Assembly (NCBI GenBank): GCA_020632135.1
Contig: JACKGC010000001.1
Coordinates: 308,241-372,240 of the forward strand
DNA: 64,000 nt
Origin: Candidatus Nomurabacteria bacterium
Lineage (GTDB): Bacteria > Patescibacteriota > Minisyncoccia > Phycocordibacterales > UBA918
Reading direction: 5' to 3'
Position numbers and translations under genes: made by a program
The notes under the pieces: generated by a model
What the model saw: only the letters and a program-made list of their open reading frames with translations
The model's database searches: none
What the model was told of the DNA's origin: nothing
Shown: piece after piece, positions 1-64,000 of the stretch
Position numbering within the stretch: the first letter of the stretch is position 1
Layout: each line of letters starts with the position of its first letter

Positions 1-2
1 GG

Positions 3-356
3 TGGCACTACTTTCGCGCCTGGAGTGAACTCTTTCACGTCTGGCTTAATCTACTCTGGTTCACTATCCACTTCTTCTCCATCCCACAACTCATGCGTAC
101 GTGGTTTTCACCTTGGAAGCGAATTGTTGAAGAACGTGGAAATAAATGGAACCTAGAAGATCTTGCTGGATTCATTATCATTGGCCTTATCTCACGCTTA
201 CTCGGATTCATCATGCGCACGGTCATTATTATGATCGGCTTGGTGTGCCTGTTTCTCGTTGTCAGCAGCGGCTTGTTATTCTTCGTATTCTGGTTCGGCG
301 CACCCTTTGTCATCATCGCCCTTCTTGGCGTCGGCATCACGTTACTTACCGCATAA
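3..356 (+). CDS. Hypothetical membrane protein, 5' end truncated by the window edge
   Basis: The frame is open from position 3. The C-terminal part is strongly hydrophobic (FIIIGLISRLLGFIM..IIMIGLVCLFLVVSSGLLFFVFWFGAPFVIIALLGVGITLL). It stops 5 nt before the next gene. Confidence 0.4.
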   Translation, partial: WHYFRAWSELFHVWLNLLWFTIHFFSIPQLMRTWFSPWKRIVEERGNKWNLEDLAGFIIIGLISRLLGFIMRTVIIMIGLVCLFLVVSSGLLFFVFWFGAPFVIIALLGVGITLLTA

Positions 357-361
357 AACAT

Positions 362-2800
362 ATGGAAACACTCAACGACAGCATCAAAGAGTACGCCCCC
401 GCTATCCGGCTTGATCGTGCCATCAGTCGCCCAGCCCTGAGTCTTACTCGCACCGCAAGCCTGACTGGGGCAATTCTTTGTGGTGCGGGCGCCTTGGCTA
501 CCCACTATTACCTAGACGGGCAATTCACCACTCCACTCCTTGGCGGCACACTTATTTTTAGTGCTCTGTGGCTTGAGCAACTGCTCATTTTTTCATACCA
601 TAACAGCTACTACTTCCGTAACCTCAATTCACTCATTGGCCTCGAGGATGAGCCCGTCACTGGTGCGACTTACGATGTGGCTGAGGTCGTACTTGATAAT
701 CGTGATGACGTCACAAGCGCGTTTTGCACCTCCACCTTTGGTACCGAAGCGCTGCTCCGCTCCGGCATCCCCGAAGCTGCCGTTAACACATTCTTAACCA
801 GCCCACGACAAAAGATCACCGCTGACATGGTCGTGTTGCCAGAAGGGGAGATCTTTAGTGTGATCGGCCTCGGAAAGTACCTCCTCACGCACGATCTAGA
901 GTTCAAGACCATGTGCAAAGAAGCGGGCGTCCGCGAAGACATCTTCCTGGGAGCACTACGCTGGATCGTCGGTACCCACCATCAGTACAAACGCCGGCTC
1001 CGCTGGTGGAGTAAAGATAACCTTTCTCGCACAAAAGGTATTGGCCGTGAATGGGCTTACGGTACCGCCTACCTCTTACAAAAATTCGCGCGCGACATCC
1101 GCACGAGTGCAGTGTTCTCCACTCTTACCAATAACACTCCCTTTGCCGCTGAGAAAGTGACGGAGATAGAGTCAGCTCTTGCGCGCAGCAAAGCCTCGAA
1201 CGTGCTCATTATTGGTGAAGCCGGTGTCGGGAAGGTCGATCTCGTACTAGAAGTTGCTCAGCGCGTGCACACCGGTAAATCTCTCGATGCCATTTCTGGT
1301 AAGCAATTCGTCGTACTCGATACCAACCGACTCTTTTCCGTCCATGCTGAAAAGCAAGACTTGGAATTGACCCTTCTAAGCATGCTCGACCAAGCTGTCG
1401 AAGCCGGTAATACCATCATCGTGATCGAAAACCTTAGCGTCTTCGTACGTGAAGCAGAAGCGATGGGTGTCTTCATTCCTGAACTACTTGATGAGTACCT
1501 GGCAATACCAGAGCTGCAGATCATCGCCACCGACACCCCCGGTGCCTACCACACCTACCTCGAAACACTCGGTGCCTTTACCCGGCGCTTTGCCGAGGTG
1601 CTTATTGACAGCCCTGACCTCTTCGCTACCACCCGGGTGCTTGAGGGTATCGCGCTAACTCACGAAAAGAAGCAGCGGGTCATCTTTACCTATGGTAGCC
1701 TCCACGCCATCAGCACTGCCGCCGACCGCTACATCGTTGAGGGAGTAATGCCCGATAAAGCGATCGCACTCCTTATTGATGTGGCCACAAAGGCACAGCA
1801 AGTAAAGACGTCACTCATTACGGAAGATTTTGTATACGAGACCGTAAGTGAGAGGACCGGTGTCCCCGCTGGACCGATCCAGGAATCCGAACGTGACCTA
1901 CTGTTGCATCTGGAGGATAAACTCCACCAACAAGTGATCGGGCAGCAAGCAGCGCTCAGTGCCATCGCGCGCACCATGCGCCGCGCTCGCGCGGGGATCC
2001 AAACCGCCGACAAGCCAATTGGCTCCTTTCTGTTCCTAGGCCCAACTGGCGTAGGAAAAACCGAAACCGCTAAGGCACTCGCCAAGATCTTCTTCGGCGG
2101 GGAAGATAAGCTTGAGCGACTCGATATGTCTGAGTACAGCGGGGAAGCAGCGCTTGAGCACCTCATCGGATCCGAAGAACAAGCCGGAGTCCTGCCAAAC
2201 ATCCTCCGTGAACATCCGTACTGCGTACTTTTACTCGATGAATTCGAGAAAGCGACCCAGTCGATTCATGATCTTTTCCTACAAGTACTTGATGAGGGTG
2301 TTTTTACTGACGGGCGTGGCGGCAAAGTAAACGCACGCAACACCATAATCATTGCCACCTCCAACGCCGGCAGTACACTCATCTTACGTACCGTGAAGCA
2401 GCGCAAAGAGCTCACACACCTGACTCAAGAGATCATCGATCATATTGTACGCGAAGGCATATATCGGCCGGAGCTGATCAACCGATTTGATAGCACCATC
2501 ATTTTTGAACCACTCACCGTAGGGGAACAGACTGAAGTGGCGAGCTTGATGCTCGGCAGTCTATACGAGCGGATCAAAGAACGTGGCTATGAATTAACCG
2601 TTGGTCGTGACCTACTCGATGTGCTGGTGGAGAAGGGATACAATCCTGAGTTTGGCGCTCGACCTATGCAGCGAGTTCTCCAAGACCTAGTGGAAGAAAA
2701 GGTGGCGAAGAAGATCATTGCCGGACATGTCCAAAAAGGTGACACCATTACTCTGACCAAAGGTGATTTTACTGCAGCAGAGCTGGCGGTGGGGGAGTAG
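362..2800 (+). CDS. Clp/Hsp100-family double AAA+ ATPase (ClpB/ClpC-like) with an atypical N-terminus
   Basis: The D2 module is canonical: Walker A GPTGVGKT, Walker B LLLDEFEKA, LQVLDEG..TD, IIATSNAG and sensor-2 GARPMQR. The D1 module has GEAGVGKV and IIVIENL in place of the DE Walker B. Start chosen at METLNDS (362), in frame with the track ORF 146..2800. Confidence 0.8.
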   Translation: METLNDSIKEYAPAIRLDRAISRPALSLTRTASLTGAILCGAGALATHYYLDGQFTTPLLGGTLIFSALWLEQLLIFSYHNSYYFRNLNSLIGLEDEPVTGATYDVAEVVLDNRDDVTSAFCTSTFGTEALLRSGIPEAAVNTFLTSPRQKITADMVVLPEGEIFSVIGLGKYLLTHDLEFKTMCKEAGVREDIFLGALRWIVGTHHQYKRRLRWWSKDNLSRTKGIGREWAYGTAYLLQKFARDIRTSAVFSTLTNNTPFAAEKVTEIESALARSKASNVLIIGEAGVGKVDLVLEVAQRVHTGKSLDAISGKQFVVLDTNRLFSVHAEKQDLELTLLSMLDQAVEAGNTIIVIENLSVFVREAEAMGVFIPELLDEYLAIPELQIIATDTPGAYHTYLETLGAFTRRFAEVLIDSPDLFATTRVLEGIALTHEKKQRVIFTYGSLHAISTAADRYIVEGVMPDKAIALLIDVATKAQQVKTSLITEDFVYETVSERTGVPAGPIQESERDLLLHLEDKLHQQVIGQQAALSAIARTMRRARAGIQTADKPIGSFLFLGPTGVGKTETAKALAKIFFGGEDKLERLDMSEYSGEAALEHLIGSEEQAGVLPNILREHPYCVLLLDEFEKATQSIHDLFLQVLDEGVFTDGRGGKVNARNTIIIATSNAGSTLILRTVKQRKELTHLTQEIIDHIVREGIYRPELINRFDSTIIFEPLTVGEQTEVASLMLGSLYERIKERGYELTVGRDLLDVLVEKGYNPEFGARPMQRVLQDLVEEKVAKKIIAGHVQKGDTITLTKGDFTAAELAVGE

Positions 2801-2820
2801 TGTGTAGTTGGACCATAAAA

Positions 2821-2861
2821 GGAAAGCCGCCGCGGGCCCTTCGGGCCCGCGGCGGCTTTCC
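2821..2861. terminator. Bidirectional intrinsic-terminator hairpin
   Basis: Perfect 18-bp GC-rich stem ggaaagccgccgcgggcc / ggcccgcggcggctttcc with a cttcg loop. It lies between convergent genes. Confidence 0.8.
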
Positions 2862-2882
2862 TTTTACTCACACGTACGTAGC

Positions 2883-5462
2883 CTACTCTTTTTCAATCAC
2901 CACTGACTCCTTTGGTGAACGCTCCAAGAGCGCTGTTCCAATAAAGAGCAGACCAATACCGAGGAACGTAACGATCCGCCAGACCGTTTCCATTACCCAC
3001 ACATCGACGAGACCAAGACGCAAGACCACCGCTGCCAGGAGCAGGACACCAACTCGCTTGTAGACCGCATTCTCTTGAGTCCGTCCAATGCTGTATGCAA
3101 CCAGTCCGACCACCGTGTAGACAAAGAGCGCAATTGTTACCGCCACAGCATCGAACACAAACACTGTTTGGCTCATCACCCACACGAGACAGAATACTAA
3201 GATACCCGCAACGCCGTAGAGGATATTGGCGGCTTGCTGTAGCACCTCAACTGCTTCCGCAGCCACATTTCGACGATAGTGCAGCAGCGACGTACCCAAG
3301 ACAAAGAGCACCGTAATGGCTGCATACACCCCGACCGCATCAATACTTAGAAGGCCATCGTGCCAGCCCGTGAAGGGAAGTGAATCAATCAGCATGATAA
3401 TTGGGACAACCAGGGCAGCGAGCATCGCTACTACGCGCCCAACACTCATCCGTGCCAGCATGAGCACACTCACCACCACGTACGTAACAAAGAGGAAACT
3501 CACTGCCGACACCACTCGCTCTTCATCTCCTGAGAGCAGGGCCGACCAGACCGTACTCAAGAACATAAAACCGTACCCAAGGAATACCCACGCGAGCGCA
3601 TACGAAATAGTTTGCATAACACCCTCGTGCGCATGACCGCGCGCTCGCATCCAGTAGACACAGCCCACACTCGCCACTGTTACCGAGAAGAGTACGCTCG
3701 CAAAGAACGACTGGTGCCAAATACCTGAGCGCCACGCGCTCTCCGTCAGTGCCGACAACGCCAGGAAGGTCGGCACGATCAAACTAAAACTTGCCCCGAT
3801 TAGCCAATTGGCCCTTGGCACCACCGTGGTGAGATAGCCGATGATGATCACAGCTACACCAAGCGTCAGGAAGGTATCGGTAAAGACGGGTTCCCAGCCG
3901 CCGCGCAGCGCATACGCTATCACCGAACAGGTACCGATCACAAAGCCATACCACACCACCAAATGCGTCGCCGCGATCGAACGCAACCAGTTGATATCCT
4001 GCCAAGCCGGCTGTCGGAGTACATACACCACTGCTACACCTAAGCTCAAAATTACACTGAGTACACCAAGTGCCTCTCTGTGTAACACACCCCCTTGCCA
4101 GGCACTACTCGCGAGATCATTCGATCCCAGAAGTAGTGGGATCACAAAGAGCAGCGCACCGACCATCACGGTGCGCTGTACGGTTGCAAGCTTCAGTGCT
4201 AAGACGTAGATCGCTAAGACCTCGATCGCATAGGCAATGGTCAACACAAAGCCGTCGAATAATTCTGCCGTACCAAGGAGGATACACGCCAAACTAAAGA
4301 CCGCATACAGTGAAACGGCATCCGCATGTGCGTTTCGTTGATACAGTATATAGCCCACGAGCGCTGTGATAGTAGCAGCCACAAACAGCGCTAAAGCTGG
4401 GAAGAGTGCTACTGCCATAGCGTAACCAATGAACTGTAGCGACACCACCACGAGTGTCACTACATCAAGTACCACCGGGCGCTCGGTACGCATGATGCTG
4501 ACGGTCGTACTTGCAAAGAATAGGATCGAGAAGATGATGACAAAGAACCAAGTGGTCAGGTCGCTCAGTACTGATTCCTGATAGATCAAGAATACGTGTT
4601 GCGCTGTTCCAAACGAAAGGAGTAGTGCAACCGAACGCCACGCAGTAAAGAAGACCACCATGAGAAAACCTGCAGAGAGCAAAAAGAGGTAGGAGAGGAG
4701 CAGTATTTCTGATGGATCAACCTGCTTGATCAAGAATGGCACCAGAAGACCTGCAAGGGCTGCAGTGGTAGCGAGCCATTCGGTCTTGGTCTTGACTGCC
4801 ACCAACACCGTGTACGCGATACTGCCTACCATCAATAGAAAGGCAAGTGGAGCAGCGAGAATCGGTACCGTAAATGCAAACTGCGATGCTACCACCGTGC
4901 CCAAGAACACGGCGGTGCCAAGCGTGGTCAAGACCACATACTGAGTACCCTCAGTGGTACGACGCCAATACCCGACAACATAAACAGCCACCGCCAATAA
5001 GAGACCAAGCACAATACGCATGAACGGCGCGATCCAATTTTGCTCGATAGCGTAACTCACAAACCACACTGCACCCAAGAAAAAAATGATCGAACCAACC
5101 TTGATAAGGGTCTGTTCCCGAAACCATGTATATAAGAAGAACTCACTTGGTTCGGACATGACAGGAGTATATGCCGGTGGAGCAGTCGGGATCGGTCGCA
5201 ATTGCCCCCAGTTTACCGACTCCTCTGGTGGGTTAGACGTATCCGGTTCAGTTTCTGACCGTGGCAGTACTGACATCTCGGTCTCTGACTCAGGAGCTAC
5301 TGCGGGCTCAACAGCCGTCAGTACCGACTGCGTTACTGATACTGTCGAACGCTTATGCTTGGAAAGTTGCGCTACTTCTTGTTCTAAATTGGTTACCCGT
5401 TTACTGAGTGTCACTAACAGGTACACAGCATATACAAAAAACAAAAAACTGATAAATCCCAT
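2883..5462 (-). CDS. Large polytopic membrane protein (DUF2339-like architecture)
   Basis: 859 aa. It has an N-terminal TM, then a short coiled coil (VTNLEQEVAQL), a Pro/Glu-rich linker and more than 20 hydrophobic segments. The family assignment is from memory of the architecture only. Confidence 0.55.
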   Translation of the reverse strand: MGFISFLFFVYAVYLLVTLSKRVTNLEQEVAQLSKHKRSTVSVTQSVLTAVEPAVAPESETEMSVLPRSETEPDTSNPPEESVNWGQLRPIPTAPPAYTPVMSEPSEFFLYTWFREQTLIKVGSIIFFLGAVWFVSYAIEQNWIAPFMRIVLGLLLAVAVYVVGYWRRTTEGTQYVVLTTLGTAVFLGTVVASQFAFTVPILAAPLAFLLMVGSIAYTVLVAVKTKTEWLATTAALAGLLVPFLIKQVDPSEILLLSYLFLLSAGFLMVVFFTAWRSVALLLSFGTAQHVFLIYQESVLSDLTTWFFVIIFSILFFASTTVSIMRTERPVVLDVVTLVVVSLQFIGYAMAVALFPALALFVAATITALVGYILYQRNAHADAVSLYAVFSLACILLGTAELFDGFVLTIAYAIEVLAIYVLALKLATVQRTVMVGALLFVIPLLLGSNDLASSAWQGGVLHREALGVLSVILSLGVAVVYVLRQPAWQDINWLRSIAATHLVVWYGFVIGTCSVIAYALRGGWEPVFTDTFLTLGVAVIIIGYLTTVVPRANWLIGASFSLIVPTFLALSALTESAWRSGIWHQSFFASVLFSVTVASVGCVYWMRARGHAHEGVMQTISYALAWVFLGYGFMFLSTVWSALLSGDEERVVSAVSFLFVTYVVVSVLMLARMSVGRVVAMLAALVVPIIMLIDSLPFTGWHDGLLSIDAVGVYAAITVLFVLGTSLLHYRRNVAAEAVEVLQQAANILYGVAGILVFCLVWVMSQTVFVFDAVAVTIALFVYTVVGLVAYSIGRTQENAVYKRVGVLLLAAVVLRLGLVDVWVMETVWRIVTFLGIGLLFIGTALLERSPKESVVIEKE

Positions 5463-5858
5463 ACAAAATTACTAATTACAAACTAAACTAATATATGTAG
5501 TATGACAGATACTTGCTGTACTACGGAGAGAGAAGTGCACAGATGGAAAATACTGGTGTCACACCCTGCTGTTCTTTTGGTTGGACTCAGCCTGCGGTCA
5601 AACCTAGACCAAATGGTCGGACCGCCATAGTAGATAAAATAAAAAGACCCGTAGGTCCCTATTTTGAATTTCTGAAAGAGGTGACCGTCGGGTCTAGTGA
5701 ATATTTGTGCAGCAATTGCTGCGAAAGAACGATGAATGTACTGGGTACTACCCATAGTGTACTCCATTGATGTACGCAAGCAATCGGGTTATACACAGTC
5801 CTTAAAAACCTTTAATCAAGCCAGATTGGCCAAGCCCTGCACTCTGACATACAATAGT

Positions 5859-6764
5859 ATGTATATGCAAGCAAAAAATATCGTAATCACTGTATTAGTA
5901 CTCGCGCTCGTGGGAGTGGTCATTTTTCTATTCCTTGGCATGAGCAGCGAGACTATCGTTGTAAATGAAGAAACGCCAGACACCACACCGGTAGAGGAAC
6001 GCCTCCCAGTCGAGCCAGATGGTGGGATCGGTGATGGAGCTGAACCGTTGCCCGAAGTCATAGAAACTGCTCGCGGTAGCGAGACGCTCCTTGGTACGTC
6101 TGTCGAAGGTACCGAAATCCGCGCCTACCACTTTGGCAACGGAACCCAAGAGATCGTGCTGATCGGTGGTGTCCACGGTAGCTACTCACCAAATACCAGT
6201 GCTCTCGGCGATGAGTTCGTGAGCTATTTCACCGAGAATGAGTCAGATATTCCGGAGAATGTGCTGTTGACCATTATCCCTAATCTCAATCCGGATGGAA
6301 CTGCAGCTGGTGGGACAGCCGGACGCTTCAACACCAACGACGTAGACCTCAATCGCAACTTTGATTGTGAGTGGAGCGCCACTGGAGTGTGGCGACAACA
6401 AGAAGTCAGTGGGGGTAGCGCACCATTCTCAGAACCAGAAGCCGCTGCCTTGCGTGACTACATCTTGCACTACGAACCAGCCGCAGCGGTAGTGTGGTTT
6501 AGTGCTGAGGGTAAAGTGTATCCTTCAGCTTGTGCTGGCACCCCAAGCAATGCTTCAGTCGAGCTCGCTGCCACCTTTGCGAGTGCCGCTGGCTACCCAG
6601 CTGAAGCTGAGTTTGATGCCTACGCCATCACTGGCGACATGGTGAACTGGATGGCAAAAGAAAAGATCCCCGCCATCAGTGTGCTCCTCAGCGACCACCA
6701 AAGCACTGAGTGGAGCAAGAATCTCGCCGGTGTCAAAGCTATTCTTAACACCTACGCTGAGTAA
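5859..6764 (+). CDS. M14 carboxypeptidase-like protein, probably a catalytically inactive paralog
   Basis: N-terminal TM anchor, then the M14 framework motifs GGVHG, NLNPDG and DLNRNF. The positions aligned to the zinc and catalytic residues of the downstream paralog are substituted. Start at the internal ATG 5859 before the TM segment. Confidence 0.6.
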   Translation: MYMQAKNIVITVLVLALVGVVIFLFLGMSSETIVVNEETPDTTPVEERLPVEPDGGIGDGAEPLPEVIETARGSETLLGTSVEGTEIRAYHFGNGTQEIVLIGGVHGSYSPNTSALGDEFVSYFTENESDIPENVLLTIIPNLNPDGTAAGGTAGRFNTNDVDLNRNFDCEWSATGVWRQQEVSGGSAPFSEPEAAALRDYILHYEPAAAVVWFSAEGKVYPSACAGTPSNASVELAATFASAAGYPAEAEFDAYAITGDMVNWMAKEKIPAISVLLSDHQSTEWSKNLAGVKAILNTYAE

Positions 6765-7660
6765 TGAATCGTTCGCTTGCCGTCTTCGCCGCGATCGCGC
6801 TGCTGTTAGCGATCGGCGCTGCCTTCCTGGTTTGGGATGAACCGACAGCGGATGTCGTACCTGTGGCACTCGAGCCAACCGAGCTCATCACTGAAACGGA
6901 CGCCCCGACTTCAACCAAAACTCGTATTGGTAGTTCAGTGGAAGGACGAGTCATTGAGGCCCACACCTTTGGTACCGGAGAGACCAATATTCTCTTGGTA
7001 GGTGGCATCCATGGCGGATATGAATGGAACAGTAGTGCGCTGGCGTACGAAATGATTGACTACCTAAAGAAAGATTCCAGCATGATTCCCGAGAATATCA
7101 CCGTGCACATCATTCCCAATCTCAACCCGGACGGACTCTTCGCCGCCACCGGCATTGAAGGAAAATTTGCTGGTAGTGATATCACAGACTACAGCATGCA
7201 CACCACGGGGCTAGGTCGCATGAATGCACATGAGGTTGACCTTAACCGGAACTTTGACTGTAACTGGTCACCAGAGAGTAGTTGGCGCAGCCAGCCCGTA
7301 AGCGGCGGCACCGTGGTCTTCTCTGAACCTGAAGCTATCGCGCTGCGTGACTACGTGGCTTTGCACCCTCCTGCGGCGGCCATCTTCTGGCACAGTATGG
7401 CTGACAATGTGTATGGTAGTAGCTGTGATGGCACACTTGCGCCAGAAACAAAAACCTTGGTTGACACCTACGCAACTGCTAGTGGGTACGGTGCCGTACC
7501 ACTCTTTACCGCGTATGCGGTCACTGGGGCAGCCGAAGATTGGCTTGCCAAACTTGGCGTACCCGCCGTCACAGTAGAACTTGGTTCACGAACGAGTAGC
7601 GAGTGGAGTAAGAACATGGCAGGCACTGCAGCGGTGCTGCAGTTGTATGGAGGGCAATGA
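6764..7660 (+). CDS. M14-family zinc carboxypeptidase-like protein (gamma-D-glutamyl-DAP peptidase-like)
   Basis: Signal/TM N-terminus. Motifs GGIHGGYEWN, NLNPDG, DLNRNFD, FWHSM and TVELG. The start overlaps the upstream stop (TAATG). Confidence 0.7.
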   Translation: MNRSLAVFAAIALLLAIGAAFLVWDEPTADVVPVALEPTELITETDAPTSTKTRIGSSVEGRVIEAHTFGTGETNILLVGGIHGGYEWNSSALAYEMIDYLKKDSSMIPENITVHIIPNLNPDGLFAATGIEGKFAGSDITDYSMHTTGLGRMNAHEVDLNRNFDCNWSPESSWRSQPVSGGTVVFSEPEAIALRDYVALHPPAAAIFWHSMADNVYGSSCDGTLAPETKTLVDTYATASGYGAVPLFTAYAVTGAAEDWLAKLGVPAVTVELGSRTSSEWSKNMAGTAAVLQLYGGQ

Positions 7661-7680
7661 TTTGAAGAGGATGGTTTAAA

Positions 7681-7716
7681 AACAGCGGCCGGCCCCTTCG
7701 GGGCCGGCCGCTGTTT
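7681..7716 (+). terminator. Intrinsic terminator hairpin
   Basis: aacagcggccggcccc ttcg ggggccggccgctgtt: a perfect 16-bp stem with a UUCG loop, flanked by an A run and a T run. Confidence 0.8.
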
Positions 7717-7759
7717 TTAGTGCTACAATACTCTCATTACTCACGCTCATTTTATATCC

Positions 7760-8785
7760 ATGCCAGCTTTTTTCCACAATCGAATCATACAGATCATCGG
7801 CGCAGTTATTGGCGCCACGCTTTTACTCCTTATCCTCGCAGCGGTTTTCCTAGCCTCGTTGAATGATGCTAGAGACAGTACATATCGTGGAGAAAGTATG
7901 ATGTACGCACCAAGCGTATCGATGGATAGTGCAAACATGGTCGGTGGCTTTGGCGCTGATGGTGACGACATGATGATGAAAGAAATGGAGTCTTCGTATT
8001 ACCCCATGCCGATCCCCACTCCAGACAGCTACACTGCTGGACTCGAGACCTACGAGACTACGAGCTACGCCGTGACCGCAAAGACGAAAGATTTTGACGA
8101 TGTCTGTGATTCACTCACAGCACTCAAGGCCCAGACCGACATACACTTCAAGTCACTCAATGCGTCAACCAACAATTGCTATGCTACCTTTTACGCAGAG
8201 GAGGCAGCGGTGGAGGAAGTACTCGCCACGTTCACTCAGTATCGGAACATCGAAGTATCACGCGACACTTCATCAGTCACCCGACACAAACAGCGACTCG
8301 AAGGTCAGACATCGATCATGCAGCAGCAACTAGCACGTACGGAAAAGTCACTCGCTGCTGCCGAGGCACAGCTCGAGCGACTCAACGCACTCTTTACGTC
8401 GAGTAACGAGGTCACTAAACTCTCCGCGGAGGTGACTAATAGCCTGCGCTACATCGACCAGCTGACGCAACGAAAAATTAGCTACATCAGCCAACTCAAT
8501 AATCTCTATCAGCAAGCTGCTGATCTTGAAGAACGGATCAATGTCGTCCAGTTTGATGTGAGCATCAGTCGCGCTAACCCGATCTCAGTTGGGAAATACG
8601 ACCGACAGTGGGACAATGCATGGGAAGAACTTAAAGAACAGTACACTGAAACCCTCATCGGACTCACCGCTATGCTTGGCATCTTCCTCTTGTGGCTGGT
8701 ACGCCTTGTGGTCTACGCCCTGATCGTGATCGTTATCGTACGAGGCCTCTGGAAGTTCGTACAAGTACTTTGGAGTAGGTGGTAA
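7760..8785 (+). CDS. Membrane-anchored coiled-coil protein (DUF4349-like)
   Basis: N-terminal TM, a central region with heptad-like segments (QQQLARTEKSLAAAEAQLERL) and a C-terminal double TM (LTAMLGIFLLWLVRLVVYALIVIVIV). The family call is tentative. Confidence 0.45.
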   Translation: MPAFFHNRIIQIIGAVIGATLLLLILAAVFLASLNDARDSTYRGESMMYAPSVSMDSANMVGGFGADGDDMMMKEMESSYYPMPIPTPDSYTAGLETYETTSYAVTAKTKDFDDVCDSLTALKAQTDIHFKSLNASTNNCYATFYAEEAAVEEVLATFTQYRNIEVSRDTSSVTRHKQRLEGQTSIMQQQLARTEKSLAAAEAQLERLNALFTSSNEVTKLSAEVTNSLRYIDQLTQRKISYISQLNNLYQQAADLEERINVVQFDVSISRANPISVGKYDRQWDNAWEELKEQYTETLIGLTAMLGIFLLWLVRLVVYALIVIVIVRGLWKFVQVLWSRW

Positions 8786-8840
8786 CCAAACATGTGCTAG
8801 ATGAAAAATACGGCGACCCTTCGGGCCACCGTATTTTTCA

Positions 8841-8869
8841 TTGACACCACCAATCTACGTATGTAGTAT
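8841..8869 (+). promoter_or_regulatory. Sigma70-type promoter (TTGACA-N17-TAGTAT)
   Basis: TTGACA at 8841-8846 and TAGTAT at 8864-8869 with a 17-nt spacer, followed by GGAGG at 8886-8890 and the ATG at 8897. Confidence 0.6.
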
Positions 8870-8896
8870 GCCCACAGCTCAAGGCGGAGGACTTAC

Positions 8897-9118
8897 ATGA
8901 TCACTCTCAACGCATGGTGGGCTGGCCATCGACTGAAGCAGCTGTCGATCGAAGAAACTTCGCTCGGAGAAACCATCACAGCCCTGCAACAAGATCTTAA
9001 TAGTGACATTCTTCAAATCACCACCTGCGGTGTCATCATGATACCAAGTACACTCTGTGTTGATGTTGTACATGAAGACATTTTGGTGCAGCAGCACAAC
9101 CTCAATCGACGAAACTAA
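8897..9118 (+). CDS. Small hypothetical protein (73 aa)
   Basis: It has its own consensus promoter, a strong SD (GGAGG 6 nt before the ATG) and a downstream hairpin. I recognise no family. Confidence 0.5.
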   Translation: MITLNAWWAGHRLKQLSIEETSLGETITALQQDLNSDILQITTCGVIMIPSTLCVDVVHEDILVQQHNLNRRN

Positions 9119-9125
9119 TACAATG

Positions 9126-9150
9126 GCGCGCTTCCCTTTAAGAAGCGCGC
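9126..9150. terminator. Bidirectional terminator hairpin
   Basis: gcgcgcttc / gaagcgcgc, a 9-bp stem between convergent genes. Confidence 0.6.
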
Positions 9151-9154
9151 TGTT

Positions 9155-10069
9155 TTACTTACTATGAAACTTCTTATGTACCTCACGCAAGTGTTTGTCG
9201 GTGACATGTGTGTACACCTGCGTGGTGTTGATACTTGCATGACCAAGAAGCGCCTGCACGCTGCGGATGTCGGCACCATTCTGCAGGAGATCAGTCGCAA
9301 AGCTGTGGCGAATTACGTGCGGTGTCACCTTGCGCGTGATACCCGCAGCCGCGGCGTACTTCTTGATAAGTCGTTGCACGGCACGCGGTTGAAGGCGAAG
9401 ATCACCGCCGTCATTTTGTTTCCGCCCATACCGCACGAACATCGCGTCATCCATATCTTTGCGGTGCTTTAGATATTCTTGGAGTGTGGAGCGTGCAGTA
9501 TCAGAAAGAAACACCACCCGCACTTTGTCACCTTTTCCGCGCACCGAAAATTCATCGCGACTCATATCAACATCATCGATCGAGAGGGAACAGAGCTCAG
9601 AGATACGAAGGCCAGTCGAGAAGAGTAGCTCAAGGATCGCACTGTCTCTTTTACCTTCAAGCGTTTTCGTATCCGGTGCTTTCATGAGTCGCTTCAGCTC
9701 TGCCGAAGAAATAAGATCGAGTGAACGCTCAGGTACTTTCGCCAGCTCGATCCGCTCGGGCGAGAGCGCTTCGATATCGCGCTTACGAAGGTACTTGAGA
9801 AATGCCCGCAGCGCAATGAGGTAGTAGTTTTGCGTGCGGCGTTTCATGGGTTCGCGTCGGCTGCCGACCTTCGTGCCCGGCTGACGATTGAGATGGAGGC
9901 GAAACTCACGCACTTGTTCCTCAGTGAGGTCGCTTGGTTTTTTGACTTTTGCAAAATCAAAAAACCGGCCGAGGTACCGATCATAGTTCTCCACCGTCTT
10001 CACTGACCTACCCCGTTCAATTTCGAGGTACTCCAAAAATTGGGATTTCAGTTTCACCAAGTCGTGCAT
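9155..10069 (-). CDS. Tyrosine site-specific recombinase, XerC/XerD family
   Basis: The C-terminal catalytic region is HVIRHSFATDLLQNGADIRSVQALLGHASINTTQVYTHV (R..H-R-H..Y pattern). An N-terminal SAM-like domain is also present. Confidence 0.85.
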   Translation of the reverse strand: MHDLVKLKSQFLEYLEIERGRSVKTVENYDRYLGRFFDFAKVKKPSDLTEEQVREFRLHLNRQPGTKVGSRREPMKRRTQNYYLIALRAFLKYLRKRDIEALSPERIELAKVPERSLDLISSAELKRLMKAPDTKTLEGKRDSAILELLFSTGLRISELCSLSIDDVDMSRDEFSVRGKGDKVRVVFLSDTARSTLQEYLKHRKDMDDAMFVRYGRKQNDGGDLRLQPRAVQRLIKKYAAAAGITRKVTPHVIRHSFATDLLQNGADIRSVQALLGHASINTTQVYTHVTDKHLREVHKKFHSK

Positions 10070-10192
10070 AGAACCAGTATAGCAATTCTGCGAAATGTTT
10101 TGTGCAGTTGGAGAACAGCATTTACAAACATACTCAATAAGAGTATAAAAACTACAGCATCTCGTACCTTACGCTACACTAGGAGCACCCTA

Positions 10193-10663
10193 ATGGCTGA
10201 AAGTAAAATCAGACCTAACTTATTTGCTGAGTTTGTCGAAGCACAAACCCTGCAGCCATACACCATCGTTCCGTCTGAGACAGTGCGGCAACTAACTGCC
10301 TGGATGGAAAACTACTACACCAACGGCCCACCTGACATTCGAAAGTGTGTCGAGACTTGGAAAAAGTTAGCCAATGCTTGCCAAAAATTTGACGACTTTG
10401 CCCATGTCGTAGAAACCATGAAAGATAAGGAGAGCGGGAACGAGAATCTCAAAGAATACAATTTCTTGAGTCGATACGCTGAACTGGCAAACTCTGACGA
10501 ACAGGTCTTCTTAGTGTTGCTGCACTTCTCTGCCTACCACCGCTTTTCTAAAGATGGGTACATCCGTCTTATATACACAATCGTTAGAGAAAAAGCAGTC
10601 ACTGTAATGGAGCAGAACACGAAGCTGATCCGGCCTATGCTCCACGCTTTCGGTTGCGCTTAA
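10193..10663 (+). CDS. Hypothetical protein (156 aa)
   Basis: Promoter TTTACA-N17-TATAAA (10121-10149) and SD AGGAG (10181-10185). The terminator is identical to that of the next gene. Start at the internal ATG 10193. Confidence 0.5.
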   Translation: MAESKIRPNLFAEFVEAQTLQPYTIVPSETVRQLTAWMENYYTNGPPDIRKCVETWKKLANACQKFDDFAHVVETMKDKESGNENLKEYNFLSRYAELANSDEQVFLVLLHFSAYHRFSKDGYIRLIYTIVREKAVTVMEQNTKLIRPMLHAFGCA

Positions 10664-10683
10664 CGTTCATCAAGACGGACCAT

Positions 10684-10717
10684 TTGCCACTCCCGCCCCG
10701 GCGGGAGTTTGTTTTAC
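10684..10717 (+). terminator. Terminator hairpin, copy 1 of an exact 34-nt repeat
   Basis: ttgccactcccgccccggcgggagtttgttttac, with stem ctcccgcc/ggcgggag followed by a T-rich tract. It is identical to 11080-11113. Confidence 0.75.
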
Positions 10718-10812
10718 TGACATGTTACACGGGAGGGGAGAACGTACAAAACATTGACATTGCCAAGAGAAATCTGTACTAATAGCTTTGGACTAATACT
10801 CAGGAGATTGAG

Positions 10813-11079
10813 ATGGCGACTATTGAAAGTTTGCTCAAATGGCAAAATGATCGAACGGAAGCGGTGAGAAAAGCAAAATCTGCTTCCATCCTTCTAAAAT
10901 CAGACCAAATACCATTCGACAGAATAATGGACGTGGTTTGGACAATGGAAATTGACCCTATAAAAGTGCTCGATCTAGTAGAAGAGGGTTGGCAGCTACT
11001 TCATATTGACACTGGAGACGAACTAGATGAAATGAATCCAGGTCCGATTCTTTATTTCGCCAAGCTACAAGAAGCTTGA
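10813..11079 (+). CDS. Small hypothetical acidic protein (88 aa)
   Basis: Promoter TTGACA-N17-TACTAA (10754-10782), SD AGGAG (10802-10806) and an identical 34-nt terminator immediately downstream. Confidence 0.5.
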   Translation: MATIESLLKWQNDRTEAVRKAKSASILLKSDQIPFDRIMDVVWTMEIDPIKVLDLVEEGWQLLHIDTGDELDEMNPGPILYFAKLQEA

Positions 11080-11113
11080 TTGCCACTCCCGCCCCGGCGG
11101 GAGTTTGTTTTAC
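11080..11113 (+). terminator. Terminator hairpin, copy 2 of the exact 34-nt repeat
   Basis: Identical in sequence to 10684-10717. Confidence 0.75.
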
Positions 11114-11120
11114 ACCTCTG

Positions 11121-11269
11121 TGAAACCAACCTCACTTTGGCGAGAGCATCCGCAGGCGCTGAGCCAGTCTTTCATTCCCTTAAAATTAAATAGGATGAAA
11201 GTCAGCGCTGAGGACGAAGTGAGATTCTGCTGAGAATCTCACGGTCGAGACAAGGTGAGGATGGTTTCA
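11121..11269. repeat. Intergenic foldback element E1 (multi-hairpin, closed by a 15-bp outer stem)
   Basis: Outer stem tgaaaccaacctcac (11121-11135) / gtgaggatggtttca (11255-11269) pairs 14/15. Inner hairpins include gtgagattc/gaatctcac. It carries the boxes GCATCCGCAGGCG and GAGGACG..GATTCT, which are shared with other elements. Confidence 0.6.
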
Positions 11270-11421
11270 TACACGGCTCAAAACGACTTGATTTTTACTC
11301 AAAATATGCTATTATCCTCCCAACCTAATTACAGGTTATTTATTCCGAATCGATGGTGCCACCGATGTTGCAAAACATATGAGTGGATCCACACGATCGA
11401 TTTCGTAACACAAAATACACT

Positions 11422-11688
11422 ATGCTATCAAAGCGAGTTAAAGAGAATGAAGTAAAGAAGACCCAGCGTCACGACAAGGACACCGGTTCACCTGAAGCGC
11501 AGGTTGCCCTCCTTACTCGTCAGATCGAAGAACTTTCTGCTCACCTACGTAAGCACAAGAAGGACTTCCACTCACGTCGCGGACTCCTTCAGATGGTGGC
11601 CAACCGCCGCAAGCATCTGAAGTATCTTCAGAAGAAAGATGAGAAGGCGTATGCTGCACTCATCAAGAAGCTTGGCCTCAAGGGTTAA
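11422..11688 (+). CDS. rpsO: 30S ribosomal protein S15
   Basis: [48 protein letters not shown] is typical of S15. Start at the internal ATG 11422 (88 aa). Confidence 0.9.
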
Positions 11689-11695
11689 TGCAAGA

Positions 11696-11730
11696 CAAAA
11701 ACTCGCACCATACTCTGGAGCGAGTTTTTG
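11696..11730 (+). terminator. rpsO terminator-like hairpin
   Basis: aaaaactcgc / gcgagttttt, a 10-bp stem with a 13-nt loop followed by a T run. Confidence 0.5.
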
Positions 11731-11764
11731 TTTTGCGGTATAGTGAAACGGAACTTCTGGTCTC

Positions 11765-11846
11765 GCTCATGCTTCCGTATTTGCGAGACTCAGCGGTTTC
11801 GGCTTCGCCTGCAAATGCTTCGCTACACAAACACGGAAGCATGAGC
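11765..11846. repeat. Intergenic foldback element E2
   Basis: Perfect 14-bp stem gctcatgcttccgt / acggaagcatgagc around a 54-nt interior. The reverse complement of the interior carries GCATTTGCAGGCG...GCTGAG, similar to E1. Confidence 0.6.
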
Positions 11847-11896
11847 TAGCGATGAACACTACACACAGAATCTTTTGAATTTTGTGTAGCGTTAAA

Positions 11897-11986
11897 AGGA
11901 GGGTGAAAGTCGCTGCGTAGGGAAACATCCGGAGCGACAATACCCGGAGCGAGGACGTTGATTCTCGCAGCGACTTTCACCCTCCT
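11897..11986. repeat. Intergenic foldback element A (21-bp perfect stem, 48-nt conserved loop)
   Basis: Stem aggagggtgaaagtcgctgcg (11897-11917) / cgcagcgactttcaccctcct (11966-11986). The loop tagggaaacatccggagcgacaatacccggagcgaggacgttgattct is 44/48 identical to the loop at 56086-56133. Confidence 0.75.
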
Positions 11987-12031
11987 AAAAATTTTCATAA
12001 TAGAAAACTTACAAAATTAATTTCCAAATTT

Positions 12032-12637
12032 ATGGGAGTAATCCGACACCCCGACCAACGCGTCGCGGTAATCATTGATACGCAGAATCTGTATCACAGT
12101 GCAAAAAATTTATACAAGTCGAAAGTAAACTTCGCAGAAGTTGTCAAAGCTGCCGTGCAAAATCGCAAACTCATCCGCGCCACTTCGTATGTGGTAAACA
12201 CGGAAGGCGGGGAAGAGAGCGCATTCTTTGAAGCGCTCGAGAAGGTCGGTATTGAGATCAAAACCAAAGACCTTCAGATCTTCTATGGCGGAGCCAAGAA
12301 GGCCGACTGGGACATCGGGATGGCGGTCGACGCCATTAAGATGGCCCCGAAGATGGATGCGATCATCTTTGCGACCGGCGATGGCGACTTCATTCCAGCA
12401 GTTGAGTACATCAAGAGTCTCGGCTGTCAGGTAGAGGCAATCACCTTTGGTCGGTCAGCTTCATCAGGACTCCGTGCGGCCGTCGATGACTTTATTGACC
12501 TCGATAGCGACCCAAAGAAATTCTTGATCGGCTATCGGCCAAGTCGGCGCCCTACCACACGCAATCGCGTCACCCGTGGTAGCAACAAAACCAGCAACAC
12601 GAAAGTCGTCGGTGCAGATACGGATGGACTGTTGTAA
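12032..12637 (+). CDS. NYN-domain (LabA-like) predicted RNase
   Basis: VAVIIDTQNLYHSAK...DWDIGMAVDAIKMA..DAIIFATGDGDFIPAVEYIK.LGCQVEAITF matches the NYN/LabA pattern. The C-terminal tail is basic. Confidence 0.75.
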   Translation: MGVIRHPDQRVAVIIDTQNLYHSAKNLYKSKVNFAEVVKAAVQNRKLIRATSYVVNTEGGEESAFFEALEKVGIEIKTKDLQIFYGGAKKADWDIGMAVDAIKMAPKMDAIIFATGDGDFIPAVEYIKSLGCQVEAITFGRSASSGLRAAVDDFIDLDSDPKKFLIGYRPSRRPTTRNRVTRGSNKTSNTKVVGADTDGLL

Positions 12638-12644
12638 GGAGGGA

Positions 12645-12685
12645 GAGAAAGCGGGGCGCCCACGAAGTGGGCGCCCCGCTTTCTC
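12645..12685 (+). terminator. Intrinsic terminator hairpin
   Basis: gagaaagcggggcgccca / tgggcgccccgctttctc, a perfect 18-bp stem with a 5-nt loop. Confidence 0.75.
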
Positions 12686-12805
12686 CTCTCTAGCACTTCA
12701 TTGCAGAGTTTGCTATCGTTGCCTTGTTATACATCGGAGTTGTGCACGACCGGATATTTGATCATTCAAATGTCTCATCGTGCACATCTTGTTAAAATTA
12801 CGTTA

Positions 12806-14923
12806 ATGAAATCGCAATCTTTTTCATTGGATCTTGCAGGAAAGACCCTCACCGCAGAGTTCTCAGACCTTACATCTCAAGCAAATGGTTCAGTCCTCCT
12901 TACATACGGCGAGACTGCCATCCTCGTCACTGCAGTCATGGGAGAGCAGGAGGTGCCCATGCACTATTTTCCCCTATCAGTCGAATTCGAAGAGAAATTC
13001 TACGCTGCTGGCGCCATCCTTGGCAGTCGCTTCCAGCGCCGCGAAGGTCGCCCGAGCGACGAAGCAGTACTCTCTGCCCGCATCGTCGATCGCACGATTC
13101 GTCCACTCTTTAACCAGCACATTCGCCAAGAGGTGCAGGTGGTAGTCTCGGTGCTGGCGATCGGCGAGGATGACCCGGACGTCCTTGGCGTCATCGGCGC
13201 ATCATTAGCGCTCGCGGTATCTGATATCCCCTGGCGTGGGCCGGTTGGTGCAGTGCGCATTGGTCGCAACAAGGAAACAAACCAAATTGTCATCAACCCC
13301 ACGTATGCTGAACGCTCAGAAGGACTGCTTGATTTTGAAGTGTTAGCCTGCGGTAAAGATAGCACCATTAACATGATCGAAACGGCTGCTCATGAAGTGT
13401 CGGAAGACGACATTGTGTCAGTACTGAGTGCAGCGACCACCATCCACCAACAGCTCGAGAGTTGGCAAATAGGAATCGTCGCTGCAGTTGGAAAAGAGAA
13501 ACAAACCGAACCAATACGTGACATCCCTGAAGCACTTACCAAACTCTTTGCCGACAACTTCAAAACCAAACTCTCAGAAACCCTCTTTTCAAACCGAGCC
13601 GGGAAATCTCACATCTATGAGCTCAAACATGAGTTCCTCATGGCCGTCAAAGATCGTGAGATCGACACCGCTATTGCTGGTGACTTTTTTGAAGGCGAAG
13701 TCGACAAAGAGTTGCACCGAGGCGCACTCCAAGAAGGTAAGCGCGCCGACGGTCGCGGCATGGATGAGGTGCGCGAACTGTTCGCGAAGGCAGGAGGTAT
13801 CTCACCTGTTCTCCACGGCTCCGGTATTTTCTATCGCGGAGGTACGCACATCTTCTCAGCTCTTACCCTAGGTGGCCCTGAAGCCGCACAGATCATCGAC
13901 ACCATTGAAACTGCTGATACCAAAAAGCGCTTCATGCACCACTACAACTTCCCACCATTTTCGGTCGGAGAGACGGGTCGCGTGGGCGGCTTTAATCGCC
14001 GTATGATCGGCCACGGTGCGCTTGCAGAAAAAGCCTTGGCACCAGTTATTCCTTCTCAAGTGGAATTCCCATACACGATACGCCTCGTTTCTGAAACGCT
14101 CTCTAGTAACGGCTCAAGCTCAATGGGATCAGTCTGCGGATCCACCATTGCCCTGATGGACGGCGGTGTGCCAATTACTCGTCCCGTCGCCGGCATCGCT
14201 TCAGGGGTGATGATCGATGGTGAGCAATATACACTCTTAACCGACATCCAAGGTCCTGAAGATGAATTTGGGGATATGGATTTTAAGGTCGCTGGGACGA
14301 CTGAAGGGGTGACAGCGATCCAAATGGATGTAAAAGTCGACGGTATTCCACTACATATATTAGAAGGTGCTCTCGAAAAGGCTCGTCTTGCGCGTTTGGA
14401 AATTCTCGCAGTAATCACTGCAGAGATCGCCACGCCTCGCAGCAATATCTCCTCGCGCGCGCCAGAGATCATCGTCGTACAGATCCTACCTGAGCAGATC
14501 GGGCTCGTTATCGGCGGAGGTGGTAAAACAATCAACAGTATCAAGGACGACACTGGTGTTGAAGAGATCACCATCGAAGAAGATGGCACCGTCTTTATCA
14601 CAGGAAAAAATGGTACTGCCCAAGCTGCAGTCGACCGGATCCGTGCCCTCACCAAGATCTACGAGGTAGGAGAACGACTCAATGTCACCGTCACCCGGTT
14701 GGCTACTTTTGGAGCCTTTGCCAAACTCGATGCTTTCAATGAGGGACTGATCCATATTTCAGAGATCGCTCCATTCCGGATCGAGACAATGGACGGCATC
14801 CTGAAGGAAGGGGAGGTTGTACCAGTCATCATTTCTAAAGTGGAAGATGGCAAGATCGGCCTCTCGATCAAGCAGGCTGACCCCGATTTTGCAAAAAAAC
14901 GCGGTTTAGAACCTAAAAAATAA
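12806..14923 (+). CDS. pnp: Polynucleotide phosphorylase
   Basis: Two RNase PH-like domains, a KH domain (GGGGKTINSI) and an S1 domain (ATFGAFAKL...GLIHISE). The start is uncertain (12806 preferred, 12770 possible). Confidence 0.9.
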   Translation: MKSQSFSLDLAGKTLTAEFSDLTSQANGSVLLTYGETAILVTAVMGEQEVPMHYFPLSVEFEEKFYAAGAILGSRFQRREGRPSDEAVLSARIVDRTIRPLFNQHIRQEVQVVVSVLAIGEDDPDVLGVIGASLALAVSDIPWRGPVGAVRIGRNKETNQIVINPTYAERSEGLLDFEVLACGKDSTINMIETAAHEVSEDDIVSVLSAATTIHQQLESWQIGIVAAVGKEKQTEPIRDIPEALTKLFADNFKTKLSETLFSNRAGKSHIYELKHEFLMAVKDREIDTAIAGDFFEGEVDKELHRGALQEGKRADGRGMDEVRELFAKAGGISPVLHGSGIFYRGGTHIFSALTLGGPEAAQIIDTIETADTKKRFMHHYNFPPFSVGETGRVGGFNRRMIGHGALAEKALAPVIPSQVEFPYTIRLVSETLSSNGSSSMGSVCGSTIALMDGGVPITRPVAGIASGVMIDGEQYTLLTDIQGPEDEFGDMDFKVAGTTEGVTAIQMDVKVDGIPLHILEGALEKARLARLEILAVITAEIATPRSNISSRAPEIIVVQILPEQIGLVIGGGGKTINSIKDDTGVEEITIEEDGTVFITGKNGTAQAAVDRIRALTKIYEVGERLNVTVTRLATFGAFAKLDAFNEGLIHISEIAPFRIETMDGILKEGEVVPVIISKVEDGKIGLSIKQADPDFAKKRGLEPKK

Positions 14924-14991
14924 CACTTTCGGTACACAAGGTAGTGAAAAACTCAGCCTTAGCCGACTAGAATCATGCGATACTAGTAGCA

Positions 14992-16806
14992 ATGGCCAGT
15001 TCACTCCATAAAGCTCCAACTCGTCTGCGTACGTACGCCAGCGACCTTGAAGCTGAACGAGCACGTCAGGGTAAACCGTCTAAGGCTACTCCTATACCTG
15101 CGCACGCGAGTGCACCAACACCAGAACCAATTGTTAAAAAACCGAAGTCGCTTCCAGGCCCGGCGATCAAAGTAGAATCGAAAGGACACTCAATCAAACC
15201 GGAATCAAAACGCAAGATCGAAGCGGCACCCCGTAAACACATCCCGATCCCTAGGATTGCTGCTGATGAATCAGTGCTTAAGCCGAAAGTGACCGCGCCA
15301 CCACCAAAGAAAATCGGTACGATCCCGGCTTTTCATGAACTAGAAAAGAAAGTCTCCAAGACACAAGAACATATCGTTGCAGAAGAGAGTAAGCAACCGA
15401 TCACTCCACGTCGAAAAAAGAAAGACAAAAAAGCTCGTCCACACCGACCAAACATCGGTTATGATGCAACGGTCATCACTGAAAAAAAGACCAATCGATT
15501 TAAACTGATACCGGCAATCATCGATGCGATCGTCGCGTGGGCAAAGTCTCTAAAACTCAAACACAAGAAAAAGAAAGCACCACAATATGTGGTCCCTGAA
15601 ACCCATCGCCGGAAGGGGGTGATCGAGCGTGCCACCACCAAGACCGGTTCGATCTTTACTGCTGACAACGAGACACTCAAGGAGCAGATCCGGCGGCGGC
15701 GGCAGAAGACCGATGCCCAAGCAAATGCTGAGACCACCTGGTCACCATTTACTGAAACAGTCTACCCACTTCTTGAAGCTCCAGAAGAGATACGTACTGA
15801 CCCGCAAAATGTTGCTGTTGAGTATAAGAAGATTGGCCAAACTCCAGCACCGGTGGTACCAGCGCCGATACCGACCAGCCCTGCACCTGCCCCCGAAGCA
15901 GTACCAGTACCTGAGCCGGCTCCAACTCCAACTCTCGAACCGATCACTACCGACCCTGTCACCGGCCTGACTGACGAAGAACGTTGGAGTCAGTCAGACA
16001 CTGAGCCACAAGCCACGGAGCCAACACTGACTCCTGAGATCGTCAGTTCAGAGCCGGCTCCAGTAGCACCAACACCACAGCCGCTTCCGGCCACTGCGGC
16101 GATCGCACCGATGCGCGGCAGTGGTATCAGCCGACTACAAAACGATACCAACACCCTCACCGTTATTCTCTTAGCGAGCGTACTTGGTGTCGTCGCAGTG
16201 ATCTTCGCCGGCTACCTACTCGTCAAACAATTTAGCGGTCCCGCCACTACCAACACACCCGTTGTAACAGTGACCACCAATCCGATCTTTGCAAACACAA
16301 CTGTAACAAGCGTCCCAATTGGTGCCAATCATATGAATGTGTTGCCAGTCATTATCAAGCAGGCAGTCTCTTCAAGTTCAGCTGGTATTGTGGAATTCAC
16401 CATTGTATCTGGGGTAGGTGATGAGCTCAGTGCACCATATCTATTTGACCTCCTTAGCTTCAAGACTGTCCCTATCTTTAAACAGTCTCTCACCATCATG
16501 CGTTTTGTCAGCGTCAATCATGGTACACCAGCCATCGCGGTACAGTTTGTCGACACAGATACTGTGCGCGGGGGATTCCTCAATTGGGAGGCAACCATGG
16601 CTAGAGACTTGCGCGCACTCTACGACATCCCAGCCGACATGACACTCGACTTCATAGATGACACTATCGCAGGTAAAGATGTGCGTGTCTTACGTGTCGA
16701 TGGTCGTAGCTGGCTGGTGTACGGCATCATTGGAGATAACACCGCTCTAATCGCACCAAATACCGCCACCTTCTCACAAGTCGTGGAACTTGGCTTACGC
16801 GAGTAG
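14992..16806 (+). CDS. Hypothetical single-pass membrane protein with a long Lys/Pro-rich N-terminal region
   Basis: 604 aa. It has an N-terminal RLRTYASDLE motif, about 390 aa of low complexity, one TM (LTVILLASVLGVVAVIFAGYLLV) and a C-terminal domain of about 190 aa. Confidence 0.55.
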   Translation: MASSLHKAPTRLRTYASDLEAERARQGKPSKATPIPAHASAPTPEPIVKKPKSLPGPAIKVESKGHSIKPESKRKIEAAPRKHIPIPRIAADESVLKPKVTAPPPKKIGTIPAFHELEKKVSKTQEHIVAEESKQPITPRRKKKDKKARPHRPNIGYDATVITEKKTNRFKLIPAIIDAIVAWAKSLKLKHKKKKAPQYVVPETHRRKGVIERATTKTGSIFTADNETLKEQIRRRRQKTDAQANAETTWSPFTETVYPLLEAPEEIRTDPQNVAVEYKKIGQTPAPVVPAPIPTSPAPAPEAVPVPEPAPTPTLEPITTDPVTGLTDEERWSQSDTEPQATEPTLTPEIVSSEPAPVAPTPQPLPATAAIAPMRGSGISRLQNDTNTLTVILLASVLGVVAVIFAGYLLVKQFSGPATTNTPVVTVTTNPIFANTTVTSVPIGANHMNVLPVIIKQAVSSSSAGIVEFTIVSGVGDELSAPYLFDLLSFKTVPIFKQSLTIMRFVSVNHGTPAIAVQFVDTDTVRGGFLNWEATMARDLRALYDIPADMTLDFIDDTIAGKDVRVLRVDGRSWLVYGIIGDNTALIAPNTATFSQVVELGLRE

Positions 16807-16821
16807 GGTATACTGCACCAT

Positions 16822-17193
16822 ATGCAACAAGAAGTACTGAAGGTTCGTCTCGAGACAGAACTGGCAAATCTAACCACTGACTTAAAAAAGATCGCTACTC
16901 TACACCCAAGCACCGGTGATTGGGTGGCTCGCTTTAGCACTGATGAAATCGGAAACGCTGATGAAAATGTGGTAGCAGACACCACGGAAGACTGGGATAC
17001 CAACCGAGCGCTCCTGGCTCAACTTGAAATTCGCTACCGTAATATCACACGCGCCCTCGACAAATTCAATGAAGGCACCTATGGTGTGTGTGAAATCAGC
17101 GGAGAACCAATTGAGCCTGAGCGGCTAGACGCCAACCCCGCCGCCCGCACAAACCTTGCCAATCGAGATCGCGAAGCCGAACTGCCACTGTAG
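16822..17193 (+). CDS. DksA/TraR-family protein with a degenerate zinc finger
   Basis: The C-terminal GTYGVCEISGEPIEPERLDANPAART matches the DksA/TraR C4 finger region, but only 1 of 4 Cys is retained. A coiled-coil region lies upstream. Confidence 0.6.
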   Translation: MQQEVLKVRLETELANLTTDLKKIATLHPSTGDWVARFSTDEIGNADENVVADTTEDWDTNRALLAQLEIRYRNITRALDKFNEGTYGVCEISGEPIEPERLDANPAARTNLANRDREAELPL

Positions 17194-17199
17194 TCACCC

Positions 17200-18714
17200 A
17201 TGTCGATCGCCCGAGTACATACCATCCAACCAGAGGTACTTCGTGGTACCGTCGTGACCATTGAGGCAGATATTTCACGCGGATTGCACGCATTCTCACT
17301 GGTTGGTTTAGCTGGCAAAGCTGTCGATGAAGCGAAGGATCGGGTTGGTAGTGCCATTAAGCACACAGGGTACGCCTCACCAAAGACCAAGAACCAAAAG
17401 GTAGTAGTGTCGCTCTCTCCAGCTGATATTAAAAAGGAAGGTCCACTCTTTGATCTCCCAATCGCCATTGCATACCTTGAAGCAGCGGGGGAGATCACTG
17501 TCAATGACGTCAGTCGAGCATACATTGGCGAGCTCGGTCTTGACGGTACGCTGCGCCCCGTGCGTGGCATTCTCAATTCTATTCTTACCGCTCAAGCACA
17601 TGGTTTCACAGAAGTGATCATTCCAGTCTCTAACGCAGAAGAAGCAGCCTTGGTGGAGGGAATCACCGTTCGGCCAGCAAAAACTTTGGCTGAGGTCATC
17701 GCCCACATTGCTCCAGACGAGACCATACCAGACACACTGCCCATCCAACCGCCAACCGTTATCGGCGATGGCTGGTTTGAAAGTAGTGTAAGCCTGGAAG
17801 ACATCAAGGGGCAGGAGAGCGCCAAGCGGGGACTACTCATCGCGGCGGCAGGACGACATAATGTTATGTTGGTCGGGCCACCTGGCACCGGCAAGACCAT
17901 GCTCGCGCGAGCACTCCGCTCACTCCTGCCACCGCTTTCGCGCGAAGAGGCTTTAGCTGTGACCGCCATTCACTCGCTAGCAGGTAATGGGGTATCGATC
18001 AGTACCCGGCCACCATTTCGTAGCCCACACCATACCGCCAGCCACACGAGCCTGGTTGGTGGTGGCGCTCACCCAAAACCTGGTGAGATCACACTCGCGC
18101 ACCATGGCGTACTCTTTATGGACGAATTCCCTGAGTTTGACCGCCGTTCACTTGATGCGCTACGTCAACCACTTGAAGACAGGGTCGTGAGTATCTCGCG
18201 GGTACAAGGGAGTGCAGAGTTTCCAGCTGATTTCATCCTCGTGGCTGCCCTCAATCCCTACCGAGGAAGTGAAGACGGTACCAGTGACCTTGCCCGCGCT
18301 ATGCAAGAAACCTACAAAAACAAAGTATCCGGGCCGATCCTTGATCGCATCGACCTCTGGCTTGAGGTCCCGCACGTCCCATATGACACGCTCACAACGC
18401 TCACCAAACAAGACGGCGAGACTGACCACGCGCGCGAACTGATCATGCAAGCTCGCCAAATACAAACAGGGCGGTTTGTACAAACAACAACCAATACCAA
18501 CTCTGGCATGACCGCTCGTGACATTGAAAATTACATTACCCTCACTGATGAAGTAAAAGACCTCCTTAAGACTTCCAGCCAAAAACTCAACCTCTCCCCG
18601 CGCAGCTACCACCGACTCATTAAAGTAGCCCGCACTATTGCAGACCTCGATCAGAGCGAAGAGATCGCAGTGCCGCACGTGCTCGAGGCATTGCAATACC
18701 GGGTGAGTTTGTAG
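17200..18714 (+). CDS. comM: YifB/ComM-family Mg-chelatase-like AAA+ ATPase
   Basis: N-terminal Lon-protease-like domain, Walker A GPPGTGKTML, Walker B VLFMDEFPEF, and C-terminal SPRSYHRLIKVARTIADL. Confidence 0.85.
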   Translation: MSIARVHTIQPEVLRGTVVTIEADISRGLHAFSLVGLAGKAVDEAKDRVGSAIKHTGYASPKTKNQKVVVSLSPADIKKEGPLFDLPIAIAYLEAAGEITVNDVSRAYIGELGLDGTLRPVRGILNSILTAQAHGFTEVIIPVSNAEEAALVEGITVRPAKTLAEVIAHIAPDETIPDTLPIQPPTVIGDGWFESSVSLEDIKGQESAKRGLLIAAAGRHNVMLVGPPGTGKTMLARALRSLLPPLSREEALAVTAIHSLAGNGVSISTRPPFRSPHHTASHTSLVGGGAHPKPGEITLAHHGVLFMDEFPEFDRRSLDALRQPLEDRVVSISRVQGSAEFPADFILVAALNPYRGSEDGTSDLARAMQETYKNKVSGPILDRIDLWLEVPHVPYDTLTTLTKQDGETDHARELIMQARQIQTGRFVQTTTNTNSGMTARDIENYITLTDEVKDLLKTSSQKLNLSPRSYHRLIKVARTIADLDQSEEIAVPHVLEALQYRVSL

Positions 18715-18739
18715 TATCTTCTCTCCGGAGGTGATGATT

Positions 18740-18874
18740 ATGCATGATCCCGTTCCCGCTCTTTCTCGCGCGTACATTGATGCAAAATTTGCTGGTGGTT
18801 GGCGTTTCTGGCTGTGGTGCTGTAAGGACCGCTGGCAGAGACTCAAACTCGGCATGAAATACATCGTTTCATAA
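18740..18874 (+). CDS. Possible small Trp-rich basic protein (44 aa)
   Basis: GGAGGTG lies 6-12 nt upstream of the ATG. The ORF MHDPVPALSRAYIDAKFAGGWRFWLWCCKDRWQRLKLGMKYIVS ends 3 nt before a strong terminator. It is below the ORF-track cutoff. Confidence 0.35.
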   Translation: MHDPVPALSRAYIDAKFAGGWRFWLWCCKDRWQRLKLGMKYIVS

Positions 18875-18876
18875 CG

Positions 18877-18905
18877 AATCGGCGGGCCCGCAGGGCCCGC
18901 CGATT
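18877..18905 (+). terminator. Intrinsic terminator hairpin
   Basis: aatcggcgggccc / gggcccgccgatt stem followed by ttttt. Confidence 0.8.
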
Positions 18906-18990
18906 TTTCTTAGTACACTCAATACTTCAGCCGCCATCTACTGCTTAGTCATGTCACTAAACTCCACTCTTTAGCGACAGAACAAGGAAC

Positions 18991-19018
18991 AAAAAAGCAG
19001 CCTAGGTGGACAGGCTGC
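18991..19018 (-). terminator. Terminator of the LysM/M23 gene
   Basis: On the minus strand, the stem gcagcct/aggctgc is followed by tttttt. Confidence 0.6.
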
Positions 19019-19060
19019 TTCAGTTGGTGCTGCTTGTTGCACAATGACAATGGTATGCAC

Positions 19061-20065
19061 CTAGAATGGGTTTGAGCCGCCACGGACCTCAAAATGGAGG
19101 TGGGTTCCGGTAGACTTGCCCGTACTACCCATACCGCCAATCACTTCACCTTGTGAGACCCACGCTCCAACCCCAACGTCGTTGCGCATAAGATGAGCGT
19201 AGAGGGTTTGTGTACCATTAGCGTGACGTACCACAATGTACTGACCATACCCACCATTCCAGCCTGAGCTCTTTGAGACAATTACTTCACCAGAAGCTGC
19301 TGCCCGGATCGGCGATCCATATCCAGCGGCGAGGTCAACTGCGTTGTAGCCGTGGATTCCTTGCGTACGTACCGCGCCTGGCGCCGGGTGAGAGAAACCA
19401 GCCGTAGACGCTCCACCGCCTCCTGAGACTCGTACCGGCGAAGCCGCTGATGCTCGTACCGATACAGTATGCATTGCACCACCCGGAATGATGAGTGTAT
19501 CACCCACTGAAAGCTCTTCGGCAGAAGCTAATTGATTATAAGAAAGGATCTCTTCTACATCGCCTTCGTATTTCTTGGCGATCGAGCCGATGGTATCACC
19601 ACTTTTGACCACGTGTCGTACACCAGCAATCGGCAAAATAACTAGCGTATCTCCTGGTTGGATGGCAGTGGCGCGTGAAATATCGTTGGCCCACATGATG
19701 GTATTTGAGGTCACGCCGAACATTTCCGCGATCTGTGAGAGGGAATCGCCTTCACGCACTGTGTAGACCCGAATCTCACCCATACCAGTCTTTTGTTCTG
19801 CGATCTCATCTTCACCAACCGGGCCAGTAGACACCAGCGCATTCTCATCTACGATCACTTCAGCGCCACCGCGGGCACCCATCGGATTTGGGTTTTGAAG
19901 TGCGGTCAAAAGGGGAACATCGGTCGCTGACACGGCTCCCATCTGCACTTCTGGTGTTACCACCGCCTCTGCCTTAGTGAAAAATTTACTAAAAAAACCA
20001 GCGTGTACCGAAAGTGGCAACGAGATGATCACACTAAGGAGAATAAATTCACTTGCGACACGCAC
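19061..20065 (-). CDS. Secreted LysM-repeat M23 peptidase (peptidoglycan hydrolase)
   Basis: Signal peptide, two LysM repeats (GDSLSQIAEMFGV.., GDTIGSIAKKYEG..) and M23 motifs (GYGQYIVVRHANG..LYAHL, GSTGKSTGTHLHFE). GTG start. Confidence 0.85.
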   Translation of the reverse strand: MRVASEFILLSVIISLPLSVHAGFFSKFFTKAEAVVTPEVQMGAVSATDVPLLTALQNPNPMGARGGAEVIVDENALVSTGPVGEDEIAEQKTGMGEIRVYTVREGDSLSQIAEMFGVTSNTIMWANDISRATAIQPGDTLVILPIAGVRHVVKSGDTIGSIAKKYEGDVEEILSYNQLASAEELSVGDTLIIPGGAMHTVSVRASAASPVRVSGGGGASTAGFSHPAPGAVRTQGIHGYNAVDLAAGYGSPIRAAASGEVIVSKSSGWNGGYGQYIVVRHANGTQTLYAHLMRNDVGVGAWVSQGEVIGGMGSTGKSTGTHLHFEVRGGSNPF

Positions 20066-20437
20066 TGGTGTTGCAAGACCTCTGCTCGTATATATAGACT
20101 GATGACTGGATATACCAGCAATGTCATCAGTGTCTTGGTTGTAAGGTTTAATAGGCTGTTGTTTTGGTCTCGCCGCCGTCCTCTCAATTACGTCCGTGCT
20201 TGCTTGAAATGAAAAAGAGCAGGGTTATTGCTCGATCTCGCACCAACATCTTTGGTACGCAAGCTATTGTACAGAAGCCGACAGGGAAGGCAATTGACGA
20301 AATGCACTTTTTCAGCAGACTTCAAAAAGTCTCGTCTTGGCTTTATGTAGAGCCATATTATGTGTATTGACAGATTTGTATTTATGTTATTTTACTTTCT
20401 CCAAGCCATTGTTGGTGGTGTGGTATGATGACCCGAC

Positions 20438-22399
20438 ATGACCGAAAAACTTCCGTACACTGAGGGACTTAACGAGCCACAGGAAGAAGCAGTTTTGTAT
20501 GTTGATGGGCCACTCATGGTCCTCGCTGGTGCGGGCTCAGGCAAGACACGCGTCATCACCCACCGGATCGTCCATATCATTCACCAAGGAATTGCACCGC
20601 ACAACATTCTCGCAGTCACCTTCACCAATAAAGCGGCTAAAGAAATGCGCGAGCGAGTGGTCAACCTCACACAGAAATACTTTCCGTCTGATCGTGCAGT
20701 TATCGACAGCTATCCAGTCGTTACCACGTTCCATGCGCTCGGTGTACGCCTCCTGCGCGAGTTTCACGAACATATGGGACTCCGCCGGCATTTCACGATC
20801 TATGATCGCAGCGACAGCCAGAAAGCAGTGAAACAAGCGATCGAGCACGCCGGGTACAACCCAAAGGAATTTGAACCCCGCAAGATCCTCGGTATGATCT
20901 CGCGCGCGAAAGGCGACGCGATGACACCACTTGAGTACAAAGACGCCGCCAATTCCTACCCCGAACAAGTCACCGCCGAAGTGTGGGAGAAGTATGAAGA
21001 AACCCTCCGCGCTGAACACGCGCTCGACTTCGACGACCTTCTCGCCAAAACCCTCAAGCTCCTGAAAGAAAACAAGAACGTCCGCGAAACCCTCCAGCAG
21101 CGCTACAAATATATTCATATTGATGAGTTCCAGGACACCAACAAAGTACAAATGCGCATTGCGGAGCTCCTCGTCGGCCCGGAGCAAAATATCTGCGTGG
21201 TAGGGGACATCGACCAAAATATTTACTCTTGGCGCGGCGCCGATATCAAGAACGTTTTGCAGTTTGAGCGCCATTTCCCGCGCGTCCATACCATTCTGCT
21301 TGAAGAAAACTACCGCAGTACCCAGACCATCATCGCGGCCAGTAATGACGTCATCAAGAAAAACCAAAACCGCGTTGAGAAGAATGTCTTTACTAACAAC
21401 CACGAGGGAGAGAAGTTGGCGCTCTATGCCGGCATGACGGGCACCGATGAAGCCGAGTACGTCGCCCTCACCGCCAAGGGATTGATCGCTGATGGTGCTG
21501 ACCCGGCTTCAATCGCCGTGCTCTACCGTACCAACTTCCAGTCACGTTCACTCGAAGAAGCGTTCATTAATATGGATGTGCCGTACCAGCTCCTTGGCAC
21601 CAAGTTCTTCGAACGAAAAGAAGTGAAAGATGTGCTCTCGTATCTTCGCCTAGCACTCAATCCTGGCAGCAACGCTGACCTTACGCGTGTGATCAACGAG
21701 CCAGCCCGCGGGATTGGGAAGGTCACGATGCTGAAAGTAGTAGAAGGGAAGCAGGGCGAACTGAATGCTGGCGCCGCTGCAAAAGTGAAAGTTTTTGACG
21801 ATATCATGCTGGATATTGCGAAGGTGGCGAAAGAAAAATCGTTATCCGACACTATTAAATTCATCATGGAACGAAGTGGTATTGAGAGTCACTATCGTGA
21901 AGAAGGGACCGAAGAAGCGCTCGAACGCATCGAAAACCTGCGCGAGCTGGTAACCCTCGCGAGCCGCTTTAATGACCTCCCGCCAGAGGAAGCAGTGGAA
22001 CAATTCATCGAAAACGCAGCGCTGCAGAGCGACCAGGACGAAATGAAAGAGAAGGAAGAGCAAAACGCCGTGCGCCTCATGACCATCCATGCCTCGAAGG
22101 GACTGGAGTTTCCGTACGTATTCATCACCGGCCTTGAGCAAGGTCTCTTCCCGCACGAACGTCTCGACGACGGCCGGATCGACAATGAGGAAGAACGGCG
22201 GCTCTTTTACGTCGCCCTTACCCGCGCTGAGAAAAAAGTTTTCCTAACCTACGCCCACCTGCGTACGATCTTCGGCAGCCAGCGGGTCAATGTGCCTTCA
22301 GAATTCCTCAACGACATCAGCCGCGAACACGTCGAGCAAGCTGAGCCAGAGGGCAGGGGACACAATTCGGGCTACGAGACAACGATCTATTTAGATTAA
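20438..22399 (+). CDS. pcrA: UvrD/PcrA-family ATP-dependent DNA helicase
   Basis: AGAGSGKTRV (motif I), HIDEFQDTN (motif II), ENYRST, TIHASKGLEF and YVALTRA. Confidence 0.9.
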   Translation: MTEKLPYTEGLNEPQEEAVLYVDGPLMVLAGAGSGKTRVITHRIVHIIHQGIAPHNILAVTFTNKAAKEMRERVVNLTQKYFPSDRAVIDSYPVVTTFHALGVRLLREFHEHMGLRRHFTIYDRSDSQKAVKQAIEHAGYNPKEFEPRKILGMISRAKGDAMTPLEYKDAANSYPEQVTAEVWEKYEETLRAEHALDFDDLLAKTLKLLKENKNVRETLQQRYKYIHIDEFQDTNKVQMRIAELLVGPEQNICVVGDIDQNIYSWRGADIKNVLQFERHFPRVHTILLEENYRSTQTIIAASNDVIKKNQNRVEKNVFTNNHEGEKLALYAGMTGTDEAEYVALTAKGLIADGADPASIAVLYRTNFQSRSLEEAFINMDVPYQLLGTKFFERKEVKDVLSYLRLALNPGSNADLTRVINEPARGIGKVTMLKVVEGKQGELNAGAAAKVKVFDDIMLDIAKVAKEKSLSDTIKFIMERSGIESHYREEGTEEALERIENLRELVTLASRFNDLPPEEAVEQFIENAALQSDQDEMKEKEEQNAVRLMTIHASKGLEFPYVFITGLEQGLFPHERLDDGRIDNEEERRLFYVALTRAEKKVFLTYAHLRTIFGSQRVNVPSEFLNDISREHVEQAEPEGRGHNSGYETTIYLD

Positions 22400-22505
22400 A
22401 AAATCTTTAAAAAACAGCGGTGTGAGGACGTCGAGTCTCTGGTATTGACAGCTACCTGTTCTCTACTTGGTTGTATAATTCGCGCTGTTGTTCTATTGTG
22501 CTGGA

Positions 22506-23312
22506 ATGTCGGGAAGGTTTGAACACAAAAAATCCCTCGGGCAGCATTTTTTGAATAGCGACTACGTGCCGAAGTTGATGTGTGAGGCGGCGGGGGATAT
22601 TGCCGGGAAGACAGTGCTCGAGATCGGCCCAGGGACAGGGATTTTAACGCATGAGATTTTAGCGCGCGGCGCGAAGGTGGTAGCGATCGAGGCGGATGCG
22701 CGGGCGATCTCGTCACTTGAAGAAACCTTTGCTGACGAAATCGCCCGCGGAGTACTCACCATCTTCCATCACGACGCCCGTGACCTATCTGACCTACCCC
22801 GATTTGGCCTTGAGGAACATAGCTATATCGCCATATCTAACATTCCATACTACCTCTCTGGCAGCCTCTTCCGTAGCCTTCTCGACACCGATTGCCAACC
22901 GTCTGACCTCGTATTTCTCGTGCAAAAAGAGGTTGCAGAACGTATCGCCCGAGACAAGAAAGAGTCACTCCTCTCACTTTCAATCAAGGCTTTTGGCACC
23001 CCTTCATATATTAGTACTGTTAAAAAAGGTCACTTTACCCCACCACCAAAAGTAGATTCCGCTATCGTAAAGGTGGGTGATATTAACCATGTACGGTTAT
23101 CAGGTCTCGATCCTGCTCAGTTTTTTCACCTCCTTCACCTCGGCTTTGGCCAAAAGCGCAAACAACTGCTCGGCAATCTTTCGCAGCAGTACAATCGTGA
23201 TGCACTTACGGCGCTTTTTACTAGCCTCTCACTCGACACAACCATCCGCGCAGAAGACGTGCCACTTACCCAGTGGGTAGACCTGACCAAAACTATCACA
23301 TTGCTCAAATAG
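22506..23312 (+). CDS. rsmA: 16S rRNA (adenine1518/1519-N6)-dimethyltransferase
   Basis: LGQHFL, the EIGPGTGILT SAM-binding motif and NIPYY. Start at the internal ATG 22506. Confidence 0.85.
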   Translation: MSGRFEHKKSLGQHFLNSDYVPKLMCEAAGDIAGKTVLEIGPGTGILTHEILARGAKVVAIEADARAISSLEETFADEIARGVLTIFHHDARDLSDLPRFGLEEHSYIAISNIPYYLSGSLFRSLLDTDCQPSDLVFLVQKEVAERIARDKKESLLSLSIKAFGTPSYISTVKKGHFTPPPKVDSAIVKVGDINHVRLSGLDPAQFFHLLHLGFGQKRKQLLGNLSQQYNRDALTALFTSLSLDTTIRAEDVPLTQWVDLTKTITLLK

Positions 23313-23388
23313 GGGAAGATATCACCATACACAACCTGTGTGCAAATAGATACCCGAAGACTCAGGTATGCTGTTATACTTACATTGT

Positions 23389-24282
23389 ATGCAGGGGCAG
23401 TTAAACCCGAAGATAGTTGGTGCTAGCATCATTGGTTTCGCATTAGTTAGTGGCGCGTTTGTTTTAAGTGACTTTGGGGTGAAGCCCGTGCCGGTCCAAC
23501 AAACCGCCCACATCCCCAACTCCGCTCTCCAGCGCACTCCTATTGCGGTGACCGACTCCGATGATAACGGTATTGAAGACTGGCGTGATGAATTTATCAC
23601 CACCGACCCGGTCATACTCAATAAAGCCCCTGTCGACTATACCCCTCCAGATACCCTCACTGGCCAAATGAGTATTGATTTCATGGAGAATATCATCCGA
23701 TCTAAGGGCTATGGTCCGTTTGGGCGAACAGAGGCCGAAGTGATCGACAATACCATCGAGCAGCTACAACTTAAGTCAGTTAATGACAAGATCTACGACA
23801 CGCCAGACATCACCATCATGGAAATATGGGACAACAACGACCTCGTCAATTACGCCAACACACTGGCTGCTACCATCTACCGTCACAACGTCCCTAATAT
23901 GGATGGGGAATTGGAGATCCTCTACGACGTGGTACAAAATGGCAAGAAGGAACGACTCGCAGAGTTGCGCACCATCGCCGAAGTGTATGAGAAGTATCGT
24001 GATGACACACTCCTTATCCCTGTACCAGACTTCTTGGTTAAGCAGCACCTCGACCTTATTAATACCTACAACGCTATGTATCATGACATCAGCAGCATGA
24101 CCCTTGCGTTAGAAGACCCGGCCGTCTCGCTCTTACGTCTCAAGCGGTACGAGGACGACGCGAGCGGTCTATCATTGGCCCTCACGAATATGTACTTCGC
24201 ACTTGAGCCGTACGCGAATTTAATAACCATTGATGACCCAGCCGCATTATTCGTTATTTTTAGCCCTGATTTTCAATTATAA
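23389..24282 (+). CDS. Membrane-anchored hypothetical protein (T4SS-like cluster gene 1)
   Basis: N-terminal TM (IVGASIIGFALVSGAFVL), then an acidic DSDDNGIEDWRDEF motif of Ca-binding type. No family recognised. It is the first gene of a tightly packed same-strand array. Confidence 0.5.
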   Translation: MQGQLNPKIVGASIIGFALVSGAFVLSDFGVKPVPVQQTAHIPNSALQRTPIAVTDSDDNGIEDWRDEFITTDPVILNKAPVDYTPPDTLTGQMSIDFMENIIRSKGYGPFGRTEAEVIDNTIEQLQLKSVNDKIYDTPDITIMEIWDNNDLVNYANTLAATIYRHNVPNMDGELEILYDVVQNGKKERLAELRTIAEVYEKYRDDTLLIPVPDFLVKQHLDLINTYNAMYHDISSMTLALEDPAVSLLRLKRYEDDASGLSLALTNMYFALEPYANLITIDDPAALFVIFSPDFQL

Positions 24283-24292
24283 CCCCTAGCTT

Positions 24293-25729
24293 ATGGATAC
24301 GTTCTTCACCCACCTCAAGAAAGGCATCGTCGCAACTACCTTCATGATCTTTGCGTTTGCGATGACTTACGTCCCGCAAGACTGGAACCAAGTGAAGGAA
24401 GCACACGCTGGCGGGGCAGGTGGTGGTGCGCTTGAAGTGACACAGCTGGGACAGTGGGCTTCAGATAAAGTGTTCCAAGCTGCCTCGATCGCCCAAGAGA
24501 CCATCACCGCCATTGCTACTAATAGTATTTGGATCAAAGAATATGTACTTGACGGCATCGCCTGGGCGATCGCAAAGGCTATCATTTCCAACCTGTTGTC
24601 ATCACTGATCGATTGGATCAATTCTGGTTTTCAAGGGAGCCCGGCGTTTATCCAAAATCTGGAACTCTTCCTGCGTGACCAAGCTGATATTGCAATTGGG
24701 CAGTACCTCGATGAACTCGGTGGCATTGGTTCCTTTCTCTGTGAGCCCTTCCGGCTTGATGTTCAGGTGGCAGTAGCACTTCAGTATGAGCGCACTCGCG
24801 TCGACCAACCAACCCGTGATTGTACTCTCACTGGCATCATCGATAATATTGACGGGTTTCTTTCTGGGACCGCTGATTCCTTTGATGAAGGTGGTTGGAA
24901 TGACTGGTTTGACGTCACTTCGGCTCCAGAAGTGTACACTCCTTATGGACAGATCTTGTCCGCGCAAACCGGGGCTGAGATTCGCATCTTAGGGGAAAAG
25001 GGTCGTGAAGCCGCCAAGCTGGAGTGGGGTGACGGGTTTCTTTCTGGTGAGATCTGCGAGCTCGTTGGTGGAGCAGACACTACCAAAGAGGAGTGTTTCA
25101 TCTCCAAGCCAGGCAAGATCATCGAAGAGGCACTCTCATTCAACCTTGATTCAGGTCGACAGTCACTGATCACAGCTGATGAAATTGATGAAGTTGTTTC
25201 TGCTCTTATTTCACAACTAGCCAATACGGTTATTACCGGTGCCGCCGGTCTTTTAGGCCTATCTGGTGGTACAGGGTATACGTACACTGGATTTAATGCT
25301 GGGTCATACCTGGACGCGGTCAACCAAGAAGCAATTGAAAGTCTCGGGGGGCAGACAGGAGGAAACAATTCTGGCACTTCATTACAAACCATGCAAACGT
25401 CACTTGCTACACAAACCTCTCTTCAAGATAGCGCTCTTCAATACCGATCCCAATTAGAAGCAAAGCAAGCATTGGGTACCCTATCAGCAGCGCAAACTAG
25501 TCAGGTCAACAGTGCTCTGACTGAAATAAATACGGTAGTTAACAATACTGACCAAGACATCAGCACGATCAGTAATCTCATCACTCAATACAATGCTGCA
25601 ACTGGCAATACCGCTCAGCAAGCAATCATTATTACTGAATTCGATAGTCTCACCCTCTATAGTCAAGGTCAGGTAAACAATTTAACTGCTGGTTGGAGCT
25701 CACTACTCTCATCACTACCGAATAGTTAA
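24293..25729 (+). CDS. Secreted or membrane-anchored hypothetical protein (cluster gene 2)
   Basis: N-terminal TM (IVATTFMIFAFAMTYV), 4 Cys and a Ser/Thr/Gln/Asn-rich C-terminus. It lies 10 nt after gene 1. Confidence 0.5.
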   Translation: MDTFFTHLKKGIVATTFMIFAFAMTYVPQDWNQVKEAHAGGAGGGALEVTQLGQWASDKVFQAASIAQETITAIATNSIWIKEYVLDGIAWAIAKAIISNLLSSLIDWINSGFQGSPAFIQNLELFLRDQADIAIGQYLDELGGIGSFLCEPFRLDVQVAVALQYERTRVDQPTRDCTLTGIIDNIDGFLSGTADSFDEGGWNDWFDVTSAPEVYTPYGQILSAQTGAEIRILGEKGREAAKLEWGDGFLSGEICELVGGADTTKEECFISKPGKIIEEALSFNLDSGRQSLITADEIDEVVSALISQLANTVITGAAGLLGLSGGTGYTYTGFNAGSYLDAVNQEAIESLGGQTGGNNSGTSLQTMQTSLATQTSLQDSALQYRSQLEAKQALGTLSAAQTSQVNSALTEINTVVNNTDQDISTISNLITQYNAATGNTAQQAIIITEFDSLTLYSQGQVNNLTAGWSSLLSSLPNS

Positions 25730-25741
25730 TAAACCATTGTA

Positions 25742-27994
25742 ATGTCACAGCTGAAAAGAAAATTTCCACTACTCCTGACCATACTGCTTTTTGCTGTGCC
25801 ACTACTAACCCTAGCTGAGGGACCCGGCACGTTCGATAACATCCTCTGGAATATCGTCAACTCGGTATTTGGTACTTTAGCTGGTCTCGCCGGCCTACTC
25901 TTGAATTCCGGTATCAATACGTACGTTATCGGATTTGGTGACCAAGTCTTCAATAATGGTATTGATCTGGTGATCAACAACCTCTGGACGGCGGTTCGAG
26001 ACATCTTCAACCTCACCTTCATCTTTGGTTTGGTCTATATCGGTATCAAGATGATCCTGGATAGCGATAACTCCAATACCCGCCGCTGGCTCGTCAGCCT
26101 CATTCTGGCCGCACTCCTAGTAAACTTCAGTCTCTTCATCACTAAGGTAGTAGTTGATTTCACTAACATCCTTGCCAGCCAAATCGCCATTAATGGCTTT
26201 AATACCGCGGCTGATGGAGAAGTACTCGTCTCAGAAACTTTCATGAGGTCACTTGGCATTACCAAGACCTGGGGCGGCATGAGCGGCTTTAGTTCGACCC
26301 AAGATGGAGGTGTATATGCGTACATTTTTGGCTCAATGATCCTCTTCATTATCATGGCCTTTGTGTTCGCCGCTGGTGGTATCTTACTTATCATTAGATA
26401 TGTGGTCTTGATCTTTTACATGATCCTCTCACCTCTCATGTTTCTGGGGTGGGTGTTCCCACAGATGCAAGGCTTTAGCTCGCGCTACTGGCGCAATTTC
26501 CTCAGTCGCGCTTTCGTTGCTCCAGTCTATCTTCTGTTGCTGTACTGCTCTGCTTTTGTGGTCAGTAGTATGTACAACGGCAGGTCGCCGGATTACGCAG
26601 CTGCCCTCAATGCTGATGGTGGTTCAGGTGTACTTAGTAGTTTCGAGAACACCATTCCTACGTTTATTATTGCGAGTGTATTCTTGATCGCATCTATTGT
26701 GATCGCCCAAAAAATGGGTGCTGAAGGCGCTTCCACAGCAGTCAACATCGGTCGAAATCTTACCAACAAAGCGCGTCAGGGTGCCATAAAATACACCGGC
26801 AGGGCAGTGGGTGGTGCCACTGCTGGCGCTGCTGCTGCTGGCATGCGCAGGACTGTGGGTCGCCGAGCATACAACCTTACTCAAGATGCTGGCTTCAAGG
26901 AGCGAGCCGGGAATAGTCTACTTGGTAAAATGGCCTTTAAGGCTGCCCAGAAGACTGCCAGCTCAAGCTTTGATGTACGCCAGGCGGGCGGGCTTGGCAA
27001 GGCCACTGGGCTTGGTACTGGTGCCGCCGGTGGCTATGCAAAAACTGTGAGCACCAAAGCTAAGGAGGCTGACCAGTTTGCTAAAGACATTCACGTTGAT
27101 CAAGATAAAAATAGTCCTGAGTACATCGCGAAGGTGAATGAAAAAGAAAAGGAGTTAAAACAAAATGTTAGGACAGAACAACTTGTCCTAGCTGCTCAAA
27201 AACAAGCTCTCGAAGAAACAACCAATAAAACTTCAACTCAAATTGCTGAGAATATTACTGAGGCCACTAAAGAACTCGCAGAAGCCCAAAAAGCTCTCAA
27301 GGAAGCACAGGCCAACAAACAAAACTTCACTAAAGATGAAATGGCTGGTTTTGAAGCCGATGTTAAGGTGAAAGCTGGTACTGTAACTGGTCTGAAATAC
27401 TCTCAGGATGTTCTGAAGCGAAAAGAAGCAGTTCATAACTCTAAGGCAACAGAGGCTCAAAAGAAGGATCAGCTAGCTGCAATTAATAATGAATTTGTTG
27501 CTACAGGGCAATCATTTGATAATCAAATTGATCAACTTGGAAAGAAGATTGAAGGCAACAAAGCTCGCGCCAGTGCAGCAGCCCAAGTTGAGTACGCCAA
27601 TGAGTTGGCATACATGGATCAACTTAAGAGCACGGAAGATTTCTGGAATCGTGTAGGATCGATCGCCACTGGCGGCTTTATAGGCAACCAGTATGCAACC
27701 GGGGCTGTTGGCCTAGTAGGTGGAGCTGGCACCGCTTATGCGGTAGGGGCAGGTGGAGCTGGCTTGATGATGGGAGCTGGTGCGGTGGAAGCTCAGGCTG
27801 ACCTAGCCCGTCGCCAGCGTGAATCCTTAGAGCGAACATATGGCGCAGATGGTTCGAAAATGGCAAACACGAAGCAGCAACAAGCATACTTTAAGGCTCA
27901 GGCTGAGGCACGACAAGCAGTGCTTAATGAGGGTGCAACACCGAGCCCTGCTGCGCCCGCACCAACCCTAGAATCTAATACTCCAGAATCATGA
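25742..27994 (+). CDS. VirB6/TrbL-like polytopic membrane protein with a long coiled-coil and Gly-rich C-terminal extension
   Basis: Signal peptide plus at least 6 TM segments in the first ~330 aa. About 400 aa of K/E/A/Q-rich coiled coil and G/A-rich sequence follow. The family is assigned from topology and synteny with VirB4. Confidence 0.5.
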   Translation: MSQLKRKFPLLLTILLFAVPLLTLAEGPGTFDNILWNIVNSVFGTLAGLAGLLLNSGINTYVIGFGDQVFNNGIDLVINNLWTAVRDIFNLTFIFGLVYIGIKMILDSDNSNTRRWLVSLILAALLVNFSLFITKVVVDFTNILASQIAINGFNTAADGEVLVSETFMRSLGITKTWGGMSGFSSTQDGGVYAYIFGSMILFIIMAFVFAAGGILLIIRYVVLIFYMILSPLMFLGWVFPQMQGFSSRYWRNFLSRAFVAPVYLLLLYCSAFVVSSMYNGRSPDYAAALNADGGSGVLSSFENTIPTFIIASVFLIASIVIAQKMGAEGASTAVNIGRNLTNKARQGAIKYTGRAVGGATAGAAAAGMRRTVGRRAYNLTQDAGFKERAGNSLLGKMAFKAAQKTASSSFDVRQAGGLGKATGLGTGAAGGYAKTVSTKAKEADQFAKDIHVDQDKNSPEYIAKVNEKEKELKQNVRTEQLVLAAQKQALEETTNKTSTQIAENITEATKELAEAQKALKEAQANKQNFTKDEMAGFEADVKVKAGTVTGLKYSQDVLKRKEAVHNSKATEAQKKDQLAAINNEFVATGQSFDNQIDQLGKKIEGNKARASAAAQVEYANELAYMDQLKSTEDFWNRVGSIATGGFIGNQYATGAVGLVGGAGTAYAVGAGGAGLMMGAGAVEAQADLARRQRESLERTYGADGSKMANTKQQQAYFKAQAEARQAVLNEGATPSPAAPAPTLESNTPES

Positions 27995-28554
27995 TCGAGC
28001 AACAAGACATTAACAACATCATTTCGATCTTTGAGCCTTCCTACGCGGCGTTTGTTACCAGTGACTTCGCTACTCAGACCGCCAAGATCTTAGGTCGGAA
28101 ACACCAATTTTCACCCGAGCAAACCGAAGCACTACAAGACGGTATCACCCTATACTTACTCGCTGTGTATAGTAAAGAGAACCTAACGGCTCACCTTTCT
28201 CAAGCCTGCCAGATGTCGCTTGAGGACGCTACTATGCTCATCGATGCCGTACTTTCGGTGCTGCCACCAAACTTCGAGGATCTCCAGTCACAGACCTACG
28301 AATTTTTACAAACACCACCACAACCAACCCCAGCACCGGCACCAGTTGAGAATCCATCAGTCCCAAAGACCTTAGCAGCCGATATCGCCGAAACCGAGGC
28401 GGCCCTGAAGGCGGTGCCACACATGCGCACCATGGCTAAAGACATCGCCGCTGCGCAAGGCATTGAGCTGGTCCACACAAGTGCCTCACAAGAAGACATC
28501 TTGAAAGGCACTAAGGGAGTCGATGACGGTCCTCGGTGGGGTAGTGTGGAATAA
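27991..28554 (+). CDS. Hypothetical soluble protein (cluster gene 4)
   Basis: ATGA start/stop overlap with gene 3. It has a Pro-rich linker and the motif HMRTMAKDIAAA. Confidence 0.5.
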   Translation: MIEQQDINNIISIFEPSYAAFVTSDFATQTAKILGRKHQFSPEQTEALQDGITLYLLAVYSKENLTAHLSQACQMSLEDATMLIDAVLSVLPPNFEDLQSQTYEFLQTPPQPTPAPAPVENPSVPKTLAADIAETEAALKAVPHMRTMAKDIAAAQGIELVHTSASQEDILKGTKGVDDGPRWGSVE

Positions 28555-28619
28555 TTGCCTGGGGATAGTTGGATAGCTGACCAACATTTTACCAACACCA
28601 CCATGTATAATGGTGGTGT

Positions 28620-29051
28620 ATGCGTTTTGAGGTACCACAGTTCATTGAAGTAGAGGATAAGATCTTTGGGCCATTAACCTGGCGCCAATTTCTCTACCTC
28701 GGCGGTGGTATCGGTATGTCGGTGGTCATGTTCATTACCCTCGGTTTCTTTGCCTTTCTTCTTATTGGGCTTCCAATTGCACTCCTCTCGGGAGCATTAG
28801 CCTTCTATCCGGTGAATGGTCGTTCATTCGATCATTTTCTTGAGTCAGTGATCAACTATACATTTAAACAACGACTCTACCTTTGGAAGCAAAAAGCAGA
28901 CATTGTACATAAAAACGAGACTCCCGAAGAGACCCGTCCAACCCGTCCCTACGTAACACCACCAACCCCGAGCAGGGAACAAGCACCCCAAAACGGCGTT
29001 ACCTCTATGGCGCGCCGCCTGGAATTACAAGCTCTTCAAAAGACCGAATAA
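28620..29051 (+). CDS. PrgI-family (VirB3-like) T4SS membrane protein
   Basis: The N-terminal VPQFIEVEDKIFGPLTWRQFLYLGGG followed by two TM helices is the PrgI-family pattern. It sits directly upstream of the VirB4-like genes. Confidence 0.65.
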   Translation: MRFEVPQFIEVEDKIFGPLTWRQFLYLGGGIGMSVVMFITLGFFAFLLIGLPIALLSGALAFYPVNGRSFDHFLESVINYTFKQRLYLWKQKADIVHKNETPEETRPTRPYVTPPTPSREQAPQNGVTSMARRLELQALQKTE

Positions 29052-29052
29052 C

Positions 29053-29688
29053 ATGGCAAACACCCAAGCAGCAACGCAGGACTTTGTTACGATCCGCGAC
29101 ATCAAAGACAATGTTGTCATTCAAAAGAATGGGCAAATGTGCATGGTACTACTCGCCTCATCGATCAACTTTGCATTGAAATCACTTGATGAGCAAAAAG
29201 CGGTCCTTTTGCAGTTCCAACAATTCCTTAATACACTCGATTTCACTCTGCAGGTGTACGTGCAGTCACGCCGACTCAATATTGAGCCGTATCTTTCACT
29301 CCTCGCTGGCATGGAAGTAAACCAAGACAACGACCTGATGCGCACTCAGTTGCGGGAGTACATCGAATTCATCCGCACTTTCACTGAAGATGTTGACGTG
29401 ATGAGTAAGAGTTTTTTTGTGGTCATTCCGTACACCCCCGCCAAGATCAACCTCACTAAAGGCCTCACCAACCTCTTCACTCCTGGACAAGGCCAGTCTA
29501 ACCTTCCGACTGAGACTGCTTTTGAAGAACACCGGATCCAGCTTGAGCAACGTGTTGGGATGGTTTCGGAAGGCTTGGCCCGGGTGGGTGTACGTACCAT
29601 CACCTTGCAGAAGGATGATTTGGTGGAACTCTTTTACCATTTATACAATCCAGGTGACCCAACCGGTGCAGCGCCACTGCAGCAATAG
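29053..29688 (+). CDS. Hypothetical protein resembling a stand-alone VirB4-type N-terminal domain (cluster gene 6)
   Basis: It has no Walker motifs. The pattern IRDIKDNVVIQKNGQMCMVLLASSINFALKSLDEQ...FQQFLNTL...LQVYVQSRRLNIEPY parallels the N-terminal region of VirB4/PrgJ-type ATPases. It starts 1 nt after the prgI-like stop. Confidence 0.4.
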   Translation: MANTQAATQDFVTIRDIKDNVVIQKNGQMCMVLLASSINFALKSLDEQKAVLLQFQQFLNTLDFTLQVYVQSRRLNIEPYLSLLAGMEVNQDNDLMRTQLREYIEFIRTFTEDVDVMSKSFFVVIPYTPAKINLTKGLTNLFTPGQGQSNLPTETAFEEHRIQLEQRVGMVSEGLARVGVRTITLQKDDLVELFYHLYNPGDPTGAAPLQQ

Positions 29689-29706
29689 GTATAATGTAAT
29701 TTCACT

Positions 29707-31506
29707 ATGGGACTCTTCGACTCACTAAAACCACAACCAACCAATACTGCTGCTGGCCCAAAGCCAAGCGACCAACTACTGACCCTCACCGACGTGATCG
29801 CGCCGTCAGCTGTTAATATCAACCCTCGCAGCATCAATGTGAGCGGTGTCAATGCCAGAGTGTACTACGCTGTCTCGTATCCTCGCTTCCTTAATGACGG
29901 CTGGATCGAACCAGTGCTCAACCTTCCCAAGGAACTCGATGTCTCGATCTTCGTTCACCCGATCGACACAGCTGAAACCCTCAAGAAGTTCCAAAAGAAA
30001 GTAGCTGAGGTACAAAGTCAGATCAACCTAAAGGCTGAGAAAGGGGAAGTGCGTGACCCACAACTTGAGGCAGCCTACCGCAACCTCGAAGAGCTGCGCG
30101 ATAAACTCCAGCAAGCTGAAGAGAAGCTCTTTAACGTTGGATTTTATCTTGCCGTCTACGGTGAAAATGAAAACGATATCACCAAGATCGAAAATGAGAT
30201 CCGGGGCATCCTTGACGCCCGGCTGATCGCCATGAAACCGGCTCTCTTTCAACAAGAGCAAGGTCTGCGGAGTGTACTTCCACTCGCGACCGACGAGCTA
30301 CTCGTCCATAGTAAATTCAACTCAGAGCCACTTTCAAGCTTTTTTCCATTTACCTCATTCGACCTCACTTCAGACACAGGTATCCTCTACGGCATCAACC
30401 GCCACAACTCTTCGCTGGTGCTCTTTGACCGCTACAGTCTCACCAACTACAACTCAGTGACTTTCGCCACCTCTGGGGCAGGTAAGTCATATACTTTAAA
30501 GCTTGAGATTCTTCGTTCGTTGATGTTTGGCACCGAAGTGATCGTCCTCGACCCGGAGCGAGAGTATGAATTCTTAGCTGACGCAACCGGCGGCCGCTTT
30601 TTCAATATTTCACTCTCGTCCAACCACCACGTTAACCCCTTCGACCTGCCGCCACCCGCTGAAGACGAAGACCCGCGTGACGTGCTCCGCACGCACGTGA
30701 TCGAGCTAGTTGGCCTCTTCCGCCTTATGCTTGGTGGTCTCACCGCTGAAGAGGAAACTCTCATCGACCTCGCCATCCAAGAGACCTATGCTCTTAAAGA
30801 CATCACAGGTGACGTAGACTTCGCAGAAATGGAGCCTCCACTCTTGGCCGACTTCGAGATGGTGCTCGCTGGTATGGACGGCAGTGCCTCACTCATTACC
30901 CGCTTGCAGAAGTATACTTCTGGTACCTGGTCTGGCTTCATGAATCAACCAACCAACGTTGATATCAACCAAAAATTCGTGGTGTTCTCTCTTCGTGACA
31001 TGGAAGATGAGCTGAAGACCATTGCGATGTACATCATCACTAACTTCATTTGGGGCTCAATTCGTCGCCGACTCGCTAAGCGCCTGATGGTAATTGACGA
31101 GGCGTGGTGGATGATGAAATCTGAAGACACCGCCTCATTCCTTTTTAGTCTCGCCAAACGTGGTCGTAAGTACTATCTCGGTATTGGTACTATTACCCAG
31201 GACGTGGATGACTTCCTGCGTTCACCATACGGTGTCCCAATGATCACCAACTCTTCCATTCAGCTTCTCATGAAACAATCGCCAACCGCGATCGATAACA
31301 TCCAAAAAACCTTTAACCTTACCGATGAAGAAAAGTTCCTTCTACTGGAATCTAATGTAGGGGAGGGGATCTTCTTCGCTGGCCTCAAACATGTCGCTAT
31401 TAAGATCATCGCTTCCTACACCGAAGACCAGATCATCACCTCAGACCCTTCTCAACTCCTCCAAATAAAACAAGCTCGCCAAGAGCTCCAGGCCTCACGC
31501 GTATAG
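29707..31506 (+). CDS. VirB4/TraC-type type IV secretion ATPase
   Basis: Walker A TSGAGKSYTLK, Walker B RLMVIDEAWWMM, GIGTITQDVDDF, and an N-terminal VirB4-type domain (YYAVSYPRFLNDGWIEPVL). Confidence 0.8.
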   Translation: MGLFDSLKPQPTNTAAGPKPSDQLLTLTDVIAPSAVNINPRSINVSGVNARVYYAVSYPRFLNDGWIEPVLNLPKELDVSIFVHPIDTAETLKKFQKKVAEVQSQINLKAEKGEVRDPQLEAAYRNLEELRDKLQQAEEKLFNVGFYLAVYGENENDITKIENEIRGILDARLIAMKPALFQQEQGLRSVLPLATDELLVHSKFNSEPLSSFFPFTSFDLTSDTGILYGINRHNSSLVLFDRYSLTNYNSVTFATSGAGKSYTLKLEILRSLMFGTEVIVLDPEREYEFLADATGGRFFNISLSSNHHVNPFDLPPPAEDEDPRDVLRTHVIELVGLFRLMLGGLTAEEETLIDLAIQETYALKDITGDVDFAEMEPPLLADFEMVLAGMDGSASLITRLQKYTSGTWSGFMNQPTNVDINQKFVVFSLRDMEDELKTIAMYIITNFIWGSIRRRLAKRLMVIDEAWWMMKSEDTASFLFSLAKRGRKYYLGIGTITQDVDDFLRSPYGVPMITNSSIQLLMKQSPTAIDNIQKTFNLTDEEKFLLLESNVGEGIFFAGLKHVAIKIIASYTEDQIITSDPSQLLQIKQARQELQASRV

Positions 31507-31520
31507 TATACTTTTAGTAT

Positions 31521-32429
31521 ATGGCGGTGACAGCAACCGAAGGACAAACCCCCGAGCGCGGCGCACACCGCGCTCGCTCACGTGTTACTACTGACCAAAC
31601 CAGGCGTATCACCAGCTCTGACCGGTCTGGTTTTGGGAAGCGAAGCGTGACGCGTAATGTGCGCACCTCGTTAATGCCAGGCAATCCAAACAACACGCGT
31701 GATAGTTACCACAAGACCACCAGTGAGGAATTTAATGAAACGTATGCGCAGCAAGGCCTCCAGCCGAGCAACGTAGCAGCAAATACCCCTACTGCACCTG
31801 CCCCACCTGACCAAACTACTCGCCAGGCGTCCGTTGCATATAGTTCCACCCCGGTCGCAGCAGGTGGGGGAAGTATCAAGATCAAACGTCCTGAACGTGC
31901 GTCAGTCGCCTCCAAAACGGCAGCTCGAGCACGCGCTACCGCAGTTAACATTTGGATCTGGGCCTCGGCTGGGTTTATATGGTCAGTGTTTCAGCTACCG
32001 TTTACGATCGCCAGCTTAGTGTTTTTGGGACTCGCGTCATTTATTGACCTCCTCACAGGTATGGCGGAAGGCTCTGCAGAGGATGGGTTTTTTATAGAGA
32101 TCTTAAAAGACATGGTTGGTATTGGACTTGATATAGCGGGAGCTGTGGTTGACGCAATGTACACACTGTTTGAGATCGACCTTAGTATCCTTAATCCGTC
32201 CAATATTTTTGCTGCCTTGTGGGTGTTTTTGATTGGATACGCGTTTATACTTTTGTTGTTGATCTACCTCGGGTACCTCTTTGCGGGTCTCAAACCGCTG
32301 TCAGGAAAAGCGGCGGGTCTTAAAAAGGGAATGCTCATTCTCGCGATCATTGGCTACAGTATCCCGCTTCTCAACCTCTTCCCCTGGTTTATTCCGTGGA
32401 CTATCGCTGTGTGGCGCTACCCAAAGTAG
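31521..32429 (+). CDS. Hypothetical membrane protein with a basic, disordered N-terminus and 4-5 C-terminal TMs (cluster gene 8)
   Basis: The C-terminal half is strongly hydrophobic (VNIWIWASAGFIWSVFQLPFTIASLVFLGLASF.., ALWVFLIGYAFILLLLIYLGYLF..). The start codon is uncertain. Confidence 0.45.
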   Translation: MAVTATEGQTPERGAHRARSRVTTDQTRRITSSDRSGFGKRSVTRNVRTSLMPGNPNNTRDSYHKTTSEEFNETYAQQGLQPSNVAANTPTAPAPPDQTTRQASVAYSSTPVAAGGGSIKIKRPERASVASKTAARARATAVNIWIWASAGFIWSVFQLPFTIASLVFLGLASFIDLLTGMAEGSAEDGFFIEILKDMVGIGLDIAGAVVDAMYTLFEIDLSILNPSNIFAALWVFLIGYAFILLLLIYLGYLFAGLKPLSGKAAGLKKGMLILAIIGYSIPLLNLFPWFIPWTIAVWRYPK

Positions 32430-32565
32430 GGGAAAGTGACACTCACTCCTTATTCACACGTAATCTACAGTTTTTCAACACTGTTTCGTGAATGTTGTGC
32501 ACGAATTTCACACATTGGTGGGGTTTTCTCCGATGTCTTGGTCTTGGTCTGGTATTATTAGCAGT

Positions 32566-33537
32566 ATGAGGATTTTAACTATTGCACTGGTTTTATGTTT
32601 TGGATTTTCAGCCCATTTTGCCACGGCTCAATTCGACCAATTCACCAGCTCATTCACCAACACTGAAGTGGGTATTCACTTAATGCCACCACTGCCACAA
32701 CCAGGCCAGAGTGTGACTGCCACTTTGAGTGACTACCGTAGTGGTAGTGTTGGCTCGTCAATCGAATGGTCACTCAATGGCGAGGTGCTTGAAACTTCCC
32801 AGAACCAACGCGAGATCACCTTCACCGCTGGAGCAGATGGTCAAAGCCAACTCCTTGAGGTATTAGCAACAAACAACACTGGTGCTACTGAGTTATTTCA
32901 GAAAGTGATCACCCCACACTATCTCGACATCATCATCGAGCCACAAACCCGTGTCCCTGACTTCTACCACGGCCGTTCACTCCCCAGTATTGGGAGTCTT
33001 GTAAATGCTACAGCTTTGGTAAGTGGTGAGTACCTCAACGCGCCAGACCTAGTATATACCTGGCGGGTGGGGCAGGAGGTGATTGAGGGCGGTCCGGTGA
33101 GTGGTCGCAACAAAGTAACTTTCACCACTCCACGCGGAAAGAATTTTACCCTTTCACTCCAGGTAGCCAAACGAGACGGGACCATTATCGCCAATCGTTC
33201 GCTTGCAGTGCCCTCAGTAGCACCAGAGCTGGTCTTTTATGAGGTTAACACCCTTCATGGTATGAGTAAGGTTGCCATCAATAACTCATTGGCGCTTATC
33301 GGTAACAGCGTCGCGGTACGGGCTGAGCCATACTATCTAGATTCCCGTATCTACAACAACCCAATGGTAGCGCAGTGGAAGGTAGCTGGTGTAACCACCG
33401 AAACAGCCAACAACCCATACGAAGCTACTATTGAACGTACTGGCGCTAGTGGTAGCCGCACCTCACTCCAGTTCCATGTCCGCGATACCAAACAAGTATT
33501 ACAAGGTGCACAAGGCACGATCCAGGTAAGTTTCTAA
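32566..33537 (+). CDS. Secreted protein with about three tandem beta-sandwich-like repeats (cluster gene 9)
   Basis: Signal peptide MRILTIALVLCFGFSAHFATAQ, then three segments of ~100 aa with a recurring pattern (Y.W.V/L.G...; ..F....G....L.L.V). Start at the internal ATG 32566. Confidence 0.5.
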   Translation: MRILTIALVLCFGFSAHFATAQFDQFTSSFTNTEVGIHLMPPLPQPGQSVTATLSDYRSGSVGSSIEWSLNGEVLETSQNQREITFTAGADGQSQLLEVLATNNTGATELFQKVITPHYLDIIIEPQTRVPDFYHGRSLPSIGSLVNATALVSGEYLNAPDLVYTWRVGQEVIEGGPVSGRNKVTFTTPRGKNFTLSLQVAKRDGTIIANRSLAVPSVAPELVFYEVNTLHGMSKVAINNSLALIGNSVAVRAEPYYLDSRIYNNPMVAQWKVAGVTTETANNPYEATIERTGASGSRTSLQFHVRDTKQVLQGAQGTIQVSF

Positions 33538-33544
33538 GTATTGT

Positions 33545-34741
33545 ATGAACCGCACACTCTTCATAATCATTGGCGCCGTCCTTATTGTGGTCTTAGTTGC
33601 GGTGTGGGTCTACGTGTTGTTTTTCAGCAACAGCCCGACTAGCAACACTCCTGAATTTGCCGATCTTGATATGGGTGTAAATACTGATACTGTTGTCATT
33701 CCTGAGCCCACCATCACCACCGAGCCAACAGTGGATGTTACTGGTCCTGAGCAAATCCGCCAACTCACCACCAAGAAGGTAGTGGGATATCAAGAGGTGC
33801 GTTTCTCAACCACTTCAGCTCCGCTCGCATACTACGTGGAGTCAGGCACCGGCCACCTCTACTCGATCGACCTAAGGAGTGGGGCGGAGAAGAAGATCTC
33901 AGGCACCACCATCCCCAATACCCGCCATGCTGCTATCACTCCAAATGGTGCCTACGTAATGCTACAGTCTGGTAGCGGGCGTAGCGCTGAGTTCATTGTG
34001 GGGCAGATAAGCACCACTAGCCCGAGCCTGACCACCGGCACTATCGCAGAGGACATATCAGACTTTACCGCCGCCGCCGACAACACCTTCCTCTACGCAG
34101 TGCAAACCAATAGCGGCACTATCGCCAAGCGCTACTACCCGATCAGTGACACCAGTGAGACCCTCTTTACTGTGCCGTTCCGAGAAGCCATCATTGACTG
34201 GGGCCTCGCAGCAACCGATACACACTACGTATACCCGAAAGCAAACAGCCAACTTGAAGGATATCTCTACGCAGTTGAGAATGGGGAACTGCGCCGTTTG
34301 CCAGCGAGTGGATATGGATTGACTGCGAAAGGTACTGATACTGGTGTACTCTTTACCACCCTAACGAGCACCAACTACCAGAGTTATATTCATAACGTAC
34401 CCTCAAGCACAGTAAGTACTGCTGCTTTGTTTATACTCCCTGAGAAGTGTGTTAGCTCAGTACAATTAACAGACCTCCTTATCTGCGGCGGTAATCTACT
34501 AAGTGACACTTCGCGCCAAAGTCTTGATCAGTGGTATAAGGGTGTAACCACATACGAGGATGGCCTTTGGGAGATAGACACCATCACCGGAACTGCTTCA
34601 TACCTCATGGACATCACTAGTGCCACTGGCCGCAATGTTGATATACACTCTCTTCTGACCGGCTACGAAGACCGCTATCTCTACTTTATTAACAAAGCCG
34701 ATAGTTCACTTTGGTTGTTTGACCGTAACCCTACTAATTAA
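33545..34741 (+). CDS. Membrane-anchored protein, possibly TolB-type beta-propeller-like (cluster gene 10)
   Basis: N-terminal TM (LFIIIGAVLIVVLVAVWVYVLFF). It has PD40-like segments (GHLYSIDLRSGAEKKIS...ITPNGAYVMLQSGSG). Confidence 0.45.
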   Translation: MNRTLFIIIGAVLIVVLVAVWVYVLFFSNSPTSNTPEFADLDMGVNTDTVVIPEPTITTEPTVDVTGPEQIRQLTTKKVVGYQEVRFSTTSAPLAYYVESGTGHLYSIDLRSGAEKKISGTTIPNTRHAAITPNGAYVMLQSGSGRSAEFIVGQISTTSPSLTTGTIAEDISDFTAAADNTFLYAVQTNSGTIAKRYYPISDTSETLFTVPFREAIIDWGLAATDTHYVYPKANSQLEGYLYAVENGELRRLPASGYGLTAKGTDTGVLFTTLTSTNYQSYIHNVPSSTVSTAALFILPEKCVSSVQLTDLLICGGNLLSDTSRQSLDQWYKGVTTYEDGLWEIDTITGTASYLMDITSATGRNVDIHSLLTGYEDRYLYFINKADSSLWLFDRNPTN

Positions 34742-34747
34742 TCCAGT

Positions 34748-35527
34748 ATGAAAACACTTAAACTCCTCATCCCACACACCATCATCCTGGCGCTGCTCCT
34801 CCTGCCATTCTTAGCCGCTGCCCAAAATACCTATAAGCCACTAGTGGGTATTCCTGGGGTAAGTGGCGACCCTTCCACCCAAGGCTTCGATAGCTACATC
34901 AACGCCCTCTACGCGCTCTCAATCAGCATCGCGGCACTTCTTGCGGTCATCAAGATCGTGATCGCTGGTGTGAAGTGGATGATGACCGATATTGTTACCT
35001 CAAAAGGGGAAGCAAAAAAGGACATCCAAGCGTCACTAATTGGTTTGGTGATCGTGATAGCAGCCGTCCTTATCCTCACCGTCATCAACCCAAATCTGGT
35101 AAACGTGAATTTAAATATGCAGAAGATCGGTGTGACTGAGCAAGGAGGAGGAGGTGGAGGCTCTGGTTCAACACCAGTGTTAGATATGAATTATGTGGAG
35201 CAAGGTCAAACAACTGGCAATCTTGATACCGCAACCCTTTCCTCATCTGCCCCAACTGGTCAAGTGGAGGCTTTCTTTAAATGGTGCCACCAGCAAGGAA
35301 GAACACCTAAAAATATTGGAGGGGAGTGGCGCTGTATAGATTATGACAACCTGGAGAAAACAGTTATTTCTCAAGCTTATTGTTTAGATTCGTTGGGTGC
35401 ACAGTGTGATGTGGTTCGAAACACCCTTAAAACTAATTGCGAGGGTACCAAGAATGGTGTGTTCTTTGATGGGGAAATCGATAGTAATGGTTATAGAACA
35501 TATACTTGTATTCAGGATAGGTTTTAA
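34748..35527 (+). CDS. T4SS pilin-like (VirB2/TrbC-type) protein fused to a C-terminal Cys-rich domain
   Basis: Signal peptide ending AAAQ, then two hydrophobic helices separated by KGEAKKD (ALYALSISIAALLAVIKIVIAGVKWMM...IQASLIGLVIVIAAVLILTVI). A GGGGGGSGS linker and a ~105-aa domain with 6 Cys follow. Confidence 0.6.
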   Translation: MKTLKLLIPHTIILALLLLPFLAAAQNTYKPLVGIPGVSGDPSTQGFDSYINALYALSISIAALLAVIKIVIAGVKWMMTDIVTSKGEAKKDIQASLIGLVIVIAAVLILTVINPNLVNVNLNMQKIGVTEQGGGGGGSGSTPVLDMNYVEQGQTTGNLDTATLSSSAPTGQVEAFFKWCHQQGRTPKNIGGEWRCIDYDNLEKTVISQAYCLDSLGAQCDVVRNTLKTNCEGTKNGVFFDGEIDSNGYRTYTCIQDRF

Positions 35528-35530
35528 TTT

Positions 35531-35561
35531 AAAAAAACACCACACTCTGTGTGGTGTTTTT
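35531..35561. terminator. Bidirectional terminator hairpin
   Basis: aaaaaa acaccacac tct gtgtggtgt tttt, between the pilin gene (+) and yidC (-). Confidence 0.75.
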
Positions 35562-35577
35562 AAATTAGTCACTAATA

Positions 35578-36303
35578 CTACCGATGCTTCCGCACAAAGT
35601 ACTCCTGCGCGATAGTGGTGAGGTTGCTCACTAGGAAGTAGAGCGCGATCGCGGCGGAAATAGACCAAGCCACGAAAGTGATCAGCACGGGCATCACATA
35701 CTTCATCTGGGTGTGCATGTTGCGCATAAAGTCAGCTTTAAGATCAGGCGCTGCTCCCTCTTCCTTTGGCGGAGGAGTAGGCATGGTGAGATTGACATGG
35801 ATGAATTGCGTAATACCGGCCCCTAGTGCCAACACAACGCTTCGCTCAGTAATATCCACCAACCCAATGAAGTGCATTGTCACATCCACGGGGGCCGCAA
35901 TGAAAGGGTAGAGTACCTCGAGGTTTATATCTGGCAGTGGCACCCCACCTCCCTTATAGACCGCCAAGTAGAGCGCAATAATGATCGGGATCTGGAGAAA
36001 TAATAGAAAGATACTCGCGAGTGGATTCATTCCTGCATCGCGGTACACTTCCATCATCGCTTGAGCTTGCTGCTGTTTATCATCCTTGTACTTCTCTTTG
36101 ATCTCCTTAAGTTTTGGCTCGATCTCCCGCATGGTCTTTTGCGTTTTAACCGCTTTGATCGAAAGGGGAAGGAGAATGGTCTTTACTAAAAGGACGGTAG
36201 CAATGATCGCCAACCCTACATCGCCGCCTGGAATGATATCAATAAAAAATACCAGTGCGTTGTAGACTGGATCAAAGAAAAACGTATGCCAAATGTAACT
36301 CAT
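35578..36303 (-). CDS. yidC: Membrane protein insertase YidC (short form)
   Basis: GLAIIATVLLVKTILLPLSIK...MREIEPKLKEIKEKYKDD...MMEVYRDAGMNP, with five TM segments. It sits in the conserved position next to rnpA. Confidence 0.85.
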   Translation of the reverse strand: MSYIWHTFFFDPVYNALVFFIDIIPGGDVGLAIIATVLLVKTILLPLSIKAVKTQKTMREIEPKLKEIKEKYKDDKQQQAQAMMEVYRDAGMNPLASIFLLFLQIPIIIALYLAVYKGGGVPLPDINLEVLYPFIAAPVDVTMHFIGLVDITERSVVLALGAGITQFIHVNLTMPTPPPKEEGAAPDLKADFMRNMHTQMKYVMPVLITFVAWSISAAIALYFLVSNLTTIAQEYFVRKHR

Positions 36304-36315
36304 AGTGCTGTCATT

Positions 36316-36648
36316 CTACGTACTTTTCACCACTTCAGCAACCGCCGCTTCTATTACAGCTTGTGCCTCATGTCGTGAGAGTTGCACAAATGTTGGCTTT
36401 GCGAGTACGATCAACACTCCTTGAAACTTCAGTTCATCGAGTTGGCGGCGGAGCACAGCGTAGATACGCCGCCGAAGCAGGTTTCGCTTCACTGCACTCT
36501 TTGCCACCTTCTTACCTACCACCACCGCCACTTTTCTGGTTGGGTAGGGGGTAGTGATGAGGGTGAGGTATGTAGTGTGGTGGCGCACACCTTGTTTAAA
36601 AAAAGCGTCAAATGCAACTTGTGAGAGACGTTCTGACTTCTTAAACAT
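36316..36648 (-). CDS. rnpA: RNase P protein component
   Basis: FKKSERL start and the RNR motif KSAVKRNLLRRRI. Start at the internal ATG 36648, so the upstream hairpin is intergenic. Confidence 0.8.
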   Translation of the reverse strand: MFKKSERLSQVAFDAFFKQGVRHHTTYLTLITTPYPTRKVAVVVGKKVAKSAVKRNLLRRRIYAVLRRQLDELKFQGVLIVLAKPTFVQLSRHEAQAVIEAAVAEVVKST

Positions 36649-36674
36649 AGCGGCACTATAGCATTTAGGTAGGT

Positions 36675-36716
36675 AAAACAAAACCACCAAGCTAGATGGC
36701 TTGGTGGTTTTGTTTT
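36675..36716 (-). terminator. Hairpin between rpmH and rnpA (attenuator or terminator)
   Basis: Perfect 18-bp stem aaaacaaaaccaccaagc / gcttggtggttttgtttt with a 6-nt loop. Confidence 0.6.
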
Positions 36717-36722
36717 AGGGTA

Positions 36723-36872
36723 TTAGCCAGCCTTCTTCACTGTCAGCTGCGCACGGCCCTTGCGACGACGCGCTTGGAGGACTTTGCGCCCAGCAGCTGA
36801 TGCAGATCGCACCAAAAAGCCGTGGGTTGTGGCACGCTTTCGCTTACTTGGTTGGTAGGTTCGTTTTGACAT
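36723..36872 (-). CDS. rpmH: 50S ribosomal protein L34
   Basis: The minus-strand translation is [49 protein letters not shown] (49 aa), below the ORF-track cutoff. This is the canonical L34 sequence and position. Confidence 0.9.
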
Positions 36873-37218
36873 ACGTGGAATTTAATACCTGGGAACTATA
36901 CAGGAATATCTAAATAATTCAATAGGGGGAGAGCTTTGGACTCAGGCTGGGTGTAGGGTACCGACTACTCATCGGCAATACGCTCACTATTCTTAAAGAA
37001 GTGATTCGAACACACCCTGGTGTTTACCTACCAGTTTGAGCATCCAAGCCCCACAAAGGTTCAAAGTACGCCAGTTTAAGAGAAATGCACTTGTTCACAC
37101 TTTATACACAGTTGCATTCTCGGTTTTAAAAATGGAGTTGGAAATTCATTCTTTTCTGAAAAAGTTTACAGTTCTTTCGAGGGAGGTATAATGCTACTCA
37201 CGTACCGACTTAGTCACC
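36873..37218. other. rpmH-dnaA intergenic region: dnaA promoter and candidate oriC part 1
   Basis: DnaA-box-like TTATACACA (37102-37110) and TTGTTCACA (37091-37099). AT-rich stretch at 37120-37170. TATAAT at 37188-37193. Confidence 0.5.
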
Positions 37219-38604
37219 ATGAATTCCATCTCACACTCAGCTTCATCAAACAGCATCGTCCATACGGAACAAGTTGATGTAAAACAACTCTGGGATGATG
37301 CATTAGTGAAGATAGAACTCTCGATCACCACTGCCAACTTCAAAACATGGTTTCGCGACACCTACATCGTCTCACTTGAAGATGGTACCGCCACTATTGG
37401 CGTACCAAGTGTATTTGTGAAGGACTGGCTCCAGGATAAATTCCAGACCATGATCTTAAAGACTCTCCGCGACCTCACCCCACACGTGCGTAGTGTTGAG
37501 TATATGGTCGCCCAGCGTAATGAACGCAAACAGGAATCAACCAAGAACCAAACCGTCAACGCCGCACTCCCACTAGAGGATTACTACATTAATAAAAGTG
37601 ACAATCTTAATCCTAAGTACTCCTTCGATACGTTTGTGGTTGGCCCATACAACGCCCTTGCACACGCAGCAGCTAAGACTGTGAGTGAAAAACCAGGTAT
37701 CACGTACAATCCACTCTTTATCTACGGTAAGACCGGTCATGGTAAGACACACCTCATCCAAGCAGTGGGGAACCAGATCAAAAAGACTGGCAAGAAAGTG
37801 TTCTACGTCACAAGTGAGCGTTTTGCAGTGGACTACTTCAATGCACTCCAAAGTGGTAGTGCTAACAGCTTCAAAGATCGCTATCGTCAATATGATGTGC
37901 TCATCATGGACGATGTACAGTTCTTAGCTACCAAAGAGAAGACTCAAGAAGAACTCTTTCACCTCTTCAATGCCCTCCACGACAACAACAAGCAAATTGT
38001 CTTCTCGAGTGATCAACACCCAGCACTTTTAAATGGTATGGAGGAGCGATTACAGTCACGGTTTGCACAAGGAATGATCGTTGATCTACCAGCACCAGAC
38101 TTAGAATCACGCGCCGCAATTCTGCGCGCGAAAGCAGCACAGAATAGCATTACTCTCAATGAAGATGTGGTGCAACACCTCGCACAGAGTATTGAAGGAA
38201 ACGTTCGTGAACTTGAGGGAGCACTTAACACCATCATGTGTCAGTCACAACTCCTTGGCCGCGCCCTTTCGATCGATGAAGTGCGCACCATCATTAAAAA
38301 CAGCTCACGTCCACGTAAGACCCTTGCTATCACCGATGTGGTTGAAAAGGTGGCTCGCTACTACGACATTGATCAGGCAAGTATTTACGAAAAAACCCGT
38401 CGGAAAGAGGTGGTGAAACCGCGCCAGATCATTATGTACATCCTGCGCGAGGATTTCCAAGTATCATACCCAGCTATTGGTAAAAAATTGGGTGGTCGTG
38501 ACCACACCACCGTTATCCACTCGTGTGAGAAGATCAAAGAGGAATTAAAGAACAGTGGGGAACTCGAGGAGGAGATCACACAAGTCCGACTCCTTCTGAA
38601 ATAA
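37219..38604 (+). CDS. dnaA: Chromosomal replication initiator DnaA
   Basis: Walker A GKTGHGKTHL, Walker B LIMDDVQF, sensor VRELEGAL, and a C-terminal DNA-binding region ending GGRDHTTVIHSCEKI. Confidence 0.95.
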   Translation: MNSISHSASSNSIVHTEQVDVKQLWDDALVKIELSITTANFKTWFRDTYIVSLEDGTATIGVPSVFVKDWLQDKFQTMILKTLRDLTPHVRSVEYMVAQRNERKQESTKNQTVNAALPLEDYYINKSDNLNPKYSFDTFVVGPYNALAHAAAKTVSEKPGITYNPLFIYGKTGHGKTHLIQAVGNQIKKTGKKVFYVTSERFAVDYFNALQSGSANSFKDRYRQYDVLIMDDVQFLATKEKTQEELFHLFNALHDNNKQIVFSSDQHPALLNGMEERLQSRFAQGMIVDLPAPDLESRAAILRAKAAQNSITLNEDVVQHLAQSIEGNVRELEGALNTIMCQSQLLGRALSIDEVRTIIKNSSRPRKTLAITDVVEKVARYYDIDQASIYEKTRRKEVVKPRQIIMYILREDFQVSYPAIGKKLGGRDHTTVIHSCEKIKEELKNSGELEEEITQVRLLLK

Positions 38605-38627
38605 ACACCGCCAGAGCGGTGTTTTTT
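38603..38627 (+). terminator. dnaA terminator hairpin
   Basis: aaacaccgc caga gcggtgttt followed by ttt. Confidence 0.7.
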
Positions 38628-38928
38628 AAAGTTTTTTTGTTTGTGGAAAAGATCGGGGAGAGAAGTGTACAAGGCTAGAACATCCCGTTTATGTGTCTCC
38701 AACAACCGCTTGGTAGGGTATGGATAAAGCTGATTTTTATACACAATTACAGTTGTATTGTACTCAGTGTAAATAAGTTTCCCCAACCATACCCACATAA
38801 CTCCCAACCTAACTCACACTAACCGCACAAATACACACATAAATTTTCATTGTAGTACGCCATAGATTCGACTTTTGCACACTTCCACAGCACTAATAAT
38901 AGAGAGTAAAATAGATTACAATATAGAT
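38628..38928. other. dnaA-dnaN intergenic region: candidate oriC part 2
   Basis: Boxes within 1 mismatch of TTATCCACA or its complement: TGTGGAAAA (38642-38650), TATGGATAA (38719-38727) and TTATACACA (38737-38745). An AT-rich tract lies at 38890-38928. Confidence 0.55.
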
Positions 38929-40023
38929 ATGGAGATAACTATTCCACATGATAAGTTGGTTGAAGCACTCGAACTCATTGGACGCATTAGCACTAAACAT
39001 GTCACACTTCCGATACTACAGTGTATTCGTTTAGAAGCGAAAGGGACCAGTATCACCCTTCAGGCAACCAACTTAGAGATCAGTATGGAAGTGCTACTCA
39101 CTGGTACTGTAGTAGAAGAGGGGGTGGTAGCAGTTCCAGGTCAGATCTTCCTGCAGAGTATTCAGTTTGTTGCACAAAAAGATATTACTTTACGTACCGA
39201 GGATCAAGTTCTACTTCTTGAAACTTCGCATACCAATACTTCGATAAAGACATTCACCACTGATGAGTTTCCCACCCTTAAACAGCTTCAAGGTGAGGAA
39301 CTTAAACTCCAAGGAGCGATGTTTGCGAATGGTATTAAAGCGGTGGCATTTGCAGCCTCACAAACCTCAATTAAACCTGAGCTTGGGAGTGTGTTTATAC
39401 AGCAAAAGAAGGAACACTCTCTCACATTTGTGGCAACTGATTCGTTCCGTTTAATGGAGAAGACGGTCTCACAAAAAGGGTTAGTGTTCGATCAGTCGAT
39501 CATGATCCCACAAAAGAATGCCATTGAGTTAGCGCGGGTATGTGACACTGTGCGAGAGGACCCTGTGTTGGTGATGAGTGAGAATCAATGCGCTTTACGG
39601 TTCCCAACTGGTGTATATGTCTCATCACGACTAGTGGCTGGTAGTTTTCCAGATTACGTGCAGATCATTCCAAAAGAGTTTGTGACCCATGTAACAGTCC
39701 TAAAAGATGACCTTCTCCGCTCATTTAAGAAGACAAATATCTTTTTGAATAAGTTTCGTCAAGTCTCACTGATGGTGACCGACAAAAACCTTACCATATC
39801 ATCACAGAATAACGAGGTGGGGCACACAACCGATACAGTGCGAGCTCAGGTTGAAGGGGAAGAGTTGTCACTTAATTTCAATCAACAGTACATAATGGAC
39901 CCACTCACTCACGTGAATGATGATTCGGTGAAAATGAGTTTTGCTGGAATTGGCCGAGCGATGATCATACAAGGAGTGGCAGATAAGAGTTTGCGTTACT
40001 TAGTAATGCCAATGAATAAGTAA
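38929..40023 (+). CDS. dnaN: DNA polymerase III beta sliding clamp
   Basis: 365 aa with a three-domain clamp pattern (LELIGRISTKHVTLPILQCIRLEA...FVATDSFRL...MPMNK), in the position after dnaA. Start at the internal ATG 38929. Confidence 0.9.
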   Translation: MEITIPHDKLVEALELIGRISTKHVTLPILQCIRLEAKGTSITLQATNLEISMEVLLTGTVVEEGVVAVPGQIFLQSIQFVAQKDITLRTEDQVLLLETSHTNTSIKTFTTDEFPTLKQLQGEELKLQGAMFANGIKAVAFAASQTSIKPELGSVFIQQKKEHSLTFVATDSFRLMEKTVSQKGLVFDQSIMIPQKNAIELARVCDTVREDPVLVMSENQCALRFPTGVYVSSRLVAGSFPDYVQIIPKEFVTHVTVLKDDLLRSFKKTNIFLNKFRQVSLMVTDKNLTISSQNNEVGHTTDTVRAQVEGEELSLNFNQQYIMDPLTHVNDDSVKMSFAGIGRAMIIQGVADKSLRYLVMPMNK

Positions 40024-40025
40024 GT

Positions 40026-40322
40026 ATGGAGCCCTACTCCACACCACAAGCAATGAAGCGGGTGGGAGACTTATTTGAGAAGTACAAGACCAAACTTAAA
40101 GCACCGCAAGCTTCAGTTGAGAAGGAGTGTGTGCTGGTTATTAATACCATCACTGGGTTTACGCTGACACAGGACCAGCTCACCTATACGGTCAGTACAC
40201 GCACACTAGCCCTTAAAATACCAAGTCTTCTGAAGTCAGAATTACGATTTCATCATGAAGCGATCTTACGGGAATTAGAAAACCGTCTTGGGAAAGACGG
40301 TTGTCCAAAAGTGATCTTATAG
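40026..40322 (+). CDS. DUF721/DciA-like small protein
   Basis: 98 aa, immediately after dnaN. The C-terminal pattern LALKIPSLLKSELRFHHEAILRELENRLG...KVI resembles DUF721. This is a tentative call. Confidence 0.4.
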   Translation: MEPYSTPQAMKRVGDLFEKYKTKLKAPQASVEKECVLVINTITGFTLTQDQLTYTVSTRTLALKIPSLLKSELRFHHEAILRELENRLGKDGCPKVIL

Positions 40323-42605
40323 TTAGTTGCGAGAGCGACGAGATGAACGGTCTTCCTCCTCGGCGGTGTCTGACTCAGTTGTGTCTGTAGTGTCTGCTTG
40401 GAGGAGGAGGCCGAAAGTCTCCTCATTCCATTTCTGGACACCATATTCCCAGTTCTCATATTGTGGGTCATTAGCGGGGTTTGCTGGGTAGCCACCAAGT
40501 GGGTCGTTACGGTCGACGTAGTGAAGGATAGAGTGGATATTGTTGTAGATGGTGGCAATATCGATAGTTGGAGAGTTTTCAGTATCTTCATCACTCACAT
40601 CATCAGTGTTTGTTTGCGACTTCATTGCTTCCAGTAAGAGGGCGGTGTCGATATACTCGCCACGAATGATCGGTTTCACCCCACTAGTGTTTATTTGTGG
40701 TTGTTGGAATGATTCTTCTGGTAGTTTCTCTAGTGCAACATCCATGAATTCACGCCACATTGGAGTGGTAATGAGGCCTGAGAGACCTCCTCCCATCGCG
40801 TCATTGTCATTGTTACCACACCACGCCCCCACTGCAATATTTGGCGCGTACCCCATGATCCATGCGTCACGGAGGTTGTTGGTACTACCAGATTTTGCTG
40901 CTACGTCTCGGTTTGGGAAGTTGATAAGGGAATTAGAGCCCCATAGTGGGGTGCGAGCGACATTGTCTGAGAGTACATCGCTGATCATGTACGCCACATT
41001 ATCTTCAAGAACTCGGTTAGTTTCAATCGAAGATTCTTCAATAATGTTTCCTCGACTATCTTCGATCCTAAGGATGGTGCGGGGTTGTGCGCGCACGCCA
41101 CCATTGGCGAATACACCATATGCATATGTCATATCAAGAAGTCGCACTTCACCGCCACCAAGTACAAGAGTAAGGCCATAACGATCTGGGTCGTTGAGGG
41201 TAGTGAGTCCCATATCGGCGGCGAACTTAAGAGTATCTTTCAAACCAGCTAGGTAGAGGGTCTTTACTGCTGGAATATTAAGTGATTGTGCGAGCGCATT
41301 TCGCATACTGATTGGCCCAACAAATTTAAAGTTGTAATTTTGTGGAGCGTAACAAGGTGATTCCGAACTGGGGTCCCATGGGTCACATTGTGGTGAAAAC
41401 TGAGTGGCGACATCAAAGAGTACAGTGGCTGGCAGGTAGCCTTTTCGGAAGGCGTTGGCGTATACAAATGGTTTAATTGAAGAACCAGGCTGGCGTTTAG
41501 CAAGAGTAACATTGAAGTTGCCGTCAATATCTTCACTAAAGTAATCTTTAGAACCAACCATCACTAACAGATCACCACTCTTTGGGTCAGTTGCTACCAA
41601 GCCAGCATTTGAAGCGTTGAAACGCTCAGTGTTTGAGGCGGCTTTCTGCGCCACGATCCGCTCTGCTTCCTTCTGGAGTTCCCAATCTAGGGTAGTGATA
41701 ATACGTAAGCCTTGCTCAGCCATTGCTTCTTCACCATACCGTTCAGCAAGCTGCTCCACCACATACATCACAAAATGTGGGGCGCGAATACCAGTCACTG
41801 CTTGGGGTTGAAATTCCACTTCCTCTATCATTGCTGCGTCGTACTCATCAGTGGTAATGAAGCCGTTAAGGCGCATACGGTCGAGCACAAGCTGTTGGCG
41901 AGTATCGAGTGCAGCACGGTTGCTGCCGTATGGTGAGTAGTAGGTTGGTGCCTGCGGAATAGCCGCAAGATACGCTGCTTCAGCCAATGTGATCTCACTT
42001 GCACCCTTGTTAAAGAAGGCACGGGAGGCTTCTTCAATTCCATAAATAGTGCCGCCATATGGAGATTCATTAAGATAGATCTCCAGTATGTCTTCTTTTT
42101 CTAGCACTCGCTCAAGTTTGATTGAAAGGATTGCTTCTTTAACTTTGCGACTCAGTTTTTTATCACGATCTAACACGGAGTTTTTAATTACTTGCTGAGT
42201 GATGGTTGAGCCACCTTGGCCACCCAATAAGTTACCTTGGCTGAAATTAGACACTGCTGCACGGATGATGGCCATAAAATCGATACCAATGTGGTTGTAA
42301 AACTGGTCATCCTCGATCGCAACTGTGGCGTTTTTGATATGACGAGACATTTCCTCAAACGGAATGATGGTCCGGCGCACGTCTTGGTGGAGGTCATAGA
42401 GAAGTACCTCCCCTGTTCGGTCGAATATCTTGGTGGATTGTAAGACGCGGCGCTCCTCAAACGCGGAAAGGTCGGGGATCTCAAGAGTGGAAATCCATAC
42501 CAAGATCGTTGCGCCGAGGATGATAAAAGCAGCAAACCCAAAAATGAGCAGGTCGATCAGCATTTCCTTCCAGTTCTTGGTAAACCACTTACGGATCTTC
42601 ATCAT
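40323..42605 (-). CDS. Bifunctional penicillin-binding protein 1A (GT51 glycosyltransferase and transpeptidase)
   Basis: N-terminal TM. GT51 motifs EDDQFYNHIGID and GGSTITQQ. Transpeptidase motifs SSIKP (SxxK) and KSGST (KTG-like). The C-terminal tail is acidic. Confidence 0.9.
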   Translation of the reverse strand: MMKIRKWFTKNWKEMLIDLLIFGFAAFIILGATILVWISTLEIPDLSAFEERRVLQSTKIFDRTGEVLLYDLHQDVRRTIIPFEEMSRHIKNATVAIEDDQFYNHIGIDFMAIIRAAVSNFSQGNLLGGQGGSTITQQVIKNSVLDRDKKLSRKVKEAILSIKLERVLEKEDILEIYLNESPYGGTIYGIEEASRAFFNKGASEITLAEAAYLAAIPQAPTYYSPYGSNRAALDTRQQLVLDRMRLNGFITTDEYDAAMIEEVEFQPQAVTGIRAPHFVMYVVEQLAERYGEEAMAEQGLRIITTLDWELQKEAERIVAQKAASNTERFNASNAGLVATDPKSGDLLVMVGSKDYFSEDIDGNFNVTLAKRQPGSSIKPFVYANAFRKGYLPATVLFDVATQFSPQCDPWDPSSESPCYAPQNYNFKFVGPISMRNALAQSLNIPAVKTLYLAGLKDTLKFAADMGLTTLNDPDRYGLTLVLGGGEVRLLDMTYAYGVFANGGVRAQPRTILRIEDSRGNIIEESSIETNRVLEDNVAYMISDVLSDNVARTPLWGSNSLINFPNRDVAAKSGSTNNLRDAWIMGYAPNIAVGAWCGNNDNDAMGGGLSGLITTPMWREFMDVALEKLPEESFQQPQINTSGVKPIIRGEYIDTALLLEAMKSQTNTDDVSDEDTENSPTIDIATIYNNIHSILHYVDRNDPLGGYPANPANDPQYENWEYGVQKWNEETFGLLLQADTTDTTESDTAEEEDRSSRRSRN

Positions 42606-42683
42606 AATGTATAGTTATATAGCCAATGGTAGCACGAGTTGTCTAGACAATTTACTACGAATGTGTGATAGAGTTGTTTCACT

Positions 42684-43922
42684 ATGAGTCTTGCAAATGA
42701 GTTAGAAAAAAGAGGCTTTATTCACCAGATCTCTGGGCCATCCCTGGCCGAGATCGTTGATGGAGAGCAGCGTACCATATATCACGGGATCGACCCAACT
42801 GCAGATTCTGCCCACGCGGGAAATATGGTGCTTTGGATGTTGTTGCGGCATTTAGCACAAGCTGGACATAAGATCATTTTCTTAGTTGGAGGAGGTACTG
42901 GCATGATTGGTGATCCAAAGCCTGATACGGAACGAGAACTGAAAGAACCAACGGCAGTGGCGGAAAATGTGACTAAACTAAAAAACCAAGCAGAGCGATT
43001 TTTTACTGGTTATGATATTGAATTTGTGGACAACCTTCAGTGGCTTGGGGAGTTGAAACTCATCGACTTTTTGCGTGATATTGGTAAACACTACACTGTC
43101 AACGAACTCATTAAGAAGGACGCAATTGCAACCAGACTCACGAGCGATACAGGCTTGTCGTATACAGAGTTCGCCTACCCGCTTCTGCAGGGCTATGACT
43201 ATCTACAACTCTTCGAGACAAAAGGTTGCACTATTCAGGTAGGCGGCTCTGACCAGTGGGGAAATATCATCTCAGGAGTAGAGCTGGTGCGTCGTAAGGT
43301 CCAAGCAGAGGTGTATGCGATCACCACCCCGCTGATCGTCGATAAAAGTACTGGAAAGAAGTTTGGTAAGAGTGAGGGTAATGCAGTGTGGTTGGACCCA
43401 GAAAAGACCTCTCCGTATCAGTTCTATCAGTTTTGGCTCAATGTGAGTGATGATAGTGTGATCGAGCATTTGAAACGGTTTACTTTTTTACCACTAGTTG
43501 AGATCGATCAGATCGCACAAAACCATGAAATGGAGCCGGGAGCACGTGTCGCTCAAAAAGCACTCGCGTTTGCAGTGACAACACTTGTGCATGGTACTGA
43601 AGCGGCTGAGGCAAGTCTGAAAGTCTCAAACATACTATTTGGTGGCGAGATCACCGAACTAACCCTAGAGGAACAAAACGTATTGCAAGCGAACGCTCCA
43701 ACCACAGTTGTGATGCTTGATACTGACATAGTGAGTGTGTTGGTAGAGTCTGGGTTGGCGACCAGTAAGAGAGAGGCGCGCACTTTCCTTGAAGCGGGAG
43801 CGGTATCGCTTGGTGGGCAAAAAGCCACTTTAGAAACAGTACTTACAGAAGCGCTGTTTACAAATCGTATCGCGATCCTAAAACGTGGGAAGAAGCAGTT
43901 GTGTGTGTTGACACTGAAGTAA
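42684..43922 (+). CDS. tyrS: Tyrosyl-tRNA synthetase
   Basis: Class I motifs (GIDPTADSAHAGN, KFGKS), GGSDQWGNI and a C-terminal S4-like domain. Confidence 0.9.
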   Translation: MSLANELEKRGFIHQISGPSLAEIVDGEQRTIYHGIDPTADSAHAGNMVLWMLLRHLAQAGHKIIFLVGGGTGMIGDPKPDTERELKEPTAVAENVTKLKNQAERFFTGYDIEFVDNLQWLGELKLIDFLRDIGKHYTVNELIKKDAIATRLTSDTGLSYTEFAYPLLQGYDYLQLFETKGCTIQVGGSDQWGNIISGVELVRRKVQAEVYAITTPLIVDKSTGKKFGKSEGNAVWLDPEKTSPYQFYQFWLNVSDDSVIEHLKRFTFLPLVEIDQIAQNHEMEPGARVAQKALAFAVTTLVHGTEAAEASLKVSNILFGGEITELTLEEQNVLQANAPTTVVMLDTDIVSVLVESGLATSKREARTFLEAGAVSLGGQKATLETVLTEALFTNRIAILKRGKKQLCVLTLK

Positions 43923-43924
43923 GA

Positions 43925-43967
43925 GAATGAAAAAGGCCGGAAGCGAAGCTTCCGGCCTTTTTCATTC
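43925..43967. terminator. Bidirectional terminator hairpin
   Basis: Perfect 20-bp stem gaatgaaaaaggccggaagc / gcttccggcctttttcattc with a 3-nt loop. Confidence 0.8.
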
Positions 43968-44227
43968 TACATCTCATCTATATCATCAAAACTATCGAAA
44001 TCTACATCTTCAGCATCAGCCTCAAGTTCGTCATCGTCATCGTCCTCCTCTTCCTCCACTTCTTCATCCTCCTCGCTTTCATTAATATGCCCAAATCCTT
44101 CTACTTCATCATCAGAATCAACATTGCTGTCACCTACCTCATCAAGGAGATCATCATCCAAAGATGCGTCTTCATCGTCCGGATTTTCTTCCAACTCTTC
44201 TTCATCGTCAGTTCGAAAGTAGATCAT
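43967..44227 (-). CDS. Small, extremely acidic protein (86 aa)
   Basis: More than half of the residues are D or E (e.g. EEDEEVEEEEDDDDDELEADAEDVDFDSFDDIDEM). A TATAAT lies upstream and a terminator downstream. Confidence 0.45.
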   Translation of the reverse strand: MIYFRTDDEEELEENPDDEDASLDDDLLDEVGDSNVDSDDEVEGFGHINESEEDEEVEEEEDDDDDELEADAEDVDFDSFDDIDEM

Positions 44228-44305
44228 AGGTACTGGATTATAAAATGATTTGTATCAAAATAGCGCACCATACAGAATAATTCAATAGTGCATCAGTCGC
44301 AGATT

Positions 44306-44785
44306 TTACTGGTTCCTGCCGTAATGTGCAAGGCACGTTATGCCGACTGCGATGGCATCATATTCATCATCCAGCGCTTTTAGCGGTACATTTGGTACCA
44401 GACGTTGTACCATATCGATGACCGCGTTTTTATCACTTTTACCATAGCCAGTAACAGCTATTTTTATCTCCTGTGGGCCAAATTCATACACACGACAGTT
44501 GTGAGTTTGAGCTAAGTACATGAGGATGCCACGTGCCTGCGCTACTCCCATAGCCGTTTTTTGGTTTTTATTGAAAAAGAGGGTTTCGATAGCAAGGGTA
44601 TCGGGGGAGTGGGTAGTGAGGAGCGCCTCAAAGTGATCTCCGATCACTTTGAGGCGCTCCGATAACGGAGCAGTCTTATCTGTTTCTATGCAATCAGAAT
44701 ACAGCAGGTGTTCACTGCCGTTCTTAAATTCCATGATTGCGACACCAAGTCGGTCGTAGCCTGGGTCTACTGCTAGTACACGCAT
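44306..44785 (-). CDS. ruvC: Holliday junction resolvase RuvC
   Basis: MRVLAVDPGYDRLGVAIME at the N-terminus and the ...DDEYDAIAVGI catalytic acidic residues. Confidence 0.85.
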   Translation of the reverse strand: MRVLAVDPGYDRLGVAIMEFKNGSEHLLYSDCIETDKTAPLSERLKVIGDHFEALLTTHSPDTLAIETLFFNKNQKTAMGVAQARGILMYLAQTHNCRVYEFGPQEIKIAVTGYGKSDKNAVIDMVQRLVPNVPLKALDDEYDAIAVGITCLAHYGRNQ

Positions 44786-44843
44786 ATGTTAAGTATAGCT
44801 AGAGCAGCGGAAAATAAAAGTATCCGATACGGAGGTTGATGTC

Positions 44844-45017
44844 GTAAAACTAAACCGCTTCTGCTCAGCCGAGTGCTCCGTGCCGAGATAGCTATGGTCG
44901 CCTGCACAACGCAAAAAGCCAAAATTGCATTCGCTCAAACAGTGACTTTTTGTTGTTCCGGCTCCCTAGCTATCTACCATCTCTCCGTAAGACTTCACAG
45001 AAGTGGTTTGGTTTTAC
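44844..45017. repeat. Intergenic foldback element E5 (20-bp closing stem, ~134-nt interior)
   Basis: Stem gtaaaactaaaccgcttctg / cagaagtggtttggttttac has 18 Watson-Crick pairs plus 2 pairs that are G-U only in a plus-strand RNA. There is an inner stem agatagcta/tagctatct. The interior carries tatggtcgcctgc, the complement of the GCAGGCGACCATA box. Confidence 0.6.
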
Positions 45018-45559
45018 TCCTCCTCTGGCGTATCAGCAGCGGTGTACACATTCGTCACATCGTCGTTGTCTTCCAGAGCTTCGATGAAGGTGGCGAGCTT
45101 TTCGCCGGTCTCGTCATCAAGTTCCATGGGGGTGTTTGGGGTGTACCCGTCAGCGGTCTTGGTAAAGGCCCATGAAGCAGAGCCTGGTGTACCAAGCTCC
45201 AGTCCAGCTTTTGAGAAGATGTGGCGGATCTCTGGTGCGGTACGGTTGTTGTTGTCGGTCACGGCTTGAATGAGCAGAGCAATACCACCCGGACCATATC
45301 CTTCATACATCACTTCTTCCAGAGCGGCGCCTCCGCCGCCGCTCCCTTTCGCGAGCGCCTTTTCAATATTGTCTTTTGGCATTGAGTCTCTTTTCGCTCG
45401 TTCTACTGCCGCAAGTACACCAGCTGAACTAACGTCACCACCAGCTTGTTTTACAGCGATGGTAATGAGGGCAGAGTGTTTGGAAAATATCTTACTCTTC
45501 ACCGCATCTGTTGCAGCTTTTTTATGTTTGATCTTTGACCATTTGTTATGTCCTGACAT
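45014..45559 (-). CDS. yebC: YebC/PmpR-family transcriptional regulator (short form)
   Basis: MSGHNKWSKIKHKKAATDAVKSKIFSK...YEGYGPGGIALL is the typical YebC N-terminus. Confidence 0.8.
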   Translation of the reverse strand: MSGHNKWSKIKHKKAATDAVKSKIFSKHSALITIAVKQAGGDVSSAGVLAAVERAKRDSMPKDNIEKALAKGSGGGGAALEEVMYEGYGPGGIALLIQAVTDNNNRTAPEIRHIFSKAGLELGTPGSASWAFTKTADGYTPNTPMELDDETGEKLATFIEALEDNDDVTNVYTAADTPEEE

Positions 45560-45561
45560 AC

Positions 45562-46545
45562 TTATTCATTACTAATACTAATATGACCATATGCATCGGG
45601 GCTGGCGGTGCGGCCGCGCGGGGTGCGCTCAAGGAGGCCGTGGCGGATGAGATAGGGTTCTATAACGTCCTCTATAGTGGAGGGTTCTTCACCGGTGGCG
45701 GCTGCGATAGTATTGAGTCCAACCGGGCCACCGTTAAATTTATGAATGATCACTTCCAGTACAGCCCGGTCGGGTTTACCTAAGCCAAGTGAATCAATCT
45801 CTAGGAGATCAAACGTTTTTTCTACAATTGCATTGGTCAACTCACCTCCTTCAAGTTGCGCGAGGTCTCGACAGCGCTTGAGCAGGTAGTTAGCGGTGCG
45901 CGGTGTTGCTCGACAGCGTTTGGCGATCTTTGCAACAAGTTCTTGCGTTGGTGACATGCCAAGCAGCTCGGCTGACCGGGTAAGGATGGTCGCGATTTCA
46001 TCATCACTATAAAACTCAAGCCGGAAGGTTCCGCCCGAGAAGCGACTACGGAGTGGTGAGGAGAGTAGGGAAATTCGGGTGGTGGCGGCGACCATGGTAA
46101 AGGGTGGCAACTCAAGCTGCACTGTGCGGGCTGACGGTCCTTTGCCGATGATTATATCAAGTACCCCTGACTCCATAGCAGGGTAGAGCACCTCCTCAAT
46201 GCTCTTACTAAGGCGATGGATCTCATCAATGAAGAGCACATCACCAGGGGAGAGGTTGGTAAGGATGGCCGCTAAGTCACCTACTCGCTCAATTGCTGGG
46301 CCAGAAGTGATCTTCATGTTCGTGCCGAGGGTCTTTGAGACCAAGTTGGCGAGAGTGGTTTTTCCGAGTCCTGGTGGACCATAAAGCAGAATGTGCTCGG
46401 CAGCATGACCACGTTCTTTTGCGGCAGTTAAAAGAATACGTAAGTTTTCTTTGATCTTTTCTTGCCCAACATACTCTTCCCAGGTTTGTGGTCGAAGGGT
46501 ACGGTCGAGGTTGCTGGCGTCGTCGCGGGTGATGTTATTGGCCAT
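45562..46545 (-). CDS. ruvB: Holliday junction branch migration ATPase RuvB
   Basis: [12 protein letters not shown], Walker [12 protein letters not shown], Walker [10 protein letters not shown] and a C-terminal winged helix. Confidence 0.95.
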
Positions 46546-46691
46546 AGGTATGGCTAGTATAGCAAAATATACGCTGTAAAAGCATCAGTTGAACTTCAAG
46601 CAAGTGCTATCTCTCACACTAAACGTGGCCTTTTTTAAGGCAGGGTGCTCGATATCTTACTCACTTCAAACCCAAAAGCACGGTAAAGGTG

Positions 46692-46719
46692 TTGACAAAA
46701 TTTTAAAGTATGCTAGTAT
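46692..46719 (+). promoter_or_regulatory. Sigma70-type promoter (TTGACA-N16-TAGTAT) with no downstream long ORF
   Basis: TTGACA at 46692-46697 and TAGTAT at 46714-46719. It points at the foldback element and the terminator at 47013-47043. Confidence 0.55.
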
Positions 46720-46776
46720 ATCTAACAATTGATGTTCTCCATCACACCAATGTGGGTGTGTGTTTATTTTGAGGCA

Positions 46777-46924
46777 ATTCCAGACGATAACTCTCTAAGC
46801 AACTTTGTATGCGTTGCGAGGGGTTCTATGGCACTCACCACTGAGTGAGAGCGCTGTATACTTACTTAGCGCGGCATGCGACTTTCAATGCGGAAGCTTT
46901 GCTTAGAGAGTTATATTCTGGAAT
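46777..46924. repeat. Intergenic foldback element E6 (26-bp closing stem with a 2-nt internal mismatch)
   Basis: Stem attccagacgataactctctaagcaa / ttgcttagagagttatattctggaat around a 96-nt interior containing ctcac..gtgag and gcgct..agcgc hairpins. Confidence 0.6.
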
Positions 46925-47012
46925 GAGCGTTGATGAGCTGACAGTAGCATAAAAAAAGCCACTGCGCTCTTGACCGAAAAACATTTCACTCTTGAAACTC
47001 AATAAAAAGTAA

Positions 47013-47043
47013 AAAGCGGCGGGCCCTTCGGGCCCGCCGCTTT
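47013..47043. terminator. Bidirectional terminator hairpin
   Basis: aaagcggcgggccc ttcg ggcccgccgcttt. Confidence 0.8.
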
Positions 47044-47044
47044 A

Positions 47045-48817
47045 TTACACCACGTGTTTTAGAAAATCATCATCACTCACTATATCTGAACCGGGTACAT
47101 TTTGTTGTACAGGTAAAGTGGGGTTGGTGGCAAGGTGGTAGGGGAGTTCAATTACTCGCTCGAGCTCTTTCATTGATGTCATACCATGGAGAACTTTTTC
47201 AATCCCGTCTTCTAGCATGGTCGGAATACCCTGTGGTCTGGCTGCTTCAAGAATAACATGCTCACGCGGGTCGCGGATCACCACCTCTTCGACTGCTTCA
47301 TCCATAATGATTCCTTCAAAGATACCCACTCGTCCTTTAAAGCCGGTGCCACCACATACAGGGCAACCAACCGGGCGATAGAGGGTGATGCTTGGTGGTA
47401 CAGGTACTGGGTGTGGGTGTTTTGACATGATGTACTGAATGAGTTGCGCATCTTCAGATGTGGCCGCTTCAGGTGCTTTACAATCCTCACATAACACACG
47501 CACCAGGCGTTGACCCATGATGATATTGATAGCGGTACCCATTACTCGCGGGTCGATCCCGAGGTCAATGAGGCGCGGGAAGCCACCAACCGCGCTATTG
47601 GTGTGGAGAGTGGAGAACACTAGGTGACCTGTTTGGGCAGCATGGATAGCGGTCTCAGCAACTTCTCGATCACGGATCTCACCGATCATGATCACATCAG
47701 GGTCCTGGCGAAGAATGGCACGCAGGCCCGAAGCAAAGGTGTAGTCATCTCCAGTCTGAGTTTGGACGATCCCCTCGAGTTTGTATTCTACCGGATTCTC
47801 GATAGTGATGATCTTAACTCCTTCATGATGCACTTGCTGTAGGTACGCATAGAGAGCGGTGGTTTTACCAGAACCTGTTGGGCCAGTAGTGATCACTAGC
47901 CCGTTTGGTTTTTTAAGTTCCCGCAAGAGCGCAGCTTCAATATGCTTATTCAACTTAATACGATCGAGTGAGAAACTCGCAACCGTTGGGTCCAAAAGAC
48001 GCATTACGATCGACTCACCGAGCGCACCTGGGATGACTGAAGATCGCACCTCTACCTCGCGCTCACCAGTGTTGAAGGTGAAGCGACCATCTTGCGCCTC
48101 AGCGCGGGAATTGAGAACCATACCCGAAAGTAGTTTCAAACGAGAGATCATCCGGTTGAAAATATATGACTCAAGGTCAGCGACATCGTGGAGTACACCA
48201 TCAAAACGGTACCGGAGGCGGATACCGCTATCTTCTGGTTCGATGTGGATGTCTGATGCGCCTAAGGCGAGCCCGCCAGCAAAGATCAATTCAAGGGTTT
48301 CTGAGATACGACGTGACTTATTGGCGGTGCGAATATCCATCAGGATGCGTGGCACATCTTCCACCTGCTTGATCTCAGTGGTGAGGCGCTGGATGTCGGC
48401 AGCGCTGATCTCAAATACCCCCTTCTTCTCAGCGGTGGAGGAGGTTACATCAGCGTAGCGTTTCCAGGCATACTCAAGGCTGGCTTGAGAACACATGTAT
48501 ACGAGCAGGGTATAGCGGCGACCTTCGAGGGTTTGCAACAACGCTTGCGTCTTTGGGTTACTTGGATTCTTTGCTGCCACAGAAAGAGTATTGCGATGGA
48601 GCTCAAAACCAACTATCTCTGCTTCTTTGGCTTTTTCTTCTGGGATCGCCGCGATCGCTTCAGGGTTGATGGTGTACCCTTGTAAATTTATGTACTCAAA
48701 ACCTAATTTTGGAGCAGTCATTTGAATGACCTGCTCTTCTTCACGAGCGCGCAGATCAGCAATGCGAGTGTCTGAGCGACTGTCATCGAACGTAACCATA
48801 TATGCAAATGATAGCAT
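47045..48817 (-). CDS. GspE/PilB-family type II secretion / type IV pilus assembly ATPase
   Basis: Walker A GPTGSGKTT, GEIRD, HLVFSTLHTN and a tetracysteine motif (CEDC...CPVCGGTGFKGR). The start may be 48799. Confidence 0.85.
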   Translation of the reverse strand: MLSFAYMVTFDDSRSDTRIADLRAREEEQVIQMTAPKLGFEYINLQGYTINPEAIAAIPEEKAKEAEIVGFELHRNTLSVAAKNPSNPKTQALLQTLEGRRYTLLVYMCSQASLEYAWKRYADVTSSTAEKKGVFEISAADIQRLTTEIKQVEDVPRILMDIRTANKSRRISETLELIFAGGLALGASDIHIEPEDSGIRLRYRFDGVLHDVADLESYIFNRMISRLKLLSGMVLNSRAEAQDGRFTFNTGEREVEVRSSVIPGALGESIVMRLLDPTVASFSLDRIKLNKHIEAALLRELKKPNGLVITTGPTGSGKTTALYAYLQQVHHEGVKIITIENPVEYKLEGIVQTQTGDDYTFASGLRAILRQDPDVIMIGEIRDREVAETAIHAAQTGHLVFSTLHTNSAVGGFPRLIDLGIDPRVMGTAINIIMGQRLVRVLCEDCKAPEAATSEDAQLIQYIMSKHPHPVPVPPSITLYRPVGCPVCGGTGFKGRVGIFEGIIMDEAVEEVVIRDPREHVILEAARPQGIPTMLEDGIEKVLHGMTSMKELERVIELPYHLATNPTLPVQQNVPGSDIVSDDDFLKHVV

Positions 48818-48869
48818 GTGCTTTTTTCATTTCCGGCCATTTGTGTATAATCGCTGTACTACCTGATCT

Positions 48870-49328
48870 ATGACTCAAACCACATACACTGTAGCGCAAC
48901 CCACAGACTTTCTACCGATCGTTAAGGAGATCCTTGGTTATCCTTATGTCACTACCGGCCAGGCAGTGGTGATCGCGCTTATGGGGGATTTAGGGGCTGG
49001 AAAGACCACCTTCACACAACAACTAGGAGCAGTGTTAGGAGTAAGTGGATCTATTACTAGTCCTACCTTCACGATCATGAAACAGTATCCACTTACTCAT
49101 GCGCAATTCGACACATTAGTTCACATTGATGCGTATCGGTTTGAGTCTGAGTCTGAAGCGGTGCCGCTTCGACTCACAGAGATATTTGAAACTCCTCGTA
49201 CGATCGTGTGTTTAGAGTGGCCGGAACGCATCGCTACAGTAGTGTCTGATACGGCTATAAAAATGAATATTGAGGTGGGCCCAAATAATGATCGTATTGT
49301 GACCATTGACTGGCCAACTGGGAAGTAG
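48870..49328 (+). CDS. tsaE: tRNA t6A37 biosynthesis ATPase TsaE
   Basis: GDLGAGKTTFTQ, SPTFTIMKQY and HIDAYR. Confidence 0.85.
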   Translation: MTQTTYTVAQPTDFLPIVKEILGYPYVTTGQAVVIALMGDLGAGKTTFTQQLGAVLGVSGSITSPTFTIMKQYPLTHAQFDTLVHIDAYRFESESEAVPLRLTEIFETPRTIVCLEWPERIATVVSDTAIKMNIEVGPNNDRIVTIDWPTGK

Positions 49329-49360
49329 TGCTGCCAATCCAAAACCCGTATACTACCCTC

Positions 49361-51748
49361 ATGGCAAAGAAAGACACTCCGACTTTGGTACTACTTGATG
49401 CACACGCGATCTTGCACCGTGCATACCATGCGCTCCCAGACTTTTCTTCACCAACTGGTGAACCAACCGGTGCGCTTTACGGTGTAACCACAATGTTACT
49501 GAGGATAATCGAAGAATTTAAACCGCAGTACATAGCCGCGTGTTACGACCTTCCTGAAGCAACTTATCGCCATGAAGCGTACGATGGTTACAAAGCTGGT
49601 CGTAAAAAAACTGACGAAGCGTTGGTGCAGCAGATCGACCGCTCGCGCGACATTTTTAAAGTCTTCGGGATTCCTATTTTTGAGAAGCCAGGTTTTGAGG
49701 CCGATGATATACTCGGCACCATTGCGCATCTTACTGCGAACGATAAAGATTTGCGCGTTATCATCGCCTCCGGCGATATGGACACAATGCAGTGTGTCGA
49801 TAAAAAACGCGTACAGGTGTTTACTCTTAAAAAAGGTATTAAGGATACGATCCTCTATGATGAAGCGGCAGTGAAGGAGCGGTTTGGTTTTGGTCCGCAG
49901 CTAGTGCCTGACTATAAGGGTCTGCGTGGTGATGCCTCCGACAATATCCCGGGTATTGCAGGGATAGGTGAAAAAACTGCCACAACACTCATCACCACCT
50001 TTGGCACGATCGAGCAGCTCTATAACAAACTTGCCGCGAAGAATGGTGAAGAAAAATTCGCTGCAGTTGGTATCAAACCGCGCATCGTTGGCCTGCTTAA
50101 GGAAGGAAAAGAGGATGCGGAATTTTCTAAGATGCTCGCCACGATTCGGGTGGATGCCCTAGAGAAGTTTGATGTACATGAAACTGAATGGAAGAAAAAT
50201 GCTGACACTGATGAGATCATTAAGCTCTTCAGCGAACTCGGTTTCCGGGCAGTGACCGACCGAGTGAAGAAACTGTTTGACATGGAACTGGTCGATACGG
50301 CCGCGATCGCGGCGTCTGTTAGTGATGAAGCATTAGAAGAAGGAAAAATTCTACTGTGGCTGCTTGAGAGTGAGCGCACCAATGCATCATTTGATGACAT
50401 TCTTGATTACGGAAAGTCGTTTCTCCAAGCGACTGATTGGAGTGAGACGGTGAAGTTGTTGCACCGGCGGGTGCACGATCAGGGACTAGAAAAGATATTT
50501 GTTGAGATCGAGCAACCATTGATCCCAGTCCTGGCGAAAATGAAACAGCTTGGGATCTTGCTCGATACAAAGTATTTAGAAAAGCTGTCCAAACAATTCC
50601 ATAAAGAATTAACTGGACTCGAAAAGAACATATATAAGTACGCAGAAAGCGAGTTCAACATTAATTCACCCAAGCAGCTTGGTGAGGTGCTCTTTGATAC
50701 ACTTGGTCTCAAGCCAAAAAATGCGAAGAAAACCACCGGCGGGCAGCGTTCGACCAAAGAGTCAGAGCTTGAGAAATTGCGTGATGAGCATCCGATCATT
50801 GCAGAGATCTTGCGGTACCGTGAGCTGCAGAAGCTGGTCTCGACCTACGTCGATAACTTGCCAAAACTGGTGGGGGAGGATGGACGGCTACACTCAACAT
50901 TGCTCCAGACTGGCGCCGCGACCGGCCGCATGGCGAGCAAGGATCCGAATTTACAGAACATTCCGATCCGTACTGAAGAAGGGAGGCTCGTTCGCGGCGC
51001 CTTTATCGCCGAAGCTGGTTACCAGCTAGTGGCGATCGACTACTCGCAGATCGAGCTCCGCATCGCTGCTATCCTCTCTGAGGATCCGCAGATGATCGAG
51101 ATCTTCAAGCGAGGTGAAGACGTGCACGCGGGTGTGGCTTCACGGGTGTTTGGGGTGCCGGAAGCGGAAGTGACAGCTGACATGCGCCGCAAGGCCAAGG
51201 TGATCAACTTTGGCATTCTCTATGGCATGGGGGTTAATGCGCTCCGAACTAATCTCGGCGAAGGAACGCCGCGCGAAGAAGCACAAGAATTCTTAAATGC
51301 GTATTTCAACACCTTCACGCGTCTAGCTGAGTACCTTGAAGACACCAAAACCTTCGCACGGCAGCATGGCTACACCGAGACACTCATTGGGCGCCGTCGA
51401 AAATTCCCAGGCATTACTTCTTCTGTGCCGTTTATCCGTGCGCAGGCCGAACGGATGGCTATTAACGCCCCGATCCAAGGAACGGCAGCTGACTGTATGC
51501 GTCTCGCAATGCTGCACGTGCACAATTATATTGAAGAACTCAAAAACCCCGACGACGTGCGTATGTTACTCCAGGTCCACGACGAACTCGTCTTTGAGAT
51601 TAAAACTGAAGTACTGAAGGAAAGCGTGCAGAAGATCATCGAAATCATGGAAGGGGTGCTTTCAGAGAAGGAGAGTCATGGAGTACCACTGATTGCTGAG
51701 GCAAAGGTGGGGGAGAATTGGGATAGTATGCGTCCACTACAAAAATGA
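49361..51748 (+). CDS. polA: DNA polymerase I
   Basis: 5' nuclease domain (LLDAHAILHRAYHA, GDASDNIPGI). Pol motif A (DYSQIELR), motif B (RRKAKVINFGILYGMG) and motif C (QVHDELVFE). Confidence 0.9.
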   Translation: MAKKDTPTLVLLDAHAILHRAYHALPDFSSPTGEPTGALYGVTTMLLRIIEEFKPQYIAACYDLPEATYRHEAYDGYKAGRKKTDEALVQQIDRSRDIFKVFGIPIFEKPGFEADDILGTIAHLTANDKDLRVIIASGDMDTMQCVDKKRVQVFTLKKGIKDTILYDEAAVKERFGFGPQLVPDYKGLRGDASDNIPGIAGIGEKTATTLITTFGTIEQLYNKLAAKNGEEKFAAVGIKPRIVGLLKEGKEDAEFSKMLATIRVDALEKFDVHETEWKKNADTDEIIKLFSELGFRAVTDRVKKLFDMELVDTAAIAASVSDEALEEGKILLWLLESERTNASFDDILDYGKSFLQATDWSETVKLLHRRVHDQGLEKIFVEIEQPLIPVLAKMKQLGILLDTKYLEKLSKQFHKELTGLEKNIYKYAESEFNINSPKQLGEVLFDTLGLKPKNAKKTTGGQRSTKESELEKLRDEHPIIAEILRYRELQKLVSTYVDNLPKLVGEDGRLHSTLLQTGAATGRMASKDPNLQNIPIRTEEGRLVRGAFIAEAGYQLVAIDYSQIELRIAAILSEDPQMIEIFKRGEDVHAGVASRVFGVPEAEVTADMRRKAKVINFGILYGMGVNALRTNLGEGTPREEAQEFLNAYFNTFTRLAEYLEDTKTFARQHGYTETLIGRRRKFPGITSSVPFIRAQAERMAINAPIQGTAADCMRLAMLHVHNYIEELKNPDDVRMLLQVHDELVFEIKTEVLKESVQKIIEIMEGVLSEKESHGVPLIAEAKVGENWDSMRPLQK

Positions 51749-51752
51749 TCTT

Positions 51753-52454
51753 ATGTACGTAGTATTTTTTGGAACAGATCGAGGTGGTGTGCGCGATGCA
51801 GCTACTTCATATATAGAAAAGAATCTGCCAGCAGACGCTACGCTTACCACTATTGACGCTGCGGAGTATCAGCCCAGTCAGCTATCTGACGCACTCGGCG
51901 CATCGTCACTCTTTGGCGGAGAGGAGTGGTTTGTGATCGATACACCCTCCAATAATAGTGAGTGCGACGAAGAGGTGAAAGGTGCACTTGCCGACATGGC
52001 AGAGTCATCGAATACATTCATCGTGCTTGAGAGTGCACTGCTTGCTGCATCTAAAAAAACGTATGCCAAACACGCGACAAATATGCAAGAATGTACAGCT
52101 GAAAAAGCAGACCGCTTCAATTCTTTCGCACTTGCTGAGGCATTGGCAGGGAAAGATAAACGGAAACTCTGGGTGTTACTTCAAGAAGCTAAATTGAGTG
52201 GTATGCGTGAAGAGGAAATTGTTGGGATGCTCTGGTGGCAACTCAAGGCACTACGCTTGGCGCAAACTACCAGAAGTGCGGCTGAAGCTGGCATGAAAGA
52301 TTTTCCCTACAACAAAGCCAAGCGTGCACTGGTACAATTTGCTCCAGGTGAGGTGGAGCGGATCACACAGTCTCTCTTAGAGCTGTATCATGACGGTCAT
52401 GCTGGGGTGCGAGAGATGGACTTGGCGTTGGAGGAGTGGGTGTTGCGGGTGTAG
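51753..52454 (+). CDS. holA: DNA polymerase III delta subunit-like (short)
   Basis: 233 aa. It starts 5 nt after the polA stop. The pattern ...FIVLES.....KLWVLLQEAKLSGMREEEIVGMLWWQLKALRLA resembles HolA domains. This is a tentative call. Confidence 0.45.
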   Translation: MYVVFFGTDRGGVRDAATSYIEKNLPADATLTTIDAAEYQPSQLSDALGASSLFGGEEWFVIDTPSNNSECDEEVKGALADMAESSNTFIVLESALLAASKKTYAKHATNMQECTAEKADRFNSFALAEALAGKDKRKLWVLLQEAKLSGMREEEIVGMLWWQLKALRLAQTTRSAAEAGMKDFPYNKAKRALVQFAPGEVERITQSLLELYHDGHAGVREMDLALEEWVLRV

Positions 52455-52458
52455 TAGA

Positions 52459-52514
52459 GGTGGGCGGACAAATAAAAAAACGGCGGATGCCGTTTTTTTA
52501 TTTGTCCGCCCACC
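52459..52514. terminator. Perfect 26-bp palindrome (bidirectional terminator) incorporating the 3' end of tRNA-Lys
   Basis: ggtgggcggacaaataaaaaaacggc ggat gccgtttttttatttgtccgcccacc. The right arm overlaps the tRNA acceptor 3' strand. Confidence 0.75.
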
Positions 52515-52577
52515 AGGGCTCGAACCTGGGACCCTCAGCTTAAAAGGCTGCTGCTCTACCGACTGAGCTATGGGCGG
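52505..52577 (-). tRNA. tRNA-Lys (anticodon UUU)
   Basis: Manual cloverleaf: acceptor CCGCCCA/TGGGCGG, D arm GCTC-AGTCGGTA-GAGC, anticodon loop CTTTTAA, T arm CCAGG-TTCGAGC-CCTGG, discriminator A. CCA is not encoded. Confidence 0.85.
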
Positions 52578-52616
52578 ATGTTTGTACTTTGCATATTTTC
52601 AGTGTTCCACATGTTT

Positions 52617-52697
52617 GTCCGCAGCCATTTAAGGCTTAAAAGGCGTTCGACAGTCTCCCAGACTGTCTCACCTCCACAGACTGAGCTATGGGCGGAG
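52617..52697 (-). pseudogene. Decayed tRNA-Lys-like copy
   Basis: The first 17 nt (CCGCCCATAGCTCAGTC) are identical to tRNA-Lys. It shares GCCTTTTAAGC and a GCGGACAAA 3' end. An inserted hairpin (GACAGTCT GGG AGACTGTC) is present, and there is no canonical T arm or 7-bp acceptor. Confidence 0.55.
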
Positions 52698-52785
52698 TTT
52701 GCGAAAAGCAAAGTGGCAAAACTATAACACGGGAACTGGACAAATCAAACCCGTCGACTCATGAAGAGAATGGTAGGCTAGGGGC

Positions 52786-53247
52786 GTGAAATATATTATC
52801 CTCGAAAACATTCGTAGTGCGTACAATGTCGGAGCGATCTTTCGGACGGCTGACGGGGCGGGTGTGTCCAAAATATTTCTGATCGGGTACACACCCGCCC
52901 CGATCGACCGCTTTGGGCGTCCTCAACCAGAAATTAAAAAAACGTCACTTGGTGCGAGTGAAACTATTGTGTGGGAGCACTGTACTGATGTCGCAAGTGT
53001 GATCGAGAAATTGCAAGCAGAGGGTGTACTGGTGGTAGCGGTAGAGCAAACACCCACTGCAGTTTCTTTAACCAACCTTTCAGTGCCAGATAGTGTGGCG
53101 TACATAGTTGGTAATGAGGTTGACGGAGTGAGCGAAATTACCCTGAGTGCGGTTGATAAAGTAGTGGAGATCCCTATGTTTGGCAGTAAAGAGTCACTTA
53201 ATGTATCGGTGGCAGCGGGAATTGTTTTGTATCATGGTTTGGTATAA
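52786..53247 (+). CDS. SpoU/TrmH-family RNA 2'-O-methyltransferase
   Basis: Motifs NVGAIFRTADGAG, VGNEVDGVS and IPMFGSKESLNVSVAAGIVLY. GTG start. Confidence 0.8.
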   Translation: MKYIILENIRSAYNVGAIFRTADGAGVSKIFLIGYTPAPIDRFGRPQPEIKKTSLGASETIVWEHCTDVASVIEKLQAEGVLVVAVEQTPTAVSLTNLSVPDSVAYIVGNEVDGVSEITLSAVDKVVEIPMFGSKESLNVSVAAGIVLYHGLV

Positions 53248-54733
53248 GCACAGGTGTGTACAGTGGTTACTTTGTGGTGGATTACTAGGAGTCGGGTTTT
53301 TATTGCCGCAGTTTTGGATCCTTGGATTCACTGGTGTGGCGTACTGTATCTATCTCCTTGAGCAGCCAGCGAGTGTACGAAGTAAAGCGTTTGGCGTGTG
53401 GTTGGCGTGGGTAGTAAAGTCTGGTTGTGCGGTGTGGTGGATGTGGTCCGTGTACCCGATCGAGTGGCTCCCTGCCTCTCTTGGACAGATACAAATGCTT
53501 TTGATCGGATTTTCATGGCTTATGACAGCAGTAAGTCTCGGGGCGGGAGCGCTCGTGCTTGTGTCCGGGAGAGTTGGATTTACGGCTTTGGGTAAATTAC
53601 CAAAATGGTCATACCACTTCTTGATCTATCCACTACTATGGGTCATTGGTGAAATGGTGGGGTCGCTACTGTTTTCAATATTTTTCTATGGTCCAGGCGG
53701 TACCATCGGCACAGACTTTAGTTTTGGGTACGTCGGGTACCTCATTGCTCAACACCAGTGGTTCATACAGGTGGCACAACTCGCTGGTGTGTACGGGCTC
53801 TCTATCCTCATAGTGGTACTAGCTGGCGGAGTAGTGTGGTGGATGCAAACTAACACAGTGAAACCCTCGTGGCTCGTGGCTATAGGGTTGTCTTTGTACC
53901 TGACGGGATTCGTTGCGTGGCCAACACCAACAGTTTCACCTGTAAATAATGGATATGAAGTGGCGTTTATTGAGACTAGTTTTGAATCGCGCATGTTCTT
54001 GAGTGAGGATGGGGTGCGGGCACAACGGATGGCCCTTGAGGACGCCATGAATGCGGCGTTGGCATCAGGAGCAACATACATCATCCTGCCTGAGGATAGT
54101 CGCTACTTCGACCAAAGTCGCTCGCCCAGTGCGACTCGGCTACTGTTTGCGTTGCGACACGATGACCCAGAAGTAGTGATCGTTGATAGTGCGCGCGCGG
54201 TTGTGGGTGGTCAGACTGTCCAGCAGGCATTTGTATACAATGGTCCACAAGAGACGGTCGATCGTTTTCATAAACGCTACCTTGTTCCACAGGGGGAATA
54301 TATTTCAAGCATTTATATAAAACTATTTGAGCTTTTTGGCATGCATGATTCACTCAAATATCTTGGACAAGACATCTCATATGAAGTGGGGCCATGGACC
54401 AACCAAAGTACTGGCGCAAAGAATATCCCCGCCATCCTATTTTGCTTTGAGAGTTTTGCACCCAAAGGTATGAAAGTACTACAGGCAGAGCGTCCTGACA
54501 TGCCGTTTACGGTCCATATCGCATCTCATGCTTGGTTCCATGAACCTAATTCACTCTGGTCACAAATGGAAGCGATGCTGAAGGTGCAGGTCATCTGGAC
54601 GCAGCAGTATTTGGTGAGCGTTGGTAATATGGTGGAGAGTAACATATACACTCCACAAGGTCAGGTGCTTGATGGAGAAGTGTTTGAAACGGGGGAGCAG
54701 TGGCAGGTAAAACTGACTACACTTCCTCGCTAG
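53234..54733 (+). CDS. lnt: Apolipoprotein N-acyltransferase-like (polytopic N-domain plus CN-hydrolase domain)
   Basis: About 7 TM segments, then nitrilase-superfamily triad contexts IILPEDS (E), HKRYLVPQGEY (K) and LFCFESF (C). The start is uncertain. Confidence 0.65.
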   Translation: MVWYKHRCVQWLLCGGLLGVGFLLPQFWILGFTGVAYCIYLLEQPASVRSKAFGVWLAWVVKSGCAVWWMWSVYPIEWLPASLGQIQMLLIGFSWLMTAVSLGAGALVLVSGRVGFTALGKLPKWSYHFLIYPLLWVIGEMVGSLLFSIFFYGPGGTIGTDFSFGYVGYLIAQHQWFIQVAQLAGVYGLSILIVVLAGGVVWWMQTNTVKPSWLVAIGLSLYLTGFVAWPTPTVSPVNNGYEVAFIETSFESRMFLSEDGVRAQRMALEDAMNAALASGATYIILPEDSRYFDQSRSPSATRLLFALRHDDPEVVIVDSARAVVGGQTVQQAFVYNGPQETVDRFHKRYLVPQGEYISSIYIKLFELFGMHDSLKYLGQDISYEVGPWTNQSTGAKNIPAILFCFESFAPKGMKVLQAERPDMPFTVHIASHAWFHEPNSLWSQMEAMLKVQVIWTQQYLVSVGNMVESNIYTPQGQVLDGEVFETGEQWQVKLTTLPR

Positions 54734-56018
54734 ATGTGCTTGGTATCGAGAGTTCTTGCAATAAGGTTGTTACCGTGGCGGCATCACTCCAGGGGGTCTT
54801 GGTTCCTTGTGGACCCATAATGTATGGATCGGTCCCTTTGCCTGAAATGAGTACGTACCCGTCTTCACTGCAGTGGGCAATTGCGCTTCTGATAGCCTCA
54901 GTACGATCCATGATCACCCTAACCGGCGCCTCTTCACTCATCCCTTTTTGCATATCGTGAACGATCTTCATCGGATCTTCATCGTATGGATCCTCATTAG
55001 TGAGAATGATCTGGTCGCAGAACTTCTCGGCAATCGCACCCATTTCTGGTCGCTTCCAAGTGTCACGTCCACCGCCAGTATTGCCGAGTACACAGACTTT
55101 GTATTTATCTGGAAACGCCTCATAGAGCTTGGTGAGCGAGTCCGGTGTGTGAGCGTAATCAACCACTGCAGTGATGCGTTTGGTAGCGTCGACGGGGGAC
55201 TCAAAGGTTTCAACTCTACCCTTAAGCGGCGGGAGCTCATGTAACGCTTTTTGGATCGTGGTGAGTGGAATATCAAGCGCACGCGCCATCGTGATCGCAG
55301 CGAGGGTGTTGTAGACATTAAAGAGTCCTATTAGAGGCACGCGCATGGTTGTGTTACCAAAAATAAGACTAATGCTGTCTTTGTGTAGTGAGTAGAGGGT
55401 GAGGTCTTTTAGGGAGTAGGGGAGTTTCTGTTCGACGGAGAAGTCAAGAAATGCGGGGCCATGCTCATTGTCGATGTTGGCTACTAGATAGCGAGGTCGC
55501 TTCGGCGAATCCGCTACCGCCTGAGCAATGGAAAGCTTCGCAGCTTTGTACTTCTCGAATGAGCCATGTGACTCAATGTGCTCAGGGGCGAGGTTGGTGA
55601 AGATGAGCGCATCGATGTCGATGAAGCGGTGGCGAAACTGTTTCGCTCCTTCAGAGGTCATTTCGATGACGGCGTGGGTACAGCCAGCATGTACTGCATC
55701 GCGCAAAAATTTTTGCACAAAAAAACGTCCCGGCATGGTCATTTTAAAGAGGTTGCGCTCGGTGTGACCGTCGATCGAGAATTGAATGGTGGAGAGGGTC
55801 GCGACTTTATGTCCGCCAGCACGCAGGAGTTGGCCAAGGATCTCGGTGGTTGATGACTTACCCTTGGTTCCTGTTACGCCGATGACCATGATGTCACGTG
55901 AGGGGTGACGATAGCGCAGCGCACCAAGTAGCGCCAAGAGGAAGTGATAAGGGGGTTGTAAGCGGCAGAAGATACTTCTTGGAATGATCTTCTTAAGTAG
56001 CTGTCGTACGGTATCCAT
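54717..56018 (-). CDS. murE: Mur ligase family protein (MurE-like)
   Basis: VIGVTGTKGKSST (P-loop), IEMTSEG, FTNLAPEHIESHGSFEKYKAAK, GNTGGGRDTWKRPEMG and TNEDPYDEDP in place of the DNPR motif. Start at the internal ATG 56018. Confidence 0.65.
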   Translation of the reverse strand: MDTVRQLLKKIIPRSIFCRLQPPYHFLLALLGALRYRHPSRDIMVIGVTGTKGKSSTTEILGQLLRAGGHKVATLSTIQFSIDGHTERNLFKMTMPGRFFVQKFLRDAVHAGCTHAVIEMTSEGAKQFRHRFIDIDALIFTNLAPEHIESHGSFEKYKAAKLSIAQAVADSPKRPRYLVANIDNEHGPAFLDFSVEQKLPYSLKDLTLYSLHKDSISLIFGNTTMRVPLIGLFNVYNTLAAITMARALDIPLTTIQKALHELPPLKGRVETFESPVDATKRITAVVDYAHTPDSLTKLYEAFPDKYKVCVLGNTGGGRDTWKRPEMGAIAEKFCDQIILTNEDPYDEDPMKIVHDMQKGMSEEAPVRVIMDRTEAIRSAIAHCSEDGYVLISGKGTDPYIMGPQGTKTPWSDAATVTTLLQELSIPSTSSEEV

Positions 56019-56069
56019 ATAAAATAAGTATAAGCTGAATTGTATTTTGCTGCACGTGTATGGTGAAAG

Positions 56070-56149
56070 AGGTGGTGCACTACAGTAGCGAAACATCCGC
56101 AGCGACCATACCCGGAGCGAGGACGTTGAGTCTCTGTAGTACACCACCT
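56070..56149. repeat. Intergenic foldback element B (16-bp stem, 48-nt conserved loop)
   Basis: Stem aggtggtgcactacag / ctgtagtacaccacct has one C-A pair, which is G-U on the minus strand. The loop tagcgaaacatccgcagcgaccatacccggagcgaggacgttgagtct is 44/48 identical to the loop of element A. Confidence 0.75.
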
Positions 56150-56165
56150 ATTTGCGGTAGTAACT

Positions 56166-56741
56166 CTACTGCATCTGCTTCAGGGCGTGGGTGACGAGTG
56201 AGTTTACGGTTGAGCTTTCATCTGCGATCTCAAGGATTGTTTCCCGGGCGGTGGTCATATCGTAACCTAAAGCAACTAATGCATCGATCGCGTCAGTCTG
56301 CACAGCGGTGAGGGCGTCGGTGCTGGCGCTGGCTGCGGCGGGAATATGCTCGAGTTTACTGTGTAAGTACTGGGTGATATTCTCAGCGGTCTTTTTACCG
56401 ATACCAGAGAGTTTGTGCAGGTACACCCCATCATTCTTCTGCGCTGCCTCCGCCAGGAGGGAGGGAGTGGCGTGGCAGAGTATCTGCAGTGCCGATTTCG
56501 GTCCTACCTTGGGTACGCCGAGTAAGAGTTCAAACATCGCAAGTTCGGTCTGGTGAGGGAAGCCATAGAGGTCAAGCGCGGTTTCGCGCACGGCAAGGTA
56601 GGTGTGGAGGGTGACCGTACTGCCTTCGGTAAAGTGGTTTTGAAGGGTGGGGCAGTTCACCAGGTAGCCAACGCCGCGTACGTTCACTACTAGCCAATTC
56701 TCGCCAATGTCATCGATCGTTCCCGTGAGGCTTCGTATCAT
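56166..56741 (-). CDS. ruvA: Holliday junction DNA helicase subunit RuvA
   Basis: MIRSLTGTI...VVNVRGVGYLV OB fold, HhH motifs (LLGVPKVGPKSAL, LSGIGKKTAE) and C-terminal domain III. Confidence 0.9.
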   Translation of the reverse strand: MIRSLTGTIDDIGENWLVVNVRGVGYLVNCPTLQNHFTEGSTVTLHTYLAVRETALDLYGFPHQTELAMFELLLGVPKVGPKSALQILCHATPSLLAEAAQKNDGVYLHKLSGIGKKTAENITQYLHSKLEHIPAAASASTDALTAVQTDAIDALVALGYDMTTARETILEIADESSTVNSLVTHALKQMQ

Positions 56742-56781
56742 AGTGTATGCATTGTACCTGAGATACGCTTCCTATCCAAAG

Positions 56782-56879
56782 CAATCAACCATAGGCCTGT
56801 TTTTCGCACACTCCGCTGTTGCGGACTCTCTCGAGCACGTAACCCCCGCGGATGCTCAAAACAGGCCTATGGTTGATTG
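56782..56879. repeat. Intergenic foldback element Y (22-bp perfect stem, 54-nt interior)
   Basis: Stem caatcaaccataggcctgtttt / aaaacaggcctatggttgattg. The reverse complement of the interior shares TCCGCGGGG and CGGAGYGTGYGA with element X. Confidence 0.7.
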
Positions 56880-56947
56880 ATTGACCAAAACCCTTGCCTT
56901 TTTGGGCTTCCTACGGTACAGTAGGCCCACTCAAATTTATAGTAAAT

Positions 56948-57217
56948 ATGCCAATCACTAAAGGAGCAGCCAAGGCCCATCGTCAGTCAGAGCGCAAGAA
57001 GGTGTTCAACATCCGTCGTAAGAGCGCAATGAAGGACGCTGAGAAGGCCATCGCAAAGGCAGTAGCCGCTGGAGATGAGAAGAAGGCAAAAGAACTTCTT
57101 CCAACCGCGTACAAAGCGATTGACAAGGCAGCCAAGCGTGGTGTCATCAAAGACAACACTGCGGCACGCAAGAAGTCTCGCATCACTGCCCGCGTGAAGA
57201 TCACCGCGAAGAAATAA
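56948..57217 (+). CDS. rpsT: 30S ribosomal protein S20
   Basis: MPITKGAAKAHRQSERKKVFNIRRKSAMK... is the typical S20 N-terminus (89 aa). Start at the internal ATG 56948. Confidence 0.9.
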   Translation: MPITKGAAKAHRQSERKKVFNIRRKSAMKDAEKAIAKAVAAGDEKKAKELLPTAYKAIDKAAKRGVIKDNTAARKKSRITARVKITAKK

Positions 57218-57250
57218 ATAAAACCGCCCATCAAATGGGCGGTTTTATTT
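57216..57250. terminator. Bidirectional terminator hairpin
   Basis: aaataaaaccgccca tcaaa tgggcggttttattt, a perfect 15-bp stem. Confidence 0.8.
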
Positions 57251-57266
57251 ATTCTTCAATAATAGG

Positions 57267-58049
57267 TTACCGATTACGTCCTTGGCCACCGCCCCAGCCG
57301 CGACTGCCGCTTCCATTTTGCATATTTCCCCCAGGGTCACCGTTTCCGGTTTCTTGTGTGCTTTCAAGAATCGCTTTGTATTCTTCGGCAGTGATGTATT
57401 GTGCCTCGTATGATTCACTGCGCATCGTGAGTTGCTTGGTGAAGGAGCGGAGGTGATTGCGAGAACCACGGCTGAGATTGTCATAGACGAACAAGATGTC
57501 TTCATTGTCTGTTTCCACTATAAGGTCTTGCAAGTCTGCAATGTCGAGGTCTTCTACAGTTGCGCCGACGGTGAGTGCAGCGACTTCAGATGCGCTACCT
57601 TGGGCGACCAGGTCATTGTAGTGTTGCTGCAGTGTTTCGTTCTTAAAGACACCAATAGTGTCGTCGGTCACTGGGTCAGTGATGTTGTATTTCTCAAAGA
57701 GGTCACGCACCGCTTCAGTGTGAGTTTGTTCACTTTGGGCAATGTTGTTAAAGATCTTCAGACCCCACTGTTCATAGAGGGTTTGGTACACGTCACGCGC
57801 CAATTTTTCTTCCTCGCGCATCAGAAGAAGGCCGTTAGTCTCAGCTTCTGAGAGTGTTTGAGTTGGTAATGTTTCAATCCTGGGGCGCAGAGAGATAAAA
57901 TCATCAGCGGCTGGATTTTCACTCATGAAACGTTCACGAGCTTGGTTGGTCACTGCAGGTACGTCTGGCGTATCTTCTTGGAGTGCGTTGCCGGCGGCGA
58001 AGCCACCAAGGAGTGCAATGAGAGCTGCGATAATGGTGATGGTGTTCAT
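57267..58049 (-). CDS. Secreted DUF2202 (ferritin-like) protein with a Gly-rich tail
   Basis: Signal peptide. LLLMREEEKLARDVYQTLYEQWGLKIFNNIAQSEQTHTEAV matches the DUF2202 signature. The C-terminus is GNGDPGGNMQNGSGSRGWGGGQGRNR. Confidence 0.7.
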   Translation of the reverse strand: MNTITIIAALIALLGGFAAGNALQEDTPDVPAVTNQARERFMSENPAADDFISLRPRIETLPTQTLSEAETNGLLLMREEEKLARDVYQTLYEQWGLKIFNNIAQSEQTHTEAVRDLFEKYNITDPVTDDTIGVFKNETLQQHYNDLVAQGSASEVAALTVGATVEDLDIADLQDLIVETDNEDILFVYDNLSRGSRNHLRSFTKQLTMRSESYEAQYITAEEYKAILESTQETGNGDPGGNMQNGSGSRGWGGGQGRNR

Positions 58050-58071
58050 AGTATTTCTTAGGTCAAGCTAA

Positions 58072-58335
58072 TTAATCACTGGCGAGTACCTTTAAGGCTT
58101 CTTCGATCTGTGCCTCACGTTCGCCTTTTGGTAGGGCTTGGCAAGAGTGAATGTGTTGGAGTACAAACTGCTCGCTGGTGCGCTTGAGCGCCGAGCGCGC
58201 AGCCTTGATCTGGGAAATGAACGATTTGCAGTCACACACTTCACCTGCTTCGAGAGTGTGTCGAAGTGCACGTACTTGTCCTTCGGCTCGGCTGAGTCGA
58301 TCGATCAGAGCTTTTGTGTCAGATGGATTGGTCAT
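58072..58335 (-). CDS. csoR: CsoR/RcnR-family metal-sensing transcriptional repressor
   Basis: 87 aa. RLSRAEGQVRAL, with a Cys in EVCDC and the HIHSC motif, gives the C-H-C ligand pattern of Cu(I)-sensing CsoR. Confidence 0.8.
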   Translation of the reverse strand: MTNPSDTKALIDRLSRAEGQVRALRHTLEAGEVCDCKSFISQIKAARSALKRTSEQFVLQHIHSCQALPKGEREAQIEEALKVLASD

Positions 58336-58385
58336 AATTAAGATATAGAATTGGTACTCATGATACCAGAATGAGGGAGAAGGAG

Positions 58386-58415
58386 TTGACAGGCATATAC
58401 CCCCTGGGGTATATT
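58386..58415 (+). promoter_or_regulatory. Promoter of the MFP-RND operon (TTGACA-N18-TATATT)
   Basis: TTGACA at 58386-58391 and TATATT at 58410-58415. The ATG at 58423 lies 7 nt after the -10 element, so the mRNA is likely leaderless. Confidence 0.6.
58395..58414. promoter_or_regulatory. Candidate CsoR operator (perfect palindrome ATATACCCC-CT-GGGGTATAT)
   Basis: Two 9-bp arms with a 2-bp spacer, of the G/C-tract inverted-repeat type known for CsoR operators. It lies between the -35 and -10 elements of the efflux promoter and is divergent from csoR. Confidence 0.65.
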
Positions 58416-58422
58416 ACCACTC

Positions 58423-60021
58423 ATGAAAATTTACACAAGTACTACCTTGAAGCAGTGGGTGGCTGTGGTCGTCGGGGTGGCAGTCGCCGTTTTGGTGCTA
58501 GGTGGATTTTCTGGTGCGTTGGGGCAGGGGTCGGAAGTTACCGAGCAATCGGTGGACAGATCTAAAAGAGTGTCACTTTCTACAAGTAGTATTCCAGTAC
58601 GAGTATCGGGAGTGGTAGAGGCAGCGCAAAGTACCATTGTGTATGCGCAAACAGCTGGAGTGGTGACCGACTTGTTGGTTCGTGAAGGAGGTGAGGTGGC
58701 AGCTGGTACGGTCTTGGTGCGCCAAGCTCTGCCAGTAGCAGAAGCGCGGCTGGTGTTTTCGGCCGCCGAGCGGGAACTTAGTGGGCTCGAACAGTCATTA
58801 CAAACTGAGTTGCGAAGTGGGGGAGCTTTGCAAGCTGAGCACCGATCCCGATCGGCGGCCGACATCGCGAGTTTGCGCGCAGTGAGTACTGACACGCGTG
58901 TCACAGAAGCGGTTACTGCCCTTACAACGACAGCGGCAGAGAGTACGCTCTCGATCATTGGGTCGATCAACTACATCAATAATCACCGCTATCTTTTTTC
59001 AGCTACCGGTCTGGAATTGTACGAAGCTGTAGTGGCTGACTTGTATGGCTCAGTGCCAGATTATTTTCAAAGTGGGGTGGTTAATGGGAATGCTGGTGTG
59101 GTGGATCTGCAGTCAGTATTGCAAGCAGTGCAAACCACGGAAGATCCAGTTGCGTTAGAAACGTTCACGTTTTTACTCGAAGGTCAGCTGGCTGCACTTA
59201 CCGCTTTGTACGAGACCGCTGAGTCAGACGTGTTTGATCGACAAGCTTCGTACGTTGACTCGGCACTACAGTCTGAGTACCTCACCATGCGTGAGTCGGT
59301 GTTACTGACCGCAGCAGCACTCCAAACTAGTCGCACTGCATATCAGCAGGAGCTTGATGGTGTATTGGAGGATGAGGTATTGCAAAACACCACTGTAACG
59401 GTGAGTGCGATTGATGCGGAACTGGCATCTCTACAGGCGCAGTATGCTGCGCGGCTCGCTGCGCAGTCAGATCGAGTGGCTGCAGCTGGGGTGGCTGTGG
59501 TAGCGGCCGAGCTATCGCTCGGCCGCCTAACCGCCCCCTTCTCAGGCGTGGTCTCAAAGGTCTTCGTTGATGAAGGTGAGTATGTGGTGCCTGGCACACC
59601 ACTCCTGTCGCTTGTTGGTGCAGGCGCGCGTGAGTTTGAAGCGACAGTGCCGGCTTACTTGCTGCCACATGTGGCAGTTGGTCAGGCGTTTGTGGTCGAT
59701 AGTGTGGTAATGGGGTATGTCGATCGGTTTAGTACTATTTCTACGGGTGGTAGTGGGACAGTAATCATAGCGTTGTCAGGTGATGGACTGCCGCTAGTTG
59801 GCAGCAGTCTCACTGGTTCACTGCTTGTATCGGCCCAAGACGGAGTGTATCGAGTCCCGCGTTCGCACGTGCACTATGATGCTGATGGGTTGTATGTGCA
59901 GTATGTTGATGGTACGAGCGCGCGGGCACAAGTGCTCTACGACGCAGGTCAGGAGTTGTTTATCACGGTCACTAAGATGAATACTGCTTCTCTCGTGCCA
60001 GCGGTAAGTATCGCGCTGTAG
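58423..60021 (+). CDS. Efflux RND periplasmic adaptor (HlyD/MFP family)
   Basis: N-terminal TM, a long alpha-helical hairpin region, and the lipoyl/beta-barrel motif LTAPFSGVVSKVFVDEGEYVVPGTPLLSL. Confidence 0.75.
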   Translation: MKIYTSTTLKQWVAVVVGVAVAVLVLGGFSGALGQGSEVTEQSVDRSKRVSLSTSSIPVRVSGVVEAAQSTIVYAQTAGVVTDLLVREGGEVAAGTVLVRQALPVAEARLVFSAAERELSGLEQSLQTELRSGGALQAEHRSRSAADIASLRAVSTDTRVTEAVTALTTTAAESTLSIIGSINYINNHRYLFSATGLELYEAVVADLYGSVPDYFQSGVVNGNAGVVDLQSVLQAVQTTEDPVALETFTFLLEGQLAALTALYETAESDVFDRQASYVDSALQSEYLTMRESVLLTAAALQTSRTAYQQELDGVLEDEVLQNTTVTVSAIDAELASLQAQYAARLAAQSDRVAAAGVAVVAAELSLGRLTAPFSGVVSKVFVDEGEYVVPGTPLLSLVGAGAREFEATVPAYLLPHVAVGQAFVVDSVVMGYVDRFSTISTGGSGTVIIALSGDGLPLVGSSLTGSLLVSAQDGVYRVPRSHVHYDADGLYVQYVDGTSARAQVLYDAGQELFITVTKMNTASLVPAVSIAL

Positions 60022-60023
60022 GT

Positions 60024-63000
60024 ATGTCTCGTCGTGATGTAAATATTGCTGGACGCATCAGTCACTTCTTTGCGGTCAATCGGCCACTTTCAATGTTGGT
60101 ATTGGTGGTGTCTCTTTTATTTGGACTCACCTCATTCTTTTTAACTCCGAAACAGTACAATCCAGAGATCACCCGCCCCGCGTTTACGGTCACGATCGAG
60201 TACGCAGGTGCAACCACTGCTGCAGCCCTTGATCGAGTGGTGTATGAGCTGGTCGAAAAGATCGACACAGTGCCGGGGGTTGATGATATCTATACACAAG
60301 TGACTGATGGTGCCACCATCAACACCACCGTTATTTTTGAAGTCGGATATGATGCCACCCGTGCGAAAGTCGATCTCCTTTCACAACTTGAACAGCACAG
60401 TTACCTAGCGCGCGGCAATATCAACCCACCACACGTACTCGAGATAAACCCTGAAACTATTCCGATCTTGCAGGTCGTCTTTGGTTCCGCTGAGCTCACA
60501 CTCCCTGAGTTGCGTTCGAAGGTCATTGCGCTTTCGCACCAACTCGGTGTGGTAGTTGATGTGAGCGAGCTCCAGGTATACGGGGGGTATCAACCTTCGT
60601 TAGTGGTGGAAGTTGATCTAGATGCGCTGGTACACCAACAGGTGTCGTTTACTGATTTGACCAGTGCCCTGCGGGCGAGTCAGGTGCGAATGGTGAGCGA
60701 CATGGTGCGTAGCGAGCCGTACCAAATTGAAGTGGTATACGATGCGCTCGCGACCACTCCTGCTGAGTTCGGTGAGTTGATCGTTGCGCCCGGCGTTGCG
60801 CTCCGCGATGTGGCGGTAGTGTACGAAGGGTACGCTGGGTCACGCTCGTATGTGTTTCATGAGAGCGACGCCGGGCGCGGGGAAGTAGTGCTGCTGTCTG
60901 TGGCAAAGGTTGAGGGTGCGAGTGCACCGGTAGTAGCTGATACATTTCTGCGTGCGCTCGACCACAGTCTCTCACAAAGTGAGTATGACCAACTCACCTA
61001 CACAGTGGTGAGTAACGATGGCACTACGGCTGAGGTAGAGATCTTTGGGTTGACCCAGAATCTGCTGACTTCAATCGCAATTGTGGCGCTGGTGTTGCTG
61101 CTCTTCCTTTCCACTCGAGCAGCGCTAGTGGTGCTGGTTGCGATCCCGGTGACATTGTTGCTGGTCTTTGGGCTTGGGTTGCTCTTCGATCAAACTATCA
61201 ACCGCATTACGCTCTTTGCGCTCATTTTGTCACTCGGGTTACTGGTCGACTCAGCGATCGTGGCGACGGAGAATATCTACTCTCATCTTAAGCGCTGGCA
61301 GTTTGAGCCAAACGAACAGACTAAAGAGCGGGTAATTGCGACTGCAGTTGATGAGATAGGGGTCGGGCTTTTGCTTTCAACCATAACTTCAGTCATTGTG
61401 TTTCTCCCTATGAATTTCATAACCGGCATGATGGGGCCGTATATGGGTCCAATTGCATTCTTTGTACCAGCCGCGCTCATTATTTCTTTCTTGGTAGCAA
61501 TCGTGGTGACGCCATTTATTGCGAGCCACTTGTTACACGTTGCCGATACGCCAAATCGACTGACACAGACCTTCTCTCAACTGATGGATCGACTCATAAG
61601 GATGTATACGAGTACATTGCGTAAGATCCTCTACCGTGAGCGATTGCAGCGAATCGTTTTACGCAGCGCACTGTTCGTGTTTTTGGTATCGCTCATGTTG
61701 CCCATGGTGGGTCTGGTGCATTTCCAGATGTTGCCGCGCGCTGATCGAGATCAGTTTTATGCGTATGTTGATCTGCCAGTCGGAACTGACCGAGAGAGTA
61801 CCAAGGATGTGGCGGGCGCAGTCTCGACCAGGCTACTCGCTGATCGTGATGTGGTGTCAGTACAACAGTTTATAGCGACACCACCGATCCTTGATTTTAA
61901 CGGCATGTTCAAAGGAGCTGAGGCGCGAAGCGGTGCGCACCAGGCGACGCTTCGGGTGAACCTGGTCCCGGCAGGAGAGCGGAGTCGTAGCTCCACTGAC
62001 ATTGCCACAGCGGTGCGCGCCGCGGTTAGTACTGCTATGCCTGATGTTGCGCCAGCGGTGCGTTTGATTGAAGAACCGCCCGGGCCACCAGTACGAGCGA
62101 CATTGGTGGCAAAGGTGTCTGCAAATGAGGAAGTAACACAGCGCACAGCAGCTAGCGACCTCAAAACAGTTTTATCTGAAATTGCTGGAGTGGTCGATGT
62201 GTATCAGAGTGATGATGCGCGAGTTGGTCGTGTTCGGTATGAATTTGACTACGTCGCTGCGCAGGCACTGGGGGTCTCGCCTGAGCAGGTGGCGACGGTA
62301 CTTGGTGTTATGGGTGGTTCCTATGAGGTGGGTGAGTTGCTGGGTGCTACTGAGGTAGAGTACACACCTCTGATGCTGAAGGTACCAAGTTCTTTCACCA
62401 CGTCGCCAAATTTCATTGATGCTCTTACCGTAACGGGTGTGAGTGGAGAGTCGGTACCATTGCGGTCAGTGCTCACGCTTGCGTATGAAGCGCGGCCCTC
62501 AGCAGTGTATCTCGAGGATGCTCAGGAACTGTCGTACGTTACTGCTGAGATTGAGGAACGTTCAGTCGTATACGTGATGATCGAGCTCATGCGACACATC
62601 ATTGCGGGCGAGCTTGATGGGTACGTGGTGACTAGTTGGAATTTGTGGGGAATGGAACTTATGTCACCTGAAGGAAATGTAGTTGCTCTCACCTGGGGAG
62701 GGGAGTGGGAAATGACCTTAGAAAACTTTCGCGATCTAGGGATCGCGATGGGAGTGGCGCTCTGTATGGTGTATGCACTGCTAGTGGCACAATATAAGAA
62801 ATTCAGTACCCCAGCGTACATTCTAGTAACGGTGCCACTGGGTCTAGTTGGAATTCTGTGGGGGTTCTTCTTGCTTGATGTCGGCTTCAATATCTATCTC
62901 ACCGCCACTGCGCTCATCGGCTTTATTGCGCTCATTGGTATTGTCGTTAATAACGCCATCATCTACCTAGAGTACGTGGAGCAAGCCAAGGCCGCAGGCG

Positions 63001-63221
63001 CGAGCTATCGCGAGGCGCTCATCCAGGCCGGGGAGGCGCGCCTGCGACCGATCCTTCTCACCTCGCTCACAACAGTTCTTGGCTCACTTACGATCGCGGG
63101 TGATCCGGTCTGGTCGGGCTTGGCGTGGGCGATCGTGTTCGGTCTGTCACTGTCGACCGTACTCACGCTGGTGATTTATCCGACGCTCCTCGTGCGGTTT
63201 GTTGGAGGAGAAAGTAATTAG
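60024..63221 (+). CDS. RND-family efflux transporter permease (AcrB/CusA/CzcA-like)
   Basis: 1065 aa with a 12-TM, two-large-loop architecture. It includes the conserved LGLLVDSAIVATENI and IGIVVNNAIIYLEY segments. Confidence 0.85.
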   Translation: MSRRDVNIAGRISHFFAVNRPLSMLVLVVSLLFGLTSFFLTPKQYNPEITRPAFTVTIEYAGATTAAALDRVVYELVEKIDTVPGVDDIYTQVTDGATINTTVIFEVGYDATRAKVDLLSQLEQHSYLARGNINPPHVLEINPETIPILQVVFGSAELTLPELRSKVIALSHQLGVVVDVSELQVYGGYQPSLVVEVDLDALVHQQVSFTDLTSALRASQVRMVSDMVRSEPYQIEVVYDALATTPAEFGELIVAPGVALRDVAVVYEGYAGSRSYVFHESDAGRGEVVLLSVAKVEGASAPVVADTFLRALDHSLSQSEYDQLTYTVVSNDGTTAEVEIFGLTQNLLTSIAIVALVLLLFLSTRAALVVLVAIPVTLLLVFGLGLLFDQTINRITLFALILSLGLLVDSAIVATENIYSHLKRWQFEPNEQTKERVIATAVDEIGVGLLLSTITSVIVFLPMNFITGMMGPYMGPIAFFVPAALIISFLVAIVVTPFIASHLLHVADTPNRLTQTFSQLMDRLIRMYTSTLRKILYRERLQRIVLRSALFVFLVSLMLPMVGLVHFQMLPRADRDQFYAYVDLPVGTDRESTKDVAGAVSTRLLADRDVVSVQQFIATPPILDFNGMFKGAEARSGAHQATLRVNLVPAGERSRSSTDIATAVRAAVSTAMPDVAPAVRLIEEPPGPPVRATLVAKVSANEEVTQRTAASDLKTVLSEIAGVVDVYQSDDARVGRVRYEFDYVAAQALGVSPEQVATVLGVMGGSYEVGELLGATEVEYTPLMLKVPSSFTTSPNFIDALTVTGVSGESVPLRSVLTLAYEARPSAVYLEDAQELSYVTAEIEERSVVYVMIELMRHIIAGELDGYVVTSWNLWGMELMSPEGNVVALTWGGEWEMTLENFRDLGIAMGVALCMVYALLVAQYKKFSTPAYILVTVPLGLVGILWGFFLLDVGFNIYLTATALIGFIALIGIVVNNAIIYLEYVEQAKAAGASYREALIQAGEARLRPILLTSLTTVLGSLTIAGDPVWSGLAWAIVFGLSLSTVLTLVIYPTLLVRFVGGESN

Positions 63222-63231
63222 TAAAAAGATC

Positions 63232-63320
63232 CATCCGTACCTGATGATGAGCGTCCGCGGGGACGGAGTGCTAAAGCTGCGCTGTGAACATCGGAGCGTG
63301 TGAAGAATCAGGTACGGATG
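63232..63320. repeat. Intergenic foldback element X (14-bp perfect stem, extendable to 19; 61-nt interior)
   Basis: Stem catccgtacctgat / atcaggtacggatg. The interior gatgagcgtccgcggggacggagtgctaaagctgcgctgtgaacatcggagcgtgtgaaga shares boxes with Y (reverse complement) and with A/B (GAACATCGGAGCG). Confidence 0.7.
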
Positions 63321-63584
63321 AATCTGAATAATTTAAAAACTATGTTTACCTTAACTACAAAAGATCTTTCAGAAACAGTCACTCTTAAGAATCTGCCGAC
63401 ACTACGTCAGACTTTCTTTGTCGGCTCAGTCGTTATCATGCTTGGGTATGTGCTCGAGGATGTCTACCCAATTACCCACTACTTGCCGTTGTTACCAGCG
63501 ATCGGCCTGATGGTCTCGGCGCTGACGGGCTTTTGTCCCATGGCGTACTTCTTGCAGAAGCTGCCATGGAACAAGGTGGAATAG
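63318..63584 (+). CDS. DUF2892 (YgaP-like) small membrane protein
   Basis: Two TM helices and the C-terminal motif LTGFCPMAYFL typical of DUF2892. The start is uncertain (63318 or 63342). Confidence 0.6.
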   Translation: MNLNNLKTMFTLTTKDLSETVTLKNLPTLRQTFFVGSVVIMLGYVLEDVYPITHYLPLLPAIGLMVSALTGFCPMAYFLQKLPWNKVE

Positions 63585-63615
63585 AAAGAGCGCGGCCTTT
63601 GGCCGCGCTCTTTCT
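63583..63615. terminator. Bidirectional terminator hairpin
   Basis: agaaagagcgcggcc ttt ggccgcgctctttct, a perfect 15-bp stem. Confidence 0.8.
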
Positions 63616-63901
63616 ATAGTTTCGCAAATCGTCCGATCAATTTACTCATTTTATTACCCCGCCCAGTGAGGCCATAGTAGTGCACACGAGAATCATGTGG
63701 GCACGAAATACGCTTGATCAGTTTCTCTGCCTCCAGTTCGTGAAGGCGACTCGAGAGGGTCGCGGTGTTAATGGTGAGTGATTCTTGCAGGTCTGAAAAA
63801 CCGCGCGGCTTGTCGGCAAGAGCGTGCAAAATCACTAACATATGTCGCTTACTAAGGAATGTAAGGATCTTAGTGGCAGGGCAGACAGCACCTTTTTTCA
63901 T
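63614..63901 (-). CDS. HxlR-family winged-helix transcriptional regulator
   Basis: CPATKILTFLSKRHMLVILHAL...RGFSDLQESL.INTATLSSRLHELEAEKLIKR......VHYYGLTGRG. The start may be 63967. Confidence 0.7.
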   Translation of the reverse strand: MKKGAVCPATKILTFLSKRHMLVILHALADKPRGFSDLQESLTINTATLSSRLHELEAEKLIKRISCPHDSRVHYYGLTGRGNKMSKLIGRFAKL

Positions 63902-64000
63902 ACAACGGAGTATAGCACGGATCAGCAAAGTCACTTTAGGTTTTAAAGTGGTATGCGATTTCGGCACTACTGCTTCTCAAGCAGTTTTTTGAGTACATCA

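Follow-up and report, generated by a model that had tools for sequence, protein, structure and literature searches.

Chromosomal T4SSs with VirB2-like pilins have been described in Patescibacteria (Quinonero-Coronel et al. 2025, PMC12102498). The published pilins are small, and their diversity is described as arising from 2-11 divergent short pilins arrayed in tandem, chiefly among Saccharimonadia and Microgenomatia (PMC12102498). Wang et al. (2023, PMC10633639) described the essential pilin array of Ca. Southlakia epibionticum ML1, and the origin-proximal Patescibacteria T4SS was essential in the one species tested (PMC10633639). Subunits of the pED208/F pilus expose both termini on the exterior and have their inter-helix loop in the lumen; mature pED208 TraA has 64 residues (PMC5018250). 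The archaeal Ced and Ted pilins, CedA1 and TedC, are VirB2-like and belong to domesticated, chromosomal, relaxase-free T4SS derivatives of organisms that have no outer membrane (Beltran et al. 2023, PMC9905601). Modular type IV pilins, such as PilB and PilC of S. sanguinis, join a carrier module through a linker to a variable effector module, which can be an adhesin, a lectin or a peptidase (Raynaud et al. 2021, PMC8179133). Because such bulky modules would clash in the shaft, these pilins are thought to be tip-located (PMC8179133).

In the 64,000-nucleotide stretch of Candidatus Nomurabacteria DNA analyzed here (the window), a pilin gene occupies one uninterrupted ORF of 259 aa, running from ATG to TAA at 34748..35527 (+) and beginning 6 nt past the stop codon of the upstream gene. 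We put at roughly 55% the probability that its product is a modular VirB2-like pilin of a chromosomal, origin-proximal T4SS in a Paceibacteria-type CPR bacterium, showing exchangeable binding modules outside the cell. A signal-peptide-like N-terminus, aa 1-25 (MKTLKLLIPHTIILALLLLPFLAAA; 34748..34822, +), can be read from the sequence MKTLKLL...LPFLAAA/QN, with two Lys in the n-region, a hydrophobic core and A-A-A at -3 to -1; AlphaFold gives a helix at residues 7-24, and signal peptidase I is predicted to cleave after AAA. The N-terminus of the mature protein (aa 26-46; 34823..34885, +) carries the nearly invariant motif Y-x-P-L-V-G-I-P-G-V, in which Y29, L32, V33, G34, P36 and G37 each show conservation of 90% or more, up to full invariance, across an alignment of 32 homologues (A2). 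The pilin head follows at 34886..35086 (+), defined by a Pfam match and the AlphaFold model, with two hydrophobic helices, helix 1 at aa 47-79 and helix 2 at aa 84-113, between which lie a short turn and the charged cluster KGEAKKD. Next come a flexible linker with GGGGGGSGS (aa 114-140; 35087..35167, +) and a six-Cys alpha/beta C-terminal domain, a 'class A' tail (aa 141-259; 35168..35524, +), delimited with a domain-only AlphaFold model. Thus about 146 residues lie beyond helix 2, including the folded domain of 119 aa, in a mature protein of about 234 aa and about 24.6 kDa. The full-length AlphaFold model has helices at 7-24, 47-79 and 84-113, a disordered linker at 124-138 (pLDDT <50) and then a confident globular domain. 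A preliminary description of this DNA had noted a signal peptide ending in AAAQ, two hydrophobic helices around KGEAKKD and a GGGGGGSGS linker; all three are present, the helices flanking TSKGEAKKD. It had also proposed a C-terminal globular domain with six Cys, which holds, and a length of about 105 aa for that domain, which does not: the modeled fold starts at about residue 141-150, so the domain has about 110-119 aa.

The fusion itself, which an unnoticed frameshift could have mimicked, is genuine. That a sequencing or assembly error joins two separate genes here has a negligible probability, given that the ORF is unbroken, that an identical 259-aa protein is recorded on 5 contigs from several sources, and that the head-linker-tail layout is common to hundreds of independent homologues from independent assemblies; the artefact was rejected. 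Downstream, between the convergent pilin and yidC genes, RNA folding gave a terminator-like bidirectional hairpin at 35524..35568, with a dG of -19 kcal/mol and z=-5.49, and 0 of 200 shuffles folded equally well. A consensus terminator scan missed this hairpin because A/T pairs lengthen its stem; folding confirmed it. An Rfam scan found tRNA-Lys only.

The pilin gene is the last of a VirB3/VirB4-type T4SS operon whose genes all lie on the same strand. At its 5' end are genes for proteins of 304, 478, 750 and 187 aa (23368..28554, +), which match nothing in Pfam or NCBIfam and whose order is conserved in related loci; the 750-aa protein, being polytopic with a long C-terminal coiled-coil-like region, may be a candidate for a VirB6-type component. 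There follow a PrgI/VirB3-like membrane protein (28620..29051, +; PF12666 PrgI, E=5e-12; syntenic in 31 related loci), a TrsD-like protein weakly resembling the N-terminal part of VirB4 (29053..29688, +; sub-threshold NCBIfam TrsD match, E=7.7e-4, and VirB4 N-terminal regions; 70% median identity across loci) and a VirB4-like ATPase (29707..31506, +; PF19044 TraG P-loop, E=1.7e-25, and AAA_10; 85% median identity across loci). Just 5' of the pilin gene are three genes for proteins of 302, 349 and 398 aa (31521..34741, +), without a family match; nearly all 37 loci keep them in this order, and each product has a signal or anchor sequence at its N-terminus or membrane segments at its C-terminus. 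In all, Pfam and NCBIfam provided no family for eight operon neighbors.

The order g478-g750-PrgI-g211-VirB4-g302-g349-g398-pilin, followed by yidC-rnpA and dnaA-dnaN, is kept in 37 reference genomes; in the window dnaA and dnaN lie at most 4 kb away. In 35 of the 37 loci the pilin gene is followed by a terminator and then, after a gap of about 50-100 bp, by convergent yidC; the other two end at a contig edge in the pilin gene. Neither a relaxase nor a coupling protein family was found among the about 45 window ORFs of at least 120 aa. With significant VirB4 and PrgI matches, a weak TrsD-like match, proximity to dnaA and this lack of relaxase and coupling protein, the locus belongs to the Patescibacteria chromosomal T4SSs, and its arrangement agrees with that published for Paceibacteria (PMC12102498). 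The T4SS setting beside yidC-rnpA and dnaA-dnaN is already in the literature for Patescibacteria, and it is the tail that appears new here. Neither PMC12102498, PMC10633639 nor the other literature searched mentions Cys-rich tails fused to Patescibacteria pilins.

Over aa 48-113 the protein matches PF18895 (T4SS_pilin) with 27.4 bits against a gathering cutoff of 26.6 (E=3.7e-6; profile positions 6-71 of 71), and the same family is matched by 32/32 class-A relatives at E<=0.01, the best at 1.1e-8. The score for PF04956 (TrbC/VirB2) was sub-threshold (18.5 vs 27.9 bits), with only 4/32 class-A relatives reaching E<=0.01. When the head profile was aligned by hhalign with a small alignment of Agrobacterium, Sinorhizobium and Acetobacter VirB2 proteins, the probability was 11.8%, the match covering 16 columns at the corresponding end of helix 1. 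Sequence and fold searches recovered no solved pilin structure for the protein, and it matched no type IV pilin or N-methylation family. Head identity has a median of 66% across 37 species, similar to that of yidC (67.5%). Because the protein matches PF18895, is modeled by AlphaFold as a hairpin plus a domain and is encoded in a T4SS operon, the evidence supports a pilin-like protein to which a six-Cys globular domain is fused. The pilin-like N-terminus suspected from the letters alone is therefore borne out by PF18895 at gathering score, by the helical hairpin and by operon context, with PF04956 remaining sub-threshold.

The tail has Cys at 180, 196, 212, 220, 231 and 254, a share of 5.0% compared with 0.45% in 42 other window genes (P=2e-5); residues 1-140 of the protein are Cys-free. 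An alignment of 38 tails, only about 21% identical to one another, keeps all six Cys without exception, and the domain-only AlphaFold model has a mean pLDDT of 89.9; on these two grounds the tail is a genuine folded domain. Cys losses across homologues come in pairs (1-2, 3-4 and 5-6), pointing to a consecutive disulfide pairing, 180-196, 212-220 and 231-254. The preliminary description had suggested that the structure and disulfide pattern of the domain be predicted, and the prediction is this confident alpha/beta fold with these putative bonds. The even Cys counts of tails, the Cys-free heads and the pairwise Cys loss together suggest, at the level of sequence, that the tail is extracytoplasmic and disulfide-bonded, and the even Cys count in the tail likewise supports a topology in which the C-terminus would be outside. 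A search of the 64-kb window revealed no DsbA- or VKOR-type oxidase. The two halves of the tail (each helix-Cys-x3-GG-hairpin-Cys) gave cross-matches in 9/42 and 6/42 cases, and an internal duplication of the tail from two such halves is weakly supported.

Pfam holds no match for the tail, and neither the tail profile nor the full-length one found anything meaningful among PDB sequences. Foldseek comparisons of the full-length and domain-only models with the PDB, and of the domain-only model with BFVD, returned best E values of 0.2-0.8 and TM <=0.35, barring generic helical hairpins, so that the modeled fold appears to have no PDB or viral structural neighbor. A profile of 30 class-A tails found no match at E<=1e-3 in an index of 5.8 billion proteins, and the tail as a lone query gave just 2 word-sharing candidates and no match. 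Because no polar residue other than Cys is conserved in the tail alignments, the tail is probably for binding rather than catalysis.

Whether other CPR T4SS pilins carry similar extensions was a question raised at the outset, and the answer from 195 relatives examined is that extension is family-wide. The family comprises 18,507 representative clusters at 50% identity. Among the 195 relatives, tails range from 8 to 318 aa, the tail Cys count is even in 191 (P about 1e-51) and the head lacks Cys altogether in 169; the linker region of homologues varies in length and is rich in G/S/P/T. Fusion of a pilin to a tail thus appears to be normal for a very large CPR family. The tail behaves as an exchangeable cassette and the head is constant. 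Across the 37 related species 0 gave a tail BLAST match, and pairs with 99-100% identical heads have tails that are 19-24% identical with different Cys frameworks. Tail GC3 is 0.34 compared with 0.52 in neighboring genes, and the codons of the tail are shifted toward AT when set against the host genome; over 31 loci, tail GC3 is below that of neighboring genes in 25 (p=8e-6), and head GC3 is not lower. The low tail GC3 could also reflect relaxed codon selection rather than exchange. In the same locus slot, some close orthologues are tail-less (L004, 122 aa, with a 74% identical head, and L034, 119 aa). In L036 the head is fused to Peptidase_M15_3 (60 bits) and an SLT-like domain, which are peptidoglycan hydrolases, and in P0192 Cys modules are N-terminal to the head; the head thus carries varied cargo on either outward-facing end. 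An apparent N-terminal extension in L033 was rejected as a misparsed second weak match, L033 being a normal head-first protein.

The modular pilin that we favor would work as follows. We infer that the pre-protein is exported by Sec/YidC and its signal peptide cut after Ala25, and that a hairpin of the two hydrophobic helices sits in the membrane, its short charged turn cytoplasmic and both termini outside. The C-terminal domain would fold outside the membrane, locked by the C180-C196, C212-C220 and C231-C254 disulfides. Machinery driven by VirB4 would then pull conserved heads out of the membrane and stack them as a pilus or a short conduit, in the manner of conjugative pili; this polymerization is assumed, because no pilus of any Patescibacteria T4SS has been reported in the literature searched. 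Because both termini face the outer surface in VirB2/TraA filaments, the tail of each subunit would be held out on a flexible linker some 25-35 residues long, so that a filament or a patch of cell surface would be coated with the domain. The head would be kept constant for assembly, and the tail would be quickly replaced or diversified, changing the binding target of the appendage, most likely host or prey cell-surface structures. A bolder version holds that the sole T4SS pilin of Paceibacteria-type CPR forms a filament coated, one copy per subunit, with an exchangeable disulfide-rich receptor-binding module of unseen fold, the first 'modular conjugative-type pilin', whose horizontally swapped tail is the main determinant of host recognition. 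This we offer tentatively, as a possibility that we would sooner doubt than accept.

The preliminary description left two options, decoration along the filament or a minor tip subunit or adhesin. The data lean towards the former, with a tail on every subunit, because the pilin is the sole one in the window and in 36/37 loci and the tail-less orthologues occupy the same position. An HMM of the head profile found no second pilin at E<=1 in the 64-kb window or within +/-10 kb in 36/37 related loci, which answers, for these stretches, the earlier query whether the genome has a second short pilin gene elsewhere; the 37th locus has two tandem pilins, both tailed. These searches make it quite unlikely that the protein is a minor adhesin pilin placed at the tip, as in modular type IV minor pilins, with a short major pilin encoded elsewhere in the genome. 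The PilB-type modular pilins of S. sanguinis, thought to be tip-located (PMC8179133), offer a model for such an arrangement, as do the VirB2 arrays of 2-11 genes in other Patescibacteria classes, but those arrays are concentrated in Microgenomatia and Saccharimonadia (PMC12102498), and tailed and tail-less proteins, their heads 74% identical, are orthologues by position.

A filament might be dispensed with altogether if the head were a mere membrane anchor or a T4SS channel subunit tethering the variable Cys-rich domain beside the secretion machine; it would then remain in the cytoplasmic membrane, as has been proposed for the pilins of T4SSs without a pilus. The Patescibacteria system is most closely related to the monoderm T4SSs of MPF-FATA type, which lack pili (PMC12102498; PMC10633639), and the silence of the literature on a Patescibacteria T4SS pilus fits, as does the weak similarity of the head to proven pilus subunits (PF04956 and the hhalign comparison with VirB2). 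Full decoration would also demand dense packing, an estimated packing fraction of 0.79-0.85, which is tight, if the geometry is F-like. Yet conservation of the head, with YxPLVGIPGV and a median identity of 66%, is too strong for a mere anchor, tail-less orthologues at the same locus show a role for the head independent of any tail, and pilin genes are essential in a Saccharibacterium (PMC10633639); we hold the anchor or channel to be rather improbable. Unlikely, too, is a tail that serves as cargo or pro-domain and, once cut off the head, is set free or passed into a target cell, like a polymorphic effector or toxin for which the pilin head is the trafficking module. A constant N-terminal module with wholesale-swapped C-terminal domains is a hallmark of polymorphic toxins, the peptidoglycan-hydrolase tails of L036 are typical of antibacterial effectors or VirB1-like enzymes, and C-terminal processing of a propilin has a precedent, the RP4 TrbC propilin undergoing just such processing. 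Against this, convergent yidC about 50-100 bp downstream leaves no slot for an immunity gene, for which reason a toxin/immunity pair was rejected; the tail matches no toxin or enzyme family and conserves no catalytic-type residue; the linker has no conserved cleavage motif; and the P0192 module, N-terminal to the head, is at odds with a C-terminal release signal.

The tail may bear on the way in which CPR/Patescibacteria find their hosts and attach to them specifically. If a constant assembly module does carry a rapidly exchanged surface domain, the tail is a concrete candidate for host specificity and may set which surfaces the cell adheres to. For the T4SS field, the fusion would demonstrate that pilins of VirB2 type can bear folded domains, enzymes among them, and the tail domains form a large reservoir of small disulfide-stabilized folds that have no structural neighbors.

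By analogy only, the modular pilin proposed here resembles polymorphic toxins and phage receptor-binding proteins in its constant N-terminal module, swapped C-terminal domains and atypical base composition of the variable part; unlike polymorphic toxins, it has no recognizable C-terminal toxin domain and no immunity gene adjacent downstream. With CedA1 and TedC it shares a VirB2-like pilin, a chromosomal relaxase-free T4SS and an organism without an outer membrane, but CedA1 and TedC are short pilins that lack any added globular domain, and no sequence similarity to them was detected. The carrier-linker-effector design for filament presentation is the same as in modular type IV pilins, which nevertheless belong to an unrelated superfamily: theirs is a class III signal peptide, cut by prepilin peptidase, and a type IV pilin fold, neither of which was found here, where a Sec-type AAA/Q site precedes a VirB2-type helical hairpin head served by T4SS machinery. 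Modular type IV pilins are minor subunits, whereas the pilin here appears to be the only one in its locus. Like TraA (F/pED208), VirB2 (T-pilus) and TrbC (RP4), it has a cleavable signal peptide, two hydrophobic helices, a short polar or charged turn and accompanying VirB3/VirB4 genes, the TrbC/VirB2 layout, with termini that would lie on the trans side. Conjugative pilins are generally short, some are cyclized or trimmed, and they assemble into extracellular pili that usually bind phospholipid; VirB2 precursors retrieved for comparison have about 120 aa. In contrast to such small subunits, which end soon after helix 2, the mature pilin here has about 234 aa, with a 119-aa globular domain beyond that helix. 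Finally, it resembles the published Patescibacteria pilins in its PF18895 family, its virB4, prgI and trsD-like neighbors and its position beside dnaA/dnaN/rnpA/ksgA, but where those diversify as gene arrays, here there is a single gene and the diversity lies in the fused, exchangeable, Cys-rich C-terminal domain.

The pilin gene is an uninterrupted ORF of 259 codons (34748..35527, +) that starts with ATG, stops with TAA and is separated by 6 nt from the stop codon of the preceding gene. The preliminary description of its product was borne out by the translation, in which a signal-peptide-like N-terminus ending LPFLAAA↓QN is followed by two long hydrophobic stretches with TSKGEAKKD between them, a GGGGGGSGS linker run, and six Cys (residues 180, 196, 212, 220, 231 and 254), all in the C-terminal part. 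There are no Cys among residues 1-140, and the Cys content of the tail, i.e., the C-terminal domain (residues 141-259), is 5.0% versus 0.45% in 42 other window genes (P=2e-5). The possibility that the fusion is an artefact, raised in the same description, is negligible: because the ORF is continuous, and because an identical protein, annotated as hypothetical in a Candidatus Kaiserbacteria MAG, is found on five contigs in public databases, the fusion is real, and assembly artefact was rejected as its source. A strong hairpin (35524-35568; dG -19 kcal/mol, z=-5.5) lies between the pilin gene and the convergent yidC. In all close relatives, a nearly invariant Y-x-P-L-V-G-I-P-G-V motif directly follows the predicted signal-peptide cleavage site (34823-34885) and may serve as a signal for processing or for assembly.

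The pilin gene closes a long same-strand operon (23368..35527, +) that also encodes a PrgI/VirB3-family protein (PF12666, E=5e-12), a VirB4-type ATPase (PF19044, E=1.7e-25), a TrsD/VirB4-N-like protein (a weak match) and a 750-aa polytopic protein (25742-27994). The last of these, for which no family match was found, has a polytopic membrane N-terminal part and a long, Ala/Gln/Lys-rich, coiled-coil-like C-terminal half, and may be a VirB6-type channel subunit carrying an extension. Several conserved exported proteins of the operon likewise received no family assignment. Directly downstream, on the opposite strand, are yidC, rnpA and rpmH, then dnaA and dnaN; ksgA is upstream of the operon. [quoted passage not shown] Among 37 reference genomes retrieved by means of the protein, the order g478-g750-PrgI-g211-VirB4-g302-g349-g398-pilin (g, operon proteins named by length in aa), then yidC-rnpA, then dnaA-dnaN, is essentially invariant. 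About 3 kb upstream of the operon, with uvrD and ksgA between, is a gene for a LysM + Peptidase_M23 cell-wall hydrolase (19061-20065, -) that might act in the manner of VirB1; similar domains are listed among VirB1 candidates (PMC12102498).

Elsewhere in the window, a tandem pair of Peptidase_M14 (zinc carboxypeptidase) genes (5736-7660) is followed, further on, by a XerC/phage-integrase-type recombinase gene (9155-10069, -), and a segment at ~10.7-12.0 kb has no ORF >=120 aa and no Rfam match. A PilB/GspE-type type II/IV secretion ATPase (47045-48817, -; PF00437, E=9e-108) has no recognised pilus genes among the scanned ORFs flanking it. At 58423-63221 a HlyD-like membrane-fusion protein precedes a full-length AcrB-type RND transporter (PF00873, E=4e-133), although the organism is expected to be single-membrane.

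The head, the conserved two-helix pilin part, matched PF18895 (T4SS_pilin) over residues 48-113 with 27.4 bits, just above the curated cutoff of 26.6, and the model also matched 32/32 of the closest full-length relatives. AlphaFold2, run with a 32-sequence alignment, predicted a signal-peptide helix (residues 7-24) and a helical hairpin (47-79 and 84-113). PF04956 (TrbC/VirB2) scored 18.5 bits, below its cutoff of 27.9; NCBIfam offered nothing better than a sub-threshold match to a mycoplasma-ICE 'pilin-like' model; and when the head profile was compared with a profile of VirB2 sequences from annotated Ti/Sym plasmids, only 16 columns aligned weakly, at the corresponding helix 1 end (probability 11.8%). 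The label 'pilin-like', as first proposed for the N-terminus, is supported by family model, topology and context, while the sequence links to proven pilins are weaker, PF04956 being sub-threshold. The asserted homology of the head to VirB2 itself would rest on the literature's structure-based annotation of Saccharibacteria relatives as pilins, the genes for which are essential (PMC10633639; PMC12857230).

The main result of the analysis is a family-wide pattern of constant head and variable tail. When 1.84 billion cluster representatives were searched with a profile, 18,507 relatives scored at E<=1e-3, of which 935 reached E<=1e-30; lengths among the 150 top-scoring relatives were 157-445 aa. 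Whether other CPR pilins carry such extensions had been posed as a check, and tails proved to be widespread, with a median length after the head of 133 aa among 195 relatives. The number of Cys in the tail, which ranged from 0 to 20, was even in 191/195 (P ~1e-51 under random parity), several distinct Cys frameworks were present, and the head lacked Cys in 169/195. Across 37 species the median identity was 66% for the head, 67.5% for yidC and 71.5% for dnaN; conservation of the head is on a par with that of a housekeeping membrane protein. A search with the C-terminal domain alone, also suggested earlier, gave relatives by HMM (class A, the six-Cys tail family of the window protein) and no BLAST match in any of the 37 loci; two queries of large databases with just the tail were uninformative, yielding no match. 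Pairs such as P0032/P0081 and P0083/P0101 have heads 99-100% identical and tails that are 19-24% identical with differing Cys frameworks, which argues that tails change by replacement and not by drift alone. In the window gene, GC3 was 0.34 for the tail (35168-35524; 1st percentile), 0.60 for the head and 0.52±0.05 for neighbouring genes. Across loci, tail GC3 was below that of the neighbours in 25/31 (p=8e-6) and head GC3 was not lower (p=0.78); tails of the 37 loci had GC3 of ~0.2-0.4 irrespective of the genome's own GC3. Low GC3 in the tail is consistent with a common, AT-richer pool from which tails are exchanged, and could also be accounted for by relaxed selection on codons in a segment that evolves fast.

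Several variants bear on function. Tail-less orthologues occupy the same position in L004 (6053-6427; 122 aa, 74% identical) and L034 (9989-10357; 119 aa), where there is no space for a tail ahead of yidC. The head therefore functions without a tail, and proteins of both kinds, tailed or not, are positional orthologues. In L036, the position is taken by tandem T4SS pilin genes (9031-9921 and 9977-10906) whose tails, both Cys-free, resemble Peptidase_M15_3 (60 bits) and an SLT-like lytic transglycosylase (18.6 bits, sub-threshold); judged by these matches, both are pilins fused to peptidoglycan hydrolases. P0192 (243 aa) is inverted, with a signal peptide, two four-Cys modules, a linker and then the PLVGIPG head, right after which the protein ends; the variable module can occupy the N-terminus of the mature pilin. 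Cargo on either terminus would be expected if both termini face outward, as for TraA in the pED208/F pilus, which has its termini on the exterior and its α2-α3 loop inside the lumen (PMC5018250).

Structure prediction for the window protein's tail, as had been proposed, gave a disordered linker (residues 124-138) and a high-confidence fold from ~141 to 259 (domain-only model, mean pLDDT 89.9) with the order β-β-α-ββ-β-α-ββ. The domain had no match in Pfam or among PDB sequences, and no Foldseek neighbour in PDB and BFVD (best E ~0.4-0.8, TM <=0.35). The class A domain HMM recognises 94/194 tails. In 38 aligned class A tails (~21% mean identity), the sole invariant positions are the six Cys, spaced C-x16-25-C-x15-17-C-x5-11-C-x4-18-C-x19-23-C. 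Among HMM-recognised tails, Cys disappear in pairs (C1-C2 alone, n=25; C3 and C4 both absent, n at least 7; C3-C6 alone, n=4), which supports 1-2, 3-4, 5-6 connectivity. Since no polar residue other than Cys is conserved in class A, a scaffold or binding role seems indicated rather than catalysis. Residues 170-197 and 218-257 resemble a duplicated 'helix-Cys-x3-GG-beta-hairpin-Cys' unit; cross-matching between HMMs of the half-tails is weak (9/42 and 6/42 at E<0.01), C-x(2-4)-GG occurs in 88/195 tails, and the unit may be a common building block across many tail types.

For the window protein we infer export, disulfide formation, polymerisation and binding. After Sec/YidC export and signal-peptide cleavage, the protein would form a membrane hairpin with both termini outside and the tail would fold oxidatively (no thiol oxidase was seen in the 64-kb window); heads would then be extracted and stacked, in a VirB4-dependent manner, into a pilus or short conduit displaying one flexibly tethered tail per subunit. 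Assuming F-pilus geometry (87 Å diameter, five subunits per 12.1 Å rise), a 105-119-residue globule at minimal radius occupies ~0.79-0.85 of the available shell, so full decoration would be tight yet feasible, the more so since the 25-35-residue linker permits staggering. The likeliest function of the tail would be to recognise a host or prey surface; a conserved head would preserve assembly while a changing tail alters binding specificity. The same data would fit a variant in which pilus-specific phages or host defences are kept off the conserved shaft by the tail.

Pili are usually absent from monoderm T4SSs, and the head might be a membrane or channel subunit only, with the tail tethered at the cell surface. 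This is plausible but rather unlikely, as the very strong conservation along the whole head and the stand-alone tail-less orthologues both indicate more than an anchor. Cleavage and release of the tail as an effector or toxin would suit the cassette-like pattern and the hydrolase tails; it is made quite improbable by yidC, which is always convergent and leaves no slot for an immunity gene, by the lack of a toxin family match or conserved cleavage site, and by the N-terminal module of P0192. It is unlikely that the protein is a minor tip pilin with the major pilin encoded elsewhere in the genome, an idea that nothing within the loci supports: the search for a second, short pilin proposed earlier found none in the 64-kb window or the ±10-kb related loci (head-profile HMM, E<=1), the L036 tandem pair excepted.

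VirB2-like pilins beside virB4 and dnaA were already known in Patescibacteria (PMC12102498; PMC10633639; PMC12857230). The survey of Patescibacteria T4SSs lists pilins by PF18895 coverage and mentions their small protein size; its pilins diversify via arrays of short divergent pilins in Saccharimonadia and Microgenomatia (PMC12102498), whereas the family of the window protein does so via fused tails. The searched literature yielded no account of T4SS pilins with fused Cys-rich tails, with swapped tails or with enzymes as tails. Conceptually, the nearest precedent is the modular type IV pilin, a pilin 'carrier' linked to an 'effector' module (PMC8179133), although that filament system is unrelated and its defining class III signal peptide is absent from the window protein.

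Follow-up and report, generated by a model that had tools for sequence, protein, structure and literature searches.

A probable gene for a structured RNA, of a previously undescribed family, divergent from ruvB in Paceibacteria/Minisyncoccia

The 64-kb stretch of DNA analysed here (the window) contains, between ruvB and a pilB/gspE-like gene, a short unit which is probably an independent gene for a structured small RNA, belonging to a previously undescribed family in the Paceibacteria/Minisyncoccia. The initial annotation had read the unit as an orphan promoter-to-terminator unit encoding a non-coding RNA, and this central reading is supported by conservation, by covariation and by the lack of a corresponding Rfam family; all the features it described were found again in place (Table 1). 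The flanking genes encode RuvB and a T2SSE/MshEN ATPase and are, as had been claimed, both located on the minus strand, and no open reading frame of at least 60 aa is present in the interval 46546-47044, again in agreement with the earlier description. The gene neighbourhood comprises RuvB, YebC, RuvC, the T2SSE ATPase and TsaE. The general attributes of a small RNA gene are all found in the sequence, namely a promoter of its own, termination signals, a covarying fold and a non-coding character.

Table 1. Positions of the RNA unit, its predicted structural elements and the surrounding features in the window.
Feature	Position	Strand	Description
RuvB gene	45562-46545	-	flanks the RNA unit
RNA-gene promoter	46692-46719	+	-35 TTGACA 46692-46697, 16-nt spacer, TG-extended -10 TGcTAGTAT 46711-46719
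Small frame	46729-46848	+	39 codons from TTG 46729, 38 from ATG 46732; not functional as coding sequence
5' leader hairpin	46743-46760	+	CACACC-AAUGUG-GGUGUG; predicted
Conserved structured core	46775-46926	+	three-way junction closed by P1; covariance model R1, 97.4 bits
P1 5' arm	46777-46802	+	AUUCCAGACGAUAACUCUCUAAGCAA; inverted repeat; CUCUAAG core nearly invariant in the family
Long irregular rod	46806-46881	+	Px/P3a 46806-46822 with 46863-46881; P3b 46824-46832 with 46853-46860
Rod apical hairpin	46834-46838 with 46845-46849	+	CUCAC/GUGAG
P4 hairpin	46882-46896	+	CUUUC-AAUGC-GGAAG; directly after the rod, 2 nt before the P1 3' arm
P1 3' arm	46899-46924	+	UUGCUUAGAGAGUUAUAUUCUGGAAU; inverted repeat
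Candidate ruvB-sense TG-extended -10	46941-46949	-	TGCTACTGT; consensus match; TGCTAyaGT in the window clade
Two direct repeats CTCTTGA	46967-46973 and 46989-46995	.	22 bp apart
Hairpin	47013-47043	.	perfect GC-rich 14-bp stem, 3-nt loop; bidirectional intrinsic terminator
T2SSE/MshEN ATPase gene (pilB/gspE-like)	47045-48817	-	flanks the RNA unit

The RNA gene has the strongest sigma-70-type promoter predicted in the window. The near-consensus TTGACA-16-TAGTAT reported earlier was recovered, with a TG preceding the -10 box as an additional element; it scores 10/12 against the consensus plus the TG, and is the sole site on either strand of the whole 64 kb that combines TTGACA with a TG-extended -10. 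The same arrangement (TTGACA-16/17-TGnTAnnnT) occurs on the RNA strand upstream of the fold in nearly all of about 136 homologous loci, at 5-158 nt from the closing helix P1. Transcription in the window would start near 46726 and, ending at the hairpin 47013-47043, give an RNA of about 320 nt. That hairpin, the likely 3' end of the plus-strand RNA, begins 2 nt past the stop codon of the pilB/gspE-like gene, which suggests a bidirectional terminator belonging primarily to that gene. The terminator scan assigns it to the minus strand, where its tail is TTACTTTTTA, and the plus-strand tail is only TTTATTA (UUUAUUA), a weak U-tract; Rfam returned nothing here apart from generic terminator-like partial matches. 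The strong terminator attributed to the unit is thus present, but it is mainly the minus-strand terminator of the neighbouring gene with bidirectional use. A U-run at the end of P1, or a hairpin with a U-run within at most 160 nt, is found in 101 of 131 loci compared with 7 of 131 shuffled controls, and clean plus-strand terminators are seen in two loci (L018 and L065). About half of the relatives have a U-run following P1 itself, and in these the primary transcript would essentially equal the core alone. As a near-perfect helix of 26-30 bp is normally a substrate of RNase III, the mature form of the RNA may differ from that described here. Close relatives also carry a leader hairpin at the equivalent place, of unrelated sequence (clade alignment, judged by eye).

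The 321-nt unit folds at -124.6 kcal/mol (z = -7.9) and the 152-nt core at -63.8 kcal/mol (z = -6.8), with no equally good fold among 200 shuffles of the core. The overall architecture consists of a 26-bp closing helix (P1), a long irregular rod (Px-P3) and a small hairpin (P4). The two arms of P1, each of 26 nt, are 92% complementary and lie 96 nt apart, a type of match absent from 100 shuffles of the window; the foldback at 46777-46924 with its 26-bp stem, as first described, is conserved in relatives and is not a chance hairpin. The window RNA forms a three-way junction; with an extra hairpin, P2, the junction of most relatives becomes four-way and cloverleaf-like. The rod contains both the conserved G·U pairs and the family motif GAGG..UGG / CUG..CCUUAG, and P4 is invariant within the window clade. 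The conserved surfaces are helical, comprising the P1 core and P3a, a 1x2 loop and P3b with tandem U·G/G·U beside an invariant G-C, and the RNA family alignments contain no conserved long single-stranded segment. SRP domain IV, K-turn, GNRA-receptor, hammerhead, sarcin-ricin and S15-type motifs, compared by eye, gave no convincing fit; the UGG/CUG tandem wobble beside a G-C is similar to the G·U/G-C motif of S15, but its context is wrong.

The predicted RNA family spans the patescibacterial class Paceibacteria/Minisyncoccia, being present in 19 Patescibacteria genomes and 118 of 120 metagenome contigs; the core in the nearest genome is 82.5% identical. The covariance model R1 matches all 17 closest Patescibacteria RuvB loci, four of them outside its training set, and weakly matches two further loci (L023 and L026). 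The 120 metagenome loci were retrieved by the arm pattern; R1 matches 117 of them, a further locus (L186) is a divergent 118th member, and the remaining two (L105 and L146) were rejected as pattern matches that look like chance. As the search pattern demanded the P1 core, the near-invariance of CUCUAAG/CUUAGAG is inflated in the metagenome set, and it may partly reflect constraints on the other strand, in the ruvB leader or promoter. The window holds one copy of the RNA gene, and a scan of viral contigs with the arm pattern gave no matches. The literature searched describes no lineage-specific non-coding RNA for Patescibacteria/Parcubacteria, and the Minisyncoccus metatranscriptome paper makes no mention of non-coding RNA, ruvB or pilB.

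Covariation was analysed in MAFFT/RNAalifold alignments built without the R1 model, separately for the window clade and the long type. In the window clade, 54 pairs are 95.9% paired and double (compensatory) changes occur in 22 of them; in the long type double changes occur in 38 of 52 pairs, and none of 500 shuffles was as good in either case. These independent alignments have 91-96% of cells paired, and the signal collapses once the pairing partners are slid. A model-fitted alignment of 100 sequences shows double changes in 29 of 38 pairs. Compensatory changes are found in 17-18 of 25 pairs of P1 across the family, in 15 of 26 pairs of helices 2-4 in the window clade and in 8 of 9 pairs of P4 in the long type, in which equivalents of Px, P3a and P3b are also present. 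Conserved UG/GU pairs occupy columns 41/98, 44/94 and 55/82 of the window-clade alignment, and G·U outnumbers A·C by 134:41 in P1 and by 203:27 in the interior of the fold. Of 132 cores, 127 fold more stably as the plus strand than as its complement (mean difference -13 kcal/mol, p = 6e-23), and the two strands of the window core differ in the same direction (-63.8 vs -52.9 kcal/mol). The G·U excess over A·C together with the better folding of the plus strand argues for an RNA made from that strand; the plus strand of the window is the predicted RNA strand. The conservation check suggested in the initial annotation thus came out in its favour, with promoter, fold and plus-strand termination signal kept in relatives and with covarying base pairs.

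The RNA gene is divergent (head-to-head) from ruvB in every adequately flanked locus among the approximately 136, including the divergent L186, where the pilB/gspE-like gene sits elsewhere. Measured from the ruvB start codon, the RNA -35 box lies at a median of 20 nt, and in about 40 of 123 loci (verified in L008) the ruvB ATG overlaps TTGACAT. The earlier statement ruling out the neighbouring genes as targets of the promoter holds as far as co-transcription is concerned, but overlooks this physical interlock of the RNA gene with the promoter or leader of ruvB on the opposite strand. The candidate ruvB-sense -10 beyond P1 is kept in about 13 of 17 clade members while its flanks diverge; if active, it would start transcription at about 46934 and produce a ruvB leader of about 390 nt entirely antisense to the RNA. 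Analogous minus-strand TG-extended -10 motifs are found at other positions, within the RNA leader in the L008 clade and just beyond the RNA in the L019 clade, so that the predicted overlap of the ruvB transcript with the RNA is complete in the window and L019 clades and about 11 nt in the L008 clade. The two direct repeats read CTTGACC / TTGAAt in relatives, with a clade spacing of 17 + 17 nt that is fixed relative to the candidate -10, and are possibly sites for a regulator at about -38 and -60. CTTGACC was discarded as a -35 box, since on the minus strand it points the wrong way and stands 22 nt away from the -10, and on the plus strand no proper -10 accompanies it. A further promoter-like site on the minus strand (46728-46700, TTGTTA-17-TAAAAT) is unconserved in the clade and is not relied on.

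The RNA promoter thus appears to overlap the start or leader of ruvB, with candidate ruvB promoters inside or beyond the RNA gene. From this overlap, transcription of the RNA and of the ruvB-yebC-ruvC operon would have to interfere, by promoter occlusion, polymerase collision or an RNase III-sensitive sense/antisense duplex, and such interference would account for the frozen gene order. One explanation is that the unit is nothing but such a device, an excludon-like cis-antisense or transcription-interference element acting on ruvB-yebC-ruvC with no function in trans, its fold serving stability or termination only. In favour of this, the linkage to ruvB is absolute and persists even where the pilB/gspE-like gene is found elsewhere, a pattern commoner among cis-acting or antisense elements than among independent housekeeping RNAs. 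In about one locus in three the ruvB start codon and the -35 box share sequence, candidate ruvB promoters face the RNA gene from within its leader (L008 clade) or from beyond it (window and L019 clades), and P1 with its U-run doubles as a terminator in about half of the loci. However, the overlap in the L008 clade comprises only about 11 nt of unstructured leader and the core is equally conserved there, and the RNA never covers the ruvB ribosome-binding site. Moreover, the AGGAC/UAUCC 1x2 loop, the tandem G·U and the invariant G-C are kept across lineages with only 55-65% RuvB identity, and neither stability nor termination would call for so much conservation of detail deep in the rod. Covariation of the interior helices and strand-specific conservation of G·U are likewise contrary to a function by antisense complementarity alone. 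We therefore consider interference as the sole function to be rather unlikely.

Returning to an RNA acting as a folded molecule, the helical nature of the conserved surfaces and the lack of a long conserved single-stranded segment suggest that it is most likely a stable, abundant, protein-binding RNA rather than a seed-pairing sRNA. More tentatively, it may be a class-wide abundant RNA of a ribonucleoprotein specific to Paceibacteria/Minisyncoccia, either a functional stand-in for 6S- or Y-type RNAs in these minimal cells or a junction-shaped element that couples growth-rate-type transcription to the expression or activity of the Holliday-junction machinery encoded by ruvB-yebC-ruvC.

By analogy, the RNA could also be the 6S RNA of this lineage, an open-promoter decoy sequestering the sigma-70 RNA polymerase. 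Like 6S RNA (ssrS; RF00013), it would be stand-alone and strongly promoted, with a core of about 150-190 nt whose ends pair to form a long closing stem, another stem that is long and irregular, no conserved single-stranded seed and a small hairpin placed as in E. coli 6S, on the 3' side of the central region; no canonical 6S was seen in the window. Its centre, however, is compact, a three- or four-way junction in which the cross-pairing covaries: by the general definition 6S RNA has a closing stem, a large single-stranded central bubble and a terminal stem (PMC3847290), and although the present RNA has both stems, its 'bubble' measures only about 3 nt on the 5' side in the window clade and the covarying Px spans the centre. 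Also, the RNA is strictly linked to ruvB, unlike 6S genes, and no match was obtained in either direction: the Rfam 6S model gave none on 46500-47100 or L017 even with the threshold relaxed to an E-value of 10, and R1 does not match E. coli ssrS. In PMC8321541, '6S' appears only as a name for SRP RNA. A role as 6S analogue is consequently improbable. The wider search agrees with the earlier statement that no tmRNA, RNase P RNA, 6S or SRP signature is recognisable, as Rfam 15 yielded no 6S, SRP, RNase P, tmRNA or Y RNA match in the window and 13 relatives at gathering scores, nor any when permissive E-values were allowed, and ARAGORN found no tRNA or tmRNA gene in 46400-47200.

It is very unlikely that the functional structure lies on the other strand, as a cis element or processing site in the ruvB leader or in a pilB-ruvB co-transcript, with an incidental plus-strand promoter. 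In its favour, the two flanking genes are minus-strand genes, two clades have candidate minus-strand promoters upstream of the fold, and the complement also folds well overall; yet the G·U to A·C ratio of about 5:1 and the folding advantage both favour the plus orientation, and the conserved G·U pairs would become conserved A·C mismatches on the minus strand. A perfect plus-strand promoter and plus-strand terminators are conserved as well, and the candidate ruvB promoter of the L008 clade is placed between fold and ruvB, leaving the fold outside that leader.

A small protein or leader-peptide attenuator is barely credible: the 38-codon frame noted earlier exists, begins (as 38 or 39 codons) 6-13 nt past the predicted transcription start and enters the stem, but a leader-peptide arrangement fails because the frame is unconserved in start, length and peptide, lacks a start upstream of the core or stops before reaching it in six close relatives, and is followed by no plus-strand gene, which also speaks against a riboswitch, while core interiors differ between relatives by indels of 1-2 nt, which are not multiples of three. 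A DNA-level inverted repeat (MITE remnant, cruciform, protein-binding palindrome or chance hairpin) is just as hard to sustain: the arms are long and nearly perfect and other assemblies from the same organism have breaks at or within these repeats, but the element, rejected also as a MITE or IS remnant, is single-copy in the window, syntenic across a class in a constant ruvB context in about 136 loci and absent from viral contigs, with asymmetric G·U evidence and covariation in interior helices outside the repeat.

Patescibacteria (CPR) account for a large share of bacterial diversity and have tiny genomes with few recognisable regulators. The unit would represent a deeply conserved, strongly promoted folded RNA across a class, tied to a recombination-repair operon, and a new family for RNA databases and for the annotation of Patescibacteria genomes. 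It is an easily testable candidate for an abundant RNA-protein complex or a regulator, in hosts now becoming culturable (Minisyncoccus), and its locus appears to be a natural case of overlapping opposed promoters, the logic of which is open to reporter tests.

Among known systems, excludons, a concept from Listeria, consist of face-to-face promoters giving cis-antisense RNAs. The present locus shares with them a gene that runs on the opposite strand inside, or up against, a neighbouring operon's leader and promoter, and predicted promoters that overlap or converge, from which expression of the RNA and of the ruvB operon should be mutually exclusive. Unlike in excludons, the antisense partner here is a compact RNA whose tertiary-type fold covaries and is deeply conserved, and the overlaps, which are predicted, amount to about 11 nt in one clade. 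The sRNA genes gcvB, oxyS and sgrS are divergent from a functionally linked gene (gcvA, oxyR and sgrR, respectively), and a conserved back-to-back arrangement with one particular neighbour is likewise found here; in this case, however, the neighbour is ruvB, followed by a YebC/TACO1-family gene, rather than a classical transcription factor, and no seed is evident. YrlA and other tRNA-like cloverleaf RNAs also combine a long stem formed by the ends with a multi-helix module, and the connectors of the long type are cloverleaf-like in pattern, P4 abutting the 3' strand of P1 with 0 nt between, as the T arm abuts the acceptor stem. Unlike YrlA, the RNA matches neither Y RNA nor tRNA in Rfam and lacks a conserved T-loop or D-loop as well as a bulged Ro-binding helix, and no rsr gene was seen in the loci examined. 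A retron msr-msd was rejected, the downstream gene being the convergent T2SSE ATPase and the neighbourhood having no reverse transcriptase. The raiA and OLE orphan motifs (PMC5737381, PMC11109978) offer a further parallel, as they too are defined by covariation, confined to one lineage and without an assigned function, while the RNA described here has a fold different from theirs and belongs to a different lineage, the CPR.

The stretch between ruvB and the ATPase gene of PilB/GspE type holds a plus-strand non-coding gene, present as a single copy in the window, with a deeply conserved and covarying junction fold. The promoter, foldback, hairpin and small frame that the initial annotation had read from this region (46546-47044) are all present, no ORF there reaches 60 aa, and its candidate ncRNA gene is supported here as belonging to a new RNA family of considerable size. 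When the whole 64 kb is scanned, a perfect -35 box with a TG-extended -10 element occurs only once, at the promoter of the RNA. The folding energy is -63.8 kcal/mol for the 152-nt core (z = -6.8) and -124.6 kcal/mol for the entire 321-nt unit (z = -7.9). A DNA-level repeat is contradicted by the lack of any chance equivalent of the 26-nt inverted repeat in shuffles, by its single copy in the window and by the absence of the arm-core pattern from the viral contigs searched. The hairpin described as the terminator of the unit exists and is a bidirectional terminator, but it is primarily that of the ATPase gene, because its better T-run is that of the minus strand and immediately follows the stop of that gene. 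Many perfect GC-rich hairpins in the genome, with 3-nt loops and flanking A-runs and T-runs, likewise resemble bidirectional terminators. An identical RuvB occurs in four other public assemblies (L001-L004), the contigs of which end within the terminator palindrome (~47030-47040) or within the foldback (~46817), most likely as assembler breaks at these inverted repeats.

Features of the RNA locus, of compared ruvB-region loci (L008, L019, L186) and of the remaining window
Feature	Position	Strand	Remarks
ruvB	45562-46545	-	then yebC/TACO1, ruvC
Intergenic stretch	46546-47044		between two minus-strand genes
RNA promoter, TTGACA-16-TGcTAGTAT	46692-46719	+	
P1 (closing helix); inverted repeat	46777-46802 with 46899-46924	+	window-clade consensus; 26-nt arms, 92% complementary, enclosing 96 nt
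Joiner, 3 nt	after P1 5' arm	+	window-clade consensus
Px/P3a, start of long irregular rod	46806-46822 with 46863-46881	+	window-clade consensus
P3b	46824-46832 with 46853-46860	+	window-clade consensus
Apical hairpin of rod	46834-46838 with 46845-46849	+	window-clade consensus
P4 hairpin	46882-46896	+	window-clade consensus
Candidate TG-extended -10, TGCTAyaGT	46941-46949	-	window's clade, 20-28 nt after P1; conserved, consensus match
Direct repeats CTCTTGA	46967-46973, 46989-46995		fixed spacing upstream of candidate minus-strand promoter
Hairpin	47013-47043		perfect 14-bp stem
T2SSE/MshEN ATPase, PilB/GspE type	47045-48817	-	590 aa
ruvB start/RNA -35 overlap	L008 2857-2863		ATGTCAA = complement of TTGACAT
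Candidate TG-extended -10, TGCTATAAT	L008 clade, 13 nt before P1	-	conserved, consensus match
Candidate TG-extended -10, (G/A)TGAATAAT	L019 clade, just after RNA	-	conserved, consensus match
Divergent family member	L186 4980-5148		36 bits; interior differs from other members
Palindrome ACTCCCGCCCCGGCGGGAGT	10689-10708, 11085-11104		GC-rich, two copies
Hairpin	11690-11736		
Hairpin	11762-11849		22-nt arms
Hairpin	11897-11986		perfect 21-nt arms
Acidic ORF	43967-44227	-	86 aa, extremely D/E-rich, downstream of ruvC
Hairpin	52459-52514		perfect, 26 bp; abuts the window's only tRNA gene (52505-52577, minus strand)
Inverted repeat	56779-56882		50-nt arms, 76% complementarity, 4-nt loop
Inverted repeat	58750-58871		26-nt arms, 70-nt loop, inside an ORF
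Bidirectional-terminator-like hairpins	2816-2866, 7677-7719, 12645-12685, 43924-43968, 47013-47043, 57213-57253, 63581-63617		

The conservation and covariation in relatives that had been proposed as a check are found in two model-independent MAFFT alignments, of the window clade (n = 15) and of the commoner long type (n = 34), whose consensus folds agree. In the window clade P1, the rod and P4 form a three-way junction of 54 pairs, with 95.9% of cells paired and changes on both sides in 22 pairs; none of 500 shuffles was as good, and sliding the partners lowered the share of paired cells to 37-48%. The long type has an extra P2 hairpin after P1, which gives a cloverleaf-like four-way junction with P4 abutting the P1 3' strand, and shows double changes in 38 of 52 pairs (0/500 shuffles as good). 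A model-fitted alignment of 100 sequences concurs (double changes in 29/38 pairs). The most conserved parts are helical, namely the P1 core CUCUAAG/CUUAGAG and a rod segment AGGAC...UGG / CUG...UAUCCU with a 1x2 internal loop, tandem U·G/G·U and an invariant G-C; the apical loops and P2 vary freely. The near-invariance of the P1 core in the metagenome set is partly due to retrieval by the arm-core pattern, and in more distant members the core sequence is altered with compensation, so that the helix is kept and not the sequence.

No known family explains the unit in the Rfam scan that the initial annotation had advised: at gathering thresholds Rfam 15 yielded one tRNA (52505-52577) and nothing else in the whole window, and at E up to 10 the RNA region gave only partial matches to terminators of unrelated sRNAs. 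Thirteen relatives were without a match at gathering scores, and a search of one relative at E up to 10 produced no meaningful match; ARAGORN detected neither a tRNA nor a tmRNA in the RNA region. The family has no entry in Rfam 15, and the literature searched gave no description of such an RNA. A RuvB comparison places the window in Patescibacteria, the top genome matches being an uncultured freshwater bin (82%) and Candidatus Kaiserbacteria (78%), with lower matches in Nomurabacteria, Zambryskibacteria, Ryanbacteria and 'Minisyncoccia'; in several of the matched genomes the foldback is detectable by BLAST upstream of ruvB. The covariance model R1, built from 14 sequences, matches 17/17 of the closest Patescibacteria loci (four outside the training set) and, weakly, two more distant loci, with no match in the Firmicutes, Chloroflexi or Proteobacteria loci examined; an additional divergent member (L065, 17.6 bits) was recognized by eye. 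Metagenome contigs searched with the pattern of both arm cores yielded at least 120 loci, at least 117 of them strong R1 matches (70-130 bits); the matches listed include the divergent L186 and two that look like chance. So far, the family is restricted to Paceibacteria/Minisyncoccia-type Patescibacteria.

Elsewhere in the window, ~1.4 kb (10660-12030) is almost without long ORFs, carries several long hairpins and may hold further non-coding RNAs; Rfam gave nothing there at gathering scores. The 86-aa acidic ORF, for which Pfam gave no match, is annotated as a gene in a different assembly of this organism too.

The leader peptide suggested initially fared less well. Its 38/39-codon frame is present, but start, length and sequence vary among close relatives, six of which have no start upstream of the core, and this non-conservation contradicts a small protein; interior segment lengths also vary by 1-2 nt between relatives. 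In plus orientation G·U exceeds A·C both in P1 (134 vs 41) and in the core interior (203 vs 27), several pairs being conserved as G·U. Among the matches listed, 127 of 132 distinct core sequences fold more stably as the plus strand than as the reverse complement (mean difference 13 kcal/mol, Wilcoxon p = 6e-23), as does that of the window (-63.8 vs -52.9 kcal/mol). These counts and stabilities contradict a minus-strand cis element. In nearly every locus the plus strand carries a perfect TTGACA, spaced 16-17 nt from a TG-extended -10 that precedes P1 by 5 to 158 nt. Among the matches listed, a plus-strand U-run follows P1 immediately in 65/131 loci and a separate hairpin with U-run lies within 160 nt in 48/131; either signal occurs in 101/131, compared to 7/131 shuffled controls. 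Together, the G·U excess, strand stability, promoter and termination signals argue that the RNA is transcribed from the plus strand of the window. In some species, with 5-11 nt between -10 and P1 and a U-run after P1, the predicted primary transcript comprises little more than the core.

The RNA is always interlocked with ruvB, which lies divergently upstream in every locus with enough flank among the matches listed; the pilB/gspE-like gene is almost always convergent downstream in the same set. L186 keeps the divergent arrangement of RNA and ruvB though the ATPase gene lies elsewhere, downstream of the ruvB operon, and two RNA-less Patescibacteria loci (L022, L028) likewise lack the ATPase-ruvB adjacency. 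Among the matches listed, the ruvB start codon is a median of 20 nt from the -35 box of the RNA, and in ~40/123 loci the ruvB ATG is the complement of CAT in TTGACAT. This overlap was verified in L008, which has no alternative in-frame ruvB start; there and in ~40 other listed loci a single 7-bp stretch doubles as ruvB start codon and RNA promoter element. Since the ruvB start overlaps or adjoins the -35 box, the ruvB transcript would have to begin inside the RNA gene or past it, in agreement with the conserved TG-extended -10 motifs on the minus strand. The candidate promoters of the L008 clade stand face to face with predicted starts overlapping by ~11 nt; in the window the convergent promoters are predicted to lie ~210 bp apart, with a ruvB leader of ~390 nt antisense to the entire RNA. 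The direct repeats, a conserved pair in the window's clade, are possibly regulator sites. Window-clade relatives have CTTGACC and, 17 nt on, TTGAAt (~22 bp apart), and in some relatives the first repeat lies within the terminator hairpin loop.

Judged from sequence comparison, the product is most likely a stable protein-binding RNA, as conservation falls on helical surfaces and on no single-stranded seed. Given the promoter geometry, transcription of the RNA and of ruvB-yebC-ruvC would be expected to interfere mutually, which may explain why the arrangement never breaks up. The main rival, a pure interference or antisense device, leaves unexplained the conserved interior details as well as the L008-type geometry, in which the fold lies outside the predicted ruvB transcript. 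An analogue of 6S RNA is attractive for its size and overall shape but unlikely, as model searches fail in both directions and the centre of the fold lacks the open bubble included in the 6S definition (PMC3847290).

Follow-up and report, generated by a model that had tools for sequence, protein, structure and literature searches.

The foldback at positions 56070-56149 of the DNA analysed here (a stretch of 64,000 nucleotides, called the window throughout) is one copy of a real, undescribed small family of hairpin-shaped repeats, designated F1. Three members are found in the window (A, B and X) and at least nine more in relatives. The reading that we tentatively prefer, with slightly less than even confidence, is that F1 is a low-copy, structure-dependent family of mobile or selfish foldback repeats, a reading that does not extend to the origin of the unique arms. 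Homologues of the RuvA and NYN-domain proteins of the window occur in relatives labelled Kaiserbacteria, Parcubacteria and Patescibacteria, which places the source among Parcubacteria-type CPR bacteria; as far as the searches reached, F1 is confined to a clade of this group. CPR/Patescibacteria have small genomes with little spare room, from which, to our knowledge, only a few repeats and non-coding RNAs have been reported. No description of the elements was found in the literature on repeats of CPR, Patescibacteria and Parcubacteria, or on the core sequences themselves.

The elements of the window are the following:

56070-56149, plus strand: F1 copy B, between the ruvA stop codon and the predicted murE promoter
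11897-11986, plus strand: F1 copy A, between the terminator hairpin of rpsO and the gene for the NYN-domain protein
11762-11849, minus strand: F1 copy X, 48 nt upstream of A and inverted relative to it
11881-11891, plus strand: possible F1 remnant, TTTGTGTAGCG, abutting the 5' arm of A on its upstream side
56779-56882, minus strand: foldback of a second core family, F3, in the rpsT-ruvA spacer, directly upstream of the predicted ruvA promoter
63227-63325, plus strand: second F3 foldback, starting 6 nt past the stop codon of an AcrB-like gene
46777-46924, no strand assigned: foldback with an architecture like that of F1 and F3, in the ruvB-pilB spacer

Copy A is formed by two arms (11897-11917 and 11966-11986) that build a perfect basal stem of 21 bp around a core of 48 nt (11918-11965), which reads TAGGGAAACATCC...GGACGTTGATTCT on the plus strand; the layout on that strand is AGGAGGGTGAAAGTCGCTGCG, the 48-nt loop and CGCAGCGACTTTCACCCTCCT. 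Copy B (AGGTGGTGCACTACAG, the 48-nt loop and CTGTAGTACACCACCT, plus strand) has a 16-bp stem with one mismatch and a 48-nt core at 56086-56133, and its stem reaches 56066-56153 if two further mismatches are allowed. The two copies share a direct repeat of 50 nt (11917-11966 and 56085-56134) that is 92% identical, with four differences. The stem lengths, the 48-nt loops and the four loop differences given in the initial annotation are thus all confirmed in the sequence, as is its statement that the 16-bp stem of B has a single non-Watson-Crick pair, C/A if the plus strand folds and G.T if the minus strand does. Its further statement that the stems share no sequence is right for most of the arms, which are unrelated, and wrong for the 6-7 base pairs next to the loop, which are alike (CGCTGC-G in A and CACTACAG in B); other F1 copies have TTGTR/TAG...TCT/YACAA in common at this place, the strokes marking the border of stem and loop. 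The 48-nt "loop" of both copies itself folds, with two base pairs, a tandem G.A and an inner helix of 6-7 bp. Both cores also contain tandem 9-mers, CCGNAGCGA, 15 nt apart, which are confined to this 48-nt short form. The window has just two occurrences of the 40-nt core pattern, where shuffles predict 0.00. Compared with shuffles, A folds with a z-score of -8.8 and B with one of -5.2. Six perfect stems of at least 14 bp with loops of 20-130 nt are present in the window, while simulated sequence would yield 0.02.

Around A the order is rpsO, a terminator hairpin (11690-11736), A, the NYN-domain gene and then pnp. The ruvA and murE-like genes that flank B are both on the minus strand, the murE promoter being a predicted one, and the core of B, which reads on the plus strand, is antisense to both. 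The genes rnpA, yidC, dnaA and dnaN and the minimum of the GC skew also fall in the window; the probable origin (the dnaA/GC-skew switch) separates A from B, whose cores are on the same strand. The only tyrosine recombinase in the vicinity, at 9155-10069, is XerD-like, keeps its syntenic place in relatives and does not adjoin the elements.

The stem of copy X has 21-22 bp, two of them G.T when read on the minus strand, on which its 40-nt core, TAGCGAAGCATTTGCAGGCGAAGCCGAAACCGCTGAGTCT, also reads. The short sequence TTTGTGTAGCG matches the part of an F1 copy made up of the loop-proximal stem and the 5 nt with which the core starts, and is included in a hairpin at 11821-11891; it is possibly the remnant of an older F1 copy, to judge from this resemblance. 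The F3 foldback at 56779-56882 has a perfect 22-bp stem (56782-56803 and 56858-56879) and a 54-nt minus-strand core, GAGCATCCGCGG...GAGTGTGCGA. On its downstream side it abuts the -35 of the predicted ruvA promoter, whose -10 block is kept in L025, L026 and L027, and rpsT is transcribed in the opposite way; the foldback sits between two predicted divergent promoters and its stem is still perfect. The second F3 foldback, at 63227-63325, has a 19-bp stem with one plus-strand C/A mismatch and a 61-nt core, GATGAGCGTCCGCGGGGA...TGAACATCGGAGCGTGTGAAGA. At 46777-46924, a 26-bp stem with two mismatches encloses a 96-nt loop whose core is assigned to no family. Altogether, about seven long-stem foldbacks with at least three core families are present in the 64-kb window. 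Stem lengths cluster at 19-24 bp across all core families, and no repeats of the foldback arms were found elsewhere in the window.

Copies in relatives were found via the loci of RuvA and NYN homologues and by one metagenome scan. Percentages in the following list refer to the protein homologue named:

L025 (RuvA 91%), ruvA-murE site: short form, flipped relative to B
L039/L038 (NYN 90%), rpsO-NYN site: short form antisense and long form sense
L036 (NYN 90%), rpsO-NYN site: long form without closing stem
L040 (NYN 88%), rpsO-NYN site: long form, antisense
L041 (NYN 87%), rpsO-NYN site: two copies
L030 and L033, within a hemK/prmC-like gene: edge variants, in frame

Three F1 sites are known in all (rpsO-NYN, ruvA-murE and hemK), and two more core families exist besides F1. 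The loop edges common to F1 copies are 5'-(G)TAGNGAARYAT...GYTGAKTCT(C)-3'; all 10 cores are headed by GTAG or ATAG, with G as the preceding base in 8/10. The centre of the core, of 20-60 nt, is exchangeable, and the family comprises a short and a long form. To judge from the sequences, the short form (48 nt) seems to derive from the long one (86 nt) by loss of an internal piece, of which the tandem 9-mer CCGNAGCGA looks like a by-product. The arms measure 14-24 bp (usually 19-24), are mostly perfect and are unrelated apart from 5-7 loop-proximal bases. Identical stems in all copies, which had been named beforehand as the mark of plain duplication, were not seen.

A covariance model, a check of the kind proposed in the initial annotation, was trained on six F1 copies and run over 158 kb of sequence, where it recovered further members. 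A scores 90.3 bits on the plus strand and 13.1 on the minus strand, B 89.2 and X 67.3, with 10-16 bits for opposite strands. Among copies outside the training set, L030 and L033 reach 49 and 45 bits, the stemmed long forms of L039, L040 and L041 reach 25, 23 and 22, and the stemless long form of L036 only 11; no further match rose above the level of generic hairpins in the 158 kb. The density of F1 is three copies per 64 kb in the window; three relatives, with about 57 kb between them, have four copies, each of them at rpsO-NYN, a site that holds 1-2 F1 copies in all five lineages examined. A scan of genome contigs with the 18-mer ACCCGGAGCGAGGACGTT gave 15 matches without identity beyond the 18-mer, which were rejected as chance. 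The closest relative carries one mismatch in this 18-mer and is missed by the pattern. A metagenome scan with CCGNAGCGACNATACCCGNAGCGA gave one true copy (L030) and two GC-rich chance matches, and viral contigs yielded nothing when searched with core patterns (two F1, one F2 and one F3) and with two arms as spacers. A half-site scan for decayed remnants was noisy (119 matches against 81 expected, 22 true halves included).

On the strand that reads TAG, the element is a rod-like hairpin that consists, from the outside in, of the basal stem, a 2x2 internal loop, the pairs G3.U46 and N4-K45, a tandem G.A (G5 A6 / G43 A44), a helix (7-13/36-42) in which the mismatch A10/C39 is conserved, and an apical module. 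In an alignment of 10 copies comprising arms and edges, 93.5% of the cells are paired, against 70.9% in column shuffles and 34-48% with slid partners; 16/20 pairs have changed on both sides, a number reached by 0/500 shuffles. Covariation extends to the inner pairs 4-45 (C-G, G.U, U.G), 8-41 (A-U, G-C, G.U), and 12-37 and 13-36 (C-G, U-A), and the centre of the long form is a further hairpin that shows two compensatory changes in L036. The selection on structure proposed in the initial annotation is thus upheld insofar as pairing is kept in ten members; as an argument for RNA it falls short, since perfect DNA palindromes may covary through arm-to-arm correction and their covariation alone is no proof of RNA. 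The presence of near-perfect arms beside an imperfect conserved core suggests such a correction at the DNA level, and template switching at quasi-palindromes is a candidate process, which would also flip loops. For RNase III, whose substrates have some 20 bp or more of unbroken double-stranded RNA, the F1 stems, of 16-24 bp, would be long enough.

Of the imperfect pairs of the transition type, 9 are G.U if the TAG/CATCC-reading strand folds and 1 (in B) if its complement does, and the bias holds also in copies that are antisense to their neighbours. The polarity rule put forward from the sequence alone, by which the G-U would stand on the complement of the CATCCG strand, is hence reversed, and X too breaks it, if the X of that rule is the copy at 11762-11849. 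A tally of G.U pairs by the sense strand of the host gene was mixed and the RNA argument built on it was dropped, the bias existing only for the strand defined by the element. The folded strand is set by the element and not by the host gene, which fits a single-stranded mobilisation intermediate or an independent RNA better than a cis-regulatory structure in mRNA. Relative to the neighbouring genes, the TAG-reading strand is sense in 7/12 F1 copies and antisense in 5/12.

The copies inside hemK/prmC-like genes show that the units can also reside in coding sequence, here that of a housekeeping gene. In L030 and L033 the unit separates two motifs of a hemK-like methyltransferase, LIPRPETE and LDLCAGSG, with the frame kept, and it is 94% conserved against 85-91% in the flanking coding sequence. 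The corresponding protein region of L034 and L035 carries a third core family, F2 (CGTAGGGGCTTGCGGTCGGGGGGTGCCTGCGG), whose core is 32/32 identical in the two genes, which are 55% identical as protein and 59% as DNA; the arms of these F2 copies are unrelated and their reading frames differ. All four hemK-like genes stay open in frame across the foldback, with no stop codon, and several other hemK homologues contain a translated core or different insertions at the same spot. The F2 identity is equally readable as very strong purifying selection in place, i.e., as a host function. In-frame units lengthen their host proteins. Units also create spurious ORFs or shifted starts, such as the over-long murE ORF that enters B and P0121, which starts within the loop of L030.

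Comparison of orthologous sites reveals that the elements flip and turn over. The cores of B and its L025 counterpart are identical in 45/48 positions and are inverted relative to ruvA and murE, and the long form at rpsO-NYN, sense in both L036 and L039, is turned to antisense in L040 (85-95% identity); cores are equally intact in both orientations. An assembly artefact is unlikely as the source of these flips, since assembly k-mers usually exceed the length of the arms and differences of this sort occur in NCBI, JGI and Logan assemblies alike. The window strain displays a single orientation and no variation in the filled state of the element in nine independent assemblies, and flips are seen only between species-level relatives; an inverton, whose two orientations coexist in one population beside an invertase, is not what these assemblies show. 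The kinship of the cores does not follow position either: that of A is 92% identical to those of B and of the L025 counterpart of B, at the other locus, and 85%, 73% and 48% identical to the rpsO-NYN copies of its own site, and short forms, long forms and both orientations are shuffled across positions and lineages.

Filled and empty sites were encountered at two places. The rpsT-ruvA spacer contains an F3 foldback in the window and in L025 (375-463), while in L027 it is empty and only 11 nt long; past an M14 peptidase gene, L040 has a foldback with a 24-bp stem and the window and L041 have only a terminator. L040 retains its own terminator alongside that foldback. Both cases involve foldbacks other than F1, and in both the two arms are extra DNA. 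A possible TTTGG flanks the F3 copy when compared with the empty L027 site, part of it falling in the extended stem; no recurrent target-site duplication was seen at A, B or L030. Insertion of a core into a pre-existing terminator hairpin was considered and rejected, given that the empty states of relatives lack a palindrome or the terminator is kept beside the foldback (two sites). The foldback arms lack the A/T tracts typical of the terminators of this genome. Copying of the arms from the flanks was also discarded, local alignment with 400 nt on each side giving no consistent signal.

Presence and absence, in-frame copies and a phylogeny independent of position point towards mobility, on which the preferred reading is built. 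The shuffling of forms and orientations, the perfect F3 stem amid predicted divergent promoters, the element-defined folded strand and the possible remnant beside A also speak for it. According to this reading, units would spread rarely to new places as selfish or mobile DNA and, the genome being compact, survive only where the few tolerant spots allow it: in spacers, either past a stop codon or lying between promoters, and in flexible loops of proteins, through which they would be translated in frame. The conserved part would be what a structure-specific enzyme must recognise on the single-stranded element, which is the way in which HUH/Y1 transposases and integron integrases read hairpins. 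The arms of a settled copy would keep each other perfect via intrastrand template switching, and the same switching would flip the loop and render its orientation to the neighbouring genes arbitrary. Mobility, the single-stranded intermediate and the correction mechanism are all things that we infer. Several observations count against the reading: the copy number is low; no clear target-site duplication is present; the arms are neither copied between paralogues, nor derived from the flanks, nor terminator-like; and the nine uniform assemblies of the strain indicate no ongoing activity. No mobility gene was seen either, neither a transposase, HUH/Y1, relaxase nor reverse transcriptase being present in a Pfam scan of 20 window ORFs and in the precomputed domains of the fetched loci. 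The copies at rpsO-NYN in all five lineages would also fit a conserved local function. We know of no precedent for the step that creates such unique arms.

None of the known mobile or repeat families compared with F1 has the same design. The Rickettsia palindromic elements (RPE) are hairpin repeats of about 100 bp, intergenic or in frame within genes, that are regarded as selfish. They have read-through in frame in common with the hemK copies; however, RPE copies are alike over their whole length, arms included, whereas F1 copies share only the core and a few stem-proximal bases, and the host lineages are unrelated. REP/REPIN sequences are short, extragenic, imperfect palindromes with a GTAG head, often in inverted pairs, that are mobilised as single-stranded hairpins by RAYT (Y1/HUH) proteins. 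F1 resembles them in the GTAG head (8/10) and in the inverted pair X/A. REPs, however, reach tens to hundreds of copies, and REPINs have conserved arms and a variable loop, while in F1 the conservation is reversed, with the loop kept and the arms free, at three copies per 64 kb; no Y1_Tnp-type gene (RAYT) was present among the 20 scanned window ORFs. In attC sites structure is conserved over sequence and one strand folds as the substrate of a tyrosine recombinase, the conserved boxes being at the stem base. In F1 it is the base that varies and the top that is conserved, the R''/R' sites (RYYYAAC / GTTRRRY) are absent from the stem bases, and neither an adjacent integron integrase nor a cassette array exists. 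Flip-flop of hairpin loops is a mutational process known from chloroplast and other genomes, where loops between inverted repeats flip recurrently among close relatives by strand switching of the arms; it accounts for the flips of F1 but not for its conserved core or its spread. The initial annotation had stated that a match to a MITE or IS end would replace the structural interpretation. The conserved terminal inverted repeats of a MITE are absent, the arms of A, B, X and the relatives sharing at most 5-7 loop-proximal bases; dispersed copies and presence/absence polymorphism, in its case for non-F1 families, are present, and together with the in-frame copies the polymorphism does point to mobility.

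A host-functional structured RNA, possible but on balance rather unlikely, is the strongest of the rivals. The hairpins would be transcribed within mRNAs or spacers and then processed or bound by protein: the duplex of about 20 bp (two A-form turns) could be cut by RNase III, or the junction and tandem G.A could be bound, for example, by the adjacent NYN-domain RNase, and the outcome would be either a stable small RNA, some 50-90 nt long, or a control exerted on the neighbouring genes. The RNase III hairpin of the E. coli rpsO-pnp leader is an analogue. This possibility gains from the covariation of the imperfect inner helix, which evidently is not homogenised by palindrome correction at the DNA level, and from the concentration of G.U pairs on one strand, as well as from stem lengths near two helical turns in all core families. 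The constant occupation of the rpsO-NYN spacer in strongly streamlined genomes (five/five lineages), the hemK-internal cores that exceed the surrounding gene in conservation and the small majority of sense copies speak for it too. However, the inversion of the core at the same site in close relatives, with no loss of integrity, makes a strand-fixed RNA function in a host transcript hard to hold, as far as can be judged from sequence comparison. The five antisense copies, the F3 foldback between predicted divergent promoters and a kinship of elements that is independent of position argue in the same direction, and a dsRNA cleavage site within an essential-looking coding sequence would be costly.

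The search for known RNA families likewise gave nothing in favour of a host RNA. The sole match at threshold in a scan of the whole window with Rfam 15 is one tRNA, in keeping with the earlier failure to recognise any named ribozyme, riboswitch or sRNA. Permissive scans of A, B, L030, F3 and the long form returned only generic hairpin or miRNA matches and others far below threshold, such as Hammerhead_1 (11.6 bits against a threshold of 34) and C/D-box families (10-17 against 38-50), which go back to nothing more than the UGAUGAG...GAA motif. Manual inspection and Rfam led to the rejection of hammerhead, box C/D and k-turn readings on account of misfitting core positions and the lack of a three-way junction; k-turn formation is possible in some F3 copies only.

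Two further versions can be joined in one proposal, that of a new hairpin element of which only the top would be heritable. In the first, each insertion of a mobile core would generate a new inverted repeat, about 20 bp long and unique to that copy; in the second, the units would be dispersed, non-array kin of the stem-loop guide RNAs of CPR and would serve a putative hairpin-binding protein. Both are covered by a single estimate, and even taken together they appear quite unlikely.

A role as a site at the DNA level is improbable. It would consist of a cruciform or of a core bound as dsDNA, with the 9-mers as binding sites and a partner in nucleoid organisation, replication or recombination. 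Such a role would allow the observed independence of orientation from the neighbouring genes; copies do occupy non-coding spacers, one of them a promoter spacer, the arms are perfect even without predicted transcription, and the core includes a tandem 9-mer. This 9-mer, however, is missing from X, the L039 and L041 short forms and the long forms, a G.U bias towards one strand is not expected from dsDNA binding, and the in-frame gene copies have no obvious role as DNA sites. With A and X mutually inverted and A and B on the same strand across the origin, no replication-strand rule is followed.

Slightly less probable still is that F1 units are orphan kin of stem-loop TIGR units, that is, guide-like RNAs that would serve a Nop-domain (Tas-like) protein with its gene at another place in the genome. 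The TIGR units of CPR bacteria have palindromic, variable stems in which bases are kept only beside the box motifs, their loop at times contains a hairpin, they may lie in frame in coding sequence within a disordered protein region, and they stand in arrays beside or inside a tas (Nop-domain) gene (PMC12045711; bioRxiv 10.64898/2026.09.09.750476). They are the nearest architectural parallel to F1, which matches them in its variable stems with conserved loop-proximal bases, in its in-frame gene copies and in its CPR host, and whose UGAUGA/GAA-like motifs give rise to the faint C/D-box matches below threshold. The differences are nevertheless considerable. F1 units are single and dispersed, with no array in the window or the fetched loci, and no tas gene was found among the 20 scanned window ORFs or in the precomputed Pfam lists of those loci; the genes with in-frame copies are hemK-like and not tas. 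Among copies and species the F1 loop keeps 92-94% of its sequence, and a covarying helix joins its two halves, whereas the two variable spacers of 8-12 nt, the CUU/UG boxes (with CUU at the stem base) and a symmetric pair of box C and box D are absent. Membership of F1 in the stem-loop TIGR units is therefore not supported by its sequence.

Plain segmental duplication or chance similarity without special structure, to which the occurrence of the 48-nt core only twice in the window might lend itself, is refuted and practically excluded by cores 92% identical between unrelated arms, a chance expectation of 0.00 and at least ten covarying members in relatives, the unrelated arms having kept their pairing while their sequence changed, in agreement with the earlier view that this is no simple recent duplication.

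The design of these elements is unusual in that the top is conserved and the long stem is free, and the sole similar case found, the stem-loop TIGR unit, comes from the same bacterial group. If F1 is mobile, as in the reading preferred here, it would point to an undescribed way of making inverted repeats; if its units are RNAs, they would represent a new class of structured RNA with a ready-made processing stem. In either case, annotators of CPR genomes should watch for these units, given the spurious ORFs and shifted starts that they cause.

Gene calling is misled by the foldbacks, both in the window and among the database proteins. The longest murE-like open reading frame (54717-56147, minus strand) begins at a GTG that falls within element B, one of the foldback copies with a conserved core (F1), while the conserved start of this gene lies near 56018. 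Similarly, the ATG start of the database protein P0121 falls within the loop of the F1 variant carried in frame by the hemK/prmC-like gene of a relative (L030).

In the alignment of hemK homologues, a second insertion hot spot is found just ahead of the LIPRPETE motif in P0123, P0125 and P0127 (columns ~95-115), where the inserted sequence codes for LPAGQAGS or a doubled form of it. Back-translated, this insertion resembles a short GC-rich palindrome. In P0123, PAGH replaces the loop of F2, the core family in the hemK-like genes of L034 and L035.

Two further foldbacks were noted:
44786-45013, ruvC-yebC spacer, complex nested foldback of ~200 nt
1525-1629 of L040, a locus of a relative, foldback in which a perfect 24-bp stem encloses a 57-nt core

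The former has the 13-mer GCAGGCGACCATA in common with the core of B, and was recognized neither by Rfam nor by the F1 covariance model. The core of the latter, in reverse complement, has TAGACC at its start and CTTGATTCG near its 3′ end, and shares GCGGAAGCCG...GGCTGAG with the F1 copy X. This foldback may represent another branch of the same superfamily.

The window also holds many exceptionally long perfect palindromes, with stems of 17-26 bp and loops of 3-6 nt:
2816-2866, palindrome
7677-7719, palindrome
12645-12685, palindrome
43924-43968, palindrome
44620-44660, palindrome
52459-52514, palindrome
57213-57253, palindrome
63581-63617, palindrome

Located at gene ends and mostly accompanied by A/T tracts, these palindromes are presumably bidirectional terminators, far above the usual length. 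The only tRNA gene called in the window (52505-52577, minus strand) is overlapped at its 3′ end, on the low-coordinate side, by a perfect palindrome of 26 bp. A second stretch, at 52672-52696 (CTCCACAGACTGAGCTATGGGCGGA), 118 nt away and not called as a tRNA, matches this tRNA at 23 of 25 bases.

A 34-nt perfect direct repeat (10684-10717 and 11080-11113), itself a terminator-like hairpin (TTGCCACTCCCGCCCCGGCGGGAGTTTGTTTTAC), encloses a small open reading frame (10813-11079) adjoining a XerD-like recombinase gene (9155-10069). The genes between this recombinase and rpsO are not the same in the relatives' loci L036, L040 and L041.

Regarding the wider gene order, the following features were noted:
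23368-35527, ~12 co-directional genes in a row
28620-29051, PrgI-family protein, within this run
29707-31506, VirB4/TraG-type ATPase, within this run
35578-40023, origin-type gene set (yidC, rnpA, dnaA, dnaN)
within 35578-40023, minus strand, yidC and rnpA
37219-38604, dnaA
38875-40023, dnaN

The minimum of the cumulative GC-skew lies near 38 kb. Nearly all genes between 10 and 35 kb are carried on the plus strand, head-on to a fork leaving an origin in the dnaA/dnaN region. The 23368-35527 run, most genes of which lack a Pfam match, constitutes a type IV secretion or conjugation-like cluster.
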